Assembly: GCA_964574335.1 (NCBI GenBank) | Contig: CAZNNH010000009.1 | Location: forward strand, 11,634 to 75,633 | DNA from: an uncultured Acidobacteriota bacterium | GTDB taxonomy: Bacteria > Acidobacteriota > Vicinamibacteria > Fen-336 | Direction: 5' to 3' | DNA: 64,000 nt | In this document: piece after piece, positions 1 to 64,000 of the stretch | Position numbering within the stretch: position 1 is the stretch's first letter | Layout of the letters: each line of letters opens with the position of its first letter | The notes under the pieces: model-generated | Told to the model about the DNA's origin: nothing | Database searches by the model: none | What the model saw: the letters and a program-made list of their open reading frames with translations, nothing else | Made by a program: the position numbers and the translations under genes

Positions 1-87
1 AGCGGGAGGGTCAGTTTGACCAGGCCGTCGGAAAGGCCAAACAGACAGCCGAGAAGATCCTCGACAAGGTCAACGACGCGGCGAAGT
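1..87 (+). CDS. 3' end of a small CsbD/YjbJ-like stress protein (partial; 5' end upstream of window)
   Basis: In-frame translation ...REGQFDQAVGKAKQTAEKILDKVNDAAK* ending at TAG 85-87; KAK/Q-rich C-terminus resembles CsbD-like proteins. Partial, weak. Confidence 0.3.
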
Positions 88-379
88 AGTCTCGACGGGT
101 ACGTCACCAGCCCGACCGCCAGCGCGGCCAAGGCGACGAGGATCCGTCGCAGGCCAGCCCCGGGTGTGCGCGAGATCCTCGCTCGCCATGCGAGCGGCAC
201 CGCAGGCGCCGCGCCAGGTCTACTAGCGGAGGACCGCGCCGCGTGCCCCGTTTCGATGCGCCCTGAGTGGCACGTGGCTTGCACCATTCCTCCCTGAGAG
301 CCCAGGCGAGGCCGGATCGCGGCGTCTCCCTGCCGTCCGAGCGCCGTCGCGGCCTCGAAGAGCAGCGGAGGATTCCTTC

Positions 380-1654
380 ATGCGTCTCCCAAAGACAGCC
401 GTCGTCCTCGGCGTTCTGGTGGCGGTCGTCGCCGTGGCGGCGCTCCTCATCCGCCAATTCGCCTTTGCGGAGCAGGCGCCTACGTTTCGCTACGCTACCG
501 TGGAGCGGGGCGACCTCCAGGCCCGCGTCTCAGCCACTGGGACGCTCCAGGCCGTCACGACGGTCAGCGTCGGCACACAGGTTTCCGGGCAGGTCTCCGC
601 GCTCCTCGTCGACTTCAACGACCACGTCCGAAAGGGCCAGCTCCTGGCACGAATCGACCCGACGCCCGCGCAGCAAGCGGTAGCCGACGCGCAGGCGAAC
701 CTCGAAAAGCTGCAAGCGCAGGCCAGCCAGGCCTCACGCGATCAGGCTCGCAGCCGCGAGCTCTCGTCAGCCGGGCTCATTGCGCCCAGCGAGCTCGAGC
801 TGGGCGGTGCCGCGCTGCAGGTCGCAGAGGCCAGCGAAAGATCCGCCCGCATCTCCCTGGAGCGGGCGCAGCAGAACCTGTCCTACACCTCCATCTACGC
901 GCCCATCGACGGTGTCGTCATCGAGCGCAACGTCGACGAAGGACAGACGGTCGCCGCCAGCCTGTCCGCTCCGCAGCTCTTCCTCATCGCCAACGACCTC
1001 ACGCACATGCAGATCCTCGCGCGGGTCGGCGAGAGCGACATCGATCAGATCCAGCAAGGCCAGACGGTGGAGTTCAGCGTCCAGGCGTTGCCGGGCCGTA
1101 CCTTCACCGGCAGTGTGCAGCAGGTACGTCTGCAGTCGACAACGGTGGACAACGTCGTCAACTACACCGTCGTCGTGACAGTGGAGAATCCCGACCGCAA
1201 GCTGCTGCCCGGAATGACCGCGCGCGTCGACTTTCTGGTGAGATCGGCGGTCAACATCCTCAAGGTGGCCAATGCGGCGCTCCGCTACAAGCCCAGCGAC
1301 GCGGTGCTGGCGCGGCTCGGCCCTGCAGCGACGCCCACCGAAGCCACGACGCCTGGCGGCGCGAAACGCGCGGTGAGTAGCGGGGGCGCATCCGGCGGGG
1401 TGCGTTCCGGGAGCCCGAACGGCGTCGGCACGCTGTACTCGCTCGACTCGGACGGCCGCCTGCAGGCCGCACGCGTCCACACGGGGCTGAGCGACGGGGC
1501 GTCGACGGAGGTTCGGGGGGGAGGCGTGAGAGAAGGCATGCAGGTCATCGACGGCCTCGCGCCGTCGACGAGCTCTGCGCTGCGGACGCCCTCGGCCAAC
1601 CCGCTAGGTGGTGCTCAGCAGGGCGCGCGCGGCCGAGGCGGCAGCGGCTTCTGA
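380..1654 (+). CDS. macA: Efflux transporter periplasmic adaptor subunit (MacA/HlyD family), with Gly/Ser/Pro-rich C-terminal linker insertion
   Basis: N-terminal TM anchor, then RYATVERGDLQARVSATGTLQAV...VSGQV...ARID (biotinyl/lipoyl-like and coiled-coil regions) and membrane-proximal domain LYSLDSDGRLQAARVHTGLSDG; directly upstream of MacB-type ATPase and permease. Confidence 0.8.
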   Translation: MRLPKTAVVLGVLVAVVAVAALLIRQFAFAEQAPTFRYATVERGDLQARVSATGTLQAVTTVSVGTQVSGQVSALLVDFNDHVRKGQLLARIDPTPAQQAVADAQANLEKLQAQASQASRDQARSRELSSAGLIAPSELELGGAALQVAEASERSARISLERAQQNLSYTSIYAPIDGVVIERNVDEGQTVAASLSAPQLFLIANDLTHMQILARVGESDIDQIQQGQTVEFSVQALPGRTFTGSVQQVRLQSTTVDNVVNYTVVVTVENPDRKLLPGMTARVDFLVRSAVNILKVANAALRYKPSDAVLARLGPAATPTEATTPGGAKRAVSSGGASGGVRSGSPNGVGTLYSLDSDGRLQAARVHTGLSDGASTEVRGGGVREGMQVIDGLAPSTSSALRTPSANPLGGAQQGARGRGGSGF

Positions 1655-1668
1655 AGAGGCAGAGCAAC

Positions 1669-2412
1669 GTGAACGACATCCTTATCCAGACCGACAAGCT
1701 CACCAAGACCTATGGCAGCGGCACGAACCAGGTGCATGCCCTGCGTTCCGTGGACTTGACCGTCACCCGGGGCGAGCTGGTGGCCATCATGGGGGCCTCG
1801 GGGTCCGGCAAGTCGACGCTGATGAACCTGCTCGGCTGTCTCGATACGCCCACGTCAGGGTCGTACACGCTGGATGGCGCGCGCGTCGACGGGCTCGGCA
1901 AGAACCAGCTCGCCGCGCTCCGCAATCAGAAACTGGGCTTCGTCTTCCAGGGATTCAACCTGCTGGCGCGCACCAGCGCCGTCAAGAACGTCGAGCTGCC
2001 GCTGCTGTACGACCGTAGCGGGCGCAAGCGGGACACCCGCGCGCTCGCCGTGGCGGCGCTCGAGCGTGTGGCGCTCGGCGATCGGCTCGATCATCTGCCG
2101 AACGAGCTGTCCGGGGGACAGCAGCAGCGAGTGGCCATCGCGCGGGCCCTGGTGGCCGAGCCTGCGCTGGTCCTGGCGGACGAGCCGACCGGGAACCTCG
2201 ACAGCCACACGACGATGGAGGTCGTGGCCCTCTTCCAGCACCTGAACCGGCAGGGCATCACGATCGTCGTCGTCACGCACGAACCCGACGTGGCCGTCTA
2301 CGCGACACGCATCGTCGCGATGCGCGACGGCCAGATCCTCAGCGACCAGCCGGTCACGAACCGCCGCAGCGCGGCCAGGGACCTGGAGGAGCGCGACAGG
2401 AGCGCGGCATGA
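1669..2412 (+). CDS. macB: ABC transporter ATP-binding protein, MacB/LolD type
   Basis: Walker [10 protein letters not shown], signature [15 protein letters not shown], Walker [14 protein letters not shown]-loop VVVTHEP; N-terminus [15 protein letters not shown] typical of MacB/LolD ATPases. Confidence 0.9.
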
Positions 2413-3629
2413 AGCTGTCGCTGGTGATGGTCGGCCTCGCGCTGCAGAGCATCCTGAAGAACAAGACGCGGGCGATGCTGACGATGCTCGGAGTCGTCAT
2501 CGGCGTGGCCGCCGTGATCGTGATGGTCGCGGTCGGCTACGGGGCGCGCTCACGCATTCGCGAGCAGATCGGCAGCCTCGGTACGAACATGATCGTCATC
2601 ACGCCCGGTGCGAGCAGCAGCGGCGGCGTGAGCCAAGGCGCGCAGGCCTTCGCCACGCTGACCCTGGCCGACGCAGACAAGATCCGCAACCAGGCGCAGA
2701 CCGTGGTGGCGGTGTCTCCCGTGGTCGGCGGCCGCAGCCAGGTCATCGGGCCCGCCGCCAACTGGCGTACCACGATCAACGGTGTCGACACCGACTACCA
2801 GACGATCCGCGACTGGCAGACAGAGGCCGGGGCGTTCTTCGGGCCCGATGACGTGCGCGCGGCGCGTGGCGTCGCCGTGCTGGGGCGCACGGTGGCGCAG
2901 CGTCTGTTCGCCGACAGCGACCCCGTCGGTCAGGAGATCCAGGTGGCGGCGCTGCGCTTCAAGGTGACGGGGGTTCTGGTGCCGAAGGGACAGACCGCGA
3001 GCGGCAGCGACTCCGACGACGTGATCCTGATCCCGTACACCACCGCGGTGACCCGCCTCGCGGGTAGGCTGCGCATTCCGCAGATCCTCGCCGCCACCGC
3101 CTCGGAGAGGGACATTCCGGCCGCGCAGGAGGAGGTAGCGGCGCTGTTGCGCGAGTCGCACCACATCAACCGCGATGACGAGGACGACTTCACGGTCCGC
3201 AATCAGACCGACCTCGCCACCGCGGCGGAGAGCAGCACGCGCGTGATGACGCTGTTGATGGCGGCGATTGCATCCATCTCACTGCTCGTCGGCGGCATCG
3301 GCATCATGAACATCATGCTCGTCTCGGTCACGGAGCGGACTCGCGAGATCGGCATACGCCTCGCGATCGGCGCGCGCGGCTCGGATGTGCTGACCCAGTT
3401 CCTCGTCGAGAGCATCGTGATGGGCATCCTCGGGGGCATGGGCGGTCTGGCTGTTGGGATCGCGAGCGCTGAGGTGCTGGCGCACTTCACCGGCTGGGAG
3501 ACGGTGATCTCGCCGCTCGTCATGGTCGTCGCGGTCGGCTTCTCGGGGGCGGTGGGCGTCTTCTTCGGGTACTATCCGGCCCGGAAGGCGGCGGCGCTGA
3601 ACCCGATCGAGGCGCTGAGGTACGAGTGA
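2409..3629 (+). CDS. ABC transporter permease, MacB/FtsX family (periplasmic MacB domain plus 4 TM)
   Basis: ATGA overlap with upstream ATPase; N-terminal TM, large periplasmic domain, C-terminal FtsX-like TM bundle (ERTREIGIRLAIGARGSDVLTQFLVESIVMG...); ends ...NPIEALRYE typical of MacB permeases. Confidence 0.9.
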   Translation: MKLSLVMVGLALQSILKNKTRAMLTMLGVVIGVAAVIVMVAVGYGARSRIREQIGSLGTNMIVITPGASSSGGVSQGAQAFATLTLADADKIRNQAQTVVAVSPVVGGRSQVIGPAANWRTTINGVDTDYQTIRDWQTEAGAFFGPDDVRAARGVAVLGRTVAQRLFADSDPVGQEIQVAALRFKVTGVLVPKGQTASGSDSDDVILIPYTTAVTRLAGRLRIPQILAATASERDIPAAQEEVAALLRESHHINRDDEDDFTVRNQTDLATAAESSTRVMTLLMAAIASISLLVGGIGIMNIMLVSVTERTREIGIRLAIGARGSDVLTQFLVESIVMGILGGMGGLAVGIASAEVLAHFTGWETVISPLVMVVAVGFSGAVGVFFGYYPARKAAALNPIEALRYE

Positions 3630-4426
3630 GCCCGAGCGCCTCGGCCGGACGTGACGTGTACGCGAGAACTCTCCGACGCGTCGCTCGTTGGATGCTCCTG
3701 AGCGCGGTGCCTGTGCTCGTCTTCCTGGCCTACCGCTGGACTGCGCGAAAGTTGGACCCCACCAGTACGGTCGAAGAGGGCGTGTTGGCGCAGCGGACCG
3801 TGGCGCTCCAAGCCCTGGTGGACGCTGCGGACCGCGGCGCGCTGTTGAGCTTCAGGCACGCCCTGGTGATCGTCGATCAGGGCCTGGTGCAGGATCTACT
3901 GCGAGCGGCGATGCCCATCGAGGGGCCCGTGGGCGCCTTCCAAGTCCGGCTTGAGTCGGCCGAGGCGTCCTTCGGCGACGGCCTTGCGCTCATCCACCTC
4001 AACGGCAAGGCGACCCTGATCCAGTCGTCGGTGGCTGCGGACCTCAGGGTCTACGGGACGCTCGAGGTCGTGAAGATCGACCCGGGCTCCGGGCTGTTGC
4101 GTTGCGAGGTGCGGGTGTTTGGCGTGGAGGCCGACCGCGCCAACGTACTGGGAATCGACGAGCCTTTGCGTGGGGTGGCGGAGGCGCTCAGTCAGGGCGG
4201 CCTCGCGGCGCTGCTGCGCTTCGTGGAGATCCCGGTGCGCATCGACGATCACCTCACGCTTCCCGCCGTGGACTGCGAGCGTCTGCGCATTCGCGCGGCA
4301 GAGGTCCCGATCCGGGTCGAGGTGGCCAAGGTGAAGGTATTCGGGGGCAAGCTCTGGGTGGCGCTCGCTGAGCAACCATCGACGCCGGCGCAGACGGCCT
4401 CGGCCGCGCAGCGGATGCGCCAGTGA
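3626..4426 (+). CDS. Membrane-anchored hypothetical protein, translationally coupled to MacB permease
   Basis: GTG start overlapping permease stop (GTGA); N-terminal TM WMLLSAVPVLVFLAYRW; no recognisable family motif. Confidence 0.5.
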   Translation: MSPSASAGRDVYARTLRRVARWMLLSAVPVLVFLAYRWTARKLDPTSTVEEGVLAQRTVALQALVDAADRGALLSFRHALVIVDQGLVQDLLRAAMPIEGPVGAFQVRLESAEASFGDGLALIHLNGKATLIQSSVAADLRVYGTLEVVKIDPGSGLLRCEVRVFGVEADRANVLGIDEPLRGVAEALSQGGLAALLRFVEIPVRIDDHLTLPAVDCERLRIRAAEVPIRVEVAKVKVFGGKLWVALAEQPSTPAQTASAAQRMRQ

Positions 4427-5769
4427 GCCTCGCGCGCACGCTCGCGCTCCTGGTGGCGGCAGGCCTGGCTGCGGGCTACGTCGAGTCGTTGACCCGCGGC
4501 GATTCGGCGGCGCGTGTGCTGGAGCTGCGGCGCCTCCACGACGAGTTGCACGGCCGGCTCGAGGCCGGCGTGGGACGCGATCCCATCGCCGCGCGCGCGT
4601 TCGCCGATCCGGGCCAGATCGCCATCGCCGTGCGCGCGGGCCTGATCGAAGACCTGACCGCGCGGGTAGCGCGCCAGTACCTCCAGCAGGTGACCGTCGA
4701 CTTGACAGGGGTGGAGGCGCACGCAGAGGGAGATCTCCGCAAGGACACGTTGATCGGCCGCAAGAGAGTCGGTGAGTGGGCGGTGGCGGTCGTGATCAAG
4801 GAGCTGGTCGGCCGGCTCAGCGCCGGCCAGCCACGGCTGACCTTCGCCAGCAACGTGCTCGAGGTCGAGTTGCCCTTGGAAGTGCAGCCGGCCTCGGGCC
4901 AGATCGGCCTGCACTTCTCCTGGGACTCGGCCGCCGTCTTGAACCTGGTGTGCAAGGATTTCGAGGTGGACTTGGACGTCGACGGCCGCGCCCTGCGCCA
5001 ACAGCACGTCCTGCGCGGCCAGATCGAGCTGGCGGCCGACGACGACGCGCTCACCGCCACGCCGGTGATCCACGAGCGTTCCTTTCCCTTCAAGATCGAG
5101 CTGACGCCGGACTCGTGGGGCAAGGTCGAGACGGCTCTTCGCTCACAAGACTCGCTCGGACGTTGCGGGATGTTCCTCGATCCGGAGAACGTGCTGCGAA
5201 GCCTGCGCGAGCGCGTCGCCGAGGGCATCGAGATCCGATTGCCACGCTCGCTCTTCCAACCGGTGCGACTGCCGGCGCGCTTCGAACGAACGGTGAAGGT
5301 CGACGACAGCGTGGTGCATCTGTCACTGGCCGGCGAACGGCTGCGCTCCAGCGAGTCCATGCTGTGGTCGAGCACCAAGGTCAGCGTGGCCCTGGCGCAG
5401 GCGGCCGACAAGGCCTGGATCTCGATGAAGAGCGAGAGCGCGCTGATGACCACCGACGGCGCGGGCCGCAACGCCGTCGAGGTCGAGGTGGACCACGGAA
5501 AGGTCAGGCTCCACGGGACGGTCGACAGCCAGACGGTGAAGGACAAGGGCGAAGCCACCGCTCGCAGCGTCGGTGACGTGACGGACGTCCGGAACCTGCT
5601 GCAGGTCGTGAAGGAGTCCCGCCAGGAGTCGGTGAAGACCGCTGACATCCTCGCGTTCCTGACGGGGTACACCACCAGCCTGGCACACGAGCGTGGTGCC
5701 ATCGAGCCCGCCTACGACTCGGCCCTCTCCGCCACGGCCCGCAGCATGCCGGCGAAGATGCGGCGGTGA
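4423..5769 (+). CDS. Hypothetical secreted/membrane protein with C-terminal BON domain
   Basis: GTGA overlap with upstream gene; N-terminal hydrophobic segment LALLVAAGLAAGYV; C-terminal VEVEVDHGKVRLHGTVDSQTVKDKGEATARSVGDVTDVRNLLQV matches BON (OsmY-like) domain pattern. Confidence 0.5.
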   Translation: MSLARTLALLVAAGLAAGYVESLTRGDSAARVLELRRLHDELHGRLEAGVGRDPIAARAFADPGQIAIAVRAGLIEDLTARVARQYLQQVTVDLTGVEAHAEGDLRKDTLIGRKRVGEWAVAVVIKELVGRLSAGQPRLTFASNVLEVELPLEVQPASGQIGLHFSWDSAAVLNLVCKDFEVDLDVDGRALRQQHVLRGQIELAADDDALTATPVIHERSFPFKIELTPDSWGKVETALRSQDSLGRCGMFLDPENVLRSLRERVAEGIEIRLPRSLFQPVRLPARFERTVKVDDSVVHLSLAGERLRSSESMLWSSTKVSVALAQAADKAWISMKSESALMTTDGAGRNAVEVEVDHGKVRLHGTVDSQTVKDKGEATARSVGDVTDVRNLLQVVKESRQESVKTADILAFLTGYTTSLAHERGAIEPAYDSALSATARSMPAKMRR

Positions 5770-7175
5770 AGGGGGTAGATCCCGTACCAGTAGATCAGGC
5801 CACCCAGCCCCACGGGATCGAATACAGCCGTCTGGCGGATCTCCGAGCCGTCGCCCGTCGGCTTCACCTCGAACTCCAGCCAGGCGCGGCCGGGGAGCTT
5901 CATCTCGGCGGCCAGCCGCAGCCGCCGGTCCGGCTCGCAGGCCTCCACGCGCCAGAAGTCGAGGGCGTCCCCCACCTGTAGCTGCTCGGGATCTCGGCGG
6001 CCGCGCCGCATCCCCACGCCGCCGACGAGCAGATCCATGAAGCCGCGCAGCCGCCACAGCCAGTTGGCGTAGTACCAGCCTCTATGTCCGCCCAGCCGGC
6101 GGATTGGCGCGAAGGCCGCCGCGGGACTCGCCGAAACGGTGGTCGTCCGGGAATCGACCAGTCGGGAACCAAACTTGACCCCGCCCCAGCTCTGGGGGTG
6201 ACCCGCCGAGGAGATGGCATCTGACCACCGCGTCACGGCGTAGCGCTGGTCTTCGTTGCTGATGGCGCGGGCGATGGCTTGGCTCAGGCCCATGGGACGC
6301 ACGGCGAAGGCGTCCCGAGCCTCGTCGTTGGACACCACAGTCGGATTGCGGACGCCCTCGATGAGCTTTCGGCCCACTCGGGCATAGACGGGGGTGGTCA
6401 GGCCCAGCCAGAGTGAGGAGAGCCAGGGGGTGAGCACCGGCACCGGCAACAGGAGCCGGCGAAGACCCCGCTGCCGGGCGTACTCCGTCATGATCTCCGC
6501 GTAGGAGACCGGGTCGGCACCGCCGATCTCGAACACTCTCGAGCCCTCGTCCGGCAGGTCGAGAGACGCCACCAGGTACGCGATCACGTCCTCGATGGCG
6601 ATCGGCTGTGCGCTGACGTGCACCCAACGCGGACAGATCATGACCGGCAGCCTCTCGACCAGGGCACGGATCAGCTCGAAGGACAAGCTCCCCGAGCCGA
6701 GGACGATCGAGGCGCGCAGCTCGACCACGGGGACACCGCAGGCGCGCAGCGCCTGGCCGGTTTCCTGACGGCTGCGCAGATGGGGGGAGAGGCTCCCCGT
6801 CGTCTGTCCCAGGCCACCGAGATAGATGATGCGTCGAACGCCGGCCCGGGAGGCCGCGGAGCCGAAGCTCTCGGCGGCCCGACGATCGAGATCCGCGAAG
6901 TCCCCGGTGGAGCCCATGGAGTGGACCAGGTAGTAGGCCACGTCGACGGCGGCCAGGGCTGGCTCGAGGGATTGTGGCTCCAGGCAATCGCCGCGCACCA
7001 CCTCCGTCTGCGGACCGACTCTCCGCTCGAGATACTCAGGGCGCCGGGCCAGGCAGCGCAGGGGGTAGCCCGCCTCCTCCAGTACCGGAAGCAGCCGTCC
7101 TCCCACATAGCCGGTGACGCCCGTGAGCAGGACCCGGGGCCGGATCATCCCCTCACCTCGTGGGTGGTGTGACAT
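5712..7175 (-). CDS. NAD(P)-binding SDR/NmrA-like oxidoreductase with C-terminal DUF2867-like domain (likely true start at Met near 7148)
   Basis: Rossmann motif RVLLTGVTGYVGGRL, NmrA/epimerase-like body, C-terminal ...WRVEACEPDRRLRLAAEMKLPGRAWLEFEV resembling DUF2867; 3' end overlaps convergent BON gene by ~58 nt. Confidence 0.7.
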   Translation of the reverse strand: MSHHPRGEGMIRPRVLLTGVTGYVGGRLLPVLEEAGYPLRCLARRPEYLERRVGPQTEVVRGDCLEPQSLEPALAAVDVAYYLVHSMGSTGDFADLDRRAAESFGSAASRAGVRRIIYLGGLGQTTGSLSPHLRSRQETGQALRACGVPVVELRASIVLGSGSLSFELIRALVERLPVMICPRWVHVSAQPIAIEDVIAYLVASLDLPDEGSRVFEIGGADPVSYAEIMTEYARQRGLRRLLLPVPVLTPWLSSLWLGLTTPVYARVGRKLIEGVRNPTVVSNDEARDAFAVRPMGLSQAIARAISNEDQRYAVTRWSDAISSAGHPQSWGGVKFGSRLVDSRTTTVSASPAAAFAPIRRLGGHRGWYYANWLWRLRGFMDLLVGGVGMRRGRRDPEQLQVGDALDFWRVEACEPDRRLRLAAEMKLPGRAWLEFEVKPTGDGSEIRQTAVFDPVGLGGLIYWYGIYPLHRRIFAGMLRAVAERAES

Positions 7176-7437
7176 CCGAGATGTCGCGCTTGCTGGTTCA
7201 GCATCCTCGCTCCGGTGGTCCAGCCCCTCCGAGGCGGCCAGGCTGAGGGGGCTTCATGCCCACAGCGTATCTGACCGCAACGGGAATCTCATTCGATTTC
7301 GACGGGGCCAAGGGGCCTCCCGCCCCATGGCTCGCCGCGAACACAGCCGCTGGCCAGATTGTGACCCTGCACCGCGTGGCTCCGTCCGGACCGTACGGTT
7401 CCGGACACCCGCTCGGGCAGGTAAGATTCCCGGAGAC

Positions 7438-8382
7438 ATGAGCGGCACACCGGCGGCTCCGGGGCACGGCTCGGCATCTCGGGGCCTCGACACCCCGATC
7501 CTCTTCTACAACCGGCATACCGGTCGGATCGAGGAGGAGGAGGTCTACGGGGGCCACGGCGTCTGGCTCGCCTATGCCTCGCCGATCGGCCCGCTGGTGA
7601 GGGTCGTCACGGCGCGAACCGCCTGGTTCTCCCGTCTGGTCGGCTTCTGGATGAGCCGGCCGTCGAGCCGGCGACGGGTGCGACCCTTCATCGAGCGCTT
7701 TGGCATCGATCCGGGCGAGCTCGAGAAGAGCGCCGAGGAGTTCGTCAGTTTCAACGACTTCTTCACGAGGCGCCTGCGCCCGGAAGCGCGTCCGATCGAC
7801 CCGGACCCGGACAGCGTCGTCTTCCCTGCCGACGGGCGCCACCTGGGCTTCCAGGACCTATCGAAGGTCGACGCGGTGTTCGTCAAGGGCCAGCGCTTCC
7901 GGCTGGACGTTCTGCTCCGCGATGGGACGCTGTCAGAGCGCTACCGGGACGGGACAGCCGTCCTCTCGCGCCTGTGTCCCGTGGACTACCACCGCTTCCA
8001 TTTCCCGGTGGCGGGCACGCCGGGCGCGGCCCACCCGCTCGCGGGCCGGCTCGACTCGGTGAACCCGATCGCCCTGCGCCGCCGCCTCCGCGTGCTCTTC
8101 GAGAACCGCCGCCTGCTGACCATCCAGGCCACCGAGAGCTTCGGGACGGTGACGATGGTCGAGGTGGGCGCGACCTGCGTCGGCAGCATCGTCGAGACCT
8201 ACGTCGCCGGAGCCCATGTGGAGAAGGGGGCGGAGAAGGGGTACTTCCAGTTCGGCGGCTCCGCCATCGTGACGTTGTTCGAGCGAGGTCGGGTCCGCCT
8301 GGCGGCGGATCTCCTGGAGCAGTCGGCCGAGCGACGGGAGCTCTACGCGCACGTCGGCGAGCCTCTGGGATCGGGGCGTTGA
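7438..8382 (+). CDS. psd: Phosphatidylserine decarboxylase family proenzyme
   Basis: C-terminal pyruvoyl-forming GGS(T) site FQFGGSAIV, plus LCPVDYHRFHFPVAG and VNPIALRR... motifs typical of PSD. ORF extends to 7114 but the N-terminal 108 codons are Arg/Pro-rich and likely untranslated, so start is set at Met 7438. Confidence 0.75.
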   Translation: MSGTPAAPGHGSASRGLDTPILFYNRHTGRIEEEEVYGGHGVWLAYASPIGPLVRVVTARTAWFSRLVGFWMSRPSSRRRVRPFIERFGIDPGELEKSAEEFVSFNDFFTRRLRPEARPIDPDPDSVVFPADGRHLGFQDLSKVDAVFVKGQRFRLDVLLRDGTLSERYRDGTAVLSRLCPVDYHRFHFPVAGTPGAAHPLAGRLDSVNPIALRRRLRVLFENRRLLTIQATESFGTVTMVEVGATCVGSIVETYVAGAHVEKGAEKGYFQFGGSAIVTLFERGRVRLAADLLEQSAERRELYAHVGEPLGSGR

Positions 8383-8468
8383 CCCCGGCGGCGCGACCGG
8401 TTGCCGACCAGGGCCGCCCGAGAAGCGACGGGTGGTTCCCGCGCCCGCTCGACTGGTAGGATGGGTGC

Positions 8469-9716
8469 ATGATTATCCTCGTCCTCAACAGCGGAAGCTC
8501 CTCCCTCAAGTTCCAGGTCATCGATACCGACCTCGAAGCCATCGAGAAGAACGCCGACGAGACCCTCGCCGAAGGAGTCATCGAGCGGATCGGCTCCGAG
8601 GCCCTCATCACCCTGCGGGCCGAGGGCAAGCCCTCGGCCCGCAGCACCGCGCCGCTCCGCGACCACCGGGCGGCCCTGGACAAGGTGCTGCGGTGGCTGG
8701 TGTCCCCCGACTCCGCCGTCCCCGGCGTGGCCTCCATCGGCGACATCGCCGCGGTGGGCCATCGGGTGGTCCACGGCGGCGAGAAGTTCACCAAGTCGGT
8801 GGCCATCGACGACGCGGTGGTGGACCAGATCGAGGACTGCATCGAGCTGGCGCCCCTCCACAACCCCGCCAACCTCAAGGGGATCTACGCCGCCCGTGAG
8901 ATCCTCGGCCAGGGGGTGCCCCAGGTCGCGGTCTTCGACACCTCGTTCCACTCCACCATGCCGGACACCTCGTACCTCTACGCTATTCCCTACCAGTTGT
9001 ACGTCCGGCACAAGGTCCGGCGCTACGGCTTTCATGGGACCTCGCACCGCTACGTGGCGTACCGCTACCGAATCCTCACCGGGAAGTCCTACGAAGACAC
9101 CCACATCATCACCGTCCACCTCGGCAACGGCTGCTCGGCCTGCGCGATCCAGAAGGGCAACTCCATCAACACCTCGATGGGCCTCACCCCCCTCGAAGGC
9201 CTGGTGATGGGCACCCGCGGGGGCAATATCGACCCCTCGATCCTGGAGTTCCTCCACCACAAAGAGGGGCTCACGCTGGATCAGCTCGACACCCTCCTCA
9301 ACAAGCAGTCCGGTCTCCTCGGCATCTCCGGGCTCACCAACGACATGCGGGACCTGCTGGAGGAGGAACGGCTCCACCAGGACCGGCGTGCCCGGCTCGC
9401 CATCGACATCTTCTGCGAGAGGGTGAAGTTCTACCTTGGGGCGTACATGGCGCAGATGAACGGGGCCGACGCCGTGGTCTTCACCGGCGGCATCGGCGAG
9501 AACTCCCCCGAGGTCCGTGAGCGGATCTGCAGGGACCTGGACGTCCTCGGGATCGCCCTCGACAAGAAGAAGAACAAGGCCACGGTGGGCCGCAAGGAGG
9601 GCGACATCTCCGCCGAGAAGGCGAAGGTGCGGGCCTGGATCATCCCCACCAACGAAGAGCTCCTCATCGCCCGCGACACCGTGCGCTGCATCAAGGACGC
9701 CCCGCGCCGCTGGTAG
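8469..9716 (+). CDS. ackA: Acetate kinase
   Basis: Canonical N-terminus [34 protein letters not shown]-terminal [10 protein letters not shown] motif. No pta adjacent. Confidence 0.9.
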
Positions 9717-9816
9717 CCCGCGGCTGCCCGTTCGGCTGGCTCCGGGACGGGGAGGTCGAGGAGGCATATGCTCGCCCCCGGGCAGAAGGGGCTGGTCATC
9801 GGCGGTGGGAGCAGAG

Positions 9817-10701
9817 ATGTCCCGTGACGGAAGGGCACCGGTCATCGGGCTGGCCCTCGTGAGCCTCGTCCTCGTTGCAGCGAGCTCGCTCGGCGGGATC
9901 CTGCTGGATGACGGCGGCGATCCCTTCCGGGTCACGTTCTGTTGGGGACAGGATGTCGAGGTATACGGCGGTCACGGGCTGTATCGCCTCGACAGCATGG
10001 CCAAGGCCGTCGCCTTCCGCGGGTTCGACTGGGCGGGCCTGCTGATCTGCCTGCCGCTGTCCGTGCTGGGGATGCTCCTGTTCTCGCGCGGCTGGCTGAG
10101 AGGACGGCTGATCCTGGCGGCTGTCTTCACGTACCTCGCCTACAACTACCTGGTCGGGGTGATGGGCCACGCCTTCAACAGCATGTCCCTGCTCTGGACG
10201 GCGCTCTTCTCGACCGGCGTGCTCGGGGTGGCGGTCACGCTTCACCGGCTCGACACCGCGGCCCTCCCCGAGAAGCTGGCCACGGGCTTTCCCAGGAGGA
10301 GCCTCGCCGTCTACATGCTGGGGGTGGCGGTCGCGCTGCTTTCGCAGTACCTGGCTCAGGCCCTCACCGTGCACGACACCGGCCGGCTACCGGTGGCGCT
10401 GGAGAACGGCACCACGCTCGAGCTGGCCGCCCTCGAGCTGGGTCTGATGGCGCCGCTGCACGTCGTCGGAGGAGTGCTGCTGTGGCGGCGCCGGGCCTGG
10501 GGCTACGTGATGTCCATCATCCTCGTGTTCGCCGCGGCGATGACGCTCCTGCCGCTGACGGTTGGGCAGGTGTTGCAGCACGTGTCGTTCGGCGCCGACA
10601 ACGTCTGGGGCATCGCGCAGGTGAGCCTGCTCACGCTGGTCGCGTGCGCGCTGTCGTTCCTAGCCTGCCAGCGGGCCGAGACCTTGCCGCCAGGGGGGTG
10701 A
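9817..10701 (+). CDS. Polytopic membrane protein of unknown function
   Basis: Internal Met of ORF 9517..10701; ~7 predicted hydrophobic helices; no family motif recognised. Confidence 0.45.
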   Translation: MSRDGRAPVIGLALVSLVLVAASSLGGILLDDGGDPFRVTFCWGQDVEVYGGHGLYRLDSMAKAVAFRGFDWAGLLICLPLSVLGMLLFSRGWLRGRLILAAVFTYLAYNYLVGVMGHAFNSMSLLWTALFSTGVLGVAVTLHRLDTAALPEKLATGFPRRSLAVYMLGVAVALLSQYLAQALTVHDTGRLPVALENGTTLELAALELGLMAPLHVVGGVLLWRRRAWGYVMSIILVFAAAMTLLPLTVGQVLQHVSFGADNVWGIAQVSLLTLVACALSFLACQRAETLPPGG

Positions 10702-10844
10702 GGGTGAGGTCTGGAGTGGCCGGCGCGCATCGAGCGCCGTCGCAACGCGGCGAGGCCTTCCAGCCGGTCGTGTCGAGCCGAAGCTGCTGACCGTGAGATG
10801 ATGCTCCTGCCGTCCAGTGCCCCCGACCACCCGGAGATGTCGCC

Positions 10845-11129
10845 ATGAACGCCGCGACCTCGGTCCCGTCCACGGAGCTGGCGGTCCGCTTCGCTCTCAC
10901 CTTCCTGCTCGCCTTCGCCTTTGGCTACGCGCGCCAGCGCGGCCACAAGCCGATCGGGTTCGGCACCTTCAACTTCGTCGCCACCTGGCGCCGGCTCGAG
11001 TACCGCCTCGACCGGGAGACGGGCAACGTCGTCGGAGTCTTCGCGCTCCAGGGAAGCGGGGAGCGGCTGGAGGCGATGCTGGCGCGGCTGGGCCGGCTCG
11101 ACGGGTTGTCCGCGCTCGATCTGGTCTGA
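10845..11129 (+). CDS. Small membrane protein (weak MgtC/SapB N-terminal-like), hypothetical
   Basis: 94 aa, single hydrophobic helix LAVRFALTFLLAFAFGYARQRGHKPIGFGTF reminiscent of MgtC N-terminal ER...K.aGlRT motif; weak. Confidence 0.3.
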   Translation: MNAATSVPSTELAVRFALTFLLAFAFGYARQRGHKPIGFGTFNFVATWRRLEYRLDRETGNVVGVFALQGSGERLEAMLARLGRLDGLSALDLV

Positions 11130-11188
11130 GGCAGAACCCGAGGGCGGTCCATCGGGGCCATGCCGCGCTATCGGTTGGAGGTCATCAC

Positions 11189-11875
11189 ATGCCCCACGGG
11201 GAACGGCACCGAACCCAACGGATCGCCTGGCTTCGCGCTGCCGTTCTGGGCGCCAACGACGGCATCGTGTCAACGGCGAGCTTGCTGGTGGGCGTCGCCG
11301 CGGCGAGCGCGGCGCACGGCGAGGTGCTGGTGGCCGGGCTGGCCGGCCTGGTCGCGGGATCCATGTCGATGGCCGCTGGAGAGTACGTCTCGGTCAGCTC
11401 CCAGGCCGATACCGAGCGGGCGGATCTGGAGCGTGAGCGCCGGGAGCTAGCCGCCGACGGCCGGGCCGAGCACGCGGAGCTGGCTGCCATCTACGCGGCG
11501 CGCGGACTCGAGCCAGCGCTTGCCAGGCAAGTAGCAGAGCAGCTCATGGCGCACGACGCCCTCGGCGCACACGCCCGCGATGAGCTGGGCCTGTCCGACG
11601 TCACGGCGGCGCGTCCGCTGCAGGCGGCCCTCGCGTCCGCCGCGAGCTTCGCCCTCGGCGCTCTGCTGCCCCTTCTCGCCGCGGTCGCGGCCCCGCCCCG
11701 GCTGATGGTCCCGGTGGTCTCGGTCGGGTCCCTGGCCTGCCTGTCCCTGCTCGGGGGCCTGGCGGCGCAGGCCGGCGGCGCGCCGAGGGCCGCTGGCGCG
11801 CTGCGGGTCGCTATCTGGAGCGCCCTCGCGATGGGCGTCACGGCGCTGGTGGGGACGCTGGTCGGGCCGACCTGA
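11189..11875 (+). CDS. VIT1/CCC1 family iron/manganese transporter
   Basis: AVLGANDGIVSTASLLVGV and AGEYVSVSSQ motifs characteristic of VIT family; internal Met of ORF 10817..11875 chosen as start. Confidence 0.75.
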   Translation: MPHGERHRTQRIAWLRAAVLGANDGIVSTASLLVGVAAASAAHGEVLVAGLAGLVAGSMSMAAGEYVSVSSQADTERADLERERRELAADGRAEHAELAAIYAARGLEPALARQVAEQLMAHDALGAHARDELGLSDVTAARPLQAALASAASFALGALLPLLAAVAAPPRLMVPVVSVGSLACLSLLGGLAAQAGGAPRAAGALRVAIWSALAMGVTALVGTLVGPT

Positions 11876-11965
11876 TCTGAGCCGCCGACCGGCTTGGCTC
11901 TCCCAGTGCCGCACGTCGCGAAGGATCGATCAGTGCGGCCGTCCGTGCCTCGCCGGAGCCCCCGT

Positions 11966-12520
11966 CTACAGCGGGTAGACGCTCACGCGGGCCGCGGCGG
12001 GCTCCACCAGGGACCGGGCCTCCGCGATCGCCGGCGACGAACCGGAGCTGATCAGCAGGAACTCGTCGTTGCGTACGGCGCTCTCGAGCTCGAGCATGTC
12101 CTCCGCGGCGACGCCGTTGGCCACGAGGGCCGCCCCCAAGGGGCTGAGACCGTGGACCATCTCGCCCGTCTTCAGCGTCCCCACCAGCCAGCCCACCACT
12201 GGACCCGCCATCAGCAGCGGACCGACGCCGGGGATGAAGAAGAAGCCCTTGCCGGTGAGGGCCGCCCACACGCCGCTCCAGAAGGCGCCGAAGCTGCCCC
12301 AGGCCTCGAAGCGGCGGCCGGCGGAGTAGTAGCCGTAGACGTTCTCCTCGGTGTGGGAGTCCGCGCCCACCACGGACACCTGCCGAAGATCGAGATGCGC
12401 GCGCGCCATCCTGTCGAGGGCCTTCTGCACATCGAGGTGACCGCGGTAGACCGCCACCAGGATGCCGCGAGCCGAACCGTCGCCGGGACTCCGGCGGTCG
12501 GGGCTTCGGATTGGCGCCAT
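11966..12520 (-). CDS. DUF1269-like membrane protein (general-stress-type), hypothetical
   Basis: Start ATG 12520 preceded by GGGGAGGAG RBS; Gly-rich TM region FWSGVWAALTGKGFFFIPGVGPLLMAGPVVGWLVG followed by soluble tail; pattern resembles DUF1269. Confidence 0.45.
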   Translation of the reverse strand: MAPIRSPDRRSPGDGSARGILVAVYRGHLDVQKALDRMARAHLDLRQVSVVGADSHTEENVYGYYSAGRRFEAWGSFGAFWSGVWAALTGKGFFFIPGVGPLLMAGPVVGWLVGTLKTGEMVHGLSPLGAALVANGVAAEDMLELESAVRNDEFLLISSGSSPAIAEARSLVEPAAARVSVYPL

Positions 12521-12685
12521 GGCTCCTCCCCTCGTGGCACCGGGTCGCAGCGCAGGTGCCGGACGCGCCTCCATCGTACAGCAGAAGCCCTCATCGGAAG
12601 AGGCGCCGACAGCGCTTCACCGCGTCCGCGGGCGTTGCCGCCGGGGGACCAAACAACGGAACCGCCATTCCCTGCACGGTCCGGC

Positions 12686-14248
12686 TCAGTGCATCGCCGC
12701 TGGCCCACGTCCCGTCCGCGGCATCCTCAGCATGAGGAGCAGGGGCAGCAGGCAGGCGAAAAGCAGCCCCATCAGCCGAAACGCGTCCATGAACGACAGC
12801 ATGGCCGCCTGACGTTGGACCAGGCCGAAGACGGCGGCCCGGGCTTGCTCGCCGGCGGTCGTGAGATCGGACCCGCTGGCCAGGAACCCGGCGCGGAGCT
12901 GCTCGAGCAGCGCCCGCGCCTCGGGGTTGTAGACGTCGACGTGCGCACCGAGGATGTTCGTGTGGACCTGTTGCTGCCGGGCCAGGACGGTGGTGGCCAC
13001 CGCGATGCCGAGGCTGCCGCCGATGTTGCGCATCAGGTTGAAGATGCTGGTCGCGTTGCCCATCGACTCGCGCGGGATGGGGTCCATGGTGATCGTGGTG
13101 AGAGGGACGAAGAGCAGGGCGAGCGAGATGCCCTGCATGAACTGCGGCCAGAAGACGTCCCAGTAGCCGGCGCTGAGATTCAGCGAGCCGAGCCAGAACA
13201 GCGTCAGCGAGCCTCCGATGACCCCCAGGGCGAGGAGCCGGCGGGCGTCGAAACGGCCCAGGGCCATGCCCACCAGAGGCATGGCGAGAAAGGAGCCCAT
13301 GCCCCGCGGGGCGAGCGCGATCCCGGCCTGTAGCGATGGGTAGCCGAGCAGGGTCTGGAGGAAGATGGGCACCAGCACCATGCTGCCGTAGAGGGCGAAG
13401 CCCACCATCGTGATCAGGAAGACGCCCGTCGCGTAGGTGCGAAGGCGGAAGACGCGCAGGTCCACGACCGGTTGATCGACTCGCAGCTCGTGCGCGAGGA
13501 AGGCGGCCAGGGCGACGGCGGACACCACCGCGAGAGCCGTCATCGGGCGCGAGGCGAACCAGTCGTCCTCCTGGCCCTTGTCGAGGAAGATCTGCAGCGC
13601 GCCGATGCCCAGGGCGAGCAGGCCGATCCCTGTCCAGTCGACGCGCTCCCCGCGCCTCCCGAAGTAGGCAGGGTCGAAGACGAACGTCTTCATCATCGCC
13701 AGCGCCACGATGCCGACCGGCAGGTTGATGTAGAAGACCCAGCGCCAGCTGTAGCTGTCGGTCAGCCAGCCCCCGAGCACCGGGCCGAAGATGGGCGCCA
13801 CCACGATGCCGAGGCCCCAGAAGGCCATCGCCTTGCCGCGCTGCTCGGGGGGAAAGGCCTCGAGCAGGACCGCCTGCGACAGCGGCTGCAGGGCCCCGCC
13901 GGCGGTGCCCTGGATCACCCGGAAGATGACGAGAAAGGGGAGGCTCGGCGCGAGCCCACAAAGCAGCGACGCGAGGGTGAAGCCGCTCACCGAGAGCATC
14001 AGCAGCCGCTTGCGTCCGAAGCGGTGCGAGAGCCAGCCGGCCAGCGGCAGGACGATGGCGTTTGCCACCAGGTACGACGTGAGCGCCCAGGTGGACTCGT
14101 CGATGGTGGCCGAGAGGTCGCCCGCGATGTGCGGGAGCGAGACGTTCACGACCGTCGTGTCCAGCACCTCCATGAAGGTGGCGGACATCACCGCCACCGC
14201 CACGATCCATGGGTTGATCACCGGGCGAACGACGTCGTCGCCGGTCAC
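12686..14248 (-). CDS. emrB: MFS transporter, DHA2 (EmrB/QacA) drug-efflux family, 14 TM
   Basis: FMEVLDTTVVNVSLPHIAGDL, GWLSHRFGRKR, VIQGTAGGAL motifs; GTG start 14248 forms GTGA overlap with upstream gene stop; ORF frame extends to 14563 but the N-terminal part is Arg/Pro-rich non-protein-like. Confidence 0.8.
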   Translation of the reverse strand: MTGDDVVRPVINPWIVAVAVMSATFMEVLDTTVVNVSLPHIAGDLSATIDESTWALTSYLVANAIVLPLAGWLSHRFGRKRLLMLSVSGFTLASLLCGLAPSLPFLVIFRVIQGTAGGALQPLSQAVLLEAFPPEQRGKAMAFWGLGIVVAPIFGPVLGGWLTDSYSWRWVFYINLPVGIVALAMMKTFVFDPAYFGRRGERVDWTGIGLLALGIGALQIFLDKGQEDDWFASRPMTALAVVSAVALAAFLAHELRVDQPVVDLRVFRLRTYATGVFLITMVGFALYGSMVLVPIFLQTLLGYPSLQAGIALAPRGMGSFLAMPLVGMALGRFDARRLLALGVIGGSLTLFWLGSLNLSAGYWDVFWPQFMQGISLALLFVPLTTITMDPIPRESMGNATSIFNLMRNIGGSLGIAVATTVLARQQQVHTNILGAHVDVYNPEARALLEQLRAGFLASGSDLTTAGEQARAAVFGLVQRQAAMLSFMDAFRLMGLLFACLLPLLLMLRMPRTGRGPAAMH

Positions 14249-14892
14249 GCTGGACAGGCCGGGCCCAGCGTACCCGTCTCGAGGGCGGCCAGGATGGCGG
14301 ACACGGCCGCCTCCTCGCCGAGTGCGGCGTTGATCATCAGGTGGTAGAGGTGGGGATCGAGCCGGTTCTCGCCGAAGTGGCGACGGATGTAGGCCGTACG
14401 TTCGCGGTCGGTCTCCTCGAAGGCCAGCTCGACGTCGGCCCCTGGCCCGAGCCGGGACCGGAGGCGTTGCAGGCACGCGGCTCGCGGGGCGCAGACGAAC
14501 ACGTGGAAGACGTCGGGCCGGCCGCGCAGCAGGCACTGGCCGCCCCGGCCGACGATGACGCACTCGCCCGCCGCCGCCGCCGCCTCGACGATCCGTCCTC
14601 CGAGGGCGGCCACGCGGTCGGAGTCCACCACGTCGTTCTCATGGACGACCGCGACCGCTTCGAAGCCGCCGTACCAGAGGGCCCGACCGATACGCCGCAC
14701 CCACGGGTCGACGCGCTCGTCGAGCCTGGCGGCGACATCGTGGTGGACCCGCGCCTCCTCCGCGATGCGCTCGACCAGCCCGCGGTCAAGCAGTTGGTAG
14801 CCGAGGCGCTCGGCAAGCCGGCCCGCGATCGCCGCCCCCCCGCTGCCGTACTCGCGGGCCACGGTGACGACGCGGAAGCGCGAGGTGCTCAT
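14245..14892 (-). CDS. Cytidylate kinase-like (AAA/P-loop NMP-kinase fold) family protein embedded in efflux operon
   Basis: MSTSRFRVVTVAREYGSGGAAIAGRLAERLGYQLLDRGLV matches cytidylate kinase-like family N-terminus; ATGA overlap with upstream emrA stop and GTGA overlap with downstream emrB start. Confidence 0.6.
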   Translation of the reverse strand: MSTSRFRVVTVAREYGSGGAAIAGRLAERLGYQLLDRGLVERIAEEARVHHDVAARLDERVDPWVRRIGRALWYGGFEAVAVVHENDVVDSDRVAALGGRIVEAAAAAGECVIVGRGGQCLLRGRPDVFHVFVCAPRAACLQRLRSRLGPGADVELAFEETDRERTAYIRRHFGENRLDPHLYHLMINAALGEEAAVSAILAALETGTLGPACPA

Positions 14893-16076
14893 CGCGTGAA
14901 GACGGTGGGGACGACGGACAGACCCGGGCGCAGGAGGTGCGCGGGATCCTGCCCTGGCTCCAGGGCGATCTTCACGGAGATCCGCTGCACCACCTTCACG
15001 TAGTTGCCGGCGGCGTTCTCGGGGGGCAGCAGGCTGAACCGGGAGCCGGTGGCGGCGGCGATGCTGTCCACCCGGCCCCGGTAGGTGCGGCGGTAGGCGT
15101 CCACCGAGACCTCGACGGGCTGGCCGGGGCGGATCGACTTGAGCTGGCTCTCCTTGAAGTTGGCGGTCACCCACACCTCGTCGAGGGGGACGATCGCGAG
15201 CAACGGCTGGCCAGGCTGGACCACCTGCCCCACCTCGACCGTCTTGCGGCTCACCACGCCGCTGACCAGCGCCTTCACCTCGGTGTAGGAGAGGTTCAGC
15301 TTCGCCTGCTCGAGGGCGGCCTTGGCCATCTCGACCTTGGCTGCGGCCGAGGCCGCGCGGGCGGAGACGATCTCGACCTGCTGGCGGCTGGTGCCGGCCT
15401 GGGCGAGCCGCGCCCGCGCCGCCTCGACCGCCTGCTCCGCCCCGTGCACCCCGGCTTCGGCCGCCTGGCGAGAGGCGCGCGCCGAGTCGGCGGCGGTCGA
15501 GACGGCGTCGAAGTGCTGCTTCGAGATCTCGTCCTTGGCCAGCAGGGGCCGGAAACGCTTGAGGTCGCCCACCGTTTGCCGCTCCCGGGCCTGGGCGTCG
15601 CGCAGGTCGGCCCGGGCGGCGGCGAGCCGCGCCTGCGCACCGGCGAGGTCGCTGTCGGCGGCGGTCTCCTGCGAGGTGGCGGTGGTGGAGGTGAGGGGCA
15701 CCGTGGTGTGCGCTGCCCGCTCGCTGGCCAGGTTCTCCTCCAGATCGGCCTGGGCCCGGGCCAGCGCCACCTCGTAGTCGCGGGGGTCGATCCGGACCAG
15801 CAGCGTGCCCTTCTCCACCTGCTGGTTGTCGGCGACCAGGACGGACAGGACCGTCCCCCCGACGCGGGCCGCCACCGGGTTCACGTGCCCGTCGATCTGG
15901 GCGTCGTCGGTCGACTCCCGGCCGGAGAAGTGCCAGAAGGCCAGCAGCCCAGCCAGCAGGACGGCGAGGGCGGCGAGAACCACGACGGCGCGGGCCTGGC
16001 CGCTCCGGCGCAGCCGTACGCGCAGGCCGGGTCGCGGCGGGCCGGGCTCTGGTGCGGGGGGCAGGCTCTCGGCCAT
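14889..16076 (-). CDS. emrA: HlyD family secretion protein / EmrA-type periplasmic adaptor
   Basis: N-terminal TM anchor, DDAQIDGHVNPVAARVGGTVLSVLVADNQQVEKGTLLVRIDPRDYEVAL, long coiled-coil, C-terminal beta-barrel; heads emrA-CK-like-emrB operon. Confidence 0.8.
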   Translation of the reverse strand: MAESLPPAPEPGPPRPGLRVRLRRSGQARAVVVLAALAVLLAGLLAFWHFSGRESTDDAQIDGHVNPVAARVGGTVLSVLVADNQQVEKGTLLVRIDPRDYEVALARAQADLEENLASERAAHTTVPLTSTTATSQETAADSDLAGAQARLAAARADLRDAQARERQTVGDLKRFRPLLAKDEISKQHFDAVSTAADSARASRQAAEAGVHGAEQAVEAARARLAQAGTSRQQVEIVSARAASAAAKVEMAKAALEQAKLNLSYTEVKALVSGVVSRKTVEVGQVVQPGQPLLAIVPLDEVWVTANFKESQLKSIRPGQPVEVSVDAYRRTYRGRVDSIAAATGSRFSLLPPENAAGNYVKVVQRISVKIALEPGQDPAHLLRPGLSVVPTVFTR

Positions 16077-16331
16077 CTACCGTCCTTTCAGGAGCTCCGG
16101 GTGGCTCGTCAGCAGGACCAGCGCAGCAAAGGAGCGGGCTCCGACGGGGTCAGAAGCGTGCATGGGAAGACCGAAGAACCACTCCTGCTGGAACGATAGC
16201 ACGACACCGATGGTAGCCTTCTCCCGGGTCCAACGAGGCCCGCCTTGGCGGCGCGACCACGGATCCCCAGCGGCGGCGCTCTGGACCGCTCGCCGTGTCC
16301 TCGTCCGTGTGTCGGACCATTGGAGGCAGTC

Positions 16332-16814
16332 ATGACCAGACACGTATCTCCGTTTCACCTCAGCACCCAACACCTGCACGGGGCCTTCGGATCGGATACC
16401 TTCGGCCGCGGGGCGGAGACCTTCGCCCGCTGGTTCGGCACGCCCACCTTTCTCATCATGCAGACCGTCATCGTGCTGATATGGATCGTGCTCAATGGGC
16501 TGGCGGCCACGCTCCGCTGGGATCCTTACCCGTTCATCCTGCTCAATCTGGCGTTCTCGCTGCAGGCGGCCTATGCCGCCCCCCTCATCCTGCTTGCGCA
16601 GGCACGTCAGGCCGATCGGGACAAGGCGCTCAGCGAGGCGGACGCCAGCCATCGGGAGGCGCTTGCCACGGCCGCCGTCGAGCGCCAGGAGATCGCGCTC
16701 CAGCAGACGCAGCGCCTCGAAGAGCTGCTGGCGGCCAACACCGCCCTCACCGAGGAGGTGCGGAAGCTGACCCGCCAGATCCACGAGCGGGTCGTGCCGG
16801 CCGCCCCGGCCTAG
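16332..16814 (+). CDS. DUF1003 domain-containing membrane protein
   Basis: GGAGG RBS 7 nt upstream of ATG 16332; two TM helices plus C-terminal coiled coil, pattern typical of DUF1003. Confidence 0.55.
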   Translation: MTRHVSPFHLSTQHLHGAFGSDTFGRGAETFARWFGTPTFLIMQTVIVLIWIVLNGLAATLRWDPYPFILLNLAFSLQAAYAAPLILLAQARQADRDKALSEADASHREALATAAVERQEIALQQTQRLEELLAANTALTEEVRKLTRQIHERVVPAAPA

Positions 16815-16990
16815 GGTCGGAACGTCATGCTAGACCCGCTTCCGGTGGACACTGAGCGACAGGACATCGACGCGGCCCGCGCCTTCTGCGACCGCGTCAG
16901 CCGCGTCTACAATGGTCTCGCCCACGCCAGCGAGCACGAGAGCTGCCGGCGCGGCCTGGAGCTCCTGGCGGAGCCTCGGGAAGCACGCCC

Positions 16991-17455
16991 ATGAGCACTC
17001 GCCGAACCGCGGCGGCCGGGCTCCGAACCGTGGCCGCCCTCGAGGCCACCAAGGGAGCCCTGGTGATGGTGGCCGGGCTTGGCCTTCTATCCCTCGTCCA
17101 CCACGACGTCCAGCGAGCGGCGGAGTCGGTCGTCCGCCATCTCCACTTGAACCCCGCGCGGGAGTACCCGCGGGTGTTCATCGAGGCGGCGACGCGGGTG
17201 ACCGACGCGCGGCTGTGGTGGCTCGCCTCGGGAGCCTTCGCCTACGCGGCGGCTCGGGGCATCGAGGCCTACGGCCTGTGGCGGGCGCGTGCCTGGGCCG
17301 AGTGGTTTGCGATCCTTTCCGGCGCCATCTACCTGCCGATCGAGGTCTTCGAGCTCATCCACCGCGCGACCGCGCTGAAGGCGGCCATCCTCCTCATCAA
17401 CACGGGGATCTTGGGTTATCTCGGCTACCTCCGGCTGGTCAGACGGTCGGAGTAG
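16991..17455 (+). CDS. DUF2127 domain-containing membrane protein
   Basis: 154 aa, four hydrophobic helices, EAYGLWRARAWAEWFAILSGAIYLPIEVFEL motif typical of DUF2127. Confidence 0.5.
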   Translation: MSTRRTAAAGLRTVAALEATKGALVMVAGLGLLSLVHHDVQRAAESVVRHLHLNPAREYPRVFIEAATRVTDARLWWLASGAFAYAAARGIEAYGLWRARAWAEWFAILSGAIYLPIEVFELIHRATALKAAILLINTGILGYLGYLRLVRRSE

Positions 17456-17506
17456 GCCTTCCATGCCCGCGCTTCCCTCCACGAGGGGCGATGGGGCCAG
17501 GCGGTG

Positions 17507-18904
17507 TCACTGGGGCCCGTCCTTGGGCTTGGGGTTGTGCCAGCCGCCGTCCGCCGCGATCAGCGCGTCGGCCTCCTTCGGGCCCCAGCTCCCGCGCCTG
17601 TAGGGACGGACCCGGTGGTGGGCCTTCAGGACCCGGTCGACCACCGCCCAGGCAGCCTCGACCGCGTCCTCACGGGTGAAGAGCGCTCCGTTGCCCGCCA
17701 TGGCGTCTTCCAGGAGTCGCTCGTAAGGCGCTTCCTCTCCCGGCTGCTCCTTGAGCAGGTAGAGCTCGCGCTGGTCGCCGACGAACTCCTTGCCAACGCG
17801 TTTGACGCGAGCGGCGAGGGCGACGGCGGAGCTGGGGGAGAGCCGGAAGCGCAGGTAGTTGGCTCGTCCGGCCGCCGGCTGCGAGTCGGCGAACAGCCTC
17901 TGCGGCGGCGGTTTCAGCTCCACCAGGACCTCGGTTGCGGTGTCGCTCAGGAACTTGCCGGAGCGCAGGTACCAGGGGACTCCTTGCCAGCGCCACGAGT
18001 CGATGAAGAGCCTGAGGGCGCAGAAGGTCTCCACATCCGATCGCTTCGCCACGTTGGGTTCGCTCCGGTAGCCCGCGTACTGGCCGCGCACCAGGTCGTC
18101 GCTTCTCAGGGGTCGCATCGCCTGGAAGACCTTGGCCTTCTCGGTGTGCACGGCGCCAAAGCTCCTGTAGGCGGGCGGCTCCATGGCCAGCAGCGCGACG
18201 ATCTGGAAGAGATGGTTCTGGATCACGTCGCGCAGGCAGCCGGCCGTCTCGTAGAAGGCACCGCGGCTCCCCACGCCGAAGTCCTCGGACAGGGTGATCT
18301 GGACGCTGGCCACGCAGTTGCGGTTCCAGATCGGCTCCAGGAAGGAGTTGGCGAAGCGGAAATAGAGGACGTTCATGATCGCCTCCTTCCCGAGGAAGTG
18401 GTCGATGCGGAAGATCGAGGCCTCCGGAAAGACCGCCCGAGCAACGCGGTTGAGCTCCCGCGCGGAGGCCAGGTCGCGTCCGAACGGCTTCTCGACGATG
18501 ACGCGTGCACCGTCCGCCAGGCCGGCGTCCCCGAGCCCCCGGATCACCGTGGCGAAGAGCGAGGGCGGGATAGCCAGGTAGTACGCGGGTCGCCGGGCTC
18601 CGGCCAGCGCCTTCTTGATCTCGGTGAACGTGCCAGGTTCCTGGTAGTTCCCGCTCACGTAGCGGAGCGAGGCGAGGAGACGGTCGAGGGCGCGCGGGTT
18701 GTCGATCCCCCCCGATCGCTTCAGGCTGTCCTTGGCGCGCCGGCGCAGACGCGCCAGACTCCAGTTCGGGAGGGCGACGCCGATGACCGGGACCTCGAGG
18801 GCGCCCCGTTTCGCCATCGCGTAGAGGGCCGGGAAGATCATCTTGTGGGCGAGATCGCCGGTCACGCCGAACACCACCAGCGCGTCTGAACGGGTGGCGG
18901 CCAT
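17507..18904 (-). CDS. zwf: Glucose-6-phosphate 1-dehydrogenase
   Basis: ALVVFGVTGDLAHKMIFPALYAM NADP-binding N-terminus and active-site RIDHFLGKE motif. Confidence 0.9.
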   Translation of the reverse strand: MAATRSDALVVFGVTGDLAHKMIFPALYAMAKRGALEVPVIGVALPNWSLARLRRRAKDSLKRSGGIDNPRALDRLLASLRYVSGNYQEPGTFTEIKKALAGARRPAYYLAIPPSLFATVIRGLGDAGLADGARVIVEKPFGRDLASARELNRVARAVFPEASIFRIDHFLGKEAIMNVLYFRFANSFLEPIWNRNCVASVQITLSEDFGVGSRGAFYETAGCLRDVIQNHLFQIVALLAMEPPAYRSFGAVHTEKAKVFQAMRPLRSDDLVRGQYAGYRSEPNVAKRSDVETFCALRLFIDSWRWQGVPWYLRSGKFLSDTATEVLVELKPPPQRLFADSQPAAGRANYLRFRLSPSSAVALAARVKRVGKEFVGDQRELYLLKEQPGEEAPYERLLEDAMAGNGALFTREDAVEAAWAVVDRVLKAHHRVRPYRRGSWGPKEADALIAADGGWHNPKPKDGPQ

Positions 18905-19935
18905 CAGGCGCCTCGTCTCGTAGGAGCATCCTTCTCTGCGTGTCCGCCGAACTCGTAGCGCAACGCGGACAACATCTTGTCGGCGAAGTCGGCCTCTCCG
19001 CGCGAGCCGAAGCGTTCGTACAGCGCCGCGCTGAGGACGGGCGCCGGAACCGCCTCGTCGATGGCTGCCTGGATCGTCCAGCGCCCCTCACCGGAGTCCG
19101 AGACCCGGCCGGCGAACCTCGCCAGGTCGGGGCTCTCGAGAAGCGCCCGGGCGGCCAGATCCAGCAGCCACGAAGCGATCACGCTGCCGCGGCGCCAGAC
19201 CTCGGCGATATCCGCCAGGTTCAGGTCGAAGGCGTAGTGCTCGGGGTGCCGCAGCGGCGTGGTTTCGGCATCGACGGAGCGCTGGCGCGTGCCGACGTTG
19301 GCATGGTGGAGGACGTTCAGCCCCTCCGCGTAGGCGGCCATCACCCCGTACTCGATGCCGTTGTGGACCATCTTGACGAAGTGACCGGCGCCGCTTGGCC
19401 CGCAGCGCAGGTAGCCACGCTCCGCGGTGCCGGGGGCGTTCTCACGTCCCGGCGTGCGCGGCGCCGACTCGAAACTGGGGGCGAGGGCGGCGAAGATCGG
19501 CTCGAGCCGCCGGACCGTCTGCTCGTCCCCCCCGATCATCTGGCAGTATCCTCGCTCCAGGCCCCAGACTCCGCCGCTGGTCCCGACGTCCAGGTAGTGG
19601 ATGCCGAGCGGTTCCAGCTCGGCCGAGCGTCGAATGTCGTCTTGGTAGTAGGAGTTGCCGCCGTCGATCACCGCGTCGCCACTCGCCAGGAGCGGAACCA
19701 GCGTGCGCAGCGTGGGATCGACCACGGCCACCGGCAGCATCATCCACAGGGCGCGGGGCCGGGTCAGCCTGTCGACCAGGTCCTCGGGTGACGTCGCGCC
19801 GACCGCGCCCTCCGCGACCAGTGCCGCAACGGCTTGCGGATCGAGGTCGTGCACCACGCACCGATGACCGGCTCGGAGTAGGCGCCGCACCATGTTGGCG
19901 CCCATCCGCCCCAGTCCGATCATGCCGAGCTCCAT
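18904..19935 (-). CDS. gnd: 6-phosphogluconate dehydrogenase, decarboxylating (short ~340-aa form)
   Basis: [20 protein letters not shown] Rossmann motif, [15 protein letters not shown]; stop overlaps zwf start by 1 nt. Confidence 0.85.
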
Positions 19936-20159
19936 GGCGTCTCCTTGTCTGGCAGGACCGCGAGCGGCCCACGCGGTTCACGGCTGTCGAGGAGCTCGCC
20001 CTAGCACCGACGATGCTCCAACGGCTCATCAAAGGCAGCTCACTCCCGTCTGGTAGTGGTGGCCTGGTGCCGGAAGCTCCGCTTGCCGCTATCCGCAGTC
20101 TAGGGAAGCGGTGGCGGCGGGATCCAATAGGTTTGTGGCGGGTATTCCATAGGCCTCGA

Positions 20160-20748
20160 TCACCCGCGATTTGCCAGCACCACGTTCTGATACGGATAGG
20201 GGATCTCGATCCCTGCCTCGGAGAATCGGGCTTTCGCCCGCTCCAGCAAGTCGTACTCCAGTCGATGGGCGGCCAGGGCATCCTGGCACCAGGCCCGGAG
20301 GCGAAGGACGATGCTGGAGCTGCCCAGCTCGACCACGGGGCAGTCCAAGGCCTCGATCACGTCGGGATGGTTTCGAGTGATGCCGAGGAGGATCTCTCTG
20401 GCCTGCGTGACGTCCGACGTGTAGCTGATTCCGACATGAACCGCCGCCATCACCCGAGGATCGACGCTGGTGAGGTTCACGGTGGTCTGTGTTCCCGCCA
20501 GGCTGTTGGGGAGCACGACCCGCCGGTTGTCGAAGGTACGAAGGACCGTGTAGCCCAGGGTGACGCTCTCGACCACCCCTGTCTCCGGTCCGCCGGGCGC
20601 TTGCACCTGAAGTCGGTCCCCGACTCGGAACGGCCGGTAGATGAGCAGGGCGAGGCCAGCCAAGCAGGATGATCAGCGTGGCGTAGGTGAGGGCTCCCGT
20701 CAGCGTGTTCGGGTGGATCCTGGCGAGGGCGTGCTCGAGCTGCTGCAT
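20160..20748 (-). pseudogene. Mechanosensitive channel MscS-family remnant: frameshifted, lacks TM1-TM2
   Basis: Frame A (from ATG 20748) encodes MQQLEHALARIHPNTLTGALTYATLIILLG (TM3-like). After a 1-nt frame change near 20660, frame B encodes LAGLALLIYRPFRVGDRLQV...GVVESVTLGYTVLRTFDNRRVVLPNS, the MscS pore-proximal/beta domain, and the full C-terminal domain. No upstream TM-encoding sequence. Confidence 0.5.
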
Positions 20749-21133
20749 GGCCTGCTCTCCTTGGTCTACGGTGAACGGCCGGGCGGCGGTATCGGCATTC
20801 CGCTGCTGCCGGACCGGCAGGGTGTGGACGATGCCCCCGTCCTGCGCCGGAGGCCGACCAGCTCGGCGCTACCCGAACGCGGCACGCACCGCGCCAGGAA
20901 GAGGCGATGGTCGGTGACGCGGCTGACGGAGGCGGCCCCCTCAGAACCGAGTGCCCAGCGTTCCGACGGGTGGGCGCGGGCGGGGCCCGCGGCGGGACGC
21001 GCGACAACGGCCGGCAGCGTCGCGATGCCGCACGCGCAGATGGTGGCGGCCACGCCGCCACGGTGCCGGCGGGCTCGATCAGGCGACGCCGTCGCTGTCT
21101 CCATGACACGCCTCGTCACGAGGGTCTTGGTGC

Positions 21134-21667
21134 TTGCACCCGGCGGCCCGCGCCCCGGAGCCAGGCACACGGCTGGACGCCAAAGCATACCAGGGCGTCT
21201 GGCGGGTGATTGCCTTCCTGGTATCCGCACCTCCCGGCTCGCGCGAGCAGGCGGGCCTGCTCGAACGGGGCGGCCGGAAGAAGCTCTCGGACACGGTTGG
21301 AGCCCCGGTGAAGCGGCTCGACGCGCCGCCGGAACGGCTCATCCGACCGGGGGACGTGGTCGAGGGGGAGATCGAGCTCGAGGACGGCCGCCGGATGCCG
21401 GTGAGAGTCGCACAGACCGGGTGGAAGGACGACTTCGATCCGATCGACTACCGCTTCTCGATCCTCGACGTCGAGTGGCTGGTGCGACGCGCCCTCGTGG
21501 ATGAGCTCCCGGACCTCGCCGCGGTGAAGTGCGCGGCGCCGGTCGTTCCCGACCGGGGCGAGACCCTCTGCACCGCGACCGGCCGGCAAGGAGAACGCCT
21601 CGACGTCGTGGTCAGCCGCTCGGGTGGGGAGCACCGGATGCGCCGGCGCGCGCCGCCGGGGAGCTGA
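21134..21667 (+). CDS. Hypothetical protein
   Basis: ORF with protein-like composition in C-terminal two thirds; no motif recognised; start uncertain. Confidence 0.3.
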   Translation: MHPAARAPEPGTRLDAKAYQGVWRVIAFLVSAPPGSREQAGLLERGGRKKLSDTVGAPVKRLDAPPERLIRPGDVVEGEIELEDGRRMPVRVAQTGWKDDFDPIDYRFSILDVEWLVRRALVDELPDLAAVKCAAPVVPDRGETLCTATGRQGERLDVVVSRSGGEHRMRRRAPPGS

Positions 21668-21733
21668 TCGGATCTAGCCCGCACCATTCACCGGCGACGC
21701 CGCTCCGCGCCGTGTCGCTTCTGCCGGGGCCCG

Positions 21734-22195
21734 CTACTCGGGGCAGGCGGGGCAGCCGGAATCGATGACGATCAGCCAACGACCGCTCGGCTCTCGGCGC
21801 CAGGTCGAGATGTACGTTCCCACGCGTTTGCCGTCAGGGTCGAAGACGGGGCCCCGGCTGATCGCCAAGTCGCCGGATCCGACGACCTCCACGATCTCAG
21901 GAGTCCACGAGAATGGCGCCTTGGGACCCTGGTAGCGCGTCCGCCAGCCCTCCACGATCGCCTCGCGGCCACGAAGCGGACCCTGGCCCCCGACGAAGAC
22001 GGCATCCTCGGCCACGAAGCGGGCGAAGGCCTCGAGATCCCGGTCCGCCATCGTCTTGGCGAAGGCGATCTCCGTCTCGCGCACCTGCTGTGCGAGATCG
22101 TCGGATGCGGAGGGCGGCAGAGTCTGGGCCGCGAGACCCAGCGCCGACCCTACACCCACGACCACGATTCCCGCCCATGCTACGGTTCCCTTCAC
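21734..22195 (-). CDS. Secreted SnoaL-like/DUF4440 (NTF2-fold) domain protein
   Basis: GTG start giving signal peptide KGTVAWAGIVVVGVGSALGLAAQ; body FAKTMADRDLEAFARFVAEDAVFVGGQGPLRGREAIVEGW typical of NTF2-like DUF4440. Confidence 0.45.
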   Translation of the reverse strand: MKGTVAWAGIVVVGVGSALGLAAQTLPPSASDDLAQQVRETEIAFAKTMADRDLEAFARFVAEDAVFVGGQGPLRGREAIVEGWRTRYQGPKAPFSWTPEIVEVVGSGDLAISRGPVFDPDGKRVGTYISTWRREPSGRWLIVIDSGCPACPE

Positions 22196-22353
22196 GCTGC
22201 CTCCTGATTCGGGCCTGCCCGAGCCGCAAGCGTACCATCCAAGAGCGCGCCGTCCACGCGTTGCCCAGGCCAGCCCCGGCGCTCGAGGACGGTCCGGGCG
22301 CTGTCTGTGTCCCGATCGGCGTATCATCAGCGGCGACAGGGGAGACGAAGCGG

Positions 22354-25300
22354 ATGAGGCAGCCGCGCCACCAGCCCGCTGATGCTCCGAGAGGGCCGCG
22401 CCGGGTGGCCCTCGGCCTCTGCCTGTTGCTCCTGCCTGGCAGCGGCCTGGCCCTGGAGACTCCCGAGCGGTCCCTCGACGAGACGGCGATCCGCCTCGAG
22501 CTGGGCGAGGAGCGCTCGTGGCTCATCCTGCCGGTGGTGAACGCGGGACCCACGACCGGGGCCCGGTTTCGGGTCGAGACCCTCACCCCTGAAGGCGACG
22601 TGGGCCTGAGCCTCGAGCGGGACCTCACCCTCGAGGCGGGCGAGCGTTCTCTCCGCGTGGAGCTGCCCGCCCGCCTCGGCCGGCCCCGGGGCACGCCCCA
22701 GAACGAGCTGCTGCTGGACCGGCTGCGCTTCGAGCTGAAGACGGACGACGGCTGGGTCGCCAGTGGTGTGCGTGGGCTGTCCGCCATCGTGGGGCTGTTC
22801 GAGCTGCGGGTCATCGCGCCCTACACGGCTCGGAGCGGCTCGCGGGTCACGGTGCACGTACTGGCGAGGCGTGTGGCGACGGGCGAGCCGCTCGAAGGCG
22901 TCGCGGTCGAGACGCGGCTCGCTGAAACGGACGAGGGCGACGTCGGGCGAGGGCGGACGGACGCCCGCGGTCGGGCGACCGTGTCGCTTCGGCTTCCCTC
23001 GGATCTCGAGGACGCCGAGCACGAGATCCGGGTGCAGGGACAGCTCGGCGGGATCGGGGCCGAGGCCGTGAGCGAGCTCTGGACGAGCTCCAACCTGAGG
23101 GCCCTGGTCACCACGGACAAGCCCCTCTACCAGCCCGGCCAGCCCCTGCGGGTGCGCCTGCTGGCCTTCCACCCGCGGGAGCGCGTGGCGGCGGGCCTTC
23201 CGGTGAGCTTCAGCCTGAGAGCGCCCGACGGAGAGGCCGTCCTGGAGCGGACGCTGACCACGTCGGGCAACGGCGTGGCCAGCCTGGAGTGGTCGATCCC
23301 CGAGCGGGCGGCGCTGGGCGACTACCACCTGGAGGTGCATGGCGAGGGGGGCCGGAACCTCGGGCCCGGCCGGACGGTACGCGTGAGCCGCTACGAGCTG
23401 CCCGTCCTTCGTCTCGATGCCCGCAGCGAGCGGCCGTTCTACCTGCCCCGGCAGCGAAGAGCGCGCGTGGTCGTGCGGGTCGAGACGCTGACCGGCGAGC
23501 CCGTCGAGGGGGCGCGCGTGACCGTGCGTGGAGGCGTCGCCGAGTCCGACGAGGACCAGGCCGAAGACGAGACGGATGCCAGGGGCAGGGCCGTGTTGAG
23601 CGTCGACCTGGCCGACGCCCACAGACAGCTCCGCGACGAGGACTGGCGGCAGTTCGCGGACCTGGGCTACGAGGCCCACGTCGTGGATCCCATCTCGGGG
23701 CGGTCGGAGGCGCGCCGCTTCGACATCCGCATCACCCGCCATCCCGTGCACGTCTACTGGCAGGAATCCAGCGGAGGGCTGCCTGTCGGCTTCGGTGTCG
23801 ACGGGTTCGTCGCCACCTACTCCGCCGACGGGACGCCGCTGGCCTGCGACGTCCGCTTCTCCGGGACCTTCAAGGTCCGGGTGCGCACCAACGAGCGGGG
23901 GCAGGCGCGGGTGCGCACCGAGCGCCCTCCGGGCGAGGACGCGCCCCGGGAGCTGCGCGTCGAGGCCCGCGACGACCAGGGACGCAAGGGCCGCCTCGAG
24001 GACCACGTCTACGTCAACACCGACCCGGTCGTGCGGCTTCGGGCGGCGGCCACCCTGCTCCGACCGGGCGACCCCGTGCGCATCCGGGTCCAGGCGGACC
24101 CTCCCGGGGAGGTGCTGCTCCACCTGCAGCGGGGGGACCAGCCGGTCGCGGCCCGCGAGGTGATGGCCGACGCCGAAGGGGTGTTCGTCGACTTCGCCTA
24201 CCAGGAGGGGTGGGCGGACGAGCTGTGCGTTGGAGCCATCCGATCGGACGGCGAGCGGTGGCAGGGGATCGACAGCCTGTGCGTCTTCTACCCGCGGGCG
24301 CGGGCGCCCGAGCTGAAGGTCGAGGCGCAGCCGGCACGGGCCCGACCGGGCGAGCGCGTGCGGGCGCGCTTGCAGCTCCGCGATAGGCGAGGCGCCCCCC
24401 GCGCCGGGGTCGTGGGTCTGGTCGGAGTGGACCAGGCGTTGCTCGATCGCGCGCGTTCACAGGAGGAGTTCGGCGACTTCTGGTACTCCCACGGGCTCTT
24501 CGAGGACGACCCCATCGGGGCCCTCGATCTCGACGCCCTGGACGCACAGCAACCCTGGGAGCCCAGCCTCGAGCTGGCCGCCGCATGGGGGCTGCGCGAC
24601 GGGGACTTCTACCTGAACCGGGCCACCAGCGAGGGCCCGGACCTCCAGCGCGCCTACCAGCCGGTGGTTCTAGTCGCGATGGCGCCGATTCAGGAGGCGC
24701 TGGACGACAGGCACTGGCCGGACCCGGGCTACCCGGTGCGCGTCGAGGCGCTGCTGGACGAGCTCGCGACCCACGGCTTCGAGGCGCGGGGGCTTCTCGA
24801 CCCATGGGGTCGGAGATACCGGTTTCGTCTGGCCCCCGGTCGGGAGCACATGCAGCTCGAGGCCGTCAGCGCGGGTCCGGACGAGCTGTTCCACAGCCCG
24901 GACGACCTCACCGTGACGGTCCGCTCGTGGCCCCTCTACGCCCGCCTGGCCAAGAAGCTGCGCCGGGCGCTGGAGCGCTACGTGGACACCCACGGCACCC
25001 TGCCGAGGAACGTCCGGGGCCTGCGGGACGTGCTGCGCCGCGAGGGCGTCGACCCCGGCTCGCTCGAGGACGCCCACGGCGAGCGGCTGCGGCTGGAGCT
25101 GAGGCGGGAGGGCCGGCACGGTGTCCTGGCGTGCGCGAGCGATCTGGCTCTCTTCGAGGTCAAGCTGGATCTCTACGCCGACGCCGAGCGGCGGGTGCGC
25201 GAGGCGCTGGCGGCGTTTTCTGCCGAGGCAGGGGGCCTGCCGCAGGACGAGGCCACGTTCTGGAAGGCGCTGTCCGACGCCGGCATCGAGACGCGGTCGA

Positions 25301-28011
25301 TTTGCGACCCTTGGGGTCACGCCCCCTGGCCGGTGTTTCGCCTCGAGTCGCGCCACGGGGATCTGCTGGGGCTTCGCGTCGCCGAAACGGGCGCCGCAAC
25401 CCGGGAGCGCATCAGCGCCGTGTCGCAGGACGTCGAGGCCATCGAGCTGCGAAGCGCGGGGCCCGACGGGAAGAGGGGCTCCCGCGGCGACGTGCACCTC
25501 GCCGACTTCAGCCGGCTGGCCCGCGAGCTGTCCCCGACGCGGACCAGGCCGCGCCGCGGCGCCGTCGTGAGCGAAACCACGGGAGCCATCCTCGGGCAGG
25601 TGACCGACCACGAGGGCGGGGTGCTTCCGGGCGCCACCGTCGCCGTCGAGGATATCGATGGCGACCACGAGGCGGTGACCGTCACCGATGGTGACGGCGA
25701 GTACGTGGTCGGCGCCTTGCCGCCGGGCAACTACCGGGTGGTCGTCTCTCTCCCGGGGTTCAAGAACCTCGAGACGCACGTACGGGTCCTGGCGGGCCGG
25801 GCCACCGTCGTCGATGCGGAGCTGGAAGTGGGGGAGGTGACCGAGTCGATCTCCGTGACGGCCTCGGAGAGGCCTACTGGGACGACGTCGGCGGAGGTGG
25901 CTCCCAGGGAAGAGATTCGGCTGTCGCTGCGGCCGCCGGCGACGCCACGGCTGCGCGAGTACTTCCCCGAGACGCTGCTGTGGGAGCCCGAGGTGGAGAT
26001 CGGCCCGAGCGGCGAGGCCGAGGTCGCCTTCACCCTGGCCGACAGCCTCACCACCTGGAAGCTGAACGCCCTGGCCTCCACCGACGACGGCTTCGTGACC
26101 ACGGCCGAGACCGAGGTGGTGGGCTTCCTGCCCTTCTTCGGCGAGCTCGACCCGCCGCCGGTCCTCACCGCCGGCGATCGCCTCGAGCTGCCCCTGGTAG
26201 TGCGCAACCAGCTCGAGACGGAAGAGCGGGCAGAGGTGAGCCTGGAGGCCAGCGCCGGCCTGGCCATCGGCCCGGCCTCGGCGACCCGCCTGGACGTCCC
26301 GGCCGGTGGCACGGCCGTCGCCACCTTCCCCGTCCGTGCCGAGGCCCCCGCAGCCGAGGTGGCCCTCACCGCCACGGTGCTCGGCGGTGACTCGGGAGAC
26401 CGCGTTCGCAAGCGGCTGCGGGTGCGCCCCGACGGCGAGGACGTGGAGGGCGTGCAGGCGGACCTGCTCAGCGGCGATGCCGAGCTGAGCTTCACCGTGC
26501 CGCCCGAGGCGCTGCCCGGCACGGCCTGGGGGGAGCTGCGGATCCTTCCCGGGCTGCGCGCGCAGATCGTCGACGCCATCGAGGGCTCGCTGCACCGGCC
26601 GTACGGCTGCGCCGAGCAGACGGTCTCCGCGGGCTTTCCGAGCCTGCTCTTCCTGGAGCTGGCCGGCGAGGAGGCGCAGGGACCGCAGGTTGAACGGGCG
26701 CGCCTGTACCTGCGACGGGCCGTGGAGCGGCTCGAGGCCTTCCAGGCAGCGGGTGGGGGCTTCGGCTACTGGTGGGCAAGCGAGGCCGACACGGCGGTGA
26801 CAGCCCACGGCCTGCGGCTGCTGGTCCGGGCACGGGGGCTCGTCGAGGGGCCCGAGAGGCTGGTGGCGAGCGCCCTGAAGCTGCTGCTGAAGCGCCAGGG
26901 TCCCGACGGGCGTTGGGGCGGGTCCTGGGCACTGACGGCCTTCGTCGCCCGGGCCCTGGCCCAGCTTCCCTCGCCGGGAGAGCGGCCGGACGGCGCGCTG
27001 CTCCGGAGCCTGGAGGCGCTCCGCGGCGAGGTCGGCGAGACGCAGGAGCCCTACGTGCTCGCCACAGCGGCGCTCGTCGGTCTGGAGCTGGACGACGGCG
27101 AGCTCGTCGGGGCGGCGCTCGAGCGGCTGCGAGGTCTCGAGCATCGCGAGGGCGAGGGGTCGTTCTGGCACCCGCAGACCAACACGCCTTTCTTCGGCTG
27201 GGGACGCGCCGGTCGCCTGGAGACGACGGGTCTCGTCGCCCAGGCACTGGTGGGCTCCGGACAACCCGGAGACGAGGCACGAAGGGATCGCGCCCTGCTG
27301 TTCCTGCTACGTCATCAGGACGCCTACGGCGTCTGGTGGTCGTCGCAGGCCACGGTGAACGTGCTCGAGGCGCTGGCCGCCCGGGCCCGTCAGGAGCCGG
27401 CGGTGACCTCGCCCCGCGGGCCGGTCCAGGTGCGGCTCGACGGAGCCGACGTGGGCTCGGTCGACTGGGACGAGGGCGATGATCCCGCGAGGACCGTGCC
27501 GTTGGGCTCACCTGCCGCCGGGACGCATCGGCTCGAGCTGCGCGGCCTGCCGCCCGGCTCGAGCATCGTGCGCCTGGTCACCGGACACGCCCGCCCCTGG
27601 CCGGAGACCGCTTCGGGGATCTCTGCCTCGGGCACGCTGCGGCTGGCCGTCGACTACGACCGGACGGACCTCCAACGACTCGGCTCGGTCACCGCGCGGC
27701 TGGAGGCTCGCCGCGTCGGCTTCCGCGGCTACGGCATGATGCTGGCCGAGGTGGGCCTGCCCCCCGGCTCGGACGTGGACCGCTTCTCGCTCGAGGACCA
27801 GCTCTGGCGATCGGGGCTGTGCCGCTACGAGGTCCGCCCGGACCGGGTGGTGCTCTACCTGTGGCCGTTCGGCGGCCAGGCGAAGGTCGACGTCCGCTTC
27901 CGGCCGCGGCTGGCTCTGGACGCCAAGAGCGCGCCCTCCCAGCTCTACGACTACTACAACCCCGACGAGCGCGTCCGTCTGCCGCCCAAGCGCTTCACGG
28001 TCCGTCCGTAG
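22354..28011 (+). CDS. Alpha-2-macroglobulin family protein (~1885 aa) with thioester motif, inserted GspG-pseudopilin-like DPWG modules and CarboxypepD_reg-like domain
   Basis: ATG 22354 with GGGGAG RBS and signal peptide VALGLCLLLLPGSGLA; MG-domain hallmarks (TTDKPLYQPGQPLRVR), thioester-type GCAEQ at ~aa 1417, C-terminal TED/receptor-binding-like region. Modules with LLDPWGRRYRFRL...SAGPDELFHSPDDL and ICDPWGHAPWPVFRL...RSAGPDGKRGSRGDVHLADF resemble the T2SS GspG C-terminal domain. GQVTDHEGGVLPGATVAVEDIDGDHEAVTVTDGDGEYVVGALPPGNYRVVVSLPGF is CarboxypepD_reg-like. Confidence 0.85.
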   Translation: MRQPRHQPADAPRGPRRVALGLCLLLLPGSGLALETPERSLDETAIRLELGEERSWLILPVVNAGPTTGARFRVETLTPEGDVGLSLERDLTLEAGERSLRVELPARLGRPRGTPQNELLLDRLRFELKTDDGWVASGVRGLSAIVGLFELRVIAPYTARSGSRVTVHVLARRVATGEPLEGVAVETRLAETDEGDVGRGRTDARGRATVSLRLPSDLEDAEHEIRVQGQLGGIGAEAVSELWTSSNLRALVTTDKPLYQPGQPLRVRLLAFHPRERVAAGLPVSFSLRAPDGEAVLERTLTTSGNGVASLEWSIPERAALGDYHLEVHGEGGRNLGPGRTVRVSRYELPVLRLDARSERPFYLPRQRRARVVVRVETLTGEPVEGARVTVRGGVAESDEDQAEDETDARGRAVLSVDLADAHRQLRDEDWRQFADLGYEAHVVDPISGRSEARRFDIRITRHPVHVYWQESSGGLPVGFGVDGFVATYSADGTPLACDVRFSGTFKVRVRTNERGQARVRTERPPGEDAPRELRVEARDDQGRKGRLEDHVYVNTDPVVRLRAAATLLRPGDPVRIRVQADPPGEVLLHLQRGDQPVAAREVMADAEGVFVDFAYQEGWADELCVGAIRSDGERWQGIDSLCVFYPRARAPELKVEAQPARARPGERVRARLQLRDRRGAPRAGVVGLVGVDQALLDRARSQEEFGDFWYSHGLFEDDPIGALDLDALDAQQPWEPSLELAAAWGLRDGDFYLNRATSEGPDLQRAYQPVVLVAMAPIQEALDDRHWPDPGYPVRVEALLDELATHGFEARGLLDPWGRRYRFRLAPGREHMQLEAVSAGPDELFHSPDDLTVTVRSWPLYARLAKKLRRALERYVDTHGTLPRNVRGLRDVLRREGVDPGSLEDAHGERLRLELRREGRHGVLACASDLALFEVKLDLYADAERRVREALAAFSAEAGGLPQDEATFWKALSDAGIETRSICDPWGHAPWPVFRLESRHGDLLGLRVAETGAATRERISAVSQDVEAIELRSAGPDGKRGSRGDVHLADFSRLARELSPTRTRPRRGAVVSETTGAILGQVTDHEGGVLPGATVAVEDIDGDHEAVTVTDGDGEYVVGALPPGNYRVVVSLPGFKNLETHVRVLAGRATVVDAELEVGEVTESISVTASERPTGTTSAEVAPREEIRLSLRPPATPRLREYFPETLLWEPEVEIGPSGEAEVAFTLADSLTTWKLNALASTDDGFVTTAETEVVGFLPFFGELDPPPVLTAGDRLELPLVVRNQLETEERAEVSLEASAGLAIGPASATRLDVPAGGTAVATFPVRAEAPAAEVALTATVLGGDSGDRVRKRLRVRPDGEDVEGVQADLLSGDAELSFTVPPEALPGTAWGELRILPGLRAQIVDAIEGSLHRPYGCAEQTVSAGFPSLLFLELAGEEAQGPQVERARLYLRRAVERLEAFQAAGGGFGYWWASEADTAVTAHGLRLLVRARGLVEGPERLVASALKLLLKRQGPDGRWGGSWALTAFVARALAQLPSPGERPDGALLRSLEALRGEVGETQEPYVLATAALVGLELDDGELVGAALERLRGLEHREGEGSFWHPQTNTPFFGWGRAGRLETTGLVAQALVGSGQPGDEARRDRALLFLLRHQDAYGVWWSSQATVNVLEALAARARQEPAVTSPRGPVQVRLDGADVGSVDWDEGDDPARTVPLGSPAAGTHRLELRGLPPGSSIVRLVTGHARPWPETASGISASGTLRLAVDYDRTDLQRLGSVTARLEARRVGFRGYGMMLAEVGLPPGSDVDRFSLEDQLWRSGLCRYEVRPDRVVLYLWPFGGQAKVDVRFRPRLALDAKSAPSQLYDYYNPDERVRLPPKRFTVRP

Positions 28012-28015
28012 CAGG

Positions 28016-29338
28016 CTACTCCTGCAGCACGAAGGGGAGCGTGTACGGCCCGGCGGGCAGTCCGAGAGCCGAGAAGGTCGTCGGGCTGAGCTGCCATCCC
28101 GACCGGCTTCCCACGTTGGTGTTGCAGGTCGGGTTCTCGAGCGTCGCCGCAGCGAACGAGACCGACGTAGAGAGACCGGTGGTGACGGTGGTCGGGATCA
28201 TGAAGGCGCCGAGCCTGGCCGACCAGTAGGCCTGCTTGCCGCGGCTGAGGCTGCCGCCCCCGCTGCCGCCGTCGTTCTTGTAGGCGTCGCCGGTGCAGCC
28301 CACCCCCGACCAGAAGATCTGGGCGGGGTACGGGCTGTGGGCGGCGTCTTCGAAGGTGCTTTCCCAGGCCAGATCCACAAAGTAGCCGTTGCTGGTGATC
28401 ACCGTGAAGCCGTACGAGTCCGCCGAGACCAGCCTGCCTAAGAGGTTCGGGGTGCCGGAGCTGTCGTAGACCGAGAGTCCGGCGGTACCGGCTGGACCTT
28501 GAGGTCCCTGAGCTCCCTGAGGTCCCTGTGGACCCTGAGGTCCGGTCGGTCCGGCAGGTCCCGTCGCCCCGGTCGCTCCGGTCGCCCCGGTGGGTCCGAT
28601 TGGCCCTTGGGGGCCAGTCGGTCCGGCAGGCCCGGCAGGCCCGGCGGGTCCGGCTGGTCCAGCGGGGCCGGTCGGTCCCTCCGGTCCGGTCGGTCCGGCG
28701 GGCCCCGAGCTGGCCAGGGCCACCTCGATCTGCATCTCGTGGGCCTTTGTGGTCTCCTTGCTTCCCAGGTTGGCCCGGATGCCCGACGGCGCGAGCAGGA
28801 GCCCGTTGTTGTCCAGTCCATCGACCCACTGGCGCACCGCGTCCGTGACGTCGACCGTCACGAAGTGGCCCTCCGAGCCAGACGGGATGGTGAGGTTGTA
28901 GGCCAGCGGAGCCCCGAGGGTGAGACTGGCCGCGGTCGTCGCGGTGAGCGTGTCTTCATCCCATGGGTCGGCGACCATGCTGAGGTCGATGGTTCCCGCG
29001 TCGAGGACGCTCACCACCCAGACTCGCAGGGTGGCCTTGTCGATGTCCGAGCCGGTGATCCCGCTCGGCAACGGAGAAAGATCGAACTTGACGTAGCCGT
29101 CCTGGTGCCTGGCAGCGAACCCGATGTCGTCCCTGATGCCGATTACTGCCGCGGCACCGTAGTTCACGTCGGGCTTGCTGGCCCTCGTGTAGGTGTCAGC
29201 GGCCACGTTCAGCGTGTCGGCGAAGGCCTTAGGCGACAGGATCGGAAGGGAGAGCAGGCAGACCGCCCCCAAGACCGGGACGAGGTCTCTCCTCCGAATG
29301 TAGGTCGTGCGGCCAGCACTCTCGATCGTTCGTTTCAC
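28016..29338 (-). CDS. Secreted DNRLRE-domain protein with collagen-like triple-helix (G-X-Y) repeat region and C-terminal globular domain
   Basis: Signal peptide; YVKFDL...ATLRVWV pattern of DNRLRE domain; ~25 consecutive GXY triplets ([23 protein letters not shown]...[19 protein letters not shown]). Confidence 0.8.
28490..28705. repeat. Nucleotide-level tandem 9-bp (GGN CCN NNN) repeats encoding the collagen-like GXY tract
   Basis: Visible as reiterated ggtccggcaggtcc / ggcccggcgggtcc units on + strand; generates multiple spurious + strand ORFs (28499..29476, 28528..28848, 28590..28901). Confidence 0.6.
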
Positions 29339-29504
29339 TCAAGTCCCCCCAAGTTGGCTCGCGGCCGCGCTGCGGCCACGGGCCCAACTGCCCCGGATCG
29401 TCTCTGGCGGGCCGAAGGCGAACCATCCCCTCCTCGGTCCGGACCGGCTCCGCTGTCTTCCGTATGCTCTCGATGATAGCGCCCGGGGACGGAGCCTGTC
29501 CAGC

Positions 29505-30737
29505 TCAGGACGGCGCCTGGCGGCTGGCGGGCCAAGGGTGGCTCATCAAGCGATGCACCACCGCCAGGCCCGATGCGATGACCACGCCCATGGCGCCCAC
29601 CCCGAACCAGAGCACGTCGGATCCCAGGCTCGAGTAGACGCGGGTGCCCAGGCCGGGGCCGACCGTCATCGCCACGGCGAAGGCCAGGCTGAACAGACCC
29701 TGGTAGCGTCCCTGGGAGGCCGGGTCAGCGCGATTGGCGGCGATGGTGCTGATGGTCGGCGAGACCAGCATCTCCCCGAGCGTCCAGACGACGACGGTGC
29801 CGGCGGCGTAGCCGAAGCCGCGGCCCAGGGGCATCAGCGCGAAGCCCCCGCAGAGGAACAGGGCTCCCACCGCTGCCAACAGCGCCTCGGGGTGGTTTCG
29901 CAGCCGGTGGATCAGCAGCATCTCCACGGCGACGATGAGCAGCGTGTTGATCGCCACCAGCGCGCCGATGCTGCTCTCGGGCAGGCCGTAGACCTCGTGC
30001 AGGTAGAGCGGGAAGGTGGACAGGAACTGAGAGAAGACCAGGGCCACGCCGAAGACCTGGACCAGGAAGAACAGGAAGGCGCGGTCCCGCCACGGGGAGC
30101 GCGCCGCGTCCGAGACCGGCGGCCGGCCGTGCCCGTGGGGCCCGGCGGTGGGGAAGACGCGGAAGACGATGACGGCGGCGGCCAAGCCGGTCAGGCCGTC
30201 GACCCAGAACAGGGAGCGGTAGCTCCACAGCGCCAGATAGCCGCCGGCAACCGGGCCGATGCTGATGCCGAGGTTGGCGGCGAGGCGGTTCAGCGCATAG
30301 CCGCGGGGGCGCAGCTCCGGCGGGCAGATCTGCGCGTAGGCCGTGGCGTTGGCGGGATGCAGCGCCTCGGATGCGGTCGCGGCCAGGAACATGAGCGCGG
30401 CGATGGCCGGAAGCGAGCGTGGGAAGGAGAGCAGAATGAGCAGCACGCCGCTCGCCGAGAGGCTCAGCTTCTGGATGGTGTAGGCGCCCAGCCGATCCGA
30501 GAGGCGGCCGCCGAAGTAGGTCCCGAGCAGCGAGCCGAGCCCGAACGCGCTCATCACCCAGCCCGCCTCGGGCACCGTGTAGCCGAGCTCCCGCGTCAGG
30601 TAGAGCGTCATGAAGAAGAGCACCATCATGCCCGAGCGGTTCACGAACACGGCGAGAGCCAGCAGCCAGGCGGCACGCGGTAGTCCGGCGTAGGCGTCGC
30701 GGTAGCTTCGGGCGAGGCGGCTGAGCATGGCCCCCAT
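29505..30737 (-). CDS. MFS transporter (12 TM)
   Basis: Hydrophobic 12-helix pattern, MFS motif GRLSDRLG between TM2-3, second-half repeat. Confidence 0.8.
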   Translation of the reverse strand: MGAMLSRLARSYRDAYAGLPRAAWLLALAVFVNRSGMMVLFFMTLYLTRELGYTVPEAGWVMSAFGLGSLLGTYFGGRLSDRLGAYTIQKLSLSASGVLLILLSFPRSLPAIAALMFLAATASEALHPANATAYAQICPPELRPRGYALNRLAANLGISIGPVAGGYLALWSYRSLFWVDGLTGLAAAVIVFRVFPTAGPHGHGRPPVSDAARSPWRDRAFLFFLVQVFGVALVFSQFLSTFPLYLHEVYGLPESSIGALVAINTLLIVAVEMLLIHRLRNHPEALLAAVGALFLCGGFALMPLGRGFGYAAGTVVVWTLGEMLVSPTISTIAANRADPASQGRYQGLFSLAFAVAMTVGPGLGTRVYSSLGSDVLWFGVGAMGVVIASGLAVVHRLMSHPWPASRQAPS

Positions 30738-30981
30738 TGAGCGCCGCGCGGGTGCGGCGGCCGGCTGGATTCTACGCGAGGAAGACTCTCGGCCAGGCGA
30801 TACCGGCGATGGCGTCCGCCGCCGCCGATCCGGAATCCGGCCGATTCTCTTCGAGTATCATGATCCGAGACGGTCCGTGCCAGGGAGGTTGTGGATGAGC
30901 CGAGCATGGAGCTGGGGAGCAGCTCTCGCACACTGGACGGCAGCGCGTAGCCGACGCCGAGTAGCCTGACGAGAGCCGCCG

Positions 30982-31455
30982 ATGATCGGCCGCCGAGCCC
31001 GCCACGACCTGCTCGTGGTCGGCGTCGGAAGCTCGCTGCGTGGTGACGACCGGGTCGGCCTCGAGCTGGTCCGTCGGGTTCGCGAGCGCTTCGGCGCCGG
31101 CCTCGTTTGCCTGGAGCTCAACGAGCCCGACGTCTCGCTGGCCGAGCGCCTGGCCGGCTTCGAGGAGCTGTTGGTGGTCGACGCCGCCGTCGGGCAGGGC
31201 GACCAGCCGTACACGTTGGTCGACCTCCCGGCCAGCGACCGGCTGGTTCCGTCCGGCGGGCTCAGCTCGCACGTCTTCGACTGGGGGGTGATCCTGGCGC
31301 TCTCCCACCGGCTCTACGGAGGACACGCGCGGGGCCGGCTGCTCGGGGTCAGCGCGTCCTGCTTCGAGCTCTCGGAAGCGCTGTCCGAGCCGTGCGCCCG
31401 CAACGCCGAGCGGGCCTTCCTGTTCCTCATCGACTATTGCTCCCGGCCGGCGTGA
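30982..31455 (+). CDS. Hydrogenase maturation protease family (HyaD/HybD-like) protein, orphan
   Basis: LLVVGVGSSLRGDDRVGLELV matches the conserved (I/L)LV(L/V)GVGNxLxxDDGxG motif; LLVVDAAV and SHVFDWGVILALSHRL align to HybD; no hydrogenase structural genes in window. Confidence 0.6.
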   Translation: MIGRRARHDLLVVGVGSSLRGDDRVGLELVRRVRERFGAGLVCLELNEPDVSLAERLAGFEELLVVDAAVGQGDQPYTLVDLPASDRLVPSGGLSSHVFDWGVILALSHRLYGGHARGRLLGVSASCFELSEALSEPCARNAERAFLFLIDYCSRPA

Positions 31456-31487
31456 GCCGGGGCGACGGCGCGCTATAATCCCCGCGC

Positions 31488-32639
31488 ATGTCCACTCGCA
31501 CCGAGATCGCCCACTCCACCGCGGTCGCCGTCCGGGCAGCCGCCGGCTCGCTCGCCGACTGCCGCTGCCTGATCGGGTTCGACGGCTTCGTCGACAGCAT
31601 CATCGACGTCGTCGACGAGCGCCACAGCCCCGATCGCTACGACCGCATGAAGACCATCGACCAGCTCGGCCGGAAGCTGGTCGCGGCTGCCGGCCAGAGC
31701 TCCAACTACGAGCTGGTGACGCGTCTGCAGAAGCTGGGCGGCAACGGTCCGATCATGTCCAACGCGCTGGCCACGGCCGGCCTGCCGGTCACCTACGTGG
31801 GGGCGCTTGGGTTTCCGACCATCCACCGGGCCTTCGAGGCCTTCTCCCAGCGAGCCGAGTGCGTCTCGTTCTGCGAGCCGGGGCTGACCGACGCGCTCGA
31901 GTTCGACGACGGCAAGATCATGCTCGGCAAGCACGAGACGCTGGCCGGGGTCAGCGCCGAGCGGCTCCAGGAGCTGGTGGGCACCGAGAGGCTCCGGCAG
32001 ATCGTCGGTGGCAGTCGGCTGCTGGGGATGGTCAACTGGACCATGCTGACGCGGATGGACGGCATCTGGGACTACCTGATGCGGGAGGTGCTACCGGGAC
32101 TGGAGCAGCCGCGGGGCGGACGGCGCGTGGTCTTCGTGGATCTTGCGGACCCGGAGAAGCGGACCCGGGACGACCTGCGTCGCGCCCTCGCCACCTGCGC
32201 CCGCTTCCAGGAGCAAGCGGACGTGATCCTCGGCTACAACCTGAAGGAGGCGCTGCAGGTGACCGACGCCCTCGGCCTGGCTCGGCCCGAGCGGCCGGAA
32301 GCCGGGATCGAGGCGCTCTCCCGCGAGCTGCGGGGCCGGCTCGACGTTCACACGGTGGTGGTCCACCCGCGAAGCGGGGCGGCGGCCAGCGCCCGCAAGG
32401 GTGAGGCGGTCGAGACCGCGGCGTTCGCCGGACCGCTGGTGCGGCACCCGAAGCTCTCGACGGGGGCCGGCGACAACTTCAACGCCGGCTTCTGCATCGG
32501 CCACCTCGCCGGCCTCTCCCTGGAGCAGAGCCTGTGCCTGGGTACCGCCGCAAGCGGCTACTACGTCAGGGCCGCGCACAGCGGGAGCCTGCAGGAGCTG
32601 GCCTCGTTCTGCGAGGAGCTGCCGGAACCCGAGGCGTAG
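31488..32639 (+). CDS. PfkB-family carbohydrate/ribokinase-like kinase
   Basis: LGGNGPIMSNALATAG (ribokinase N-terminal Gly motif) and C-terminal TGAGDNFNAGF (GAGD anion-hole motif). Confidence 0.55.
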   Translation: MSTRTEIAHSTAVAVRAAAGSLADCRCLIGFDGFVDSIIDVVDERHSPDRYDRMKTIDQLGRKLVAAAGQSSNYELVTRLQKLGGNGPIMSNALATAGLPVTYVGALGFPTIHRAFEAFSQRAECVSFCEPGLTDALEFDDGKIMLGKHETLAGVSAERLQELVGTERLRQIVGGSRLLGMVNWTMLTRMDGIWDYLMREVLPGLEQPRGGRRVVFVDLADPEKRTRDDLRRALATCARFQEQADVILGYNLKEALQVTDALGLARPERPEAGIEALSRELRGRLDVHTVVVHPRSGAAASARKGEAVETAAFAGPLVRHPKLSTGAGDNFNAGFCIGHLAGLSLEQSLCLGTAASGYYVRAAHSGSLQELASFCEELPEPEA

Positions 32640-32877
32640 CGCCCCAGCCGCCAGGCGGCACCTGCCCGAAAAGTCAAAAGTCTAGACCTGACCCCTCAGG
32701 CCCTCGTCGCCTCGCCTCGGCAGATGGTGTCTGGGGGCGGCGGCTGGCGGGCAACGTGGTAACCTTCCCCAGCACGGCGACTCCAAGGAGGTCGCGCATG
32801 CCGAGAGCGCTCCCGAGTACGACCGGCTGGAGCCTGTTTCAGGAGCCCGTCGACCGTCCGGCGGGGGGAGAACGGGG

Positions 32878-33228
32878 ATGAGGTTCTTCTTCCACGAGAA
32901 AGACAAGGACGTGCTGGTGCTCGCCCTCGACGCGCAGATCAACGCCTACGGCGCCGACGACATGCTCGACGATCTCGACCGGTTCACCGAGGCCGGCGTG
33001 CGTCTCCTGATCGTCGACTGCAGCCAGCTCAGCTACATCACCAGCCAGGGGATCGGCCGGCTGTTCCGGGTCCACAAGCGGGTCTGGGAGAAGCAGGGCG
33101 AGGTCCGGCTGGCGGCCGTCGGCCGGGTGGTGGCGCGGATCCTCGAGATCACCCGGCTGAACGTGGTCTTCCAGGCCGACCCGACCCTCGACGAGGCGCT
33201 TCGCTCGCTGAAGGAGGGTGAGGGCTGA
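32878..33228 (+). CDS. STAS domain protein (anti-sigma factor antagonist-like)
   Basis: 116 aa; VLVLALDAQINAYGADDMLDDL...LLIVDCSQLSYITSQGIGRL...VRLAAVGRVVARILEITRL typical SpoIIAA/STAS layout. Confidence 0.65.
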   Translation: MRFFFHEKDKDVLVLALDAQINAYGADDMLDDLDRFTEAGVRLLIVDCSQLSYITSQGIGRLFRVHKRVWEKQGEVRLAAVGRVVARILEITRLNVVFQADPTLDEALRSLKEGEG

Positions 33229-33275
33229 GCGGGGGACGTGAGAGTGACCGTCTCGGCCACGGGACGTCGCTCTGG

Positions 33276-33767
33276 TTGGCCCCCGAGCCCCCGTGGCGGG
33301 AGCGCTTCGCGCGGACCATCCGCGATCTGGCCGGGCGGCTCGGTACGGACCCTTTCGAGCCCCACGTGACGCTGCTGCCCGGCCTACCCGGCGAACCGGG
33401 GCGGCTCTCGGAGACGGCCAAACGGCTGGCCGCCGAGCTCGGTCCCGTCGACCTGGTCTTCCGCGGGGTGCGGCACCAGCCTCGGTTCTTTCGCTGCATC
33501 TACCTGGAAGCCGAAAAGGGAAAGGCGCTGGTGGCCGCGCACCGGCGCGCGGCCGAGCTCTTCGACCGGGCGGCGGACCGGTCGTTTCTGCCCCACCTCA
33601 GCCTGGTCTACGCCCACCTCGGACCGGAGGTGGCGGCCCGCCTCTGCGCCGAGCTCGGCTCCGAGCACCCGGCCTGCCGCGCCACCGCCCTGGAGGTGGT
33701 CCACACCGAGGGGCCCCCGCAGGAGTGGCGGGTGGTGGCGTCCCATCGGCTGAGCCTCCCGTCGTAG
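33276..33767 (+). CDS. 2H phosphoesterase superfamily (LigT/2'-5' RNA ligase-like) protein
   Basis: Two H-x-(T/S)-x motifs (HVTLL and HLSLVY) separated by ~85 aa; TTG start (alternative GTG 33240). Confidence 0.55.
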   Translation: MAPEPPWRERFARTIRDLAGRLGTDPFEPHVTLLPGLPGEPGRLSETAKRLAAELGPVDLVFRGVRHQPRFFRCIYLEAEKGKALVAAHRRAAELFDRAADRSFLPHLSLVYAHLGPEVAARLCAELGSEHPACRATALEVVHTEGPPQEWRVVASHRLSLPS

Positions 33768-33879
33768 CGCGAGCGTTCCCATCGCCAGACGGTCGCCGAT
33801 CCCGCGTCGCCCCGCGACACCACGGCCTGCGGGCCGGTAGAATGAGTACTTCGCGTCTTTGGTCTTCCAGGGAGAGAGC

Positions 33880-35508
33880 ATGGCGAAGCTGGAGCTGGGT
33901 CGTCTGTCGGGGTACACGCCGTATCCCGGTCCGTTGGTGACGGTGATCCTCGACGGGGTGGGGATCGGCAAGCAGGACGAATCGGACGGCGTCTTCACGG
34001 CACGCACGCCGGTGCTCGACGCGCTCTTCGGGGAGCCCCTCTACACCCGGCTGCGGGCCCATGGAACGGCGGTCGGCCTGCCCTCCGACGACGACATGGG
34101 CAACTCCGAGGTGGGCCACAACGCCCTGGGGGCGGGGCGGGTCTTCGCCCAGGGCGCCAAGCTGGTCAACCGGGCGATCGAGTCGGGACGGATCTTCGAG
34201 GGGGCGGCCTGGAAGGCCATCGGCGAGCGGCTGCAGAGCGGTGGGACCCTCCACCTGATCGGCCTGGTCTCGGACGGGAACGTCCACAGCCACATCGACC
34301 AGCTCTACGCCCTCGTCGACCGCGCCGCCCGGGACGGCGCGAAACGCCTACGGGTTCATTGCCTGCTGGACGGGCGCGACGTCGGCGAGAGGAGCGCCCT
34401 GCAGTACGTCGAGCCGCTCGAGAAGCGGCTGGCCGAGCTGTCGCAATCGGGACGGGACTTCCGGGTCGCCTCGGGCGGCGGACGTATGGTGACCACCATG
34501 GACCGCTACAACGCCAACTGGGCGGTGGTCGAGAAGGGGTGGCAGGCGCACGTGCTGGGCGAGGGTCGCGGGTTCGCCTCCGCCGCCGAGGCGGTGCGCA
34601 CCTACTACGCCGAGGACCCGAAGATGACCGACCAGTACATGGACTCGTTCGTGGTCACGGAGGGGGGGCGGCCGGTCGGCACCATCGAGGACGGTGACGC
34701 GGTGGTCTTCTTCAATTTCCGCGGCGACCGGGCCATCGAGATCTCGCTCGCCTTCACCGAGGTGGACTTCAAGGCCTTCGACCGTAAGCGGGTCCCCGAC
34801 GTCTTCTACGCCGGGATGATGGAGTACGACGGCGACGCCAAGATCCCCCCCAACTACCTGGTGGAGCCGCCCGCCATCGACCGGACCCTCGGCCAGTACC
34901 TGTGCGCCGCCGGGGTGACCTCCTTCGCCACCTCCGAGACCCAGAAGTACGGTCACGTCACCTACTTCTGGAACGGCAACAACTCCGGCTACATCGACCA
35001 GAAGCTGGAGCGGTACCTCGAGGTGCCGTCCGACGTGGTGCCCTTCGACCAGCGCCCCTGGATGAAGGCGGCCGAGATTAGCGACGCGGTCAGCGCCGAG
35101 GTCCGGAAGGGCGAGCGGAAGTTCATCCGCCTCAATTTCGCCAACGGCGACATGGTCGGCCACACCGGCATCGTCGACTCGGTGCTGATCGCGATGGCCG
35201 CGGTCGACCTGAGCCTGGGCCGCCTGCTGCCGGAGATCGAGAAGGCGCGGGGAGTGCTGATGGTGACCGCCGACCACGGCAACGCGGACCAGATGTTCAC
35301 CGAGAAGAAGGGCGTCCGCACCCCGATGGTGGCCCACACCTTGAACCCGGTCCCCTTCCTGGTCAAGGACTACTCGGGGGCGAACCCCTGGAAGATGGCG
35401 GGGGTCGAGGGGCCAGGGCTCAGCAACGTGGCCGCGACCATCTGCACCCTGCTCGGATTCGACCCTCCCGGGGACTACGACCGGGCCCTGATCCGATTGG
35501 GGACATGA
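33880..35508 (+). CDS. gpmI: 2,3-bisphosphoglycerate-independent phosphoglycerate mutase
   Basis: TVILDGVGIG, MGNSEVGHNALGAGRV, VTADHGN motifs of iPGM; ATG 33880 with GGGAGAG RBS (ORF extends to TTG 33859). Confidence 0.9.
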   Translation: MAKLELGRLSGYTPYPGPLVTVILDGVGIGKQDESDGVFTARTPVLDALFGEPLYTRLRAHGTAVGLPSDDDMGNSEVGHNALGAGRVFAQGAKLVNRAIESGRIFEGAAWKAIGERLQSGGTLHLIGLVSDGNVHSHIDQLYALVDRAARDGAKRLRVHCLLDGRDVGERSALQYVEPLEKRLAELSQSGRDFRVASGGGRMVTTMDRYNANWAVVEKGWQAHVLGEGRGFASAAEAVRTYYAEDPKMTDQYMDSFVVTEGGRPVGTIEDGDAVVFFNFRGDRAIEISLAFTEVDFKAFDRKRVPDVFYAGMMEYDGDAKIPPNYLVEPPAIDRTLGQYLCAAGVTSFATSETQKYGHVTYFWNGNNSGYIDQKLERYLEVPSDVVPFDQRPWMKAAEISDAVSAEVRKGERKFIRLNFANGDMVGHTGIVDSVLIAMAAVDLSLGRLLPEIEKARGVLMVTADHGNADQMFTEKKGVRTPMVAHTLNPVPFLVKDYSGANPWKMAGVEGPGLSNVAATICTLLGFDPPGDYDRALIRLGT

Positions 35509-35526
35509 CCGGGTTTCCCCCGCCCG

Positions 35527-36927
35527 CTAGGAGAGCGCGCCGATCCGCCGGACTGCGTCGGCCACCGTGATGTCTGCGGTGACCGCGCTCGAGGCGGCCT
35601 CGGAGCGATCCATCACCTCCTGGACCAGCCGGGCCACCGGGTCCTGGGGAAGGGCCTCGTCGCTCGATGGCGGGCTGCGACGGAACTCGTCGATGACCTG
35701 CTTCAGGGAGATCAGCGCGGCGTCGCGGGCGAGGAAGTAGCGGTCGACGTGCTCGTCGCGACCCTGCGGCGTGTGCTCGGTCGGCCAGTGCCCGTTGTCG
35801 GGGACCGAGAGCAGCAGCCCCGCCTCGACCAGCCGGTTGAGCACCTCGTGGGTGGTCTCGAACGAGACCGGGCTCTGGGCCGCGATCTGCTCCGCGCTGG
35901 GCGGCGCCTCACCGCTCGAGTAGGCGCGCGCCACCTCGACCATGGCGCGGAGCGCCAGCATCTCGCGGACCACCGGGCCGTCCATCAGGCGGATCCTCTC
36001 CTCCTGCAGGGCCCGTGAGTACTGCAAGCCATAGGTCACCTTGCAGCAGAAGAGCACGATCTGCCAGCCGATCTGCAGCCAGAGCAGGAACAGCGGCAGG
36101 GTCCCCAGCGAGCCGTAGACCTGGCTGTAATCGATGAGCTGCCGGGAGGCCCAGATGAAGCCCAGCTTGCCCACCTCCCACAGCGAGCCGGCCACCAGGC
36201 CGCCTCCGAGGGCGGCGAACCAGCGTACCCGGGTGTTGGGAACCACCAGGTACAGGAGCGTCATGCCGATCCAACTGAAGATCCAGTGCGACTGCTGCAG
36301 CAGGACTTCGAGCAGGCCGCTGGCCTGGGGCAACGAGGCGCCGAGCCGCGCCAGCAGCGCCTGGGAGTTGGCCGGGGAGGTGATCGAGAAGGACAGGGCC
36401 GCCACCACCGGACCCACCGTGACGATCGCCCAGTAGATGGCGAAGCGCTGGAAGAAGGGGCGCACCTTCTCGACGTTCCACAGGTCGTTGAAGGTCTTCT
36501 CGATGTAGGTGAGCAGCGAGACCACGATGAAGAACAGCCCCACCACGCCGATGCCGCCGACGGCGCCGGTCTGCCGCCAGACGAAGGTCTTGATGCTCTC
36601 GTCGAGGGCCGAGGCGGCGCCCGGAGCCAGGTTCTCGAGGATCTTCTCCTGGAGCTGGCGCTGGGCGGCCTCGAGCCCGCCGAAGGCGTGGAAGAGCGAA
36701 AAGGCGACCGCCAGGAACGGGATCACTCCCAAGAGGGTCCGGAACGTCAGGGCGTGGGCCCGCATCGCCATCTGGTCCGACTCGTAGGACCGGACCGCGT
36801 TCTCCCAGGCGCGCACCCACACCAGGAAGTGGGCACGTAGCGCGGAGGTCTCCCGGCGGGGCAGCTCCCAGACGGTACGGACCCACCAGGTGGCGAAGCG
36901 GGCCGGCCAGCTCGTGATGTGCACCAC
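35527..36927 (-). CDS. YihY/virulence factor BrkB family inner-membrane protein with C-terminal cytoplasmic extension
   Basis: AHALTFRTLLGVIPFLAVAFSLF, YGSLGTLPLFLLWLQIGWQIVLF motifs typical of YihY; ~150-aa hydrophilic tail. Confidence 0.75.
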   Translation of the reverse strand: MVHITSWPARFATWWVRTVWELPRRETSALRAHFLVWVRAWENAVRSYESDQMAMRAHALTFRTLLGVIPFLAVAFSLFHAFGGLEAAQRQLQEKILENLAPGAASALDESIKTFVWRQTGAVGGIGVVGLFFIVVSLLTYIEKTFNDLWNVEKVRPFFQRFAIYWAIVTVGPVVAALSFSITSPANSQALLARLGASLPQASGLLEVLLQQSHWIFSWIGMTLLYLVVPNTRVRWFAALGGGLVAGSLWEVGKLGFIWASRQLIDYSQVYGSLGTLPLFLLWLQIGWQIVLFCCKVTYGLQYSRALQEERIRLMDGPVVREMLALRAMVEVARAYSSGEAPPSAEQIAAQSPVSFETTHEVLNRLVEAGLLLSVPDNGHWPTEHTPQGRDEHVDRYFLARDAALISLKQVIDEFRRSPPSSDEALPQDPVARLVQEVMDRSEAASSAVTADITVADAVRRIGALS

Positions 36928-37028
36928 GGGAGCCTACTCTAGCGCTTCTCGGACTGCTCGAGCAGCCGCGGGGCCGACCCCCCGGGCTCCGGGAGCGGGC
37001 GTTCTGCCCGTCGCTGACATGGCCTCGA

Positions 37029-37320
37029 ATGATAGGCCACAAGGTGGGCGGCGGGCCAGCGGTGCCGCTATCATGTGGCGTGCCCTACGTCTACATCCTG
37101 CGCTGCGGCGACGGCTCCCTGTACACGGGGGCCACCAAGGACCTGGCCGCCCGCCTGCGCCAGCACCAGGCCGGGCGGGCCTCGCGCTACACCCGTGCCC
37201 ATCAGCCGGTGACCCTGGTCTGGTCGCGCCGGCTTCGTACCTGGAGCCAGTCGCTGCGCGAGGAGCACCGCATCAAGCGGCTGCGTCGCGCCGGCAAGGA
37301 GGCCCTGGTCGCGTCCGGAG
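37029..37320 (+). CDS. GIY-YIG nuclease family (UPF0213/YhbQ-like) domain; no stop codon before downstream TonB-dependent receptor (approximate 3' boundary)
   Basis: VPYVYILRCGDGSLYTGATKDLAARLRQHQAG...HRIKRLRRAGKEALV matches YhbQ-like GIY-YIG proteins (~95 aa), but the frame reads through into the receptor ORF ending 39569. Confidence 0.5.
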
Positions 37321-37370
37321 CGGACGGCGGCGTCGGTCGGCGCGCCCCAGCTCGGCGTGACGGGGCCGGG

Positions 37371-39569
37371 GTGCGGAGCGCGGTGCGAGGCCTGGCGGGC
37401 CTTCTGGTCGGTCTGCTGGTGGCCACGCCGGGACTGGCTTCGGTCCTCGAGGGCCGGGTCTCGTTCTCCGACGGTCGCGCCGTCGCCCGAGCCCGGGTGT
37501 CGATCCTCGGCCGGACCGGCAGCGTGCTCACGGACGAGCAGGGGCGCTTCTCCTGGTCACCGCTGCCGCAGCCTCCGTTCGAGATGATGGTGGCGCTGGC
37601 CGGCGGCGGCTACCTCAAGCCGGTCCGGATCGAGGCCTTGCCCGAGGGTCCCCCCCTCGAGATCGTCGTGGAGCCGACGATCGACGAGAACGTGACCGTC
37701 ACCGGGGGGCTCGCCCCGCACCTCCTACCTCCTCCCGCCGCCGGCACCAACTTGCTCACCGCGCGGGAGATCGGGGCGCGCGCGCCGGTGCACCTGACCC
37801 AGGCGCTCGAGAACGTGGCCGGCGTCGCCAGCATCTCGGAAGGCCAGGCCGCGGTCCCGGCGATCCGGGGTTTCGCCCACGGACGCACCCTGATCCTGCT
37901 CGACGGGACTCGGGTCACGGCCGAGCGCCGGGTGGGGCCGAGCGCGACCTTCCTCGACCCGGTGACCCTGGAGAGCGTCGAGGTGGCCCGCGGACCGGGG
38001 TCGGTCGCCTACGGCTCGGACGCCTTCGGTGGCGTGATCGATGCCCGCACCCGCCGTACCGCCCCGGGCTCCGGGACCGCCGGGCGCTTCGTGGGCGCCC
38101 TGGGTGCCGGGGTGCCTCAGGAGCGAGCGGCGATCGAGGTCGGGCACGGCTTCGCGAGCGGCGGCCTCATCTTCCAGGGCCACTATCGCAACCTCGACGA
38201 CTACACGAGCCCCGGGGGGGAGGTCCCCAACTCCGGCTCCCGCGACTTCGGGGGGCGGGCCCGCCTCGACCGTCGGATCGGCGCCGGGACCCTGAGCCTC
38301 GCCTGGCAGAGCGACCTGGGCCGGGACATCGAGCGGCCTCGCACCAACTCGACCACCACCCGCTTCTTCTATCCCAGCGAGGACTCGCACCGGCTGGTGG
38401 CGGACTGGAGGAGCGGCCCCGTCTCTGGCTTCAGCCAGCTCGGCGCCAGCGCCTTCCTGGGCAGCTACGCGATCGTCACCGACCAGGACCGCTTCGCGAC
38501 CGAGACCGCGCCACGCGGGGTGGAGCGGGCCGACGTCTCGGCCCGGGACTTTCACCTCCGCGGCTTCGCGGCCCGGACGGTGGGCCCGGCCCGCCTGGAG
38601 CTGGGCCTCGACGTGAACGGGCGCTTCGGCCTTCGGGCCCTCGACATCGACCGGGTCTACGACGCCGCCGGCACTCTCGCCGATGAGGAGGTCAGCGTCT
38701 CGATCGACGACGCCAGGCGCACCGACTACGCCGCCTTCTCCAGCGTCGAGGCGGCGGCCGGGAGTCGCGTTACCCTCCACGGCGGGCTGCGTCTGGACCA
38801 CGTGGTCACCCTCAACGTGGGGGGCTACTTCGGCGACCGATCGACTGGCCATGACGCGGCGTCGGGCTTCGCCGCGATCGCGGTTCTGCTGGCACGCGGG
38901 CTCTCGGCGACCGCCCAGGCTTCGAGCGGCTTCCGCGACCCGCTGCTCTCGGACCGCTACTACCGAGGGCCCACCGGCCGCGGCTTCATCACCGGCAACC
39001 CCGACCTCGATCCCGAGCGGAGCTGGCAGCTCGACCTGGCGCTGCGCTACGTCGCCGCCAGGTGGAGGGCGGCAGCCCACGCCTTCGACTACCGGGTCGA
39101 GGGCCTGATCGAGCGCTACGAGACGGAGCCCGACTACTTCTACTTCAGGAACCGGGGCCGGGCCCGAATGCGCGGCGTCGAGCTGGAGGTCCAGGTGGTG
39201 GCGCCGGGTGAGGTCTCCGTCGAGTTTTCCGGGCACCTGATCCGAGGCCACGCAGAGGAGGACGGTTCCCCCCTCGACGACGTTCCGCCGCCGACCCTGA
39301 CGCTCAGGCTGAGCCGCGACTTCGGGAGGGGCTTCGTGCTGGCGCGGGGGGCGCTCTACGCCGAAGACGATCGGCCGGGGCCCACCGAGCAGGCCCGGCC
39401 CGGCTACGGCCTGCTCGACCTGACCCTGGGTCTTCGTGTCGGCGAGCGGCTCGAGCTGCGTCTGCTCGGCCGCAACCTCCTCGACCACGCCTACCTGGTG
39501 AGCCCCGATCGGCGGGCGGTGCTGGCCCCCGGCCGCTCGCTGCTGGTGACGACGGTCCTGGCCTTCTGA
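37371..39569 (+). CDS. TonB-dependent receptor with CarboxypepD_reg-like N-terminal domain
   Basis: GTG 37371 gives signal peptide VRSAVRGLAGLLVGLLVATPGLASV, then LEGRVSFSDGRAVARARVSILGRTGSVLTDEQGRFSW (CarboxypepD_reg-like). Plug-like region ISEGQAAVPAIRGF...ILLDGTRV, beta-barrel. C-terminus ends ...SLLVTTVLAF with terminal F. Confidence 0.75.
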   Translation: MRSAVRGLAGLLVGLLVATPGLASVLEGRVSFSDGRAVARARVSILGRTGSVLTDEQGRFSWSPLPQPPFEMMVALAGGGYLKPVRIEALPEGPPLEIVVEPTIDENVTVTGGLAPHLLPPPAAGTNLLTAREIGARAPVHLTQALENVAGVASISEGQAAVPAIRGFAHGRTLILLDGTRVTAERRVGPSATFLDPVTLESVEVARGPGSVAYGSDAFGGVIDARTRRTAPGSGTAGRFVGALGAGVPQERAAIEVGHGFASGGLIFQGHYRNLDDYTSPGGEVPNSGSRDFGGRARLDRRIGAGTLSLAWQSDLGRDIERPRTNSTTTRFFYPSEDSHRLVADWRSGPVSGFSQLGASAFLGSYAIVTDQDRFATETAPRGVERADVSARDFHLRGFAARTVGPARLELGLDVNGRFGLRALDIDRVYDAAGTLADEEVSVSIDDARRTDYAAFSSVEAAAGSRVTLHGGLRLDHVVTLNVGGYFGDRSTGHDAASGFAAIAVLLARGLSATAQASSGFRDPLLSDRYYRGPTGRGFITGNPDLDPERSWQLDLALRYVAARWRAAAHAFDYRVEGLIERYETEPDYFYFRNRGRARMRGVELEVQVVAPGEVSVEFSGHLIRGHAEEDGSPLDDVPPPTLTLRLSRDFGRGFVLARGALYAEDDRPGPTEQARPGYGLLDLTLGLRVGERLELRLLGRNLLDHAYLVSPDRRAVLAPGRSLLVTTVLAF

Positions 39570-39582
39570 GGCCGGGACATCG

Positions 39583-40437
39583 TCAGGACGCTGCCCGGCA
39601 GACCTGTCGCTGCCGCCCCAGGCCGGTGACGGCCAGCTCGGTGACGTCGCCCGGCTTCAGGAAGCGGGGCGGCTTCCGGCCCATCCCCACGCCGGGCGGG
39701 GTGCCGGTCGAGATCACGTCGCCGATCTCGAGCGGCATGATCTGGCTCAGGTAGTGAATGATGAAGAAGGGGTCGAAGACCATCGTCGCGGTGGACCCCT
39801 CCTGCATCCGCTCCCCGTTCAGGTCCAGGGTCAGCCCCAGCGATCGGCAATCCACCTCGTCGGGCGTGACCAGCCACGGCCCGAGGGGATTGAAGCCTCG
39901 GCAGCTCTTGCCCTTGGTCCACTGGCCGCCCCGCTCGAGCTGGAAGTGACGCTCCGAGACGTCGTGGCTGATGGTGAAGCCGGCGACCGCCGAAGCCGCC
40001 CCGTCCGGGCCCTCGAGGTACTCCACGTCCCGCCCGATCACCACGCCCAGCTCCACCTCCCAGTCGGTCTTCTGCGAGCCGCGGGGGAGCACGATCGGGT
40101 CGTTGGGCCCCACCACCGTGTGGGAGGCCTTCAGGAACACCACCGGCTCGTCGGGGATCGGCATGCCCGACTCCCGGGCATGGTCCGCGTAGTTGAGGCC
40201 GATGCCGATGACCTTGCCGGGGCGGGGTACCGGCGCGTCGTACTCGGGCTCTCCCGGCAGCGCGGGGTAGCGCTCGGGGGCCTTGGCGAAGCTCCGTTTC
40301 AAGCCTTTTGCCCCTTCGCCGGAGAAGAAGCCGCGGTCGTAGTCGGCGCAGAACGAGGAGGCGTCGCGGAAGGCGCCGCTCGGGTCGATGAACCCCGGCT
40401 TGACGGATCCCGCGGTTCGGTAGCGGAAGAGCTTCAT
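39583..40437 (-). CDS. Fumarylacetoacetate hydrolase (FAH) family protein (2-keto-4-pentenoate/2-oxohepta-3-ene-1,7-dioate hydratase-like)
   Basis: KVIGIGLNYADHA, EVELGVVIG, GDVISTGTPPGVG motifs characteristic of FAH family. Confidence 0.85.
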   Translation of the reverse strand: MKLFRYRTAGSVKPGFIDPSGAFRDASSFCADYDRGFFSGEGAKGLKRSFAKAPERYPALPGEPEYDAPVPRPGKVIGIGLNYADHARESGMPIPDEPVVFLKASHTVVGPNDPIVLPRGSQKTDWEVELGVVIGRDVEYLEGPDGAASAVAGFTISHDVSERHFQLERGGQWTKGKSCRGFNPLGPWLVTPDEVDCRSLGLTLDLNGERMQEGSTATMVFDPFFIIHYLSQIMPLEIGDVISTGTPPGVGMGRKPPRFLKPGDVTELAVTGLGRQRQVCRAAS

Positions 40438-40559
40438 CTGTCTCTCCTTCTCGGGGTGAGTCGCGCCGCAGCCGGCGTCCTTCAGGCATTCACTTTCAAA
40501 ACGTCGCCCAGGTCAAGCCGCGACGGGCGGGCGGTGGGGCGTAGAATCAGGGGCCGAGG

Positions 40560-42311
40560 ATGAAGAAGCCCACCAGGCCAGCGGCGTTCGCCTCCGTCCT
40601 CGTGGCGGCGGTGGCGTGGAGCGGCGGGTGCGGGGCCCCCGCGCCGCCGGGCGCCCCCTCTCGAGCCCCACACGCCAGCGCCGGATCGAGCAGCGCCTAC
40701 CTCTCGGGTGATGCCGACCTCGACGGGCTGCAGCTCTACTTCTGGACGGCGCTGGAGGCGAACCGGAAGCAGCTCGACGGCCGCACCGGGACCGTGGTGG
40801 GCTTCGGCGCCGGGGACCTGTACCCGCAGATCTGGCTGCGGGACAGCGCCACCCTGGTCCCCCTCACCCGCTACCACTACCCGCGCGACTACCTGACCCG
40901 TTGGCTGGAGGAGCACCTGGCCCACCAGCGTGAGAGCGGTGCGCTGTTCGACTGGGTGGCGGCGGGGGAGCCCTCCGATTTCCCATACGCGCCCCACGCC
41001 GAGGAGGTGTTTCGCTCGGGAGCGGTGGTGCTGACGGCGGACAAGAACACCTGCGAGGCCGACCAGGAGACGAGCGCCGTGCTGGCGGCGGGCCACGTGC
41101 TCGACGCGCTGGGCGACCCCGCCTGGTTGAAGCAGCCGGTGGTGGGCCGCCCGCTGGTCGACCGGCTCGACCAGGCGCTGTGGTTCGTGCGGCGCGAGCG
41201 ACTCGACCCGGAGCGAGGTCTGCTGGTCAACGCGCTGACGGCCGACTGGGGCGACGTCAGCCCGACCTACGCCGACCAGCGCGCCATCTACCTCGACGAC
41301 GCCACGCCGCTGGTGGCCGGGCTCTACACCAACGCCCTCTACCTCGGCGCCTGCCGAGTGATGTCGGACTTGCAGGGCGCGGTGGGGGCCACGGAGCGCG
41401 CGAAGGGCTGGGAGACGGAGGCGGCGCGCGTGCGCGGGGCCATGGAACGGGCCCTGTGGCAGGAGGACCGGGGATACTACCGCATCCACGTCCTGGTCGA
41501 GCCGCGCGGCGCCCCCCCCGTGGAGGCGGGGCGGCTAGCGGTGGGCGGACACGCCGTCGCCCTGCTGGCCGGTCTGCCCTCGGCCGAGCGTGCGCTGCGG
41601 GTGATCCAGGTGCTGGAGGAGCGCCATCGGCGGCTGGGCCTGACCATCCTCTCGGGAACGGTCCTGCCTCCGTATCCGACCGGCTTCTTCCGGCACCCGA
41701 TCCTGAGGGAGCCGTGGACGTACCAGAACGGTGGCCAGTGGGACTGGTTCGCCGGACGGCTGCTGCTGGCCATGTTCGAGGCGGGGCGGGCGGAGACGGC
41801 CTGCGAGCAACTGGTGGCGATCGCGAGACGGGTGCGCCAAAGCGGCGGCCTCTACGAGTGGTACACGCGGGAGGGGGCGGGCCGGGGCAGCCCCCGCTAT
41901 GCGGGCAGCGCCGGTGCCCTCGGACAGGCCGTCTACGAAGGGCTGTTCGGCGTCCGTCTGCGTGCCGACGGGCTCAGGCTTCGGGTCCGGCTGGGGGCGA
42001 GAAGCGGCTCGGTGCGCCTCCAGGAGCCGGCCTCGGGGCGCAGCGTCTACTACGAGCACCATGTCGGACCGGACCGCATCGAGATGCGGTGGCGCACCCG
42101 GCCCGCGGCAAGGGAGCTGGCTCTGCGGCTGCCGGAGGGGAGGCGCGCGGTCGCGCTGCGCGTGGCCGGCCAGCCGCGCGAGGTGGTCACCGAGACCGTG
42201 GGCCGCGACCGCTACCTGCTGGTGGGAGGCGTGGCCGCGGAAGGCGTTCTGGAGGTGGAGCTGCTCGGCCCGGGCTCGGGACCACAGGCGGTCCCGGGAG
42301 GCTCGAGGTAG
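40560..42311 (+). CDS. Lipoprotein, six-hairpin (alpha/alpha)6 glycoside hydrolase-like (GH15/GH63/debranching-enzyme-like)
   Basis: Lipobox VAWSGGC; IWLRDSA motif (W-x-RD of glucoamylase-like six-hairpin glycosidases), GGQWDWFAGRLLLAMFEAG; family assignment tentative. Confidence 0.5.
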   Translation: MKKPTRPAAFASVLVAAVAWSGGCGAPAPPGAPSRAPHASAGSSSAYLSGDADLDGLQLYFWTALEANRKQLDGRTGTVVGFGAGDLYPQIWLRDSATLVPLTRYHYPRDYLTRWLEEHLAHQRESGALFDWVAAGEPSDFPYAPHAEEVFRSGAVVLTADKNTCEADQETSAVLAAGHVLDALGDPAWLKQPVVGRPLVDRLDQALWFVRRERLDPERGLLVNALTADWGDVSPTYADQRAIYLDDATPLVAGLYTNALYLGACRVMSDLQGAVGATERAKGWETEAARVRGAMERALWQEDRGYYRIHVLVEPRGAPPVEAGRLAVGGHAVALLAGLPSAERALRVIQVLEERHRRLGLTILSGTVLPPYPTGFFRHPILREPWTYQNGGQWDWFAGRLLLAMFEAGRAETACEQLVAIARRVRQSGGLYEWYTREGAGRGSPRYAGSAGALGQAVYEGLFGVRLRADGLRLRVRLGARSGSVRLQEPASGRSVYYEHHVGPDRIEMRWRTRPAARELALRLPEGRRAVALRVAGQPREVVTETVGRDRYLLVGGVAAEGVLEVELLGPGSGPQAVPGGSR

Positions 42312-42513
42312 AGAGCCGGGGTCCGAAGCTGGCGCGCCTCGTAGAGCTGGGTACCCGGAAGCGGCGTGAGGATCGTGAAGGAGGAGAGCGCCGCCGCTCC
42401 GACGCGCTCCAGGCCGAGCGGCTCGCTGAGCATGACCCTCGTGACGCCGAAGTGTGTCGCCGGAGGAGGCTGGACCAGGAGGAGGTTCATTCGCTTCGCT
42501 CCCGTGCCGTTGC

Positions 42514-44883
42514 TCAGTCCCGGGCGAGGGCTCGCAAACGTGCCGCGAGCCTCGCCTGGGCCTCGGGGGGCAGCCGATCCGCCGCCTCCTGGTAGAGTCC
42601 GCGGGCCTCGGCCCGCCGCCCTTCCTCCTCGTAGATGGCGCCGAGCAGGAGGTAGGCGTCGCCGTAGGACGGGTGGCGCTCGATCAGGTGGCGCAGGGTG
42701 CCGGCGGCGGCCTTCCTCTCGCCGCTCCGGCGTTGGAAGAAGCCCAGGGTGTAGGCGTACCGGGGCTCGTCGGGAGCCAACGCATGCGCCTTCCGGCACA
42801 GCTTCACCGCCGCCTGCAAGTCCCGATCGGCGAGCAGGACGCCGAGATTGTAGGTGGCGGTGGCGTTCTCGGGGTCCGACTCGAGGGCCGTCCGGAGTGC
42901 CGAGACCGCCTCCTCCGGCCGGCCGAGCTCGCCCAGGAGCAACCCGAGATTGAGGTTGGCGGCGACGTTCTTCGGCTCGAGGGCGAGGGCGCGGCGCAGG
43001 GCACGCTCGGCGCGGTCGTTGTGGCCGAGCTGGCTGTGGGCCAGCGAAACGTTGACGAGGGGCGCCAGAAAGTCGGGACGCAGCTTGCTGGCGGTCTCGA
43101 AGCTGGCCACGGCGCCGGGGATGTCGCCGCGCTGTAGCTTCAGGTTGCCCAGGTTGTAGTGGGCGGTCGGGTCGTCGGGACGGCTCTCGAGCGCGGCCTC
43201 GGCCTCGGCCAGGGCGGCGGCCACCGCCGGCCGATCCGCCGGGCTCAGGTGCTCGTCGGGGAGGCTGGCCAGGGCGGCGGCGGCACGAACCCGTACCAGC
43301 CGGTAGTCGTCACGGGTGGCCGCTACCAGGGCCGCGAGGGCCGCTGGGTCGAGGTGGTCCCCGAGGGCCTCGGCCGCCGCCCCACGAACCAGAGGTGAGA
43401 CGTCCTGGATCGCCTGCAGCAGCGCCGCCCGCTTCTTTTCGGACTCGTGAGGGCGCAGCAGGCGGATCAGCGAAACGGCCAGCACCTCGTCACGCCCCTC
43501 GCCGACGATCTCGGCCAGCATCTCGCCCTCGCGCGCGAAGTTCCCCTTTCGCGCCGCCTCGATCAGACGGCCACGCCGCAGCACCTGGTCCGAGTAGTCG
43601 CTGTCGCCGAACCAGCGGCGCGTCCACCGCTCCGCCCAGGCCGGGGACTGGTCCTGGTGGCAGGTGTTGCAGGCGTTGGGAGAGCCGAAAGCCTCGGTGG
43701 CGGCGGGGACCGGCGGCAGCATCGAGTGGTCGTGGCGGACCATCCTGGCGAAAGACGTCTCTGGCATGTGGCAGGCGATGCAGCGGCCACCGGGGCCGTC
43801 GGCCCGGTGGTGGCTGTGCTTCGTCACCCGCGCCACCCGTTCGGCGTGGCAGGGCAGGCAGGCCTCGTTGGCCTTGTCCCCAGAGTGCCGGTCGCGTCCG
43901 CTCGAAGTGTGGCAGTGCATGCAGTCGAGCCGCTCCGCCTTCACGCACGGGCTGCGTCGCCACTGGGTGAAGGTGTAGTTCTCGCCCAGGTCGCGACCGT
44001 CCGGGTGGAAGTCGCGGCTCTCCAGCGCCACCAAGTCGAAGTAGTCGAAGAAGCGCCCGCCAGGGGGGAAGCTCGGCGCCACCGGCATCAGCTTGGCGTG
44101 GCAGGACGAGCAGGAGTCGTTGGCCTGCTCCACGGTAAAGGCCTTGGTGCTGACGAGGTGGAGCTCAGCCGGGGGCGTGCCTCCCTGGGCGGCGCGGAAG
44201 ACCCGCACGTGCTCCGACGCCGGGCCGTGGCAGGTCTCACAGTTGATGCCCGGCTCCCGCCAGGTGGTCCGGTAGCCGTCGGTGGCGAGATCGTAGCTGG
44301 TCTCGAGCTGGCTGACGTGGCAACCGTGGCAGGAGGTGTTGAAGGTCAGCGCCGGGTCGGTCCAGTCCACTGCCTCGTCGGTCACGTCCGAGAAGTGGCG
44401 CATGGCGCTCTTGGTGGTGTCATACCACTCCTTGCGGCGGACGTCGAACGCGATCGGCAGCACCTGCAGGCGTCCCCGCTCGGCCGGTGTGAGCAGGTAG
44501 AAGACGTTCTTGCCGCCGAGGACGTGCGCTACCTCGTGTCGCCGCGGCGGCGTCTCGCCCACCGTCTCGACGACGCCGCGATCTCCCTCGAGGACGAAGC
44601 GCCAGCGGACCCCGGCGATGGCCACCTCCTGCCCGAGGGGGGCGAGCTGGTCCCGGGCCAGCGCGGCGGTGAAGGCCTGCATCGCACGACCGTGGTGGGA
44701 GGGCTCCCACAGCTCGTAGAACCGGGCGTGGCAATCGCGACAGCTTCCCGAGCCCGAGAAGCCGGCGTCGGCCTCGGTGGCAGCCGGCGATGGGGGCAGC
44801 GCGGACGAGGAGCAGGCCGCCATCGCCCCCAGGGCGGCGAGCAGGCCCAACCTGGGCGTCCACCGGGAGCCCCGACTGCTCAT
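42514..44883 (-). CDS. Octaheme c-type cytochrome lipoprotein fused to HEAT-like and TPR repeat domains
   Basis: Signal/lipobox LGAMAACSSS; eight CxxCH motifs (CRDCH, CHGCH, CETCH, CSSCH, CMHCH, CLPCH, CIACH, CNTCH). HEAT-like repeats follow (LVRGAAAEALGDHLDPAALAALV..VRVRAAAALASL), then ~8 TPR repeats (AHYNLGNLKLQRGDIPGAVASFETASKLRPDF...). Confidence 0.8.
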   Translation of the reverse strand: MSSRGSRWTPRLGLLAALGAMAACSSSALPPSPAATEADAGFSGSGSCRDCHARFYELWEPSHHGRAMQAFTAALARDQLAPLGQEVAIAGVRWRFVLEGDRGVVETVGETPPRRHEVAHVLGGKNVFYLLTPAERGRLQVLPIAFDVRRKEWYDTTKSAMRHFSDVTDEAVDWTDPALTFNTSCHGCHVSQLETSYDLATDGYRTTWREPGINCETCHGPASEHVRVFRAAQGGTPPAELHLVSTKAFTVEQANDSCSSCHAKLMPVAPSFPPGGRFFDYFDLVALESRDFHPDGRDLGENYTFTQWRRSPCVKAERLDCMHCHTSSGRDRHSGDKANEACLPCHAERVARVTKHSHHRADGPGGRCIACHMPETSFARMVRHDHSMLPPVPAATEAFGSPNACNTCHQDQSPAWAERWTRRWFGDSDYSDQVLRRGRLIEAARKGNFAREGEMLAEIVGEGRDEVLAVSLIRLLRPHESEKKRAALLQAIQDVSPLVRGAAAEALGDHLDPAALAALVAATRDDYRLVRVRAAAALASLPDEHLSPADRPAVAAALAEAEAALESRPDDPTAHYNLGNLKLQRGDIPGAVASFETASKLRPDFLAPLVNVSLAHSQLGHNDRAERALRRALALEPKNVAANLNLGLLLGELGRPEEAVSALRTALESDPENATATYNLGVLLADRDLQAAVKLCRKAHALAPDEPRYAYTLGFFQRRSGERKAAAGTLRHLIERHPSYGDAYLLLGAIYEEEGRRAEARGLYQEAADRLPPEAQARLAARLRALARD

Positions 44884-44930
44884 CCATCGATCATGATAGC
44901 AGCAGAGCGAGATGCTATCCTGGCTCCGCC

Positions 44931-46349
44931 ATGGCCGCGAGCAGCCTCCTCGCCCTGATCGACGACATCGCGACCATCCTGGACGACGTCGCGCTCCTCA
45001 CCAAGATCGCGGCCCAGAAGAGCGCGGCGGTGGCCGACGACGTGGCCCTCTTGACCAAGGTCGCCGCCAAGAAGACGGCCGGCGTGCTGGGGGACGACCT
45101 GGCCCTCAATGCCGAGCAGGTGAGCGGGGTCAAGGCGGACCGGGAGCTGCCCGTCGTCTTCGCGGTCTTCAAGGGCTCCCTCGTCAACAAGGCGATCCTG
45201 GTCCCCGCCGCGCTCGTCATCAGCGCCGTGGCGCCGTGGGCGGTGATCCCGCTGTTGATGATCGGCGGCCTGTACCTGTGCTTCGAGGGCTTCGAGAAGG
45301 TGGCGCACGGCTTGCTGCACGGCCGGGCCGAGGACCAGGAACGTCGCGCCGAGCTGACCGCGGCGCTGCTGGCTCCCGGCGCCGACCTGGCCCGGGTGGA
45401 GCGAGACAAGATCAAGGGGGCGGTCCGCACCGACTTCGTCCTCTCCGCCGAGATCATCGTGATCACGCTGGGCACGGTGGCCACCGCGCCGTTCGTACAG
45501 CGGGTCGCCGTGCTGACCGGCGTCGCGGTCCTGATGACGGTGGGCGTGTACGGCGTGGTCGCCGCCATCGTCAAGCTCGACGACCTGGGCCTCTACCTGA
45601 GCCGGGGCGGCGGCGAGGCGCGCCTTTCGCGTCTCAGGCGCCGCCTGGGGGACGGGATTCTCGGCGCCGCGCCCTTCTTGATGCGCCTGCTCTCCATCGC
45701 CGGCACCGTTGCCATGTTCCTGGTCGGCGGCGGGATCCTGGTGCACGGCATCCCGCCCCTGCACCACCTCGCGGTGGACCTCACCGGTGGCGGCGGCGTG
45801 ATGGCGGGCCTGGGCTCGATGCTGGTCAACACCCTGGCGGGTGTGGCCGCAGGGGGCCTGGCGCTGGCGGCTGTCGCGGCCGGCCGGCGGCTGTCGGGCC
45901 GCAAGGGTCGGCCGGAGGCCGCCTCAGCGGAGCAGGCGGCCGACGCTGACGTAGACGCCGAACGCGCCCCGGTTGCCCAGGCTGGCACCCGCGAAGATCG
46001 GCCCCAGAAAGGTGTCGAGGGCCACGCCGGTGGTGAGGCATCCCTCGAGGCGCGCGGCGGAGGCGTGGTCGAAGGCGCTGCCGAGCTCGACCTGGGCCGC
46101 CAGGCGGACCGGTCCGCCGAGAAGGTCGGGGAGCCGTCCGACCGACAGCAGGTACCCGAGGTGAGCGTAGACGAAGTGCCGGCCCCGGAAGGTGTCGGGG
46201 GCGAAGGCGCCCAGCCGGAACGGTCCACCCAGGGTGAAGCGGTAGATGGGGGGCGGCGACTCGCGCAAGGCGGTGCCCCCGCGGAGGGTGGCGAAGAGGC
46301 TGTCCGAGCGGCGGACGGAGGTGGCGGCCACCATGGTTCCGGCCAGTAG
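44931..46349 (+). CDS. DUF808 (YedI-like) inner-membrane protein with extended low-complexity C-terminus
   Basis: MAASSLLALIDDIATILDDVALLTKIAAQKSAAVADDVALLTKVAAKKTAGVLGDDLALNAEQV closely follows the YedI/DUF808 N-terminus. First in-frame stop only at 46349, so the C-terminal ~140 codons overlap the convergent patatin gene. Confidence 0.65.
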   Translation: MAASSLLALIDDIATILDDVALLTKIAAQKSAAVADDVALLTKVAAKKTAGVLGDDLALNAEQVSGVKADRELPVVFAVFKGSLVNKAILVPAALVISAVAPWAVIPLLMIGGLYLCFEGFEKVAHGLLHGRAEDQERRAELTAALLAPGADLARVERDKIKGAVRTDFVLSAEIIVITLGTVATAPFVQRVAVLTGVAVLMTVGVYGVVAAIVKLDDLGLYLSRGGGEARLSRLRRRLGDGILGAAPFLMRLLSIAGTVAMFLVGGGILVHGIPPLHHLAVDLTGGGGVMAGLGSMLVNTLAGVAAGGLALAAVAAGRRLSGRKGRPEAASAEQAADADVDAERAPVAQAGTREDRPQKGVEGHAGGEASLEARGGGVVEGAAELDLGRQADRSAEKVGEPSDRQQVPEVSVDEVPAPEGVGGEGAQPERSTQGEAVDGGRRLAQGGAPAEGGEEAVRAADGGGGHHGSGQ

Positions 46350-48149
46350 CGGAAAGGCGCGCTCCGCCTCGGGCGCGCGAGTGTAGAAGGACGCCTGTGC
46401 CTCCAGGCGGAAGCCGGCCTCGGGGAGGATCGGCGTCCGCATCTTGTCGATGTCCAGACGGGCCAGGAAGCGGTCCTCGCGTCCGTGCGGCTCTCCCAGC
46501 ACCGGGTTGCCGACCCGGACGTCGGCGTCGACGTGGCTGGTCTCGAAGCCGGCCCGGAGCTCGAAGTGGCGACCCGGCCCGATCCCGACGTCGACTCCGG
46601 CGCCGGTGCGCCGGGTCCGGTAGGTGGCTACCAGGGCGTCGTCGTGGAAGAGGTTCTGGGAGGTCTCATCGAAGAAGACACGGGGCGCCAGGAAGAAGCG
46701 TGGCCGCCCCACCGGGCGGTACAGCTCGGTGGCCACTCCCCGGCTCGACCCGGCCGCCAGGTCGACCCGCAGCTCGGATCCGACTCCGACCAGATCCGTC
46801 ACCGTGACCCGCGCGCCGAGATCGATGACCACGGCGCCCGGCTCGGTGGCGAGGTCCAGGGAGAAGTCGACGAAGGGCGGCGCGTGGGCCTTCTCCTGGA
46901 ACCGGACCAGCAGGCCCGGCCTTCCCCCGGCCTCGGTCGCCTCGTAGGTGGCGCTCTCGTAGCGCCCCGAGCCGATGATGCGGGTGAGCCTGTCCTCGAG
47001 GCGATCGGCGTCGAGGGGCACGGTCAGGGAGCGGGTCAGCGACGGGCCGAGGGCCTCGGCTTGCGGCGAGGGGATGCCCTCGACGCTCACGAAGACGGGC
47101 TCCTCGAGCGGCGCCGGGCGACGGGCGCGACGGGCGGCGAGGTGCTGCAGCCAGGCGGCCTGGTCGAGGCGCAGCGGCAGCAGTTGCTGGCTGGCCGCCG
47201 CCGCCGCCTGGTAGCCGCGCCGGATCAGCTCGGCCGCACGTCGGAAATCCAGGGAGTCGAAACCCTCGAGCTGCGGCTCGAGCACCAGGTCGGCGTCCTT
47301 CAGGGTGCGCCGGGTCGCCGAGTCCATCATCACCACCACCGAGCGGTTGACCAGGCCGGTCATCGAGAGGCTGGTGGGCTGGTGCAGGTTCTCGCCCACC
47401 GACACCGCCACCACCACGTCGGCGCCCATGGCGCGGGCCACGTCGGCCGGGACGTTCTTCAACACGCCGCCATCCACCAGCAGCCGACCCTGGTAGCGGG
47501 ACGGCGCGAACACACCTGGGATGGCCATGGTGGCGCGCAGCGCCTGGACCAGCGAGCCCTCGTGGAGCGCCAGCGCCTCGCCCCGCTCGATGTCCACGGC
47601 CACGCATCGGAAGGGGATGGGAAGGTCGTCGAACGACTCCCGGGCGGCATGGGGGAAGGCGATGCGGCTGAGGAGGAGACCGATCTGGTGGCCGGAGCTG
47701 AGGCCGCTGGGCAGCGAGAGGCCGCCGCGCAGCCCGAGCTCGACGTCCACCGGGTACTGGCGCCGGTCCTGCTTGCGGCGGAAGGTCCGCTGCGGGTACG
47801 GGACGTCGCTCTCGAAAAGCCTGTCCCAGTCGGCCTCCAGCAGCAGGTCACGGATCTCGGCCGCCGACATCCCGGTGGCGTAGCCGCCGCCGATCAGCCC
47901 GCCCAGGCTGGTGCCCGCCACGTAGTCCACGGGGATCCGGTTCTCTTCCAGCCAGAGCAGCACGCCGGCGTGAGCGATGGCGCGCGCGGCGCCCCCACCG
48001 AGGGCCAGGCCCACCCGTGGCCGCGACGCGGGATCGGCGAGCACGCGCTGCCCGCCCGGCAACAGGAAGACCGCCAGCGTGGCCGCGACGACGGCCAGCG
48101 CGGGTCGTCGCCTCGGCTCGCCCTGGCTCATGGGCGTCCACGTTAGCAC
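45924..48149 (-). CDS. Patatin-like phospholipase with C-terminal Omp85-type beta-barrel (PlpD-like, type Vd autotransporter)
   Basis: Signal peptide; GLALGGGAARAIAHAGVL (GxGxxG oxyanion), GTSLG (GxSxG nucleophile), catalytic DGG; C-terminal ~350 aa with alternating beta-strand pattern and FTLGGPFRLGAFAPDTFRG Omp85-like motif. Confidence 0.8.
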   Translation of the reverse strand: MLTWTPMSQGEPRRRPALAVVAATLAVFLLPGGQRVLADPASRPRVGLALGGGAARAIAHAGVLLWLEENRIPVDYVAGTSLGGLIGGGYATGMSAAEIRDLLLEADWDRLFESDVPYPQRTFRRKQDRRQYPVDVELGLRGGLSLPSGLSSGHQIGLLLSRIAFPHAARESFDDLPIPFRCVAVDIERGEALALHEGSLVQALRATMAIPGVFAPSRYQGRLLVDGGVLKNVPADVARAMGADVVVAVSVGENLHQPTSLSMTGLVNRSVVVMMDSATRRTLKDADLVLEPQLEGFDSLDFRRAAELIRRGYQAAAAASQQLLPLRLDQAAWLQHLAARRARRPAPLEEPVFVSVEGIPSPQAEALGPSLTRSLTVPLDADRLEDRLTRIIGSGRYESATYEATEAGGRPGLLVRFQEKAHAPPFVDFSLDLATEPGAVVIDLGARVTVTDLVGVGSELRVDLAAGSSRGVATELYRPVGRPRFFLAPRVFFDETSQNLFHDDALVATYRTRRTGAGVDVGIGPGRHFELRAGFETSHVDADVRVGNPVLGEPHGREDRFLARLDIDKMRTPILPEAGFRLEAQASFYTRAPEAERAFPLLAGTMVAATSVRRSDSLFATLRGGTALRESPPPIYRFTLGGPFRLGAFAPDTFRGRHFVYAHLGYLLSVGRLPDLLGGPVRLAAQVELGSAFDHASAARLEGCLTTGVALDTFLGPIFAGASLGNRGAFGVYVSVGRLLR

Positions 48150-48238
48150 AGGGGTCGCGGCCGGATGGGCTGCTATACTCGCGCCGTCTGTCGCCTCTCG
48201 TCACGCGACTACCGTCGCCCTTCGTCGGAGGAGGAACC

Positions 48239-49552
48239 ATGACCGCCAAAGCCTCGAGCCGCCGGGACTTCGTCAAGGCCCTCGCCGTCGGTGCCGTGCT
48301 GGCGCCCACCGCCAAGAGCTACGCGCGCATCCTGGGCGCCAACGATCGGATCTCGGTGGGCATGATCGGGATGGGACGGATGTCCCGGGGCCATCTGCAG
48401 AACCTGCTACTGGAGCCGGACGTCGCCCTCACCGCGCTGTGCGACGTGTTCGAGCCCAACCTGAGCTGGGCCAAGGCCCAGGTTCCGGATGCCGAGACCC
48501 ATGGCGACTTCCGGAGGGTGCTCGACCGCAAGGACGTCGACGCGGTGGTGGTCGGGACCCCCGACCACTGGCACGCGCTGGCCACGGTCATGGCCTGCGC
48601 AGCCGGCAAGGACGTGTACGTCGAGAAGCCCACCGCGGTCGGCGTGGTCGAGAGCCGCAAGATGGTCGAGGCGGCGCGCCGGCACCAGCGGATCGTCCAG
48701 GTGGGGACCCAGCAGCGCTCCGACCCCCACTTCCGCTACGCGGCCGAGCTGGTGAAGGGTGGCGCGCTGGGCGAGGTCACCTTCGTCCGCACCTGGAACT
48801 ACGGCAACGAATACCCGAAAGGGATCGGCAAGCCCGAAGACGGCCCGCCGCCGGCCGGCCTGGACTGGGACCTGTGGCTCGGGCCGGCCCCCGAGGTCCC
48901 GTTCAACGAAAACCGATTCGGCGTGTCGCTCGACGCGCAGGGCGAGTACCAGCGATGGGCCAGCTTCCGCTGGTTCTGGGACTACGCCGGCGGGATGATG
49001 ACGGACTGGGGGGTCCACCTGCTCGACATCGTGCAGTGGGCGATGGGCGTAGACCACCCGCAGTCGGCGACGGCGATGGGGGGCAAGTTCCAGCTCCAGG
49101 ACAACCGACAGACCCCCGACACGTTGCTGGCCACCTTCCAGTACCCCGGCTTCGTGTGCACCTACGAGAACCGGAGCTGCAACGGCCGGCCGCTCGAGGG
49201 GCACGGCTACGGGATCATGTTCCACGGCACCCGCGCCACGATGTTCGTGGACCGCGGCGGCTTCGAGATCACCCCCGAAAGCGGCAGCGACGCGGTACCG
49301 ACCCAGGCCCAGAGCCTCCCCGGCAGCCACCACCGGCACATCCGCAACTTCCTCGACTGTGTCAAGAGCCGGCAGGCCCCGGTCAGCGACATCGAGGTCG
49401 GCCACCGTTCCAGCCGCACCGCGATGCTCGGCAACATCGCCTACCGCACCGGACGCCTCATCCAGTGGGACGGCGAGAAGGAGACGATCGTGGGCGACGC
49501 CGAGGCCGCCAGGATGTTGGACATCCCGTACCGGGAGCCCTGGAAGCTCTAG
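48239..49552 (+). CDS. Gfo/Idh/MocA family oxidoreductase, TAT-secreted
   Basis: Twin-arginine signal SRRDFVKALAVGAVLAP; Rossmann ISVGMIGMGRMSRGHL, EKP motif DVYVEKP, GGxxxDxGxH motif GGMMTDWGVH. Start coordinate taken from ORF-track frame (+/-1 nt uncertainty). Confidence 0.8.
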   Translation: MTAKASSRRDFVKALAVGAVLAPTAKSYARILGANDRISVGMIGMGRMSRGHLQNLLLEPDVALTALCDVFEPNLSWAKAQVPDAETHGDFRRVLDRKDVDAVVVGTPDHWHALATVMACAAGKDVYVEKPTAVGVVESRKMVEAARRHQRIVQVGTQQRSDPHFRYAAELVKGGALGEVTFVRTWNYGNEYPKGIGKPEDGPPPAGLDWDLWLGPAPEVPFNENRFGVSLDAQGEYQRWASFRWFWDYAGGMMTDWGVHLLDIVQWAMGVDHPQSATAMGGKFQLQDNRQTPDTLLATFQYPGFVCTYENRSCNGRPLEGHGYGIMFHGTRATMFVDRGGFEITPESGSDAVPTQAQSLPGSHHRHIRNFLDCVKSRQAPVSDIEVGHRSSRTAMLGNIAYRTGRLIQWDGEKETIVGDAEAARMLDIPYREPWKL

Positions 49553-49585
49553 CCGGAAGACACGCCGCAGCGCGACCTGGTTCAG

Positions 49586-50308
49586 CTAGAAGCGCAGGCT
49601 GACGCCGCCGGACAGCTCGATCTGGTTCGAGTACTCGCCGCTGCCCGCCAGGTAGCAGCCCCACTGGGCGCCCGCGAACTCCCTGGCCTCGGGCTGGCAC
49701 CACCAGCCCGTCCCGCGGGTGTTGGCGGTCCCGCCCCGGATGGAGGAGGAGTACCAGATGTAGGTGGGGGTCCAGCGGGCGCCGAGGTTCAGGCCGAGCG
49801 TGCGGTTGGGGTAGAGCTTGACCCCCAGCCCCCAGGTGGTCGAGAACTTGGTCTGGCTGTTGATCTGCCGCGTGCCCCCAGTGTCGGCGTAGTCGAAGTC
49901 GCCGTAGCTGGTGGCGCCGGCGCCGGCCAGCAGGTAGGGGCGGACCGTGGAGTTGTGGTCTCCCAGATTGAAGGCGACATAGAAGTGATAGTTGTTGACG
50001 GGCAGGTCGTCGATCTCGACGGTCCGCGTGCCACTGACCTCGATCTTCGACTGCTGGCGGGCCCACAGCAGCCCGAGCTCGATCTTCGGCGTGGCGAAGA
50101 AGCCGACCTGGGCGCCGAAAGAGAGAGAGTCCTGGAGGCTGACCCGGTCGTAGACGTTGCCGTCGTCGGCCGCGACCCGTCCGCCGCCCACACCGTCCGA
50201 GAGCGTCCACCCGAGCCGCCCGCTGAACTCGACGATGGGATCCTGGGCCCACGCCGAAGACCCGACCAACACGCCCAGCCCGACCATCACCGCCAGCTTT
50301 GCCTTCAC
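49586..50308 (-). CDS. Outer-membrane beta-barrel protein (OmpA/OmpW-like porin family)
   Basis: Signal peptide MKAKLAVMVGLGVLVGSSAWA, alternating amphipathic strands rich in G/Y/T, C-terminal ...SGGVSLRF with terminal Phe. Confidence 0.6.
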   Translation of the reverse strand: MKAKLAVMVGLGVLVGSSAWAQDPIVEFSGRLGWTLSDGVGGGRVAADDGNVYDRVSLQDSLSFGAQVGFFATPKIELGLLWARQQSKIEVSGTRTVEIDDLPVNNYHFYVAFNLGDHNSTVRPYLLAGAGATSYGDFDYADTGGTRQINSQTKFSTTWGLGVKLYPNRTLGLNLGARWTPTYIWYSSSIRGGTANTRGTGWWCQPEAREFAGAQWGCYLAGSGEYSNQIELSGGVSLRF

Positions 50309-50457
50309 GTCATGCCTCCCGGAGCCGGGGCCCCCAATTGCGCGCCCGGCCGCCGTCCTTGGCGGCCCGCTCCTGCGGTGGGGCGCCTCGGACCTGGTGT
50401 TGCCGGGGCCTACTGTACCTCAGCCGGCGACCCCGCGACACCGGACCGCTCGGCCCT

Positions 50458-51364
50458 TCAAATGCCCTTGTAGACCAGCACCGGTCGGAGCCGCCGGACG
50501 ACGCGGGCGAGGTCGCTCTGCGCCCGCAGCACACACCTCAGGTCCTTGTAGGCGGACGGCGCCTCCTCGCGCAATGCCCGTGCCAGGCGATGGTCGAAGA
50601 AGATGCCCCGCGACTCGCGCGCCAACCTGGCCACGGAGATCTCGCGTCGGGCGGCCGAGCGCGAGAGTTGCCGGCCCGCGCCGTGGGCGCAGGATCCCAG
50701 CGATGCCGGGTTCCCCAGACCGACGACGTGGACGCTGAACGTGCCCATCGAGCCCGGCACCAGCCCGATCACACCGGCTCCCGCCGGGATCGCCCCTTTG
50801 CGGTGGACCCACAGCGTTTCGCTGCCGTGGGTCTCGCGACGCACGTGGTTGTGGTGGCAGCTCTCGAAGGTGTCCCAGAGCGGAGTCGCCTCTGCCACGT
50901 GGCCGAGCACCTCGGCGACCGCCTCCACCATCCGCCGGCGGCTCGCGTCGGCGTAGGCGAGGGCCCAGTCGACATCAGCCAGGTAGGATCGGCCGAGATC
51001 GCTCTCGGCCTCCAGGAAGCGCAGGCCGTGCCTCCCCACGCGGCAGCGACGCAGGTGGTGGGCCCGAATCGCCGGGCCGAGCCCACGGGAGCCGCTGTGC
51101 AGCATCAGCCAGAGCCGCCGCCGCGGCCGCCGCTTGGACGTCGAAGGCGATGGCCGCCATGCCGCAGCCGATATCGCCTCCCACCGCGCTGGGATAGAGC
51201 GTTCCGGATGTCGCGAGGACCGCGCCGACGCACACGTCCTCCGCCAGGTGGGCGTCCGGCATCAGCGCCACGTGACGCACGTTCTCGCTCTGTGCGAGCC
51301 GTTGGGCTGAGGCTCGGACTCCTTGCGGCAACGGCCCGTCGTGCCAGACGCGAAGGTCACCCAC
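50458..51364 (-). pseudogene. rtcB: RNA-splicing ligase RtcB: internally deleted (~110 aa missing between GCGM and HSGSRG) and frameshifted
   Basis: N-fragment (GTG 51364, AGGAGA RBS 6 nt upstream) encodes VALMPDAHLAEDVCVGAVLATSG...VGGDIGCGM. After a frame change at ~51105 the C-fragment encodes MLHSGSRGLG...CHHNHV...GSMGT...SCAHGAGR...VYKGI. The segment containing the conserved GNHF metal-ligand region is absent. Confidence 0.6.
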
Positions 51365-51719
51365 GATCCATCTCCTGCTCGGGCACGACTCGAAACGCCA
51401 GGTCCGGCGCGCGCTTGCGGTGGACGGCCCGGGCGACCTCGGCGCGCAGCCACGGCTTCTTCTCGCCAAGGGCAACGAAGGCGGCCTCGATACCTGCGAT
51501 GCCCGCGCCGCTTGGCAGCACGAGGCTCACCAGCAAGCGCCGCCCTGGTGCCGGATCCACGGACGCCACCCAGGCACCGTCGAGACGCGGGTCCGACGTC
51601 TCTTGGGCCAGGGCCAGGACCAGCGCCTCCTGGGCCTGGCGGCAAAGCGCACGGTCACGATGTCGTGGCCGCGGCGACTCCAGGCCGAAGAACAGGCCCG
51701 CCGAGTCGACGTCCTGGCA
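51357..51719 (-). CDS. RbfA-like (ribosome-binding factor A fold) small protein, translationally coupled to rtcB remnant
   Basis: GTG 51719; GLESPRPRHRDRALCRQAQEALVLALAQETSDPRLDGAWVASVDPAPGRRLLVSLVLP...LRAEVARAVHRKRAPDLAFRVVPE parallels the RbfA pattern (GRPQRVAQEMQKEIALIL..IKDPRL...V.VS.D....KVYV...LR.ELAK.L.LR.VPEL.F). Stop overlaps rtcB start. Confidence 0.35.
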   Translation of the reverse strand, partial: CQDVDSAGLFFGLESPRPRHRDRALCRQAQEALVLALAQETSDPRLDGAWVASVDPAPGRRLLVSLVLPSGAGIAGIEAAFVALGEKKPWLRAEVARAVHRKRAPDLAFRVVPEQEMDRG

Positions 51720-52082
51720 CACGTCGTCCGAGTCCGGAGACCTCGGCCTCCGCCGTCTTTTGAAAGTCACAAGACCTCGTGGACGCCACGGGGCGCACGA
51801 ACGCGCCACGGACGCCGAGCTATGGGTTCGTAGTCAGGAGCCTGGCCCGGACTCGGGCCGGAGGAGTGCGACTACCGGCCGAGACGAGCGAGGCCCGATT
51901 CGGTCGCGCTGCAGTACGCAAGCATCCGGGGCCTCCTTTCCTGCACGCGCGGCATTGGCGCGCGGATCGCCACGATACGGCCCGGCGCGCTCCGGTGTCA
52001 AGAGATTTCTAGCCGTGGGTCACCGGACCGGCGATAAACCCTGGCCTCCCCCCGAGCGTCTCAGCTTCGACAGGAGGAGCGC

Positions 52083-52892
52083 ATGAGACAGCTTCTGGCC
52101 CTGGTAGTGCCCCTGGCCCTGCTGGCCGGGACGGCCGACGCCCAGCCCCTTTTCCGGACGATCGAGAACGACCCGTGGTGCCGCGAGGTGGGCCGCAACT
52201 CCCACCAAGAGACGTGGTGTGAGGTCCGGGAGGCGACGCTGCCGGCCACGGAGGGCCGGATCGAGGTGGACGCCAGCCCGAACGGCGGTGCCAAGGCGGA
52301 GGGCGCGGACCGCAGCGACATCCGGCTGCGTGTGATGGTCGTGGCCCGGGCCGACACCGAGACCGAGGCGCGTGAGCTGGCCTCGGAGGTCGAGGTGGTG
52401 ACCCGTCCCACGATCCGCACCGAGGGGCCCAGGACGCACCCGCGTGGCGCTCACTGGTGGGCCTCGTTCGAGGTCACGGTCCCTCGCCGTTCCAGCCTGA
52501 GGCTGACCTCGGTGAACGGGCCCGTCGCGGTCACCGGTGTCGACGGTCAGGTCGAGCTTGAGACCGAGAACGGTCCGGTCACCGTGTCCGGGTCGGGTGG
52601 CCACGTGAGGGGCCGGACCGAGAACGGCCCGGTGACCGCAGAGCTGACCGGCACCGCCTGGAAGGGTGAGGGCCTCGACCTCGAGACGGTCAACGGCCCG
52701 GCCGTGATCCGGATCCCCAGCGACTACAACGCCCGGCTGGAGACCGGCACCGTCAACGGTCCCCTCGACCTGTCGTTTCCGCTGACGGGCCAGCTCAGGT
52801 CCAAGGGCGACATCGAGGCGACGCTGGGCGACGGCGGCACCCTGCTGAGGGTGCGGACGACCAACGGTCCGGTTCGCGTGGGGCGGCCGTAG
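52083..52892 (+). CDS. Secreted DUF4097-like putative adhesin (beta-helix with repeated NGPV strands)
   Basis: Signal peptide MRQLLALVVPLALLAGTADA; six repeats of (V/E)NGP(V/L) every ~20 aa typical of DUF4097/YvlB-like proteins. Confidence 0.55.
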   Translation: MRQLLALVVPLALLAGTADAQPLFRTIENDPWCREVGRNSHQETWCEVREATLPATEGRIEVDASPNGGAKAEGADRSDIRLRVMVVARADTETEARELASEVEVVTRPTIRTEGPRTHPRGAHWWASFEVTVPRRSSLRLTSVNGPVAVTGVDGQVELETENGPVTVSGSGGHVRGRTENGPVTAELTGTAWKGEGLDLETVNGPAVIRIPSDYNARLETGTVNGPLDLSFPLTGQLRSKGDIEATLGDGGTLLRVRTTNGPVRVGRP

Positions 52893-52980
52893 CACCAGGT
52901 CCTCTTCGGCATCCTGGGGGGCCGGACGGGGCCCCCCGGTCCCTCGTCCGGGGCCGCTCAAGGTCATCACAGGTGAGAAC

Positions 52981-55470
52981 ATGACGAGCCAGCCTGCCCT
53001 CCTCGATGCCCTGCTCCAGGACCTTCGCTTCGGCCTGAGGCAGCTCCTGCGCTGGCCGGGCTTCTCTCTGCTGGTGGTGGCGACGCTCGCGGTGGGTATC
53101 GGGGCGAACGTGGCCATCTTCTCGGTGCTCAAGGGCGTCGTGCTCCGCCAGCTCCCCTACCCGGACCCCGAGCGGCTGGTCGCCGTCTGGGAGAGGCCCC
53201 CGGACAAGCACTGGCACCAGCCCTTCAGCTCTCCCGACTACCTCGACGTGCGCGAGCAGGCCGAGAGCCTCGAGGAGATCGGCGTGCTGCGGGGCCGCTT
53301 CTTCAACCTCGCCGGTGAGGCCGAGCCCGAGCGGGTCGCCGGGGGCGCCTGCACGCCGAGCCTGCTCAAGCTGCTCGGTGTGGCCCCGGCGCTGGGGAGG
53401 CTGTTCACCGAGGACGAGCAGGTCGAGGGGAACCACCGGGTGGTGATCCTGAGCCACCAGCTCTGGCAGAGTCGATTCGGCGGCCGGGCCGACGTGGTGG
53501 GTCGGTCGATCGACGTTGACGGGGAGCCCCACGTCATCGTCGGCGTCATGCCGGAGAGCTTCGAGTTCCCGACGCCCTGGGGCGGCCGGGACGAGAGCCG
53601 GCTGTGGGCGCCGCTGCTGCTCCCCCGGGAGGACTCGGCGCGCGGCAGTCATTCCTACGGGGCGGTGGCCCGGCTGGCTGACGGCGTCACGCCCGAGAGG
53701 GCAGAGGCCGAGCTCCAGGCCATCGCGGGCCGGCTGGCCCAGGCCCACCCGGACACCAACGCCCGCGTCACCATGTGGGTCGAGCCGGTGATGCAACGCA
53801 CCCTCGGCGGCATCCGCTCGGCCCTGACCTTCCTCTCGGCGGTGGTGGCGCTGGTGCTGCTGGTGGCCTGTGCCAACGTCGCCTCCATGCTGCTGGCCCG
53901 CGGCACCCAGCGGATGCCGGAGCTGGCGGTGCGCGCCTCCATCGGCGCGCCGCGGGGCCGGCTGGTCCGCCAGCTCCTCACGGAGAGCTCGATCCTCTCC
54001 CTGCTCGGCGGTCTTCTCGGGGTGCTGCTGGCCTACTGGGGCGTCTTTGGGCTCAAGGCGATCCTTCCGGGCACCGTCCCGCGGGTGGCCGGGATCCAGA
54101 TGGACCCGGCGGTGCTCGGCTTCGCGGCGCTGGTGACGGCCGCCACCAGCGTCTTCTTCGGCCTGGCCCCGGCCCTGGTCTCCTCCCGCACCGACCTGGT
54201 CTCCGACCTGGCGGGCCGCGCCGGACGTTCAGGTGGTCGCAGTCGCAGCCGGTTCCTGGCCTCCCTCGTGGTCATCCAGCTCGCCATCGGCTTCGTGCTG
54301 GTCAACGCCGCCGCCGTGCTGCTGGCCAGCTACGACAACGTCGTCTCCCAGCGGCTGAACTTCGAGACCGACAAGACCCTGGTCGCCGGCATCTCGGCCA
54401 CCGGGCCGGCCTACGAGGAGCCTCAGGCGCGCCTCGCCTTCTTCCAGGAGCTGCGCGAGCGGGTCCGAGCGCTGCCCGGCGTCGTCGCCGTCGGCATCAC
54501 GACCAAGCTGCCGCTGCGAGGCGGCAGCAACGGCGGGGTCCTGGTCAAGGACCAGGTCTTCGACCCGACGGTGGAGCGCGAGCTGGTGGAGCACTCCTTC
54601 GTCGACGACGGCTACCACCAGGCCATGGGGATCGCCCTGCTCGCCGGCAGGACCCTGGACCAGGCAGACCTGGACCACGCCTCCGCGGCCGCCGGTCTGG
54701 ACGTCTCGCCGGTCGAGCTGCCGCTGGTGATCAACCGGACCATGGCGGAGAAGCTGTGGCCCGGGGAGTCAGCCATCGGACAGGTGGTGCGCAACAACGG
54801 GGCGGAGGAGAGCTATCGGGCGCGAGTGGTCGGCGTCGTCGAGGACGTCCGGCAGTGGGGCGCCGAGAGAGAGCCGCTGCCCGAGATGTACCTCCCATAC
54901 ACCTCCGAGGCGTGGGGGGCGTACTGGGCGGCCCAGAGCAAGCTGGTGGTACGTGCCGGCGGCGACCCGCGGGGGCTCGTCTCCGGCATCCGGGCGACCC
55001 TGCATCAGGTCGACCCCCACGTCCCGCTTGCGGACGTCGCCACCATGGGCGAGGTGGTCCACCTGGTGACGGGCAGGCGGCGCTTCTCGGTGCTGCTGGT
55101 GGGGCTGTTCGCGCTGACCGCGCTGATCCTGAACGTCGCCGGCCTGTACGGAGTCATGTCCTACGCCGTGACCCAGCGCACCCACGAGATCGGCGTCCGG
55201 GTGGCGCTGGGCTCCAGCCGGGGCCGGCTGTTCCGTCTCTTCCTGACCGGCGCCTCACGCCAGCTCCTGGCCGGCCTGGCGGTCGGCCTCGCCGGAGCCC
55301 TCGCCGCGGCGACCACCCTGCGGAGCATGGTCTACGGGGTCAGCGTGTGGAACCCGACCTTCATGCTGGTGGCCGCCGCCGTGATGGCCGTGGTCGTCTT
55401 GGTGGCCGTCCTGGCGCCCGTGGCCCGGGCGGCCCGGGTCGATCCGGTCCAGGCGCTGCGAAACGAGTGA
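52981..55470 (+). CDS. ABC transporter permease, duplicated FtsX/MacB-type (ADOP-like) orphan permease
   Basis: 829 aa; two MacB-periplasmic plus FtsX TM modules (TM bundles at ~aa 290-420 and ~aa 700-829); ends ...VDPVQALRNE like MacB permeases; no adjacent ATPase. Confidence 0.85.
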   Translation: MTSQPALLDALLQDLRFGLRQLLRWPGFSLLVVATLAVGIGANVAIFSVLKGVVLRQLPYPDPERLVAVWERPPDKHWHQPFSSPDYLDVREQAESLEEIGVLRGRFFNLAGEAEPERVAGGACTPSLLKLLGVAPALGRLFTEDEQVEGNHRVVILSHQLWQSRFGGRADVVGRSIDVDGEPHVIVGVMPESFEFPTPWGGRDESRLWAPLLLPREDSARGSHSYGAVARLADGVTPERAEAELQAIAGRLAQAHPDTNARVTMWVEPVMQRTLGGIRSALTFLSAVVALVLLVACANVASMLLARGTQRMPELAVRASIGAPRGRLVRQLLTESSILSLLGGLLGVLLAYWGVFGLKAILPGTVPRVAGIQMDPAVLGFAALVTAATSVFFGLAPALVSSRTDLVSDLAGRAGRSGGRSRSRFLASLVVIQLAIGFVLVNAAAVLLASYDNVVSQRLNFETDKTLVAGISATGPAYEEPQARLAFFQELRERVRALPGVVAVGITTKLPLRGGSNGGVLVKDQVFDPTVERELVEHSFVDDGYHQAMGIALLAGRTLDQADLDHASAAAGLDVSPVELPLVINRTMAEKLWPGESAIGQVVRNNGAEESYRARVVGVVEDVRQWGAEREPLPEMYLPYTSEAWGAYWAAQSKLVVRAGGDPRGLVSGIRATLHQVDPHVPLADVATMGEVVHLVTGRRRFSVLLVGLFALTALILNVAGLYGVMSYAVTQRTHEIGVRVALGSSRGRLFRLFLTGASRQLLAGLAVGLAGALAAATTLRSMVYGVSVWNPTFMLVAAAVMAVVVLVAVLAPVARAARVDPVQALRNE

Positions 55471-57195
55471 CTACTCGATGTAGCCCAGCGCCCTGAGGGC
55501 CTCGTCCAGATCCCCCGTGGCCTCGGCGTCCGAGCCGCGGGACCGGGCACGCACCCGGCTCAGGTAGGCGACCACTCGCCGTCGGCCGCGCTCGAGGGCG
55601 TCCTTGTCCTCGAGGGGCGAGCGCTCCTGCGGGTCCTTCGACAGGTCGAACACCTGCTCGCGCAGGATGTGAGGCGGTATGCTCTCCCCGGGCTCCACAT
55701 CGGCAATGTACTTCAGCGGTCCTTCCCGGACCGCCACCCGGTCCACCGTGATCGAGTCCTTCAGCCGAGGGTTGGGCTTGGTCTCGGCGAAGAGGGGGAC
55801 CGTTGCCATTTGGCCGCCGCGCAAGAGCGGCAAGAGGCTGCGCCCCTGGAAGGAGGTCGGGATCGGGATCCCCCACACATCGAGCACGGTTGGGGCAAGG
55901 TCCACGAGCGAGACCGGTTGGGAGAACCGCCCACCCGGTAGGCCGGGGACCCGGAACGCCAGCGGCACACGGAGCATCTCCTGGAAGAGGGTCTTGGAGT
56001 GGAACCACCCGCCGTGGTCCTGGAACTCCTCGCCGTGGTCCGCCGAGTACACGACCAGGGCCTGGTCGTAGAGGCCGCGAGCCCGGAGCGCCTCGACCAG
56101 GCGACGGATCCGGTCGTCCGTGTAGGCGATCTCCGCGTCGTAGAGCGCCTCGGCTCGCACCGGGTCCGTGAGCTCCTCCGGCGTCGTGATCGGCCCCTTG
56201 TAGCCGGGGTCGAACCGGCGAGCGAAGGGCTCCGGAGGTGCGTAGGGAAAGTGGGCGTCCACGTAGTGCACGAAGATGACGAGGTCGTCGGCGGGCCACT
56301 CGTCGAGCGAGGCCAGGATCTTGCGGTTCACCTCGTCCGCCGAGTGATCCACGGAGGCGTACTTCAGGATGTCGAATCCCCTGAACCCGGACGCGCCCTG
56401 GATCAGGGCGTTGGCCGAGACGCCGAGGACCGTGAAGCCCGCGCTGCCCAGCAGGTCGAAGAGCTGGGGGACGCTCTGGTCGCACCGCCGGTAGGCCGAG
56501 TCGGCACCGTGGAACCCGGGGAAGCGCGCCGTGAACGCGGAGCCGAACGACGGCAGCGTCCAGGAGGCGGGCGCCACGACGTTCTCGAAGACCGCCCAGC
56601 CTTTCGCCAGCTCGTCGACCTCGGGAGTGGTGGGGCGGGCGTAGCCGTAGAGGCTCAGGTGGTCGGTGCGGACCGCATCCTGGGAGATCCAGATCAGCAC
56701 CCGCCGAGAACGGTGCTCCCTGGTCGGGGGCACCACCCGGGGCGAGCCGACCAGGACCGTAGGGTGGTTCTCGCTCGCGTCCCGGCTTCTCGGTGAGACG
56801 CTGATCTCGATCCGGGTCGGGCCGGACATCGCGAGCGGTACCGAGACCGCCTTCCAGTTCAGCCTCTCGCGGGAGAACATGTCCTTCCGAAAGAGGGTCT
56901 GCCCGTCGGCGGTGACCTCGAATCGCAGGTGCCCGGGAACCGTGCCCGGCGTGGTCCAGTGAAAGTCGAGGCGGCTGCCGTGGGGAACGTCCACCTCGAC
57001 CGAGCGCTTCTCGCCGCCGGCGACCTCGATGGCCGGTAGCTCGACCCGGTCCAGCATGTGGGGCTCCGCTGGACCGAGACCCGGCCAGAGGCGCTGCGGA
57101 CGTGGGGGGGCCTCGCCGCAGGAGGTCAACAAGCCGAGGGCGACGAGAGACGTGACCAGAAGGCCCCGCCGCGCGCGCGTCGTGGCGTTGGTCAT
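55471..57195 (-). CDS. Sulfatase-like (alkaline phosphatase superfamily) lipoprotein
   Basis: Lipobox LGLLTSCGEA; RVLIWISQDAVRTDHLSLYGYARPTTPEVDELA metal-binding region; C-terminal sulfatase fold motifs DHGEEF, HSKTLFQE. The position expected for the CxPxR formylglycine motif reads W-T-L-P-S-F (alignment uncertain). Confidence 0.7.
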   Translation of the reverse strand: MTNATTRARRGLLVTSLVALGLLTSCGEAPPRPQRLWPGLGPAEPHMLDRVELPAIEVAGGEKRSVEVDVPHGSRLDFHWTTPGTVPGHLRFEVTADGQTLFRKDMFSRERLNWKAVSVPLAMSGPTRIEISVSPRSRDASENHPTVLVGSPRVVPPTREHRSRRVLIWISQDAVRTDHLSLYGYARPTTPEVDELAKGWAVFENVVAPASWTLPSFGSAFTARFPGFHGADSAYRRCDQSVPQLFDLLGSAGFTVLGVSANALIQGASGFRGFDILKYASVDHSADEVNRKILASLDEWPADDLVIFVHYVDAHFPYAPPEPFARRFDPGYKGPITTPEELTDPVRAEALYDAEIAYTDDRIRRLVEALRARGLYDQALVVYSADHGEEFQDHGGWFHSKTLFQEMLRVPLAFRVPGLPGGRFSQPVSLVDLAPTVLDVWGIPIPTSFQGRSLLPLLRGGQMATVPLFAETKPNPRLKDSITVDRVAVREGPLKYIADVEPGESIPPHILREQVFDLSKDPQERSPLEDKDALERGRRRVVAYLSRVRARSRGSDAEATGDLDEALRALGYIE

Positions 57196-57306
57196 GAGCG
57201 CGATCGCCTCGCGCAGCTCTGCGGCCAGCGGGCTCTTGTCGGTTCCCATAGAGGCGGCAACGGTAGCGCATGGGCGCCCCGGAGGGCAACCGGCCATCAG
57301 CCCGTC

Positions 57307-58122
57307 CTACTGCCTGTCGTGGGAGTGACCATGCGAGCGGTGGCCGTGTGGATGGGAGTGGACCAGCCCCGAGGCGTGGCGGTGGCGGTGGGAGTGTTGC
57401 AGGCCGGTGCAGAGCAGCAGGGCCTCGTCCCCCAGGATGGCGGCGGGCGGGCCCTGGGCGGCGATCCGACCCCGTTCCAGCACCACGCACCGGTCGGCAA
57501 CGTCCTCGAGGATGCCCAGGTCGTGGATCGCCGCCACCACCGTGAGGCGGCCGCCCGAGGAGGCCAGGAAGTCGATCATGCCGCTCTGGCTGCGGGGATC
57601 GAGGCTGGCGGTGGGCTCGTCGAGCAGCAGGACCTCGGGCTCCATCACCAGGGCCGAGGCCAGGGCGACCCGCTTCTTCTCGCCCAGGGAGAGGCGGTGG
57701 GGCGACCGCTCGCGCAGCGACTGGATCCCGAGCGAGACGAGGGTGGCCTCGACCCGCTCCCGGACCTCCGGGGCGGGCAGGGCGAGCTGCAGGGGCCCGA
57801 AGGCCAGCTCGTCGAAGACGGTGGGGTTGAAGAGCTGCACGTCCGGATCCTGAAAGACGAAGGCCACCCGGCGTCGGAACTCCCTGGTGAAGCTCGGATC
57901 GGCGAGCCGTTCCTCACCGAGCACGCGGCCATCGAAGGCGACGCTTCCGCTCTGCGGAAGAAGAAGGCCGTCCAGGATCTGCAGGAGCGTCGACTTGCCG
58001 GAGCCGTTGGCGCCCAGCACCGCGACCCGCTCTCCCGCCGTCACCTGGAGATCCACCCCGTCCAGGGCCGGCGTCTCCGGATAGCGGTAGACGACACCCG
58101 CAAGCTCGAAGAGCGTGCTCAC
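57307..58122 (-). CDS. cbiO: ECF/ABC transporter ATP-binding protein (CbiO/NikO-like) with C-terminal His-rich tail
   Basis: Walker A GANGSGKST, signature LSLGEKKRVALASAL, Walker B LLLDEPTASLD; tail HSHRHRHASGLVHSHPHGHRSHGHSHD; ATGA overlap with cbiQ stop. Confidence 0.85.
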   Translation of the reverse strand: MSTLFELAGVVYRYPETPALDGVDLQVTAGERVAVLGANGSGKSTLLQILDGLLLPQSGSVAFDGRVLGEERLADPSFTREFRRRVAFVFQDPDVQLFNPTVFDELAFGPLQLALPAPEVRERVEATLVSLGIQSLRERSPHRLSLGEKKRVALASALVMEPEVLLLDEPTASLDPRSQSGMIDFLASSGGRLTVVAAIHDLGILEDVADRCVVLERGRIAAQGPPAAILGDEALLLCTGLQHSHRHRHASGLVHSHPHGHRSHGHSHDRQ

Positions 58123-58925
58123 CCGAGCCTCGTCACCAGGGCCGCCAGCGCCAGCAGGAGGCCGAGAGCGCTCCAGTCCCGGGGGCGCATCCGTAGCTCG
58201 TCGAGCGTCGGGAGCTCACCGTGGAAGCCCCGGGACAACATGGCGAGGTAGACATCCCCGCTGACGCGGAGGCTCTTGCTCAGCAGCACACCCGCCGTGC
58301 CCGCCGCCAGCCGGCGTCCTTCCCGTGGCGGCAGCGATCCGAGCAGGCGGCTGCGGCGGGCGATCAGCATGCTCTGGCCGAGGCCGCACAGCAGCAGCAG
58401 GTAGCGGTAGCTCATCCCAAGCGTGACGACAAGGATGGCGGGGGCTCTCAGGGCGCGAAGCGCCTCGAGGAGCCGAGGCCAGGGTGTCGACAGGACCAGC
58501 AGCGCGGCCAGGGTGGCCGCCGCCTCGGCCCGGACTAGGAGGCGCACCGCGGCGGTGAGGCCGGTCGAGGTGACGCTCCACGTCGTCCCCGGTAGGCGCC
58601 AGAGGGGCGGGCCCGGGGTCAGGACCACGGCCGGCAGCACCACCAGGCCCGTGAAGAGAAGAACGGCGATCCAGACGCGGGTGGCCAGCAGGCGGGGAGA
58701 GATCCCGGAGAAGAGGCCCAGAAGCACCCCGAGGGCGAGGACAGAGGCGCTCACGTCGATCCGCGAGGAGGCCACGGTGGCGACCAGCAGCGCCAGCAGG
58801 CCGCACAGCTTGGCTCGGGGGTCGAGGCGCTGCAGGAGCCCCCCGCGCCCCCCGAGCTCCTCCGACCGCTCGGCGTCCTCGAGGGCCGCGGACAGGTTGG
58901 CGAGCGTCCGCTCGAGAAAGCTCAC
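58119..58925 (-). CDS. cbiQ: ECF transporter transmembrane (T) component, CbiQ family
   Basis: GTG 58925 in GTGA overlap with cbiMN stop; LDPRAKLCGLLALLVATVA N-terminus typical of CbiQ/EcfT; 5-6 TM; conserved ARRSR-type cytoplasmic loop (MLIARRSRLLG). Confidence 0.7.
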   Translation of the reverse strand: MSFLERTLANLSAALEDAERSEELGGRGGLLQRLDPRAKLCGLLALLVATVASSRIDVSASVLALGVLLGLFSGISPRLLATRVWIAVLLFTGLVVLPAVVLTPGPPLWRLPGTTWSVTSTGLTAAVRLLVRAEAAATLAALLVLSTPWPRLLEALRALRAPAILVVTLGMSYRYLLLLCGLGQSMLIARRSRLLGSLPPREGRRLAAGTAGVLLSKSLRVSGDVYLAMLSRGFHGELPTLDELRMRPRDWSALGLLLALAALVTRLG

Positions 58926-60004
58926 CCGGCCTCGGCTCCCGCGCCCGGCGGGCGTGAGCCCGTGCCGCGGCGCAGCAGGGCTCCGATGACGAGGCAGAGG
59001 AGGATGACCAGCCCCGTGCCGAGCATACCGGACATCAGGTATCCGAAGCCGGCGCTCTTGAGGAAGGACGGGGCGTAGTCTGGAAACGGGGCCGTCCAGA
59101 AGGACGACAGACGGGCAAGACCGCGGGGCACGGACTCCGGCGGCGCGATTCCGCCCGAGGCGGCGGTGATGGCGGCCCGCCCGGCGGGATCGGCGAAGTC
59201 GTCCGGAGACCATTCGCCCCAGGCGGTGCCGGCGGCCAGTAGCCCGAGCGGTGCCGCGACCAGGAGCGCGGCCAGGCCGAGCCACAGGCGTCGCACCGCG
59301 TCGCCTCGGCCCTCCCGGGCCAGGCCGGCGACGCCTCCGGCGAGCAGCTCCGGCTCCGCCTTCTGCAGCCAGCGCACGATCCCCGCAGAGACCAGCAGCT
59401 CGGCCACGCCGGCCACGGTGAGGTGTCCCAGCATCATCGCCGGGACCGCGATGCTCAGCGGGTAGGGGGCAAACAGAGGCGCTCCGGTCGCGTCGTGGAA
59501 GAGGGCGGGCTGGATCCCGAACTCGAGCGCCGCCAAGAGCGCCGAGGCGTTGAGCGCCAGGTAGCCGGCGGCGCCGGCCGCGAGGGCCCTGCGCCGTGAG
59601 GTGATCGCCGAGCCTCCCGCGAGCAGACGGTAGGCGACAAAGGCCACCCCCGACCCGAGGATGGCCATGTTGAAGGCGTTGGCCCCGAAGGCGGTCACGC
59701 CCCCGTCGCCGAAGAAGAGGGCCTGGATCAGGAGCGCCACCGACAGCGCGAGCATGGCGCCCCAGGGACCCAGCACGACCGTCGCGATCCCGACCCCGGT
59801 CGCGTGGCCGGTGGTCCCTCCCGGCAGCGGGATGTTGAACAGCATCACCACGAAGGAGAAGGCCGAGAACAGGGCCAGCAGCGGTACCAGGCGGGCGTCG
59901 AGGCGGCGTCGCAGCCGCCGCAGGGCGACATACCAGAACGGCGTCGCGCCCGCGTAGAGCGCCGCACACGTCGAGGGACTCAGATAGCCGTCGGGAATGT
60001 GCAT
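58922..60004 (-). CDS. cbiMN: Ni/Co ECF transporter substrate-specific component, CbiM-CbiN fusion
   Basis: N-terminus MHIPDGYLSP (hallmark MHIxxG of CbiM/NikM); 7 TM CbiM body, then periplasmic segment and extra C-terminal TM (LMSGMLGTGLVILLCLVIGALL) consistent with fused CbiN. Confidence 0.8.
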   Translation of the reverse strand: MHIPDGYLSPSTCAALYAGATPFWYVALRRLRRRLDARLVPLLALFSAFSFVVMLFNIPLPGGTTGHATGVGIATVVLGPWGAMLALSVALLIQALFFGDGGVTAFGANAFNMAILGSGVAFVAYRLLAGGSAITSRRRALAAGAAGYLALNASALLAALEFGIQPALFHDATGAPLFAPYPLSIAVPAMMLGHLTVAGVAELLVSAGIVRWLQKAEPELLAGGVAGLAREGRGDAVRRLWLGLAALLVAAPLGLLAAGTAWGEWSPDDFADPAGRAAITAASGGIAPPESVPRGLARLSSFWTAPFPDYAPSFLKSAGFGYLMSGMLGTGLVILLCLVIGALLRRGTGSRPPGAGAEAG

Positions 60005-60158
60005 GGCGTGTCGCGGGGCCGCCGGTGACCCCACCTGGCCATTATCCAACAGCCGGGGGCCGCCGTGAGGCCACTCGGGCCGGGACACGCCGACGTGCCG
60101 CTACGGGCGTCGTTTGGCACTAGTTCGTACCGGGACGGCTTCGGAGGGCTACGGACCG

Positions 60159-60179
60159 AGGCGCTCGTAGAGGACGACC
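60159..60179. repeat. Left copy of 21-bp direct repeat (att-like), within orphan gene-3'-end remnant 60149-60185
   Basis: Exact match to 63515-63535; flanking 40 bp ~75% similar. Confidence 0.7.
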
Positions 60180-60320
60180 GTGAGGGTCGTCTCTGTTTCT
60201 GATGTTCGGGGCGGGCGACGGGGGGATCTCGCTGAGATCGGATGGCTGACTGAGGCACACGTCGCTTCGCGACGTGTGCGGCGGTGCCTACAGTAGAATC
60301 CGCGAGAAGCTCGCGGAGTA

Positions 60321-61502
60321 GTGGAGGGTATGGTGTTTGCCGTGACTACTAGCCGTCGGAGGGGAGGCGTGCTGCTTCTCTTCTTGCTGGCGCTCGCATT
60401 CGGGGGCATGGGCGATGCGAAGGCGGGCGAGGAGTACAAAGGACATCGCTGTCCTTTCGACCCACACGACATCCCAGCCACGGAAGTAGACAGGCGGATG
60501 GAAGCACCCATGTCACCGCTCGAGCGGGCAATCTGCGCGGCCTGGTGCCTGAAGGAGGTGGACGCGGCGAAGCGCGCTACGGGACTGCGGGCTTTGGTGC
60601 CAGAGCGGGGTCCCCTGGAGGCCGCCCTCCGAGACCTGGTGAGCGGCGACCGAGCATCCGAGTACGCGGCCCTTGAACCTAGTGAGCTGGAAGAAGAACT
60701 CGTCCGCCGGCTGTTGCCGCACCTGAGTTCCCACGATGCTGGCGTGAGGGCGGGGGCTGCGTCTCTCCTGGGGCTCCTGGGCTCACCGGATGCCGTCCCC
60801 GCTCTTGGTGGGCTCGTCTCGGATCGGGACGCGGATGTGCGAGTGGCTGTGGTAGGTGCTCTTCGGGAGATCCATGATCCCCGGACTTTGGGCCCCCTGG
60901 TTCGGGCGGCCCGTGGTTCAGACCCGTTTGTGGGAATATCAGCCGTCGCGGGAGTTGCTGAAGTCGGCGGGCGGGACGCCCGCGAGGCTCTCATTGAGAT
61001 TGTGGGCGACCGCAGGCTGGCCCGGAACGTGAGGCAGGCTGCGGCCGGACGGCTCCGTGCGACCAACGACCCGGCAGCACGGGCGGCGGCCGAGAGGTAT
61101 GTCGCAACGCTCCGTCCGCAGTGGCAGCGAGCGTTCTACTTTGCGGGTCTTCTGTATGTGATGGCCTTCTTCGCAAGCCGGCCCAACAGCGGGAAGGGAT
61201 GGCGGGTCGCGTACTACGCAGCCGTCGTGGGCTCAGTCATAGTGCTGGTGAACCCGGTATGGCTCATCGCTGGGGAAGAGACCGCGGTCTTCTGGGGCCT
61301 GGCTGTTCTGTACCCCCTCGGGCTTGGGCTTGGGGGGGTTCCGATCCTGTGGCTCCTGAAGCGGCTCGGGCACGTGGAGACCGCTCAGGCTATGGGGAAG
61401 CGCCTCTGCCGGAGCATCTTCGTCATCTGGGGGTCGCTGGCGGTCTGGGTTGTCGTCGTATTCCTGCTCATGCTCGTGGGCCTGGCCCTCGCTTGGCGAT
61501 GA
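60321..61502 (+). CDS. HEAT-repeat (PBS-lyase-like) protein with N-terminal signal/TM and C-terminal 4-TM membrane domain
   Basis: HEAT-like repeats (DAGVRAGAASLLGLLGSPDAVPALGGLVSDRDADVRVAVVGALREIHDPRTLGPLVRAA...); C-terminal hydrophobic helices; lower GC than surroundings. Confidence 0.55.
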   Translation: MEGMVFAVTTSRRRGGVLLLFLLALAFGGMGDAKAGEEYKGHRCPFDPHDIPATEVDRRMEAPMSPLERAICAAWCLKEVDAAKRATGLRALVPERGPLEAALRDLVSGDRASEYAALEPSELEEELVRRLLPHLSSHDAGVRAGAASLLGLLGSPDAVPALGGLVSDRDADVRVAVVGALREIHDPRTLGPLVRAARGSDPFVGISAVAGVAEVGGRDAREALIEIVGDRRLARNVRQAAAGRLRATNDPAARAAAERYVATLRPQWQRAFYFAGLLYVMAFFASRPNSGKGWRVAYYAAVVGSVIVLVNPVWLIAGEETAVFWGLAVLYPLGLGLGGVPILWLLKRLGHVETAQAMGKRLCRSIFVIWGSLAVWVVVVFLLMLVGLALAWR

Positions 61503-61535
61503 TGAAGGGGGTGGCCGGCAGTTGGTGAGACGGGC

Positions 61536-61572
61536 GCCGCCCTCAGGATGACACCCGGGCCTGACCCGGCGA
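61536..61572. repeat. Solitary copy of CCCTCAGGATGAC-core repeat (related to tandem array at 63308-63425)
   Basis: gccctcaggatgacacccgggcctgacccgg shares the 14-nt core ccctcag(a/g)atgac(a/g) with the three tandem units downstream of the HNH gene. Confidence 0.5.
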
Positions 61573-61859
61573 CGCCCAGGTGCTCAGGCTCCGCGACGGA
61601 CAACGGAGGCCCTCGGTGCAGAGCTCTTCTGTTCCCCGGAAGGATCTGCTCTCTTCACTTTCTTCAACTTTCCACTTGACAGGTTCTCGGAAACGGGTTC
61701 ATGGAGAAGACGGACGCCTACCAGAACGCCGCTCTCGCCGCGTGACGTGGCCGATGGAAGAGGCAGTGACGCGAGGGATCTCCGCGACGCACCCCAGGCG
61801 CGTAGCGCCCAACGCTCGGCCTCTCCGACGGTCGCGAAGGGGCCGCCTATATTCCAGGC

Positions 61860-63221
61860 ATGAGCATCACACCGACGACCACGCTCGAGGCGCTCGAGGA
61901 TGACGTGCTGCTGGAACGGGTCCGCGTTCTGGCGAAGGACTCGCGGCGCATCGAGGCCGATCTCATCGCCCACCTCGCCGAGGTCGACGTGCGTGGGCTC
62001 CTGGCACGGCACGCCGCGTCGTCGACGTTCGGCTACTGCCGGGAGACCCTGAACCTCTCCGAGTCCGAGGCCTATCTCCGAATCGCGGTGGCGCGGGCTT
62101 CGCGGCGGCACCCGATGCTGCTGGAGATGCTGGCCGACGGGCGGCTGCACCTCACCGGGGCCGGCAAGCTGGCGCCCCACCTGACGGTGGAGAATCGCGA
62201 CGGACTGCTCGCCCGCGCCACCCGCCAGTCGAAGCGCCGGATCGAGGAGCTGATCGCCGAGGTGTGCCCGCAGCCCGACGTCCCGGCACGGATCCGGAAG
62301 CTGCCCGTTCGCCAACTGCGTCCGGACGCAGTTGGCGGTCGGGCAGACGGTCCTGAAGGGTGCCGTCTTGCTGGCCCGACGCCGGAGGCGTTGGAGGACG
62401 CTGCTCGTCCAGCGACTGTGCCGGCGCAGGCATCACCGCCGTCCCCGCGGGGCGCAGTCGATGCGGCCGTCCCGTCGCCGCCCCTGGATGCCGCCCTTGC
62501 CGCGGTCGCTGCGGCGCAGGCGCCACCCGTCGCCCCGGCGCTGGTCCGACCGGCACCGACGGCGGCAGCGCGGATCTCGCCGCTGGCGCCGGCACGCTTC
62601 AAGGTCCAGTTCACGGCTTCGGGGGAGCTCCGCGACAAGCTCGAACGCCTGCGGGAGCTGATGCGCGCCAGCGTGCCAAGCGGGGACCTGGCGGCGGTGA
62701 TGGAGGCGGCGGTGACGGAGAAGCTGGAGCGGCTCGAGGCCCGGCGCTACGCGCAGACGAAGGCTCCCCGGAAGACGATGGCCGACACCGATACCTCGCC
62801 GAGCTCACGGAAGATCCCGGCAGCCGTCCGGCGGGCGGTGTACGAACGGGACGGGGGCCGCTGCACCTTCGTGGACGCGCAGGGCAAGCGCTGCACGGAA
62901 CGCCACCGACTGGAGTTCCACCACGCCGGCAAGGCCTGGGCGCGCGGCGGCGACCACAGCGTGAGGAACATTCGGCTGGCGTGTGTCCGCCATCACCAAC
63001 ACCTGGCCGACCTGGAGTTTGGTCGCGCATGGATGGATCGGTGCCGTCGATCGGACGCTGGCGTTCCGGAGCGCCATCGCCCGGTTGAGGCTGACCCGGC
63101 GGCGCCGCATCGTCAGTTTCCTCGGCGCGCATCGTGTGCCACGACATCCCGCAGGGAGGCATCTCGGGTGCGCAGCTATGCGGCGGCCTCTCGAAGAGCG
63201 CACGGCCAGTCGGCGATGTGA
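61860..63221 (+). CDS. DUF222 plus HNH endonuclease domain protein
   Basis: N-terminal DUF222-like region (LEDDVLLERVRVLAKDSRRIEADLIAHLAEVDVRGL...GYCRETLNLSESEAYLRIAVAR). C-terminal HNH motif IPAAVRRAVYERDGGRCTFVDAQGKRCTERHRLEFHHAGKAWARGGDHSVRNIRLACVRHH; Ala/Pro-rich linker; true stop may be effectively earlier (C-terminal 60 aa low complexity). Confidence 0.75.
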   Translation: MSITPTTTLEALEDDVLLERVRVLAKDSRRIEADLIAHLAEVDVRGLLARHAASSTFGYCRETLNLSESEAYLRIAVARASRRHPMLLEMLADGRLHLTGAGKLAPHLTVENRDGLLARATRQSKRRIEELIAEVCPQPDVPARIRKLPVRQLRPDAVGGRADGPEGCRLAGPTPEALEDAARPATVPAQASPPSPRGAVDAAVPSPPLDAALAAVAAAQAPPVAPALVRPAPTAAARISPLAPARFKVQFTASGELRDKLERLRELMRASVPSGDLAAVMEAAVTEKLERLEARRYAQTKAPRKTMADTDTSPSSRKIPAAVRRAVYERDGGRCTFVDAQGKRCTERHRLEFHHAGKAWARGGDHSVRNIRLACVRHHQHLADLEFGRAWMDRCRRSDAGVPERHRPVEADPAAPHRQFPRRASCATTSRREASRVRSYAAASRRAHGQSAM

Positions 63222-63307
63222 TCCTGAGTGCTTCTTCGACGCTGCGCCCCGGAAGGATCTCGGCCGCGTCGCCTGAGTCCCGGATTCTTCGGGCGCTCGC
63301 AGACCGG

Positions 63308-63425
63308 CTCCCTCAGAATGACGTGTCAGGCCTGAGGCCAGCGGCGCCCTCAGAATGACGCGTGTGGCCTGAGGCTCGCGGTGCCCTCAGGATGACGCTC
63401 TGGTCCGATCCGGCGCCGCGAAGGT
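63308..63425. repeat. Three tandem ~38-39-bp repeats, each with internal inverted repeat (CCTCAG...CTGAGG hairpin), REP/MITE-like
   Basis: Units tccctcagaatgacgtgtcaggcctgaggccagcggcg / ccctcagaatgacgcgtgtggcctgaggctcgcggtg / ccctcaggatgacgctctggtccgatccggcgccg; first two have perfect 6-7-bp stems. Confidence 0.65.
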
Positions 63426-63504
63426 CGGTTCCCCGACTGCGAACGGAGAGCGTCGCCGGCTGGTGTCTTGGGTGGCCGCTCACGGGGCACTTCCTTCTGG
63501 AAGG

Positions 63505-64000
63505 TCACCGAGCCAGGCGCTCGTAGAGGACGACCTTCAGGCTGGTCAGCGGGCTGAGCGAGTGGAACGATTGCTCCTCGACCTTTCGGTACGCGTCGAG
63601 GAACTGGTCAGGGAAGGTCCTGAATTGCTCGTGGTGCAGCACGACGAAGAGCCGCGGGTGGCCGGCGCTGGCCTTCTCGAGGCCGTCCCGGCTCGGCACC
63701 AGGCGTGTCCCCTTGGGCCCGCCCGGGACGTCCGGCAACGGAAAGATGACGGTCGGCGTCGAGAGCGGGTCGGCGCCGGCCTGGCGGAGGTAGTAGTCGT
63801 AGGCGTGGATGCCCCCTGCGGCATGGAACAGGATGGCGTCGCCCGGCCGGCTGTGGCCGACCACGAATCGTGTCGCCGACTCCCAGTCCCCATCCCAGTT
63901 GGCCATGGTCCGGTAGTAGCCTCCGTTGAGGACGACGTTGAAGCCGAGGGCCAGGACGGCCGCGGCGATGATCGCCCTCTTGACCCTGGGGGACGCGTGT
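63505..64000 (-). CDS. 3' portion of membrane protein gene (TM helix plus ~130-aa periplasmic-type C-terminal domain); 5' end beyond window
   Basis: Reading frame open to window edge (...RVKRAIIAAAVLALGFNVVLNGGYYRTMANWDG...); ends ...LKVVLYERLAR*; possibly C-terminal region of a large polytopic glycosyltransferase-like protein (speculative). Confidence 0.4.
   Translation of the reverse strand, partial: HASPRVKRAIIAAAVLALGFNVVLNGGYYRTMANWDGDWESATRFVVGHSRPGDAILFHAAGGIHAYDYYLRQAGADPLSTPTVIFPLPDVPGGPKGTRLVPSRDGLEKASAGHPRLFVVLHHEQFRTFPDQFLDAYRKVEEQSFHSLSPLTSLKVVLYERLAR
63515..63535. repeat. Right copy of 21-bp direct repeat (att-like) at 3' end of intact gene
   Basis: Exact match to 60159-60179. 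Confidence 0.7.

Follow-up and report, generated by a model that had tools for sequence, protein, structure and literature searches.

A widespread family of predicted exported octaheme cytochromes c with a HEAT/TPR repeat tail and recurrent sulfatase neighbours, represented in an uncultured Acidobacteriota bacterium

The nitrogen, sulfur, and iron cycles depend at key steps on multiheme cytochromes of the NrfA/c554/HAO superfamily, each characterised branch of which has a distinct chemistry. The window analysed here, that is, the whole stretch of 64 kb, carries on its minus strand a real gene whose product, as read from its sequence, is an exported eight-heme cytochrome fused to a protein-binding repeat tail. 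The cytochrome domain is assigned by profile and motif alignment to the c554/MccA/OcwA branch of the NrfA/HAO superfamily. In this protein, the C-terminal helix bundle of the relatives is predicted to give way to an alpha-solenoid of HEAT and TPR repeats. The gene itself is an ordinary stand-alone orthologue of a very large, strongly conserved, and uncharacterised family. The explanation that best fits these features, to which we give about an even chance, is that of an exported, probably lipid-anchored periplasmic octaheme cytochrome whose solenoid tail holds a client, possibly a sulfatase.

Gene, export signal, heme motifs and repeat tail

The gene is a single uninterrupted open reading frame of 789 aa with an ATG start, and there is no internal stop codon within 42514..44883 on the minus strand. 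An earlier note on this DNA had described one 789-aa gene, and since the frame is uninterrupted, a split by an unnoticed stop is ruled out. The GC3 of the frame (0.91) matches that of the other genes of the window. The NCBI call for the gene (P0001, 778 aa) starts at the TTG of codon 12, a start that would drop the charged n-region of the signal peptide. Scans for promoter and terminator consensus sequences gave no match. The features of the gene and its product are as follows.

42514..44883, minus strand: whole gene, octaheme cytochrome c with HEAT and TPR repeats, 789 aa; stop codon at 42514-42516
44812..44883, minus strand: putative signal peptide and lipobox, aa 1-24, MSSRGSRWTPRLGLLAALGAMAA followed by C (sequence inspection and family alignment)
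43549..44754, minus strand: octaheme cytochrome domain, predicted c554/MccA/OcwA type, aa 44-445 (profile, conservation, AF2)
44728..44742, minus strand: heme motif 1, CRDCH, aa 48-52 (aligned to heme I of c554 and heme 1 of OcwA)
44419..44628, minus strand: beta-rich insert between hemes 1 and 2, aa 86-155 (confident in both AF2 runs)
44317..44331, minus strand: heme motif 2, CHGCH, aa 185-189, in the invariant block TFNTSCxxCHVSQL (regex, conservation, profile alignment)
44227..44241, minus strand: heme motif 3, CETCH, aa 215-219, followed by the invariant H225 (regex, conservation, profile alignment)
44098..44112, minus strand: heme motif 4, CSSCH, aa 258-262 (regex, profile alignment)
43945..44013, minus strand: invariant loop DF(Y/H)PDGRDLGENYT...W..SPC, aa 291-313, including the invariant free Cys313 (conservation)
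43909..43923, minus strand: heme motif 5, CMHCH, aa 321-325 (aligned to OcwA heme 6)
43846..43860, minus strand: heme motif 6, CLPCH, aa 342-346 (aligned to OcwA heme 7)
43768..43782, minus strand: heme motif 7, CIACH, aa 368-372 (counterpart of OcwA heme 8, in a part where the C-terminal region of NrfA also aligns)
43657..43671, minus strand: heme motif 8, CNTCH, aa 405-409 (counterpart of OcwA heme 9, in a part where the C-terminal region of NrfA also aligns)
43273..43530, minus strand: HEAT-like repeats, aa 452-537, six helices or about three repeats (Pfam, AF2)
42517..43233, minus strand: TPR solenoid, aa 551-789, with a lead helix, six TPRs at 572-775, and a cap helix (Pfam, AF2, Foldseek)

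The N-terminus, MSSRGSRWTPRLGLLAALGAMAA followed by C24, comprises a charged n-region, a hydrophobic core, and a lipobox-like AMAAC. In a check by eye, GAMAA before C24 fits the PROSITE-style lipobox pattern [LVI..][ASTVI][GAS]C after the h-region, and it is plausible from these residues that the protein is a lipoprotein. The lipobox is not kept across the family, other members of which carry SPase-I-type signals. Judged in this way, the signal peptide and lipobox-like AMAAC support the earlier description of a lipoprotein in the form of a likely lipoprotein or exported protein.

Exactly eight CxxCH motifs (C48, C185, C215, C258, C321, C342, C368, and C405) span aa 48-409, against about 0.04 expected by chance from the domain's own Cys and His content. 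The reported eight motifs in the N-terminal ~430 aa are confirmed, and the low expectation speaks against their origin by chance. Multiple CxxCH motifs behind a signal peptide place the product among the multiheme c-type cytochromes, heme attachment itself being predicted. A regex search of the protein returned neither CxxCK nor CX15CH, and no further CxxCH occurs in the other five frames or elsewhere in the 64-kb window. Heme coordination was deduced from conservation counts. Seven non-motif His positions are invariant or near-invariant for eight hemes (H64, H163, H225, H281/H293, H356, H359, and H386); invariant Met, Lys, and Cys residues are also potential ligands, and an invariant Met (M68, M381) could act as the eighth.

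In the repeat tail, the Pfam scan that the earlier note had proposed as a check returned HEAT_2 (33.5 bits at aa 465-539; cutoff 27.7) and many TPR families over aa ~560-780, with TPR_16 reaching 79.5 bits (cutoff 32.7). The scores above gathering, together with a solenoid of helical hairpins in the AF2 model, identify the tail as HEAT and TPR. The earlier reading of HEAT-like repeats and ~8 TPR units holds for both repeat types, but its count is a slight overcount because the model gives six TPRs and a cap helix. The full-length AF2 model reached a pLDDT of 86.9 (above 90 in the repeat helix pairs) and a pTM of 0.85, values that suggest a heme domain and a solenoid fixed in position relative to each other. 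The cytochrome domain modelled alone with 20 sequences had a pLDDT of 47.5 and was confident for the beta-rich insert only; this low-confidence model was kept out of the fold search. Foldseek matched the tail to the TPR domain of OGT and to designed consensus TPR (CTPR) proteins. The Asn at TPR position 6 is invariant in TPR2-4 (N611, N645, and N679) and present in at least 90% of the sequences in TPR1 (N577). An Asn at this position is common in consensus TPRs too, and the TPR and HEAT matches are generic.

Relation to characterised cytochromes

The best profile match in the PDB is OcwA, the nonaheme surface reductase of Thermincola potens (6i5b, 2.6e-12), followed by c554 (1bvb, 1.8e-6) and OmhA (6qvm, 7e-6). 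Motif alignment maps hemes 1-4 to hemes 1-4 of OcwA and c554, and hemes 5-8 to hemes 6-9 of OcwA. The spacings of the last four motifs are 21/26/37 aa in the window protein as compared with 22/48/34 in OcwA, and the His between the last two motifs is conserved. Both proteins carry an extra domain between hemes 1 and 2, and in both heme 2 lies in a c554-like CxxCHV..L block. In OcwA as well as in MccA, an additional beta-sheet domain occupies the sequence position that corresponds to the insert at aa 86-155 (PMC6703420). Nevertheless, the overall identity to OcwA is low, and the differences are substantial. OcwA has nine hemes and the window protein eight, the latter being devoid of a counterpart of OcwA heme 5, the NrfA-type active site. 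Moreover, the host of the window protein is a diderm, the protein's signal is of the lipoprotein or Sec type, and in place of the short C-terminal helix bundle of OcwA the protein has a HEAT/TPR solenoid of 340 aa.

The N-terminal tetraheme module can be aligned with hemes I-IV of cytochrome c554 of Nitrosomonas europaea (1BVB/1FT5), as the 1bvb and 6i5b profile matches demonstrate. The alignment covers the CxxCHGP motif of heme 3 and the His after motif 1, H64, which we take to be the equivalent of His27 of c554 (numbering counted from the c554 sequence). In addition, heme 2 of the window protein is homologous to heme 2 of c554 and OcwA, which is the active-site heme of these proteins and has an open coordination position. 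However, c554 is a tetraheme electron carrier of 211 aa, whereas the window protein has a 137-aa gap with the beta-rich domain between hemes 1 and 2, four more hemes, and a repeat tail.

The octaheme sulfite reductase MccA of Wolinella (4RKM) would have an equal heme complement when compared via OcwA (hemes 1-4 and 6-9, with heme 2 as the active site), and it shares the extra beta-sheet domain. The Cu site of MccA is a pair of Cu-binding Cys residues, whereas the window protein offers one invariant free Cys (C313). In addition, MccA has no TPR tail, its heme 8 CX15CH motif is absent here, and the 4rkm match extends over 29 residues only with a non-significant E of 0.68. Membership in the MccA group was therefore rejected for want of CX15CH and of a significant sequence match. 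With the pentaheme nitrite reductase NrfA, the last two hemes and the following helix align (E 1e-5 to 1e-3 across the NrfA entries). NrfA membership was likewise rejected, as the catalytic CxxCK motif is missing and the likeness is confined to those two hemes.

Two further comparisons concern the tail and the possible mode of action. The tail matches Pfam TPR_CcmH_CycH (7e-18), but matches to a dozen generic TPR families are at least as good, and we rejected a cytochrome-maturation function on this ground. In the Nrf and Ccm systems, the TPR protein is a separate polypeptide serving heme attachment. MauG, a diheme c-type enzyme that matures methylamine dehydrogenase using H2O2 or O2, is a functional analogue only. 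It offers a precedent for a c-type heme protein in the periplasm that forms a complex with another exported enzyme and, by electron transfer within that complex, modifies one of the enzyme's residues by oxidation, which is the kind of reaction considered below for sulfatases. In sequence and fold it is unrelated, and it has two hemes and no repeat tail.

Family distribution and genomic neighbourhood

The combination of a multiheme cytochrome with repeat tails had been described as uncommon, which the database searches do not bear out. The cytochrome domain returned at least 2,468 matches, and nearly all of the best 120 were proteins of 720-790 aa with the cytochrome, HEAT, and TPR layout. A profile search yielded 1,637 clusters at 50% identity (E<=1e-30), and the carriers comprise at least 547 species genomes in GTDB, from more than 10 phyla, as well as 472 or more contigs from metagenomes. 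By record names, these phyla include Planctomycetota, Verrucomicrobiota, Gemmatimonadota, and Acidobacteriota, which are known mostly as organotrophs. The layout was found in 162 of 163 ORFs from related loci and eight CxxCH motifs in 159 of them, and even divergent members keep the architecture. The cytochrome domain is the best conserved part, with a mean pairwise identity of 63% (~60% across phyla) compared with 51% for HEAT, 47% for TPR, and 19% for the signal region. Longer members, inspected for Rosetta-stone fusions, contained only extra TPRs and one DTW domain, the latter being taken as a gene-call fusion. The family is annotated only as "tetratricopeptide repeat protein", except that NCBI names one homologue nitrite reductase; some homologues also reach weak matches to Pfam Cytochrom_C552 (NrfA). 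No paper on this family or on a cytochrome-sulfatase link was found in a literature search in which most subscription journals lay outside coverage, so that absence is not proven.

The window gene stands alone between one convergent and one divergent gene. The statement that it has no adjacent cytochrome-biogenesis or porin-cytochrome genes is correct, given that its neighbours were checked and all six frames of the 64 kb hold no other CxxCH. There is no formylglycine-type sulfatase near or adjacent to the gene either; the nearest gene of the sulfatase superfamily (55471-57297) is 10.6 kb away and lacks the C/S-x-P-x-R motif.

The one gene that recurs as a neighbour in the related loci encodes a Cys-type sulfatase. 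Of the 146 loci in which the neighbourhood can be observed, 51 have it in the directly adjacent position, in most cases on the strand of the cytochrome gene. Among the genome loci, 25 of 77 have a sulfatase no more than 400 nt away, and 22 of these sulfatases share the strand of the cytochrome gene, from which they are separated by 3-330 nt; the metagenome loci repeat this adjacency (26/69). By group, the counts are 7/22 in Desulfobacterota, 2/4 in Gemmatimonadota, 8/29 in PVC, and 6/11 in other phyla. PVC genomes are rich in sulfatases, and therefore some chance adjacency is expected there. Outside PVC, sulfatases occur at 0.095 per kb in the adjacent position compared with 0.034 per kb at 2-8 kb, a background taken from within the loci rather than from the genome-wide sulfatase density. 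The neighbouring sulfatases carry CxPxR and are diverse (median identity 28%); few have a twin-arginine motif, and most are Sec-exported. About two thirds of the related loci have no adjacent sulfatase. To our knowledge, a recurrent operon link between a cytochrome and a formylglycine-dependent sulfatase matches no described system.

In the ~160 related loci, no porin, Ccm, MtrA/B-like, second cytochrome, or quinol dehydrogenase gene recurs, and the 85 clustered loci include no family of the MtrC/OmcA-type conduit partners (porin plus periplasmic decaheme). Genes for FGE, anSME, and NrfH are not recurrent neighbours of the related loci, and the FGE and anSME families are absent from the 25 most frequent neighbour families at sulfatase-adjacent loci. 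The window protein itself has no FGE-sulfatase or radical-SAM/SPASM domain among the 25 best of 33 Pfam families at E<=1. The small ORFs that came up in a search for conserved ones beside family genes were all antisense shadows of sulfatase genes, and no partner that would donate or accept electrons was identified.

Possible functions of the family

In the favoured explanation of a client-holding periplasmic cytochrome, the eight hemes would form one electron wire, and the solenoid would hold a protein or extended-peptide client against the heme domain. Heme 2 would be the likely reactive centre: its homologue in c554, OcwA, and MccA is the active-site heme with open coordination, and the block around it is the most conserved of the protein. 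Partial support for a reactive heme comes from the seven conserved non-motif His for eight hemes and from the invariant Cys313 and PDGRDLGEN loop. A docking role of the tail is favoured by the fixed arrangement in the AF2 model and by the conserved Asn of TPR1-4. Sulfatases would be the most likely class of client, since a Cys-type, formylglycine-dependent sulfatase is the only recurrent operon partner in the family. A more specific proposal, which we regard as quite unlikely, is that the family acts as a periplasmic heme-based partner enzyme of Cys-type sulfatases and provides O2-independent extracytoplasmic maturation distinct from FGE and the radical-SAM anSMEs. In this proposal, a sulfatase just exported by Sec would be caught by its still unfolded N-terminal region in the HEAT/TPR groove. 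An open heme 2, perhaps together with Cys313, would convert the cysteine of CxPxR oxidatively to formylglycine, or else activate or repair the sulfatase by another redox reaction, and two electrons would exit via the eight-heme wire.

The cytochrome may instead be a small-molecule oxidoreductase, an alternative that is rather unlikely. Heme 2 would reduce or oxidise an inorganic nitrogen or sulfur compound (nitrite, hydroxylamine, NO, sulfite, tetrathionate, or thiosulfate). The tail would have no function beyond oligomerisation or docking to the electron donor, and sulfatase genes would lie nearby because both share a niche of sulfated organic matter and not because the two proteins are physical partners. 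Reactivity with nitrite or NO is common to all characterised members of the NrfA/HAO superfamily, and in the c554/MccA/OcwA clade the N-terminal module contains a penta-coordinate heme (PMC9250108; PMC6703420). The invariance of the heme 2 block, of the free Cys313, and of the acidic loop, and the enzyme-like conservation of 63% across phyla, are in keeping with such catalysis, as are the weak Cytochrom_C552 matches and the single nitrite reductase name. Yet neither CxxCK nor CX15CH is present, one free Cys stands where MccA has its Cu-site pair, and the MccA match is not significant. Moreover, no NrfH/CymA-type or NrfBCD-type donor gene recurs nearby, and a 340-aa solenoid conserved at ~50% identity in all members would be left unexplained.

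It is decidedly improbable that the protein is a periplasmic electron hub that takes electrons from, or supplies them to, exported cofactor-containing oxidoreductases, for example Gfo/Idh/MocA sugar dehydrogenases with a Tat signal, and connects these to the respiratory chain, with the tail as the docking site. A twin-arginine Gfo/Idh/MocA oxidoreductase does occur within 8 kb in 9 of 85 loci, including the window (48017-49552, 3.1 kb upstream), and in some loci ThuA and xylose-isomerase-like TIM-barrel genes lie alongside. However, this association is much weaker than that with sulfatases and seldom involves immediate adjacency, Gfo/Idh/MocA oxidoreductases are abundant in the phyla concerned, and pure shuttle cytochromes are, in our experience, rarely 60% identical across phyla. 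The earlier note had proposed that the tail docks a lipoprotein cytochrome to an outer-membrane or periplasmic partner for extracellular or periplasmic electron transfer. Docking to some partner is still plausible; the outer-membrane or extracellular conduit is very improbable, since the neighbour that recurs in the ~160 loci is a hydrolase family, the sulfatases, and a porin, an MtrA/MtrB-like gene, and a second multiheme gene are absent from the window and not recurrent in the loci. The conduit is favoured by the lipobox, by the closest solved relatives in sequence, OcwA and OmhA, which are cell-surface terminal reductases of Gram-positive metal reducers, and by a Pfam match to MtrC/MtrF domain II/IV (41.8 bits, aa 166-265). 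But that match spans two heme motifs only, the family does not keep the lipobox, and it is common in phyla without known metal respiration.

The branch described here brings together a presence in hundreds of species and more than 10 phyla, enzyme-like conservation, and a fused solenoid of the peptide-binding type. In soils, sediments, and oceans, the rate at which sulfated polysaccharides and organosulfates are turned over is under the control of sulfatases. A functional sulfatase link would imply that sulfatase biology includes an extracytoplasmic redox step; without such a link, the family would still constitute a large unexplored group of likely periplasmic redox enzymes.

Structure and heme class of the fused cytochrome

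The gene under study is listed here, and residue numbers refer to its product.

42514-44883, minus strand: 789-aa octaheme cytochrome c with a HEAT and TPR tail

Translation of this ORF gives 789 uninterrupted codons from an ATG start with zero internal stops, and exactly eight CxxCH motifs (C48, C185, C215, C258, C321, C342, C368 and C405); an earlier note had read a 789-aa product with eight such motifs from the sequence alone. Given how much Cys and His the heme region contains, about 0.04 such motifs would arise by chance, and none occurs in other frames anywhere in the 64-kb window. The GC3 of the ORF (0.91) is similar to that of the surrounding genes. At the N-terminus, MSSRGSRWTPRLGLLAALGAMAA/C, a charged n-region is combined with a hydrophobic core, and the sequence AMAAC resembles a lipobox. 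The database copy of the protein (P0001, NCBI call, 778 aa) begins at the TTG of codon 12; the ATG start is preferred because the TTG start would delete the charged n-region. The expected repeats are matched in Pfam by HEAT_2 at aa 465-539 and, across aa ~560-780, by a dozen TPR families; the heme region gives only weak multiheme matches (MtrC/MtrF domain II/IV, Cytochrome_C7 and Cytochrome_C554). An AF2 model with 20 sequences was confident only for the beta-rich insert that separates heme 1 from heme 2, whereas 105 full-length sequences yielded a mean pLDDT of 86.9 and a pTM of 0.85.

Features of the AF2 model, 105 sequences
aa 86-155: beta-rich insert
around the heme motifs: mostly short helices
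aa 414-445: two helices
aa 452-537: six HEAT-like helices
aa 572-775: six TPRs, plus a cap helix

In a single-sequence search, 6i5b was the only significant solved relative. A profile built from alignment A2 (20 family members) was further compared with the PDB.

Profile matches to solved structures
6i5b: E 2.6e-12
cytochrome c554 (1bvb): E 1.8e-6
OmhA (6qvm): E 7e-6
several NrfA entries: E 1e-5 to 1e-3, last two hemes only
MccA (4rkm): E 0.68, not significant

6I5B is OcwA, a nonaheme surface reductase of Thermincola, with hemes 1-4 superimposing on c554 and hemes 5-9 on NrfA; the octaheme sulfite reductase MccA superimposes on OcwA hemes 1-4 plus 6-9 and shares with it an extra beta-sheet domain, and the distal position is open at OcwA hemes 2 and 5 (PMC6703420). 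A later phylogeny places c554, MccA, OcwA and OmhA in one clade, whose penta-coordinate heme lies in the N-terminal module (PMC9250108). The profile alignment matches motifs 1-4 of the window protein to motifs 1-4 of OcwA/c554, and its motifs 5-8 to OcwA motifs 6-9. Motifs 5-8 are spaced by 21/26/37 residues, compared with 22/48/34 in OcwA. Thus, nothing in the window protein corresponds to OcwA heme 5, and its heme complement is the one known from MccA. Despite this likeness, identity with MccA is ruled out, as the protein has no CX15CH, no significant match to 4rkm and only one invariant free cysteine. NrfA is likewise ruled out by the lack of CxxCK. By its sequence, the window protein is an exported c-type cytochrome with eight hemes, which belongs to the c554/MccA/OcwA clade and continues into a HEAT/TPR solenoid.

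A very large and conserved family

The earlier note called the architecture uncommon, a view that does not survive a search with aa 1-449 alone, which returned at least 2,468 significant proteins. Among the best 120 of these, nearly all have 720-790 aa and the same HEAT and TPR Pfam families as the window protein, usually under the database name "tetratricopeptide repeat protein". A profile search over 1.84 billion 50%-identity cluster representatives matched 7,903 at E<=1e-3, 4,213 at E<=1e-10 and 1,637 at E<=1e-30; full-length representatives mostly have 700-800 aa, and longer variants differ simply by extra TPRs. Relatives are encoded in at least 547 GTDB species genomes, whose record titles include Planctomycetota, Verrucomicrobiota, Lentisphaerae, Desulfobacterota, Gemmatimonadota and Acidobacteriota (including Aminicenantes), as well as Sumerlaeota, Hydrogenedentes, Armatimonadota, Caldithrix, Caldisericaceae and Dissulfurispiraceae. 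The metagenome contigs with a relative number at least 472. Eight CxxCH motifs are present in 159 of the 163 related loci with an ORF found, complete ORFs there having about 750-830 aa. Conservation is unusually high, with mean pairwise identities of 63% for the cytochrome domain, 51% for HEAT, 47% for TPR and 19% for the signal region. Some members, including the window protein, carry a lipobox and others a classical signal peptide; therefore export is family-wide and lipid anchoring is not.

Across 105 aligned family sequences, all eight heme motifs are invariant or nearly so, together with the non-motif histidines H64, H163, H225, H356, H359 and H386, the block T-F-N-T-S-C-x-x-C-H-V-S-Q-L around heme 2, the loop D-F-Y-P-D-G-R-D-L-G-E-N-Y-T and C-H-T-S-S-G-R after heme 5. 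Furthermore, a free cysteine outside CxxCH, Cys313 (S-P-C; window 43945-43947), lies between hemes 4 and 5 in 105/105 sequences and may act in catalysis or as a ligand of a heme or a metal. With H281, kept in at least 90% of the sequences, the conserved non-motif histidines number seven against eight hemes. Such a count fits one heme of open coordination, which by homology with c554/OcwA would be heme 2; the invariant methionines M68 and M381 are a possible alternative source of ligands and weaken the argument. Judged from the sequences, heme 2 may be a reactive, possibly open-coordination centre.

At window 43996-44043 the protein carries Tyr281 and His293, in contrast to His281 and Tyr293 in at least 90% of the family; P0002, which is 84% identical, keeps the consensus. 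The apparent exchange resembles a compensatory swap involving a possible heme ligand, and residues 281 and 293 may thus lie close together in the fold.

Gene neighbourhood in the window and the family

Genes of the window around the cytochrome gene
21913-28011, plus strand: 2,032-aa bacterial alpha-2-macroglobulin-like protein, adjoining the next
28016-29338, minus strand: 440-aa protein, CBM96 carbohydrate-binding module and collagen triple-helix repeats
37029-39569, plus strand: 846-aa ORF, GIY-YIG nuclease (aa 19-88) with CarboxypepD_reg, Plug and TonB-dependent receptor domains; the call probably starts too early and joins two genes, though it could be an odd fusion
40560-42311: glycoside-hydrolase-like gene, convergent, 202-nt gap from the cytochrome gene
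from about 44931: DUF808 gene, divergent
45924-48149, minus strand: patatin-like phospholipase with a long C-terminal extension, upstream of the cytochrome gene
48017-49552, plus strand: Gfo/Idh/MocA oxidoreductase
50458-51105, minus strand: RtcB ORF of only 215 aa, matching profile positions 184-426 of 426; this frame lacks the N-terminal part, which suggests a frameshift, pseudogene or split gene
55471-57297, minus strand: 608-aa product, sole sulfatase-superfamily gene (PF00884), 10.6 kb from the cytochrome gene

With convergent and divergent flanks, the cytochrome gene looks monocistronic. No Ccm, Res, porin-cytochrome or quinol dehydrogenase gene was found in the rest of the window, so the earlier note's observation on missing biogenesis and porin-cytochrome neighbours holds. 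The product of 55471-57297 has S-W-T-L-P-S in place of C/S-x-P-x-R at the expected nucleophile site and therefore is not a formylglycine enzyme; this is taken to mean that it is probably a Thr-nucleophile superfamily member rather than a true sulfatase. The related locus L005 (1-2929) likewise has two patatin-like phospholipase copies upstream of its cytochrome gene, a recurrence that could be coincidence or remnant synteny.

Every ORF up to 8 kb from the cytochrome gene was clustered over 85 loci, and the single large neighbour family was the sulfatases, present in 36-37 loci. A sulfatase HMM places one within 400 nt in 25 of the 77 loci with enough flank; 22 of these 25 are on the cytochrome strand, on either side, with smallest gaps of 3-30 nt.

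Genome loci with an adjacent sulfatase
PVC bacteria: 8/29
Desulfobacterota: 7/22
Gemmatimonadota: 2/4
Acidobacteriota: 2/11
others: 6/11

Metagenome contigs, 80 in number and overlapping the genome set by at least one duplicate locus (L150 and L072), served as an additional sample; they have an adjacent sulfatase in 26/69, giving 51/146 combined (about 35%, at least one duplicate included). Two of five loci fetched via individual homologues lie inside sulfatase clusters. As a local control, non-PVC loci have 0.095 sulfatases per kb adjoining the cytochrome gene and 0.034 per kb at a distance of 2-8 kb. The family is frequently operonic with Cys-type sulfatases. The neighbouring enzymes carry C-x-P/A-x-R and share a median identity of 28%, a diversity that excludes one orthologous partner; a crude scan suggests a hydrophobic signal in most and a twin-arginine motif in few. 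The 25 commonest families in these loci include neither FGE nor any radical-SAM maturase, and small ORFs conserved beside the cytochrome gene are absent from related loci.

Weaker recurrent neighbours include response regulators, a periplasmic HAD-like hydrolase of ~350 aa in 9 loci (L010, L015, L018, L027, L045, L060, L067, L076 and L085; mostly Desulfobacterota, sometimes plus a sulfatase) and Gfo/Idh/MocA oxidoreductases within 8 kb in 9/85 loci (the window, L004, L012, L019, L025, L031, L036, L048 and L063). The Gfo/Idh/MocA representative (L004) has a twin-arginine signal, and this recurrence may reflect a second, weaker functional link or a shared niche.

Proposed working and place of the family

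The eight hemes would form a single wire with heme 2 as its reactive centre, and the HEAT/TPR solenoid, in place of the C-terminal helix bundle of relatives, would bind a protein or extended peptide. Such binding is proposed because TPR position 6 is always Asn in TPR2-4 and nearly always in TPR1, and the TPR region best matches the peptide-binding TPR domain of O-GlcNAc transferase (OGT). We take this residue to resemble the OGT asparagine ladder; Asn there is also common in generic TPRs. The adjoining sulfatases would be the best candidate clients. It is unlikely, though conceivable, that the cytochrome oxidizes their active-site cysteine to formylglycine outside the cytoplasm and independently of oxygen. 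MauG, a c-type heme enzyme maturing another periplasmic enzyme, offers a precedent. An ordinary small-molecule N or S oxidoreductase, using the tail for docking or oligomerisation, is doubtful yet a possible account. It is rather improbable that the protein is a periplasmic electron hub serving exported dehydrogenases. The extracellular electron-transfer conduit put forward in the earlier note is very improbable, as no supporting partner genes recur in the family, about 160 related loci being covered.

In the literature covered, which is incomplete, no published account was found of the MccA-like heme complement, the HEAT/TPR tail or the sulfatase association in this family. The window gene is an ordinary member at a locus not itself exceptional. 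Within a superfamily already known, the family stands out as a distinct variant, with MccA-like hemes but without MccA hallmarks, an obligatory HEAT/TPR tail and an association with sulfatases.

Follow-up and report, generated by a model that had tools for sequence, protein, structure and literature searches.

The locus described here raises two questions: why a gene for an RtcB-type RNA ligase should follow, in tight translational coupling, a gene for a small protein resembling the ribosome assembly factor RbfA, and what has happened to the ligase gene, whose two halves lie in different reading frames. The window, i.e. the whole stretch of DNA that was analysed, comprises 64,000 nucleotides from an uncultured Acidobacteriota bacterium. 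The minus strand between 52001 and 50458 carries one copy of a conserved module, in which a promoter and a leader of some 195 nt precede the gene for a divergent RbfA paralogue and, translationally coupled to it, rtcB; its features are:

52001-51972, minus strand: sigma-70-type promoter, with the -35 element TTGACA at 52001-51996, an 18-nt spacer and the -10 element TATCGT at 51977-51972
51965-51771, minus strand: leader of about 195 nt, from the predicted transcription start to the RbfA-like start codon
51925-51872, minus strand: upstream open reading frame (uORF) of 17 codons, MLAYCSATESGLARLGR followed by a stop, with the strong Shine-Dalgarno sequence GGAAAGGAGG at 51941-51932
51896-51837, minus strand: long leader hairpin, with the 5' arm GGGCCUCGCUCG at 51896-51885 and the 3' arm CCGGGCCAGGCUCC at 51850-51837
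51807-51792, minus strand: small hairpin GGCGCG-UUCG-UGCGCC, immediately 5' of the Shine-Dalgarno sequence of the RbfA-like gene
51770-51357, minus strand: RbfA-like gene, intact, 137 aa; start GTG 51770, Shine-Dalgarno GAGG 51778-51775, stop TGA 51359-51357
51364-50458, minus strand: rtcB, disrupted, with a GTG start at 51364 and its halves in different frames
51364-51117, minus strand: rtcB 5' fragment, encoding about 80 genuine residues, MPDAH and GDIGCGM among them (translation from the list of open reading frames)
51126-51116, minus strand: deletion junction zone, an ambiguous breakpoint inside a GCG/GCC-rich tract (split-alignment scan against the close relative L007)
51114-50458, minus strand: rtcB 3' fragment, 218 codons plus stop, in a frame different from that of the 5' fragment

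The presence of both RtcB halves in different frames, first noticed in the original prediction, is borne out by the translations and by mapping to the Pfam RtcB profile (PF01139, gathering cut-off 27 bits). The 5' fragment, read from GTG 51364 (VGDLRVWHDG...MPDAHLAEDV...GGDIGCGMAAIAFDVQAAAA), matches profile positions 8-76 of 426 with 48.4 bits (E 1.1e-12). Past this authentic part translation would continue in the wrong frame until the stop at 50977-50975, for a predicted product of 129 aa. The 3' fragment (LWLMLHSGSRG...CHHNHV...PGSMG...SCAHGAGR...VYKGI, then stop) matches positions 180-426 with 193.3 bits (E 1.1e-56) and is 82% and 94% identical to the intact RtcB proteins L009 and P0188, respectively. 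About 100 profile positions between the fragments are absent, GxGNHF included. The GxGNHF segment is the source of a metal-ligand histidine in the solved RtcB structures from Pyrococcus horikoshii and E. coli. Intact relatives have all five active-site motifs, namely GDIGCGM (D and C), GxGNHF (N and H), LHSGSRG (H), CHHN (H) and HGAGR (the nucleophile H); the window gene retains all of these except the deleted GxGNHF, and does not read through in a single uninterrupted frame. Its ribosome-binding site is as first described, AGGAGA at 51376-51371 placed 6 nt before GTG 51364, and the start overlaps the stop of the upstream gene by 8 nt (GTGGGTGA).

The pairing of an RbfA-like protein with RtcB had been called unusual, which is accurate with regard to the literature but not within this family of loci, where it is the rule. 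In about 30 distinct loci from several phyla, nearly all the related ones in which sufficient downstream DNA is available, an RtcB of 374-380 aa is encoded directly 3' of the RbfA-like gene; the two genes overlap by 4-8 nt or are separated by a short gap. The paired loci are L001-4, L005, L009-12, L014, L016-L019, L021, L023-26, L028-31, L033-35, L037-39, L042 and L044-48, plus two places known without their DNA. Named records in the genome collection are two metagenome-assembled genomes (MAGs) labelled 'uncultured proteobacterium', one Tepidisphaeraceae and one Phycisphaerales. The ligase gene is absent from L013, interrupted in L027 and carries a 1-nt frameshift in L016. In the window and in L013 the RbfA-like gene survives without a working RtcB, and so may serve a function independent of the ligase. 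No paper describing the pairing was found in a literature search that did not extend to the main survey of RtcB neighbourhoods (Burroughs & Aravind 2016, NAR). The RbfA-like gene and rtcB thus form a widespread two-gene unit behind a conserved leader, apparently undescribed so far.

The upstream protein, originally put at about 120 aa, most plausibly comprises 137 aa and starts at GTG 51770, since this N-terminus is conserved among homologues and L009 carries an ATG there; GTG 51722, which gives a 121-aa form, is the alternative start. Homologues are 88-92% identical to the window protein, and the gene has a dN/dS of 0.25 against L007. A basic, disordered N-terminal stretch of some 33-35 residues precedes a predicted KH fold of the RbfA type. 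The window protein itself reaches 19.9 bits (E 1e-3) against Pfam RBFA (PF02033), under the cut-off of 34.7, and 18 bits against the NCBIfam RbfA model TIGR00082, for which the cut-off is 142. Among 103 representatives of the family, 101 match the Pfam model at E<=0.01 (best E 9.8e-12). The family profile, searched against PDB sequences, returned RbfA as its top four matches. The AlphaFold model has a core pLDDT of about 90, and its elements (helices 34-56, 91-115; strands 67-74, 78-85, 123-130) follow the alpha-beta-beta-alpha-alpha-beta order of a type II KH fold. The top 12 Foldseek matches of this model in the PDB are all RbfA (TM-score 0.61-0.80; rmsd of the best 2.0-2.4 A). The suspected resemblance to RbfA is thereby upheld; judged by profile searches and the predicted structure, the upstream protein is a divergent RbfA paralogue.

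Canonical RbfA (PF02033, TIGR00082) and the window protein share the predicted fold, with TM-scores up to 0.80 to the E. coli, H. influenzae and S. aureus proteins, and have DPRL-like and R-x-x-P-E-L-x-F motifs in common. Unlike canonical RbfA, the window protein has the additional basic N-terminus of about 35 residues and an invariant L-C-R-Q motif, and in its clade the AxG motif is K-x-P. Across the family the G position of that motif is occupied by G in 56 and by P in 37 of the 103 representatives, the window protein reading K-K-P-W. The column equivalent to E. coli Phe78 is not conserved (R in 29, L in 17, W in 15 and F in 11 of the 103). The RbfA-like proteins also differ in forming a discrete set (1,412 clusters at 50% identity, E<=1e-10) and in being encoded next to rtcB instead of in a context of the nusA-infB-rbfA-truB type. 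An exact-sequence look-up of the 137-aa window protein gave no record, relatives were found neither in the plasmid collection nor in viral contigs, and the PADLOC defence models matched neither the RbfA-like protein nor RtcB.

The ligase belongs to the same family as that of the RtcB-RtcA-RtcR operon of E. coli and Salmonella (38% identity at full length), and intact relatives share the predicted active-site motifs. That operon differs from the module, which lacks both the RtcA cyclase and the sigma-54/CARF regulator RtcR and appears to rely for its regulation on a uORF leader behind a sigma-70-type promoter. Against the RtcB2 model TIGR03073 (release_rtcB), with a cut-off of 271.8, intact relatives reach no more than 134.7-151.4 bits. 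A placement of the partner ligase near RtcB2 by NCBIfam was rejected, E. coli RtcB1 obtaining about the same sub-threshold score (143.4 bits). A release-factor-like gene was called beside RtcB in none of the loci, the neighbour being the RbfA-like gene.

The promoter is the sole promoter-like site within 50300-52150, where shuffled sequences lead one to expect 0.0, and in relatives TTGACA is invariant and the -10 element conserved (alignment A2). The leader is far more conserved than ordinary intergenic DNA (alignments A2 and A3). Although the earlier description began downstream of it, the conserved leader with its uORF belongs to the unit. Rfam has no family at the gathering threshold in the whole window, and none in the leader even at E<=1. 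A uORF of 10-20 codons (mostly 16-17) preceded by a Shine-Dalgarno sequence is found in about 34 of the 35 loci with enough upstream DNA, approximately 115-230 nt (mostly 140-185) upstream of the RbfA-like start. Its length and position are conserved and its peptide sequence partly so. The 5' arm of the long hairpin consists of the final uORF codons, and the uORF stop codon is situated towards the hairpin's apex; a second, alternative hairpin, GGCCCG/CGGGCC, uses the same 3' arm. The long hairpin was recovered in the RNAalifold consensus, and with covariance model R1 its counterpart is found, in the same position, in the distant L014 group. In the fitted alignment 95% of cells pair and eight pairs change on both sides, which was reached in 0 of 500 shuffles; controls slid along the sequence gave 22-60%. 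The small hairpin also shows compensatory changes by RNAalifold, GC to or from CG in five sequences and CG to or from UA in six.

In this arrangement the leader resembles leader-peptide sensors such as those of erm and cat, where a short uORF with a Shine-Dalgarno sequence overlaps the arm of a conserved hairpin upstream of the gene and alternative hairpins are possible; it differs from them in having no recognised known stalling peptide motif and no intrinsic terminator. Folding with ViennaRNA under ribosome-footprint constraints gave no consistent shift in Shine-Dalgarno accessibility. Duplexes of the uORF 3' end with GGCUCC have energies of z = -1 to -2.6 relative to shuffles, only modestly better since the region is GC-rich throughout. 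The leader element GGCUC...AACG was also considered as a mimic of the 16S rRNA 5' end (UGGCUCAG...AACGCU), and was rejected, since the groups do not share a common spacing.

RtcB2-PrfH is the sole operon dedicated to ribosome repair that has been characterised, and for most clusters of bacterial RtcB the substrate is not known (PMC9304027). In that system RtcB2 acts with PrfH to mend 30S subunits whose 16S rRNA is cleaved at A1493/G1494 (PMC9304027). RtcB was also reported to religate the 16S rRNA 3' end removed by MazF (PMC5416887). The KH domain of RbfA captures G1530-A1536 of 16S rRNA and wedges the h44/h45 linker away from h28 (PMC8177701). In E. coli RbfA, Phe78 stacks on the 16S 3' end. 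The module is like the RtcB2-PrfH operon (E. coli ATCC 25922; Tian et al. 2022, PMC9304027) in being a tightly coupled pair of genes, in joining an RtcB-family ligase to the paralogue of a central translation factor whose binding site on the small subunit is close to the decoding region, and in having decayed through internal deletions in certain genomes, in E. coli K-12 in the one case (PMC9304027) and in the window in the other. Unlike in that operon, the partner is encoded upstream and is a paralogue of RbfA, a KH-fold assembly factor, and not a release-factor homologue; the ligase remains below the TIGR03073 cut-off, and the module has a conserved uORF leader.

By analogy with RtcB2-PrfH and from the gene adjacency, the most likely function of the intact module, proposed tentatively and at somewhat less than even chances, is the repair of cleaved 16S rRNA on the 30S subunit. 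The RbfA-like protein would dock on the free 30S subunit at or near the RbfA site, i.e. the 16S 3' end, h28 and the h44/h45 linker, and would hold or expose the 3' minor domain of 16S rRNA cleaved by a ribotoxin. The partner RtcB, as a 3'-phosphate/5'-OH RNA ligase, would reseal the rRNA so held, in parallel to RtcB2-PrfH, and the leader with its uORF would couple expression of the module to the state of translation. The explanation as a whole, comprising the conserved module, the 218-bp deletion that makes rtcB a pseudogene and a putative 30S repair function, is considered probable. A fuller version, judged possible but rather unlikely, would make the module a second widespread, uncharacterised ribosome-repair system with a damage-sensing uORF leader and possible autoregulation through GGCUCC. 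The RbfA paralogue would then bind damaged free 30S subunits, retain the cleaved-off 16S 3' fragment and open the h44/h45-linker and decoding region for RtcB, which would reseal breaks of the kinds made by colicin E3, CdiA-CT or MazF. By sensing a reduced capacity for translation, the uORF leader would turn the operon on, and the conserved, anti-Shine-Dalgarno-like GGCUCC motif may bind the RbfA-like protein, giving autoregulation.

Deletion and module may also both be real and the RbfA-like protein not direct rRNA repair at all. It would then either have an archease-like role, as a general RNA chaperone of the KH type or an activator of RtcB for fragments of tRNA or mRNA, or be a 30S assembly factor specific to stress that is simply expressed alongside a general-purpose RNA ligase; the two together are regarded as a possible but rather unlikely account. 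Consistent with it are the lack of conservation at the residue by which E. coli RbfA contacts the 16S 3' end, a partner RtcB no nearer to RtcB2 than E. coli RtcB1 is, and an RbfA-like gene that outlives RtcB in two places. Tight translational coupling kept across phyla argues against it, as do the retained RbfA fold with its basic R-K-R-x-P-E-L-x-F motif and the ribosome-directed RtcB systems already known (PMC9304027, PMC5416887). The translational coupling to RtcB of so large a family of RbfA paralogues points to a testable candidate substrate, the 30S subunit and its 16S 3' minor domain, and suggests a novel route by which a ligase could reach the ribosome, by a paralogue of an assembly factor instead of a release factor; through the conserved uORF leader one could approach the question of how ribosome damage might be sensed in cells.

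In the window the ligase gene has lost 218 bp in one event within a GC-rich tract of alanine codons and is a pseudogene; the leader and the RbfA-like gene are intact. GDIGCGM and MLHSG, taken as anchors, are 73 nt apart, compared with 291 nt in L007, a net loss of 218 nt (72 codons plus 2 nt). The original prediction, which assumed a deletion and a frameshift, was right in both but took them as separate; the one deletion accounts for the frameshift as well as for the missing GSGNHF metal-ligand segment, and these two changes together make rtcB a pseudogene, as had been supposed. The missing stretch is shorter than the predicted 110 or so residues, about 73 having been lost in what is a compact subfamily. 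Aligned as had been proposed, they correspond to L009 residues ~84-156 and to E. coli RtcB ~93-179, GTGNHF included. The junction is intact in L007 and L020, whose RbfA-like proteins are 91-92% identical to that of the window, and in P0188 (RtcB 94% identical). By this comparison the deletion is specific to the window genome or its assembly. The 5' fragment has a dN/dS of 0.06-0.10 against relatives (0.06 between intact genes) and the 3' fragment 0.17-0.27 (0.17 between intact genes); the loss is taken to be recent because these values are as low as those of intact orthologues. An exact search of JGI metagenome contigs with the 49-nt junction gave no match, the deletion allele thus not being seen in that collection. 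An intein or insertion-sequence footprint was rejected as the cause, relatives 92-94% identical having no insertion there.

The organism's rtcB could instead be intact and the 218-bp gap have arisen in contig building or from a minority variant. The absence of extra decay in the fragments is equally expected from such an artefact; close relatives are intact, the junction lies within a low-complexity GCG/GCC tract, and the rtcB of another related MAG, locus L016, has its 1-nt frameshift. Against this, the microhomology at the breakpoint is just a few nucleotides, too short for a collapse of the assembly graph, and a clean loss of 218 nt is atypical of read errors. The module also decays naturally elsewhere, with rtcB missing in L013 and interrupted in L027, and E. 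coli K-12 has a deletion in rtcB2-prfH (PMC9304027). An assembly error is less likely than a real deletion, and is held to be improbable. A ligase still working as a shortened or two-piece enzyme from two reading frames, or through programmed frameshifting at the junction, is highly improbable: both fragments are open and conserved, ATG 51105 opens a 215-aa C-terminal frame and public gene calls of 215 aa beginning MLHSGSRG exist (P0222 and P0224), but the GxGNHF segment is physically gone, ATG 51105 has no Shine-Dalgarno sequence, the junction has no evident slippery site, and all close relatives have a single chain of 374 aa. As a pseudogene, the broken copy represents ordinary gene decay and, like the rtcB2-prfH deletion of E. 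coli K-12, shows that such modules are dispensable and sporadically lost, as expected for conflict-related systems.

The rtcB copy of the window has lost a segment essential to RtcB. It lies directly downstream of a small RbfA-like gene, and the two genes are arranged as follows.

Features of the rtcB locus in the window
GTG 51770 to TGA 51357, minus strand: RbfA-like ORF of 137 aa (ORF reading)
51364, minus strand: GTG start of rtcB, with AGGAGA and 6 nt ahead of it, overlapping the end of the RbfA-like ORF in the 8-nt string GTGGGTGA
From GTG 51364 to the stop at 50977-50975, minus strand: rtcB N-terminal fragment, reading VGDLRVWHDGPLPQGV...VALMPDAHLAEDV...GGDIGCGMAAIAFDVQAAAAAAA, then unrelated sequence
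From 51114 to the stop at 50460-50458, minus strand, other frame: rtcB C-terminal fragment, reading LWLMLHSGSRGLG...SCHHNHV...PGSMG...SCAHGAGR...PVLVYKGI

The original prediction of two RtcB halves in different frames is confirmed far beyond chance by translation and by the placement of both pieces on the Pfam RtcB profile (positions 8-76, E 1.1e-12, and 180-426, E 1.1e-56), and the predicted AGGAGA-6nt-GTG ribosome-binding site overlapping the upstream gene's end is likewise present. Public metagenomes yielded relatives of the small protein, and their contigs (loci L001-L049) were retrieved for comparison. The rtcB frame is continuous (...GDIGCGMAAVAFDVEAAAVAESRTAAQILNALRASVPFGRYRRVTVPSLPDGLRDRCLSSPELEALRRRDAAMQLGTIGSGNHFIELQADEKGRLWLMLHSGSRG...) in L007, the small protein of which shares 92% identity with that of the window. 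The exact anchors GGCGATATCGGCTGCGGCATGGC and ATGCTGCACAGCGG are 73 nt apart in the window and 291 nt apart in L007, a net loss of 218 nt (72 codons and 2 nt), and by split alignment the breakpoint can lie at any point within 51126-51116, in a GCG/GCC tract. One event thus accounts both for the loss of about 73 residues and for the frameshift; the missing segment and frame change stand as predicted, but not as two separate lesions. Mapped as proposed onto E. coli RtcB, the gap covers residues ~93-179 (~84-156 of the intact reference L009) and includes GTGNHF, so that the GNHF region is indeed gone, although the loss is ~73 rather than ~110 residues. The rtcB of L020 (small protein 91% identical) is unbroken across the junction, and P0188, which ranks first among database matches to the C-terminal fragment (94% identical), has the full middle segment. 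The junction sequence had no match in JGI metagenome contigs.

Nei-Gojobori dN/dS of the window N-terminal fragment against L007, L009 and L001 is 0.06-0.10, and that of the C-terminal fragment against L009 and L001 is 0.17-0.27; the corresponding regions of intact L009 and intact L001 give 0.06 and 0.17. Because the fragments show no visible relaxation of constraint, no extra frameshift and no internal stop codon, and retain all catalytic motifs outside the deleted segment, the inactivation is recent, or else the gap is artefactual. An artefact is improbable, since the junction microhomology is too short for assembly collapse and the module also decays naturally at other loci. The RbfA-like gene of the window remains under purifying selection (dN/dS 0.25-0.36 against relatives).

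L013 (5971-7100) keeps the leader, upstream ORF (uORF) and RbfA-like gene, the last with an altered C-terminus, and lacks rtcB; a cytochrome-c-like ORF, unrelated to the module, comes next, and the RbfA-like gene is an orphan. In L027 (2860-3249) rtcB is normal up to GGDIGCG and is followed to the contig end by unrelated, AT-richer sequence, possibly an insertion element or the product of a chimera at the end of the contig. L016 (4916-4924), from a MAG titled 'uncultured proteobacterium', carries a 1-nt insertion relative to the near-identical L014 (GGCTGCCGGG versus GGCGCCGGG) that splits rtcB across two frames and could be a sequencing error or true decay. N-terminally truncated RtcB calls of the same subfamily, P0222 and P0224 (215 aa), P0233 (285 aa) and P0250 (265 aa), may be further disrupted copies; the contig of P0222 is 942 nt long and the others are 7-234 kb, and P0222 and P0224 begin at MLHSGSRG, as does the C-terminal ORF of the window. 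The rtcB2-prfH pair of E. coli K-12 has similarly decayed by deletion (PMC9304027). The pseudogene of the window is in itself ordinary.

The small protein scores 19.9 bits against Pfam RBFA, below the 34.7-bit cut-off. With a 37-member family profile, the top four PDB sequence matches are RbfA of E. coli (two entries), H. influenzae and T. thermophilus, and the alignments span the entire domain. An AlphaFold model on the same alignment (mean pLDDT 76.7; ~90 for residues 34-130) has helix-strand-strand-helix-strand topology, and its best 12 Foldseek matches in the PDB are all bacterial or mitochondrial RbfA (TM-score up to 0.80, rmsd 2.0-2.4 A). Among 103 sampled family representatives, 101 match Pfam RBFA at E<=0.01 and 87 an NCBIfam RbfA model. 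As predicted, the protein is thus RbfA-like, and profile and model alike point to a divergent RbfA. A profile search run exhaustively against 1.84 billion representative proteins gave 1,412 clusters at E<=1e-10; relaxing the threshold to E<=1e-3 raised the count to no more than 2,086, so the family is discrete and distinct from the bulk of canonical RbfA. It retains the R-K-R-x-P-E-L-x-F motif of RbfA and differs in its basic, disordered N-terminal extension, an L-C-R-Q motif with invariant Cys, and only partial retention of the AxG motif. The residue equivalent to E. coli RbfA Phe78 is not conserved. The Cys (helix 1; motif at window residues 42-45) occurs in 103/103 diverse members of a family otherwise ~25% identical per column (alignment A5).

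An RtcB of 374-380 aa directly follows the RbfA-like gene, usually with an overlap of 4-8 nt, in each fetched locus with enough downstream DNA, except the decayed copies L013, L027 and L016. The paired loci are L001-L005, L009-L012, L014, L016-L019, L021, L023-L026, L028-L031, L033-L035, L037-L039, L042, L044-L048 and two places reported without DNA. The pairing called unusual in the original prediction therefore exists, but within this RbfA-like family it is the rule. The RbfA-like proteins of these loci are just 30-90% identical to that of the window; the genome-collection records named are two MAGs titled 'uncultured proteobacterium', one Tepidisphaeraceae and one Phycisphaerales, and one RtcB relative is labelled Vicinamibacteria, an Acidobacteriota class. 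Flanking genes vary between loci, so what is conserved as a unit comprises the leader and the gene pair. In L001 (5943-7418) and also in L002-L004, the last 4 nt of rtcB also belong to a gene for a 491-aa PcfJ-like protein (PF14284), which suggests a third operon gene limited to one sublineage. Identity between the partner RtcB and E. coli RtcB1 is 38%; the partner was not assigned to RtcB2, because its scores fall short of every curated cut-off for an NCBIfam subfamily and match the sub-threshold scores of E. coli RtcB1. A full-text literature search for RtcB with RbfA or 'ribosome-binding factor A', whose coverage did not extend to the 2016 Burroughs-Aravind survey, found nothing on the pairing, and a survey of release-factor/RtcB neighbourhoods does not mention RbfA. 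RtcB operons with ribosome-binding partners are already known, and the module appears to be an undescribed form of such an operon.

Conservation is unusually high in the ~310 nt that precede the RbfA-like gene. They hold a conserved promoter and a leader of ~195 nt (within 51771-52001, minus strand), also found upstream in L001 and L005-L049.

Features of the leader region in the window
52001-51972, minus strand: sigma-70-like promoter (TTGACA, 18 nt, TATCGT), the sole one in the region, 0.0 expected from shuffles
51925-51872, minus strand: uORF of 17 codons with a strong Shine-Dalgarno sequence, conserved across loci

A Shine-Dalgarno-preceded uORF of 10-20 codons (mostly 16-17) occurs in ~34/35 loci with enough upstream DNA, ~115-230 nt (mostly 140-185) from the RbfA-like start, and is kept even where protein identity to the window is ~35%. 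Since its peptides differ (...SGLARLGR, MFLIALCPMRSSPPAL, MRLIAIHPTPVSPSAGL, MRTIAHHVFQLSLLAA) and even the most conserved stretch has amino-acid-changing substitutions, constraint acts largely on the RNA and the act of translation. In RNAalifold predictions the last uORF codons, GGGCCUCGCCCG, pair with downstream CCGGGCCAGGCUCC, placing the stop codon apically; the 3' arm is shared with an alternative hairpin, GGCCCG/CGGGCC, and compensatory changes are seen in a third hairpin. With a covariance model built on the core, the equivalent element was located at the correct position in the distant L014 group. In an alignment fitted to that model and including two probable false hits, 95% of cells pair and 8 pairs changed on both sides, matched by 0/500 shuffles; slid controls gave 22-60% pairing. 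The leader matches no Rfam family, and no terminator was found at the locus. Weak model matches elsewhere in the window, at 22821-22902 (minus), 9770-9812 (minus) and 46745-46783 (plus), with E 0.15-0.47, most likely arose by chance because the sequence is rich in GC.

RtcB2 repairs decoding-centre cuts in 16S rRNA, though only when the 30S subunit is free, and PrfH gives it access to such subunits (PMC9304027); E. coli RtcB can rejoin the 16S 3' end after MazF has cut it off (PMC5416887). RbfA acts as a wedge that separates the h44/h45 linker from h28 (PMC8177701), and this region adjoins both cleavage sites. It is proposed tentatively, with somewhat more doubt than belief, that the RbfA paralogue binds 30S subunits that have been damaged and keeps hold of the cleaved 3' minor domain, or lays it open, so that its partner RtcB can act on it, expression being linked to translation status through the uORF leader. 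In the window the ligase half would be dead, and the module's former function, whatever its nature, thereby lost.

The G+C content of the window, 70.6%, and its neighbouring MacB/FtsX permease are in keeping with the Vicinamibacteria label of the RtcB relative. A divergently transcribed neighbour (52083-52892, plus strand) encodes a 269-aa protein with repeated NGPV motifs and what looks like a signal peptide; Pfam gave no match to it at E<=1e-3.

Follow-up and report, generated by a model that had tools for sequence, protein, structure and literature searches.

A 3.3-kb islet bordered by 21-bp direct repeats and lacking a detectable integrase in the 3′ end of a PMT_2-family glycosyltransferase gene

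Results

Repeat pair at the borders of the islet

Two exact copies of the 21-mer AGGCGCTCGTAGAGGACGACC are present in the window (the whole stretch of 64,000 nucleotides that was analysed), at positions 60159-60179 and 63515-63535. No third copy was found in the window even when three mismatches were allowed (expected number 0.02; two matches in none of 100 shuffles), and the 21-mer had no occurrence in the 104 other loci and the viral contigs searched. Read on the minus strand, the left copy is translated into ...TTLTVVLYERLGP and the right copy into ...TSLKVVLYERLAR. In the left copy, 13 codons and their stop stand orphaned (60149-60190); the right copy closes an open frame that leaves the window at its edge. 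These data bear out a preliminary description of the locus, which had reported an exact 21-bp direct repeat at both ends of an islet, both copies in the same minus-strand frame at a gene end and the right one terminating a gene that continues past the window edge; the left copy is orphaned as it had proposed, but counts 13 codons and not 12.

The 21-mer is the perfect core of a wider homology of about 54 nt, with about 80% identity, between the two junctions (Table 1). This block scores 50-51, as compared with 27-35 for the best of 200 shuffles. By its sequence, the hairpin overlapping the left core may be the inverted repeat of a recombinase site or a terminator of a circular form. No inverted repeats joining the two inner ends of the islet were detected. 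A DDE transposon or insertion sequence was rejected: there are no terminal inverted repeats and no transposase, the flanks of the repeats are imperfectly similar, and the repeat pre-exists as gene sequence in the relative L104 (see below).

Table 1. Features of the islet and its surroundings (window positions).
Feature	Position	Strand	Description
cbiM, Co/Ni ECF transporter S component	58922-60004	-	Pfam CbiM 2.7e-56 plus PDGLE; true start MHIPDG at 60004
Native intergenic region	60005-60148		From the old glycosyltransferase stop to cbiM; apart from indels, aligns collinearly with the 119-bp spacer between PMT_2 and cbiM in L104
attL-like junction	60139-60191	-	Probable displaced native glycosyltransferase 3′ end around core 60159-60179
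Hairpin, 8-bp stem	60172-60192	+	Right half of core plus element arm (GGACGACC-GTGAG-GGTCGTCT), then T-rich run
Inserted DNA	60180-63514		3,335 bp (3,356 bp with one repeat copy); absent from L104, present in L099 and L105
HEAT gene, putative cargo	60330-61502	+	Signal peptide, HEAT repeats, C-terminal multi-pass membrane region; Pfam HEAT_2 3.6e-15
REP-like sequences 3′ of HEAT gene	61526-61647	+	One CCCTCAGGATGAC unit (61526-61581), CTGTTCCCCGGAAGGATCT (61629-61647)
HNH unit	61653-63323	+	Non-coding leader 61653-61859, ORF 61860-63221 (453 aa), 3′ flank 63218-63323; leader and flank conserved
Palindrome of 46 bp in HNH ORF	62301-62346	+	Retained with compensatory changes in related copies
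REP-like array 3′ of HNH gene	63218-63425	+	45-nt unit TCCTGAG...CCCCGGAAGGATCTCGGCCG (63222-63266); 2.5 tandem 37-nt units (63305-63398), then degenerate copy ending at 63425
attR-like junction	63494-63547	-	Core 63515-63535 followed by two final codons and a stop that probably come from the element (...LAR*, stop 63505-63507)
Target gene, 3′ part	63505-64000	-	PMT_2-family (GT-C, ArnT/PMT-like) membrane glycosyltransferase, about 494 aa; 89% aa identity to the L104 PMT_2 gene

Gene content and composition

Within the islet, homologues were found for two ORFs only, those of the HEAT/membrane gene and the HNH gene. No recombinase family was recognised in the islet by Pfam or NCBIfam, and no integrase or transposase was found among 30 other ORFs of the window, in agreement with the lack of an integrase first described. 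Among 5.8 billion proteins, the HEAT gene has only two full-length homologues, one with 88% and the other with 46% identity. The CTGTTCCCCGGAAGGATCT copy downstream of this gene adjoins the left edge of the HNH unit, and the motif CCCTCAGRATGAC occurs four times in the window, every copy inside the islet.

The islet had also been described as lower in GC. This is true of the part carrying the HEAT gene, which is the lowest-GC 1.5-kb stretch in the window (65.8%), but not of the islet as a whole, whose 68.5% GC (70.8% in the rest of the window) lies within the range of 3.3-kb segments (minimum 68.1%). The GC3 is 0.73 for the HEAT gene and 0.82 for the HNH gene, against a mean of 0.88 ± 0.05 for window ORFs chosen for gene-like composition (GC3 ≥ 0.80) and 0.90-0.92 for the neighbours checked (cbiO, the sulfatase and the PMT_2 fragment). 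Judged by these values, the HEAT/membrane gene is taken to be cargo of foreign composition.

The HNH unit recurs elsewhere. It is 97% identical to a copy in L081 and 82-84% identical at the nucleotide level to those in L102 and L103, where the gene contexts are different. The protein has more than 2,376 homologues, and the locus flags a very abundant gene family; no plasmid, phage or PDB relatives of it were found. The HNH motif (PF01844) is matched with a Pfam E value of 0.08 here and at E ≤ 0.01 in 9 of 24 family members. Neither flanking repeats of at least 14 bp nor gene-end duplications were detected around the homologues in L102, L101, L085 and L084 (a small sample), in a search where the window, as a control, scored 50 against a shuffle maximum of 27. 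Looking for the HNH protein elsewhere, as had been suggested, thus returned copies at other loci but no gene-end duplications there. Since the unit stands at other loci without such duplications, the HNH gene and its REP-like repeats are best described, from these comparisons, as a separate selfish, independently mobile module lodged in the islet, and not as the driver that their position implies.

The NCBI group 'HNH endonuclease signature motif containing protein' includes the mycobacterial REP13E12/DUF222 proteins, and one homologue of the islet protein (P0041) carries this name. The islet protein shares with the group an N-terminal helical domain, a C-terminal HNH motif and abundant, close relatives at different chromosomal loci. 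Unlike the REP13E12/DUF222 proteins, it has no match to DUF222 (PF02720) at E ≤ 10, nor has any of the 24 family members at E ≤ 0.01, and Pfam gives no support to this label of the first account of the interior; the HEAT membrane protein, the HNH endonuclease and the REP-like repeats named there were all recovered.

An empty site in a metagenomic relative

The gene closed by the right repeat copy is intact up to the window edge. Its PMT_2 domain (PF13231) falls beyond this edge and was seen in the L104 orthologue (89% identical) and also in distant homologues, which are PMT_2 proteins of about 500 aa with the motif V.LYER at their C-termini; the PMT_2 domain is accompanied by a C-terminal periplasmic domain ending in V.LYER. 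The gene extending beyond position 64000, whose identity the preliminary description had wished to see established, is therefore a PMT_2-family glycosyltransferase, as deduced from its L104 orthologue. On the other side, cbiM is the native gene left of the insertion site; it has orthologues in L104, L099 and L105, and its 360-aa product is identical to P0277 of the source contig.

L104 (JGI 3300009506, Ga0118657_10067397) is a metagenomic relative with about 90-92% nucleotide identity to the window. Its PMT_2 gene, ending in ...SLKVVLYERLGR*, is followed after 119 bp by cbiM, and it contains a single repeat copy with one mismatch. The alignments cover window positions 58540-60185 (89.8%) and 63507-63995 (91.8%) and overlap by 35 nt on the repeat; the L104 sequence connects position ~60185 straight to ~63507. 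Because L104 has one repeat copy and collinear flanks, the segment 60180-63514 of the window is an insertion. Towards the stop codon, the bases flanking the core in L104 agree with the left copy at 16 of 19 positions and include the same TAG stop; towards the gene body, they are near-identical to the right copy. In the two element-side arms, similarity to the attB of L104 is only 57-61% (8 of 14 positions for the attL inner arm, 60180-60193, and 11 of 18 for the attR arm). The gene-end residues are ...LGR* in L104, ...VVLYERLGP* in the displaced left copy and ...VVLYERLAR* in the current target gene.

These comparisons support the insertion of foreign DNA into the last ten codons of the membrane glycosyltransferase gene, with the native 3′ end displaced to the left copy and the right copy supplied by the element. 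Direct repeats at both borders, an empty attB in a relative and an in-frame 3′-end replacement are all present. The claim that an element had integrated into the 3′ end of a protein gene and brought a replacement end is strengthened by this attB/attL/attR relation, and an empty site, which the preliminary description had suggested looking for in related genomes, exists in L104. In principle, a precise deletion between the two repeats could also yield such a site, and the polarity of gain and loss is therefore not proven.

Age and decay of the islet

The islet is present in L099 and L105, closer relatives at about 95% identity. In L099 it is 94.0% identical to that of the window, as compared with 94.9% for the flanks; it has diverged in step with them and is therefore old and vertically inherited since insertion. 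A recent islet was rejected, since the ~95% relatives carry it with a divergence equal to that of the flanks. L099 and L105 lack positions 60057-60220, replaced by 101 bp, and 60267-60370. Their attL is lost and the start region of the HEAT gene is deleted. The L081 copy of the HNH gene is frameshifted. Taken together, the sequences depict a decaying islet: one lineage is without attL and the HEAT start, and another HNH copy is frameshifted. Three evolutionary stages are visible: the empty site, the intact junctions and the decayed left junction.

Discussion

With moderate confidence, we interpret the islet as the decayed, CIME-like remnant of an integrative element that entered by crossover of a circle within the 21-bp gene-end identity. 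A small element would have recombined as a circle with the chromosome inside the 21 bp, which are the last codons (VVLYERL) of the PMT_2 gene. Its attachment site would have mimicked about 54 nt of the glycosyltransferase gene end, so that the gene would stay intact with only its last residues changed (...LGR/LGP* to ...LAR*), and the native end would have been pushed 3.3 kb off, to the place where it now adjoins cbiM. The crossover would have been carried out by a site-specific recombinase, lost through internal deletion or supplied in trans; an integrase was seen nowhere, and we therefore infer site-specific recombination solely from the architecture. We found no full-length relative of the element that shares its core, in a search of little power because no close relatives of the target gene were found outside its own lineage. 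Of the two options put forward earlier, a decayed island and an HNH-mediated cassette, we lean towards the decayed island.

Elements of the ICESt1/ICESt3 family of Streptococcus thermophilus are integrated at the 3′ end of fda. CIMEs are defined by retained att sites and by the absence of integration and transfer genes (PMC5704250). The islet likewise keeps attL and attR without integration or transfer genes and carries cargo of foreign composition; as in CIMEs and decayed ICE/IME islands, its direct repeats duplicate the 3′ end of the target, and the gene remains intact through an element-supplied end. It differs from these islands in its size of only 3.3 kb and in showing no detectable trace of genes for an integrase, a relaxase or conjugation. 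Unlike CIMEs, it has no known parent ICE/IME with the same att, its host belongs to a high-GC environmental lineage that is probably Acidobacteriota-like, and its core sits in a ~54-nt mimic with arms about 60% identical. The locus provides a clean case, confirmed through an empty site, of a small integrase-less islet in a gene 3′ end, from a poorly sampled lineage. Its exact att-like sequences can be searched in sequencing reads, which is of modest practical value.

An unlikely alternative is a one-off Campbell-type integration without a dedicated recombinase, in which the islet would never have been self-mobile. A circular fragment with a PMT_2-like 3′ end, captured for instance from another lineage, would have undergone a RecA-dependent or microhomology-mediated crossover in the 21 bp. 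This would account for the absence of a recombinase from islet and window, of terminal inverted repeats and of a second instance of the element; the homology block does resemble a diverged gene end and, as V.LYER is a conserved C-terminal motif of the family, the end of any PMT_2 paralogue or orthologue would supply it. However, 21 bp is about the shortest identity on which homologous recombination can act. A gene end restored in frame and a perfect core between ~60% arms are seen more typically in evolved att sites, and the hairpin where core and arm meet hints at an inverted repeat bound by a protein.

Mitochondrial mORFs carrying a foreign gene C-terminus occur in atp6 of Allomyces macrogynus and in atp6, atp9, cox2 and nad3 of Glomus (PMC3630166). 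By analogy, the islet would be an HNH-driven homing cassette, which we consider unlikely: the HNH protein would cut the uninterrupted gene end in naive genomes, repair would copy the cassette in, the cassette would bring a cleavage-resistant 3′ end, and the native end would stay downstream as the second homology arm. The architecture is indeed that of the mORF hybrids, with a gene core, an inserted in-frame C-terminus, an endonuclease ORF and a displaced, diverged native C-terminus (PMC3630166), and the 453-aa HNH ORF within the insert is intact. The HNH family is huge, with close members at different loci, and thus has the behaviour of a selfish gene. Outside the core, each junction departs from the empty-site sequence, so that a recognition site of ~30-40 bp would be destroyed by the insertion. 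Against this, the borders of the HNH unit differ from those of the islet, the unit is also found in unrelated contexts, and its relatives at the four loci sampled lack the gene-end duplications. The displaced end is separated from the HNH gene by the 1.2 kb of the HEAT gene, and the HNH gene is directed away from the replaced end, with REP-like repeats in between. Moreover, the mORF endonucleases are LAGLIDADG or GIY-YIG enzymes of demonstrated cleavage, encoded directly after the inserted C-terminus and often in frame with it, whereas that of the islet is predicted to be an HNH enzyme, encoded on the opposite strand behind REP-like repeats and accompanied by an extra cargo gene.

The conserved leader, the compensated 46-bp palindrome and the accompanying REP-like repeats could also suggest that the HNH family, with its thousands of chromosomal copies, is a bacterial chromosomal homing system, which here would have moved a replacement-end cassette plus cargo in the manner of a mORF; we hold this to be decidedly improbable. 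If the HNH protein cuts the empty site, the locus would represent, as a rare case on a bacterial chromosome, the kind of gene-end replacement that endonucleases drive in fungal mitochondria. Free-standing homing endonuclease genes of T4-like phages are lodged between conserved genes and variably present (intronless homing; PMC2988022). The HNH gene of the islet is similarly a stand-alone nuclease gene between conserved genes and variable among relatives. Intronless homing differs from the islet in that it creates no direct repeats and depends on long stretches of homology in the flanks; the surroundings of the islet HNH gene gave no sign of a phage context.

A reading without any insertion, in which the left copy would match by chance or be left over from a second, tandem PMT_2 paralogue, is hardly credible: V.LYER is a family-wide C-terminal motif and amino-acid likeness between paralogues is expected, but all 21 nucleotides are identical including synonymous sites (below about 1% for independent genes, as estimated from codon bias), L104 refutes this reading by its one gene, one repeat copy and collinear flanks on both sides, and the downstream flank of the left copy is orthologous to the native spacer of L104.

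The repeat and the empty site of a related contig

The 21-mer AGGCGCTCGTAGAGGACGACC occurs in two exact copies flanking the islet (table), and the direct repeat duplicating a gene 3′ end reported in the preliminary description is therefore correct. No third match was found in the 64-kb window with up to three mismatches allowed (0.02 expected), and two matches were obtained in none of 100 shuffled sequences; within the window, the 21-mer is not a common repeat. The similarity extends, however, beyond the 21 bp initially noted: positions 60139-60191 and 63494-63547 align over ~54 nt with ~80% identity, a perfect 21-nt core being bordered on both sides by arms that are ~60-70% identical (alignment score of 50-51 versus 27-35 for the best shuffle). 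Read on the minus strand, an open frame that extends past the window edge ends in the right copy (…TSLKVVLYERLAR-stop); the left copy consists of 13 orphaned codons and a stop (…TTLTVVLYERLGP-stop), 145 bp upstream of cbiM.

The right-hand gene fragment has no Pfam match, and no relatives were detected by word-based protein search or metagenome scan. An exhaustive HMMER search, the sole method that placed the family, assigned it to ~500-aa PMT_2-family (GT-C) glycosyltransferases, of which it forms the C-terminal periplasmic domain; this names the gene running beyond position 64000. The C-termini of these proteins bear the conserved motif V.LYER. This conservation could explain the amino-acid similarity of the two copies; the identity of all 21 nucleotides, synonymous positions included, is not easily explained in this way (estimate <1%).

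Proteins clustered with CbiM and with the HEAT protein led to metagenomic contigs of the same lineage. The contig L104 (JGI 3300009506, 5,394 bp) carries a 494-aa PMT_2 gene ending in …SLKVVLYERLGR-stop, then a 119-bp gap and cbiM, with neither the HEAT nor the HNH gene between them. Its reverse complement aligns with window 58540-60185 (89.8%) and 63507-63995 (91.8%), and the two alignments overlap by 35 nt over a single repeat copy (AGTCGCTCGTAGAGGACGACC, one mismatch to the 21-mer). From the core towards the stop codon, L104 agrees with the left copy at 16/19 positions, sharing its TAG stop, and with the right copy at only 11/18; towards the gene body it is near-identical to the right copy and agrees with the left one at only 8/14. 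Read base by base, the single copy of L104 stands to the left and right copies in the B-O-B′ relation of an empty site, attB, to attL and attR. From this relation, window 60180-63514 is an insertion or, in the reverse reading, a precisely deletable unit. The left copy represents the native end of the gene, now displaced, and the present end, …LAR-stop, is supplied by the insert; attP, if reconstructed, would imitate the last 14 codons of the gene over ~54 nt. The uninterrupted site of L104 supports the interpretation first proposed, integration into a gene 3′ end with a replacement end, and refutes a chance match or a paralogue remnant as the origin of the left copy.

Features of the islet region and of related loci
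Feature	Position	Strand	Remark
cbiO, cbiQ, cbiM	left of islet	-	true start of cbiM MHIPDG, position 60004
Left repeat copy	60159-60179		21-mer
Insertion or, in the reverse reading, deletable unit	60180-63514		
First hairpin	60255-60280		GCACACGTCG…CGACGTGTGC
Second hairpin	60300-60317		CCGCGAG-AAG-CTCGCGG
HEAT gene	60330-61502	+	signal peptide, HEAT repeats, membrane region; HEAT_2 3.6e-15
REP-like repeats, lineage-specific family	61526-61647, 63218-63425; L102 1958, 4555, 4730; L099 2699-2745		
Leader of HNH gene	61653-61859 (~207 bp); homologues begin at L102 2512, L103 374		
HNH-motif gene	61860-63221	+	
Palindrome, 46 bp	62301-62346; L102 3159-3204, L103 1030-1059, L082 358-391		centre TCCGGA
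Target gene, 3′ 164 codons	63505 to beyond 64000	-	PMT_2 family
Right repeat copy	63515-63535		21-mer
GIY-YIG/receptor ORF	37029-39569	+	846 aa
RtcB-like ORF	50458-51105	-	C-terminal half of RtcB only

Content and origin of the islet

As initially described, the interior lacks a recombinase: neither the islet ORFs nor 30 other ORFs of the window encode an integrase or a transposase. The islet has no terminal inverted repeats; the core and the element arm do form an inverted repeat. The perfect core in the gene 3′ end, the in-frame restoration, the diverged arms and the core/arm inverted repeat are of the kind that site-specific integrative elements leave behind. In the literature on ICEs and IMEs, an element that retains attL and attR and has lost its integration genes is called a CIME (PMC5704250). 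A site-specific element would have integrated in the gene 3′ end and later lost its integration genes while keeping attL and attR, and we consider such a CIME-like history the best explanation, with about an even chance of being right. A one-off Campbell-type crossover on short homology, involving no dedicated recombinase, is a distinctly less probable origin. The feature belongs to a known kind, that of att-flanked islets lodged in gene 3′ ends and lacking an integrase.

The description of the islet as lower in GC stood in part. At 68.5% versus 70.8% for the rest of the window, the whole islet is not exceptional; its HEAT part has the lowest GC of any 1.5-kb stretch in the window. The GC3 values of the HEAT and HNH genes are 0.73 and 0.82, compared with a mean of 0.88 ± 0.05 for window ORFs chosen for gene-like composition (GC3 of at least 0.80) and 0.90-0.92 for the native neighbours checked (cbiO, sulfatase and the PMT_2 fragment).

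Genome contigs scanned with CbiM showed at most 67% identity and no synteny; at the 80 loci, the glycosyltransferase, the HEAT protein and the HNH protein were all absent. Rfam gave no match in 59800-64000. Neither the 21-mer, the HEAT protein nor the HNH family was found in viral contigs, and the HNH protein was not found in plasmids. The 583-aa HEAT-like neighbour in L104 is unrelated to the HEAT protein of the islet.

The HNH unit and its repeats

The HNH protein belongs to a very large family (>2,376 matches), many members of which lie on megabase-scale chromosomal contigs; some matches are named Vicinamibacteria. The DUF222 label originally attached to it was not borne out, since Pfam DUF222 matches neither the islet protein nor 24 family members, 9 of which match the HNH model only. 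Its AlphaFold model comprises a confident N-terminal helical domain and the HNH domain; it gave no significant PDB fold match, with weak ParB-like and McrA-like hints, and the protein has no sequence relative in the PDB.

Window 61653-63323, comprising a 207-bp non-coding leader, the ORF and the 3′ flank, is 82-84% identical at the nucleotide level to units in two metagenomic contigs of unrelated context, L102 and L103; L102 shares its sample with the empty-site contig. The HEAT gene is not associated with these two copies, and the co-occurrence of HEAT and HNH genes looked for elsewhere was not observed there. REP-like repeats always accompany the HNH unit. They are of two types: units of 37 nt in tandem, which contain the motif CCCTCAGRATGAC, and a unit of 45-49 nt, CATCCTGAG…GAAGGATC. 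Within the 64-kb window, both are confined to the islet. The REP-like region folds no better than shuffled sequence. The HNH gene is a separate, separately mobile HNH/REP module lodged inside the islet, and this module is the more intriguing loose end of the locus.

In fungal mitochondria, an endonuclease ORF moves with a foreign C-terminal gene piece, and the native piece is displaced (PMC3630166). A homing cassette of this kind, driven by the HNH protein, is a slightly less probable origin of the islet than the Campbell-type crossover. Against it speak the independent mobility of the HNH unit and the lack of similar duplications around its relatives: the homologues with enough flank (L102, L101, L085 and L084) showed no flanking direct repeats of at least 14 bp and no gene-end duplications in a test that was strongly positive on the window itself.

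The leader starts directly after CCCCGGAAGGATCT, and its 82-84% conserved homologues at the unrelated loci both run on into the ORF; it has no Rfam match. Inside the HNH ORF lies a palindrome without spacer, also present in L102, L103 and L082; comparison of the window with L102 shows that compensatory changes maintain it (CCAACTG/CAGTTGG versus CCGACTG/CAGTCGG). In L103, a further copy lies upstream of the gene. Homologues with ~45% identity lack the palindrome, which may act in cis as a hairpin or cruciform in this HNH subfamily. Another contig, L098 (Ga0315536_1012259, 3,762 bp), carries HNH residues 1-61 at its start and, on the same strand, residues 54-102 of a second, related copy at its end; this suggests two HNH units ~3.6 kb apart or an assembly artefact.

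Age and decay of the islet

Two islet-bearing contigs, L099 and L105 (JGI 3300056865 and 3300056972), are 99.4% identical to each other and carry cbiOQM, HEAT and HNH in the order of the window, the HNH gene being cut off by the contig end. Their identity to the window is 94.9% in the flank and 94.0% in the islet; the islet has therefore been vertically inherited since before these lineages split, and after, or independently of, the L104 lineage. Both contigs have 101 bp with a REP-like unit (L099 2645-2745) in place of window 60057-60220 (native spacer and attL), a state that is derived because L104 shows the spacer of the window to be native. One reading of the 101-bp segment, as what is left of the 3′ end of a further HNH element, was dropped, since L102 shows the shared 45-49-nt unit to be a dispersed REP-like repeat. 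Both contigs further lack window 60267-60370 (104 bp), and with it the start codon of the HEAT gene and some of its signal peptide. A third copy of the HNH unit, in L081 (JGI 3300062459), 97% identical and aligned to window 61812-63323, has its ORF split by a frameshifting 1-nt deletion; this contig stops within the first REP-like unit. The islet is old and decaying.

The left leader of the islet contains two strong hairpins just upstream of the HEAT gene, a segment mostly deleted in L099 and L105. The contigs L081 and L099 break within or beside REP-like repeats.

Other observations in the window

In the 846-aa ORF, a GIY-YIG nuclease domain at the N terminus (residues 19-88, 2.4e-13) shares its reading frame with a TonB-dependent receptor (plug and barrel). 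Probably the frame of a small GIY-YIG gene simply continues into the receptor ORF, or the two form an unusual fusion. The RtcB-like ORF, which covers profile positions 184-426, is either a truncated gene or one whose start was set wrongly in the mechanically derived ORF list.
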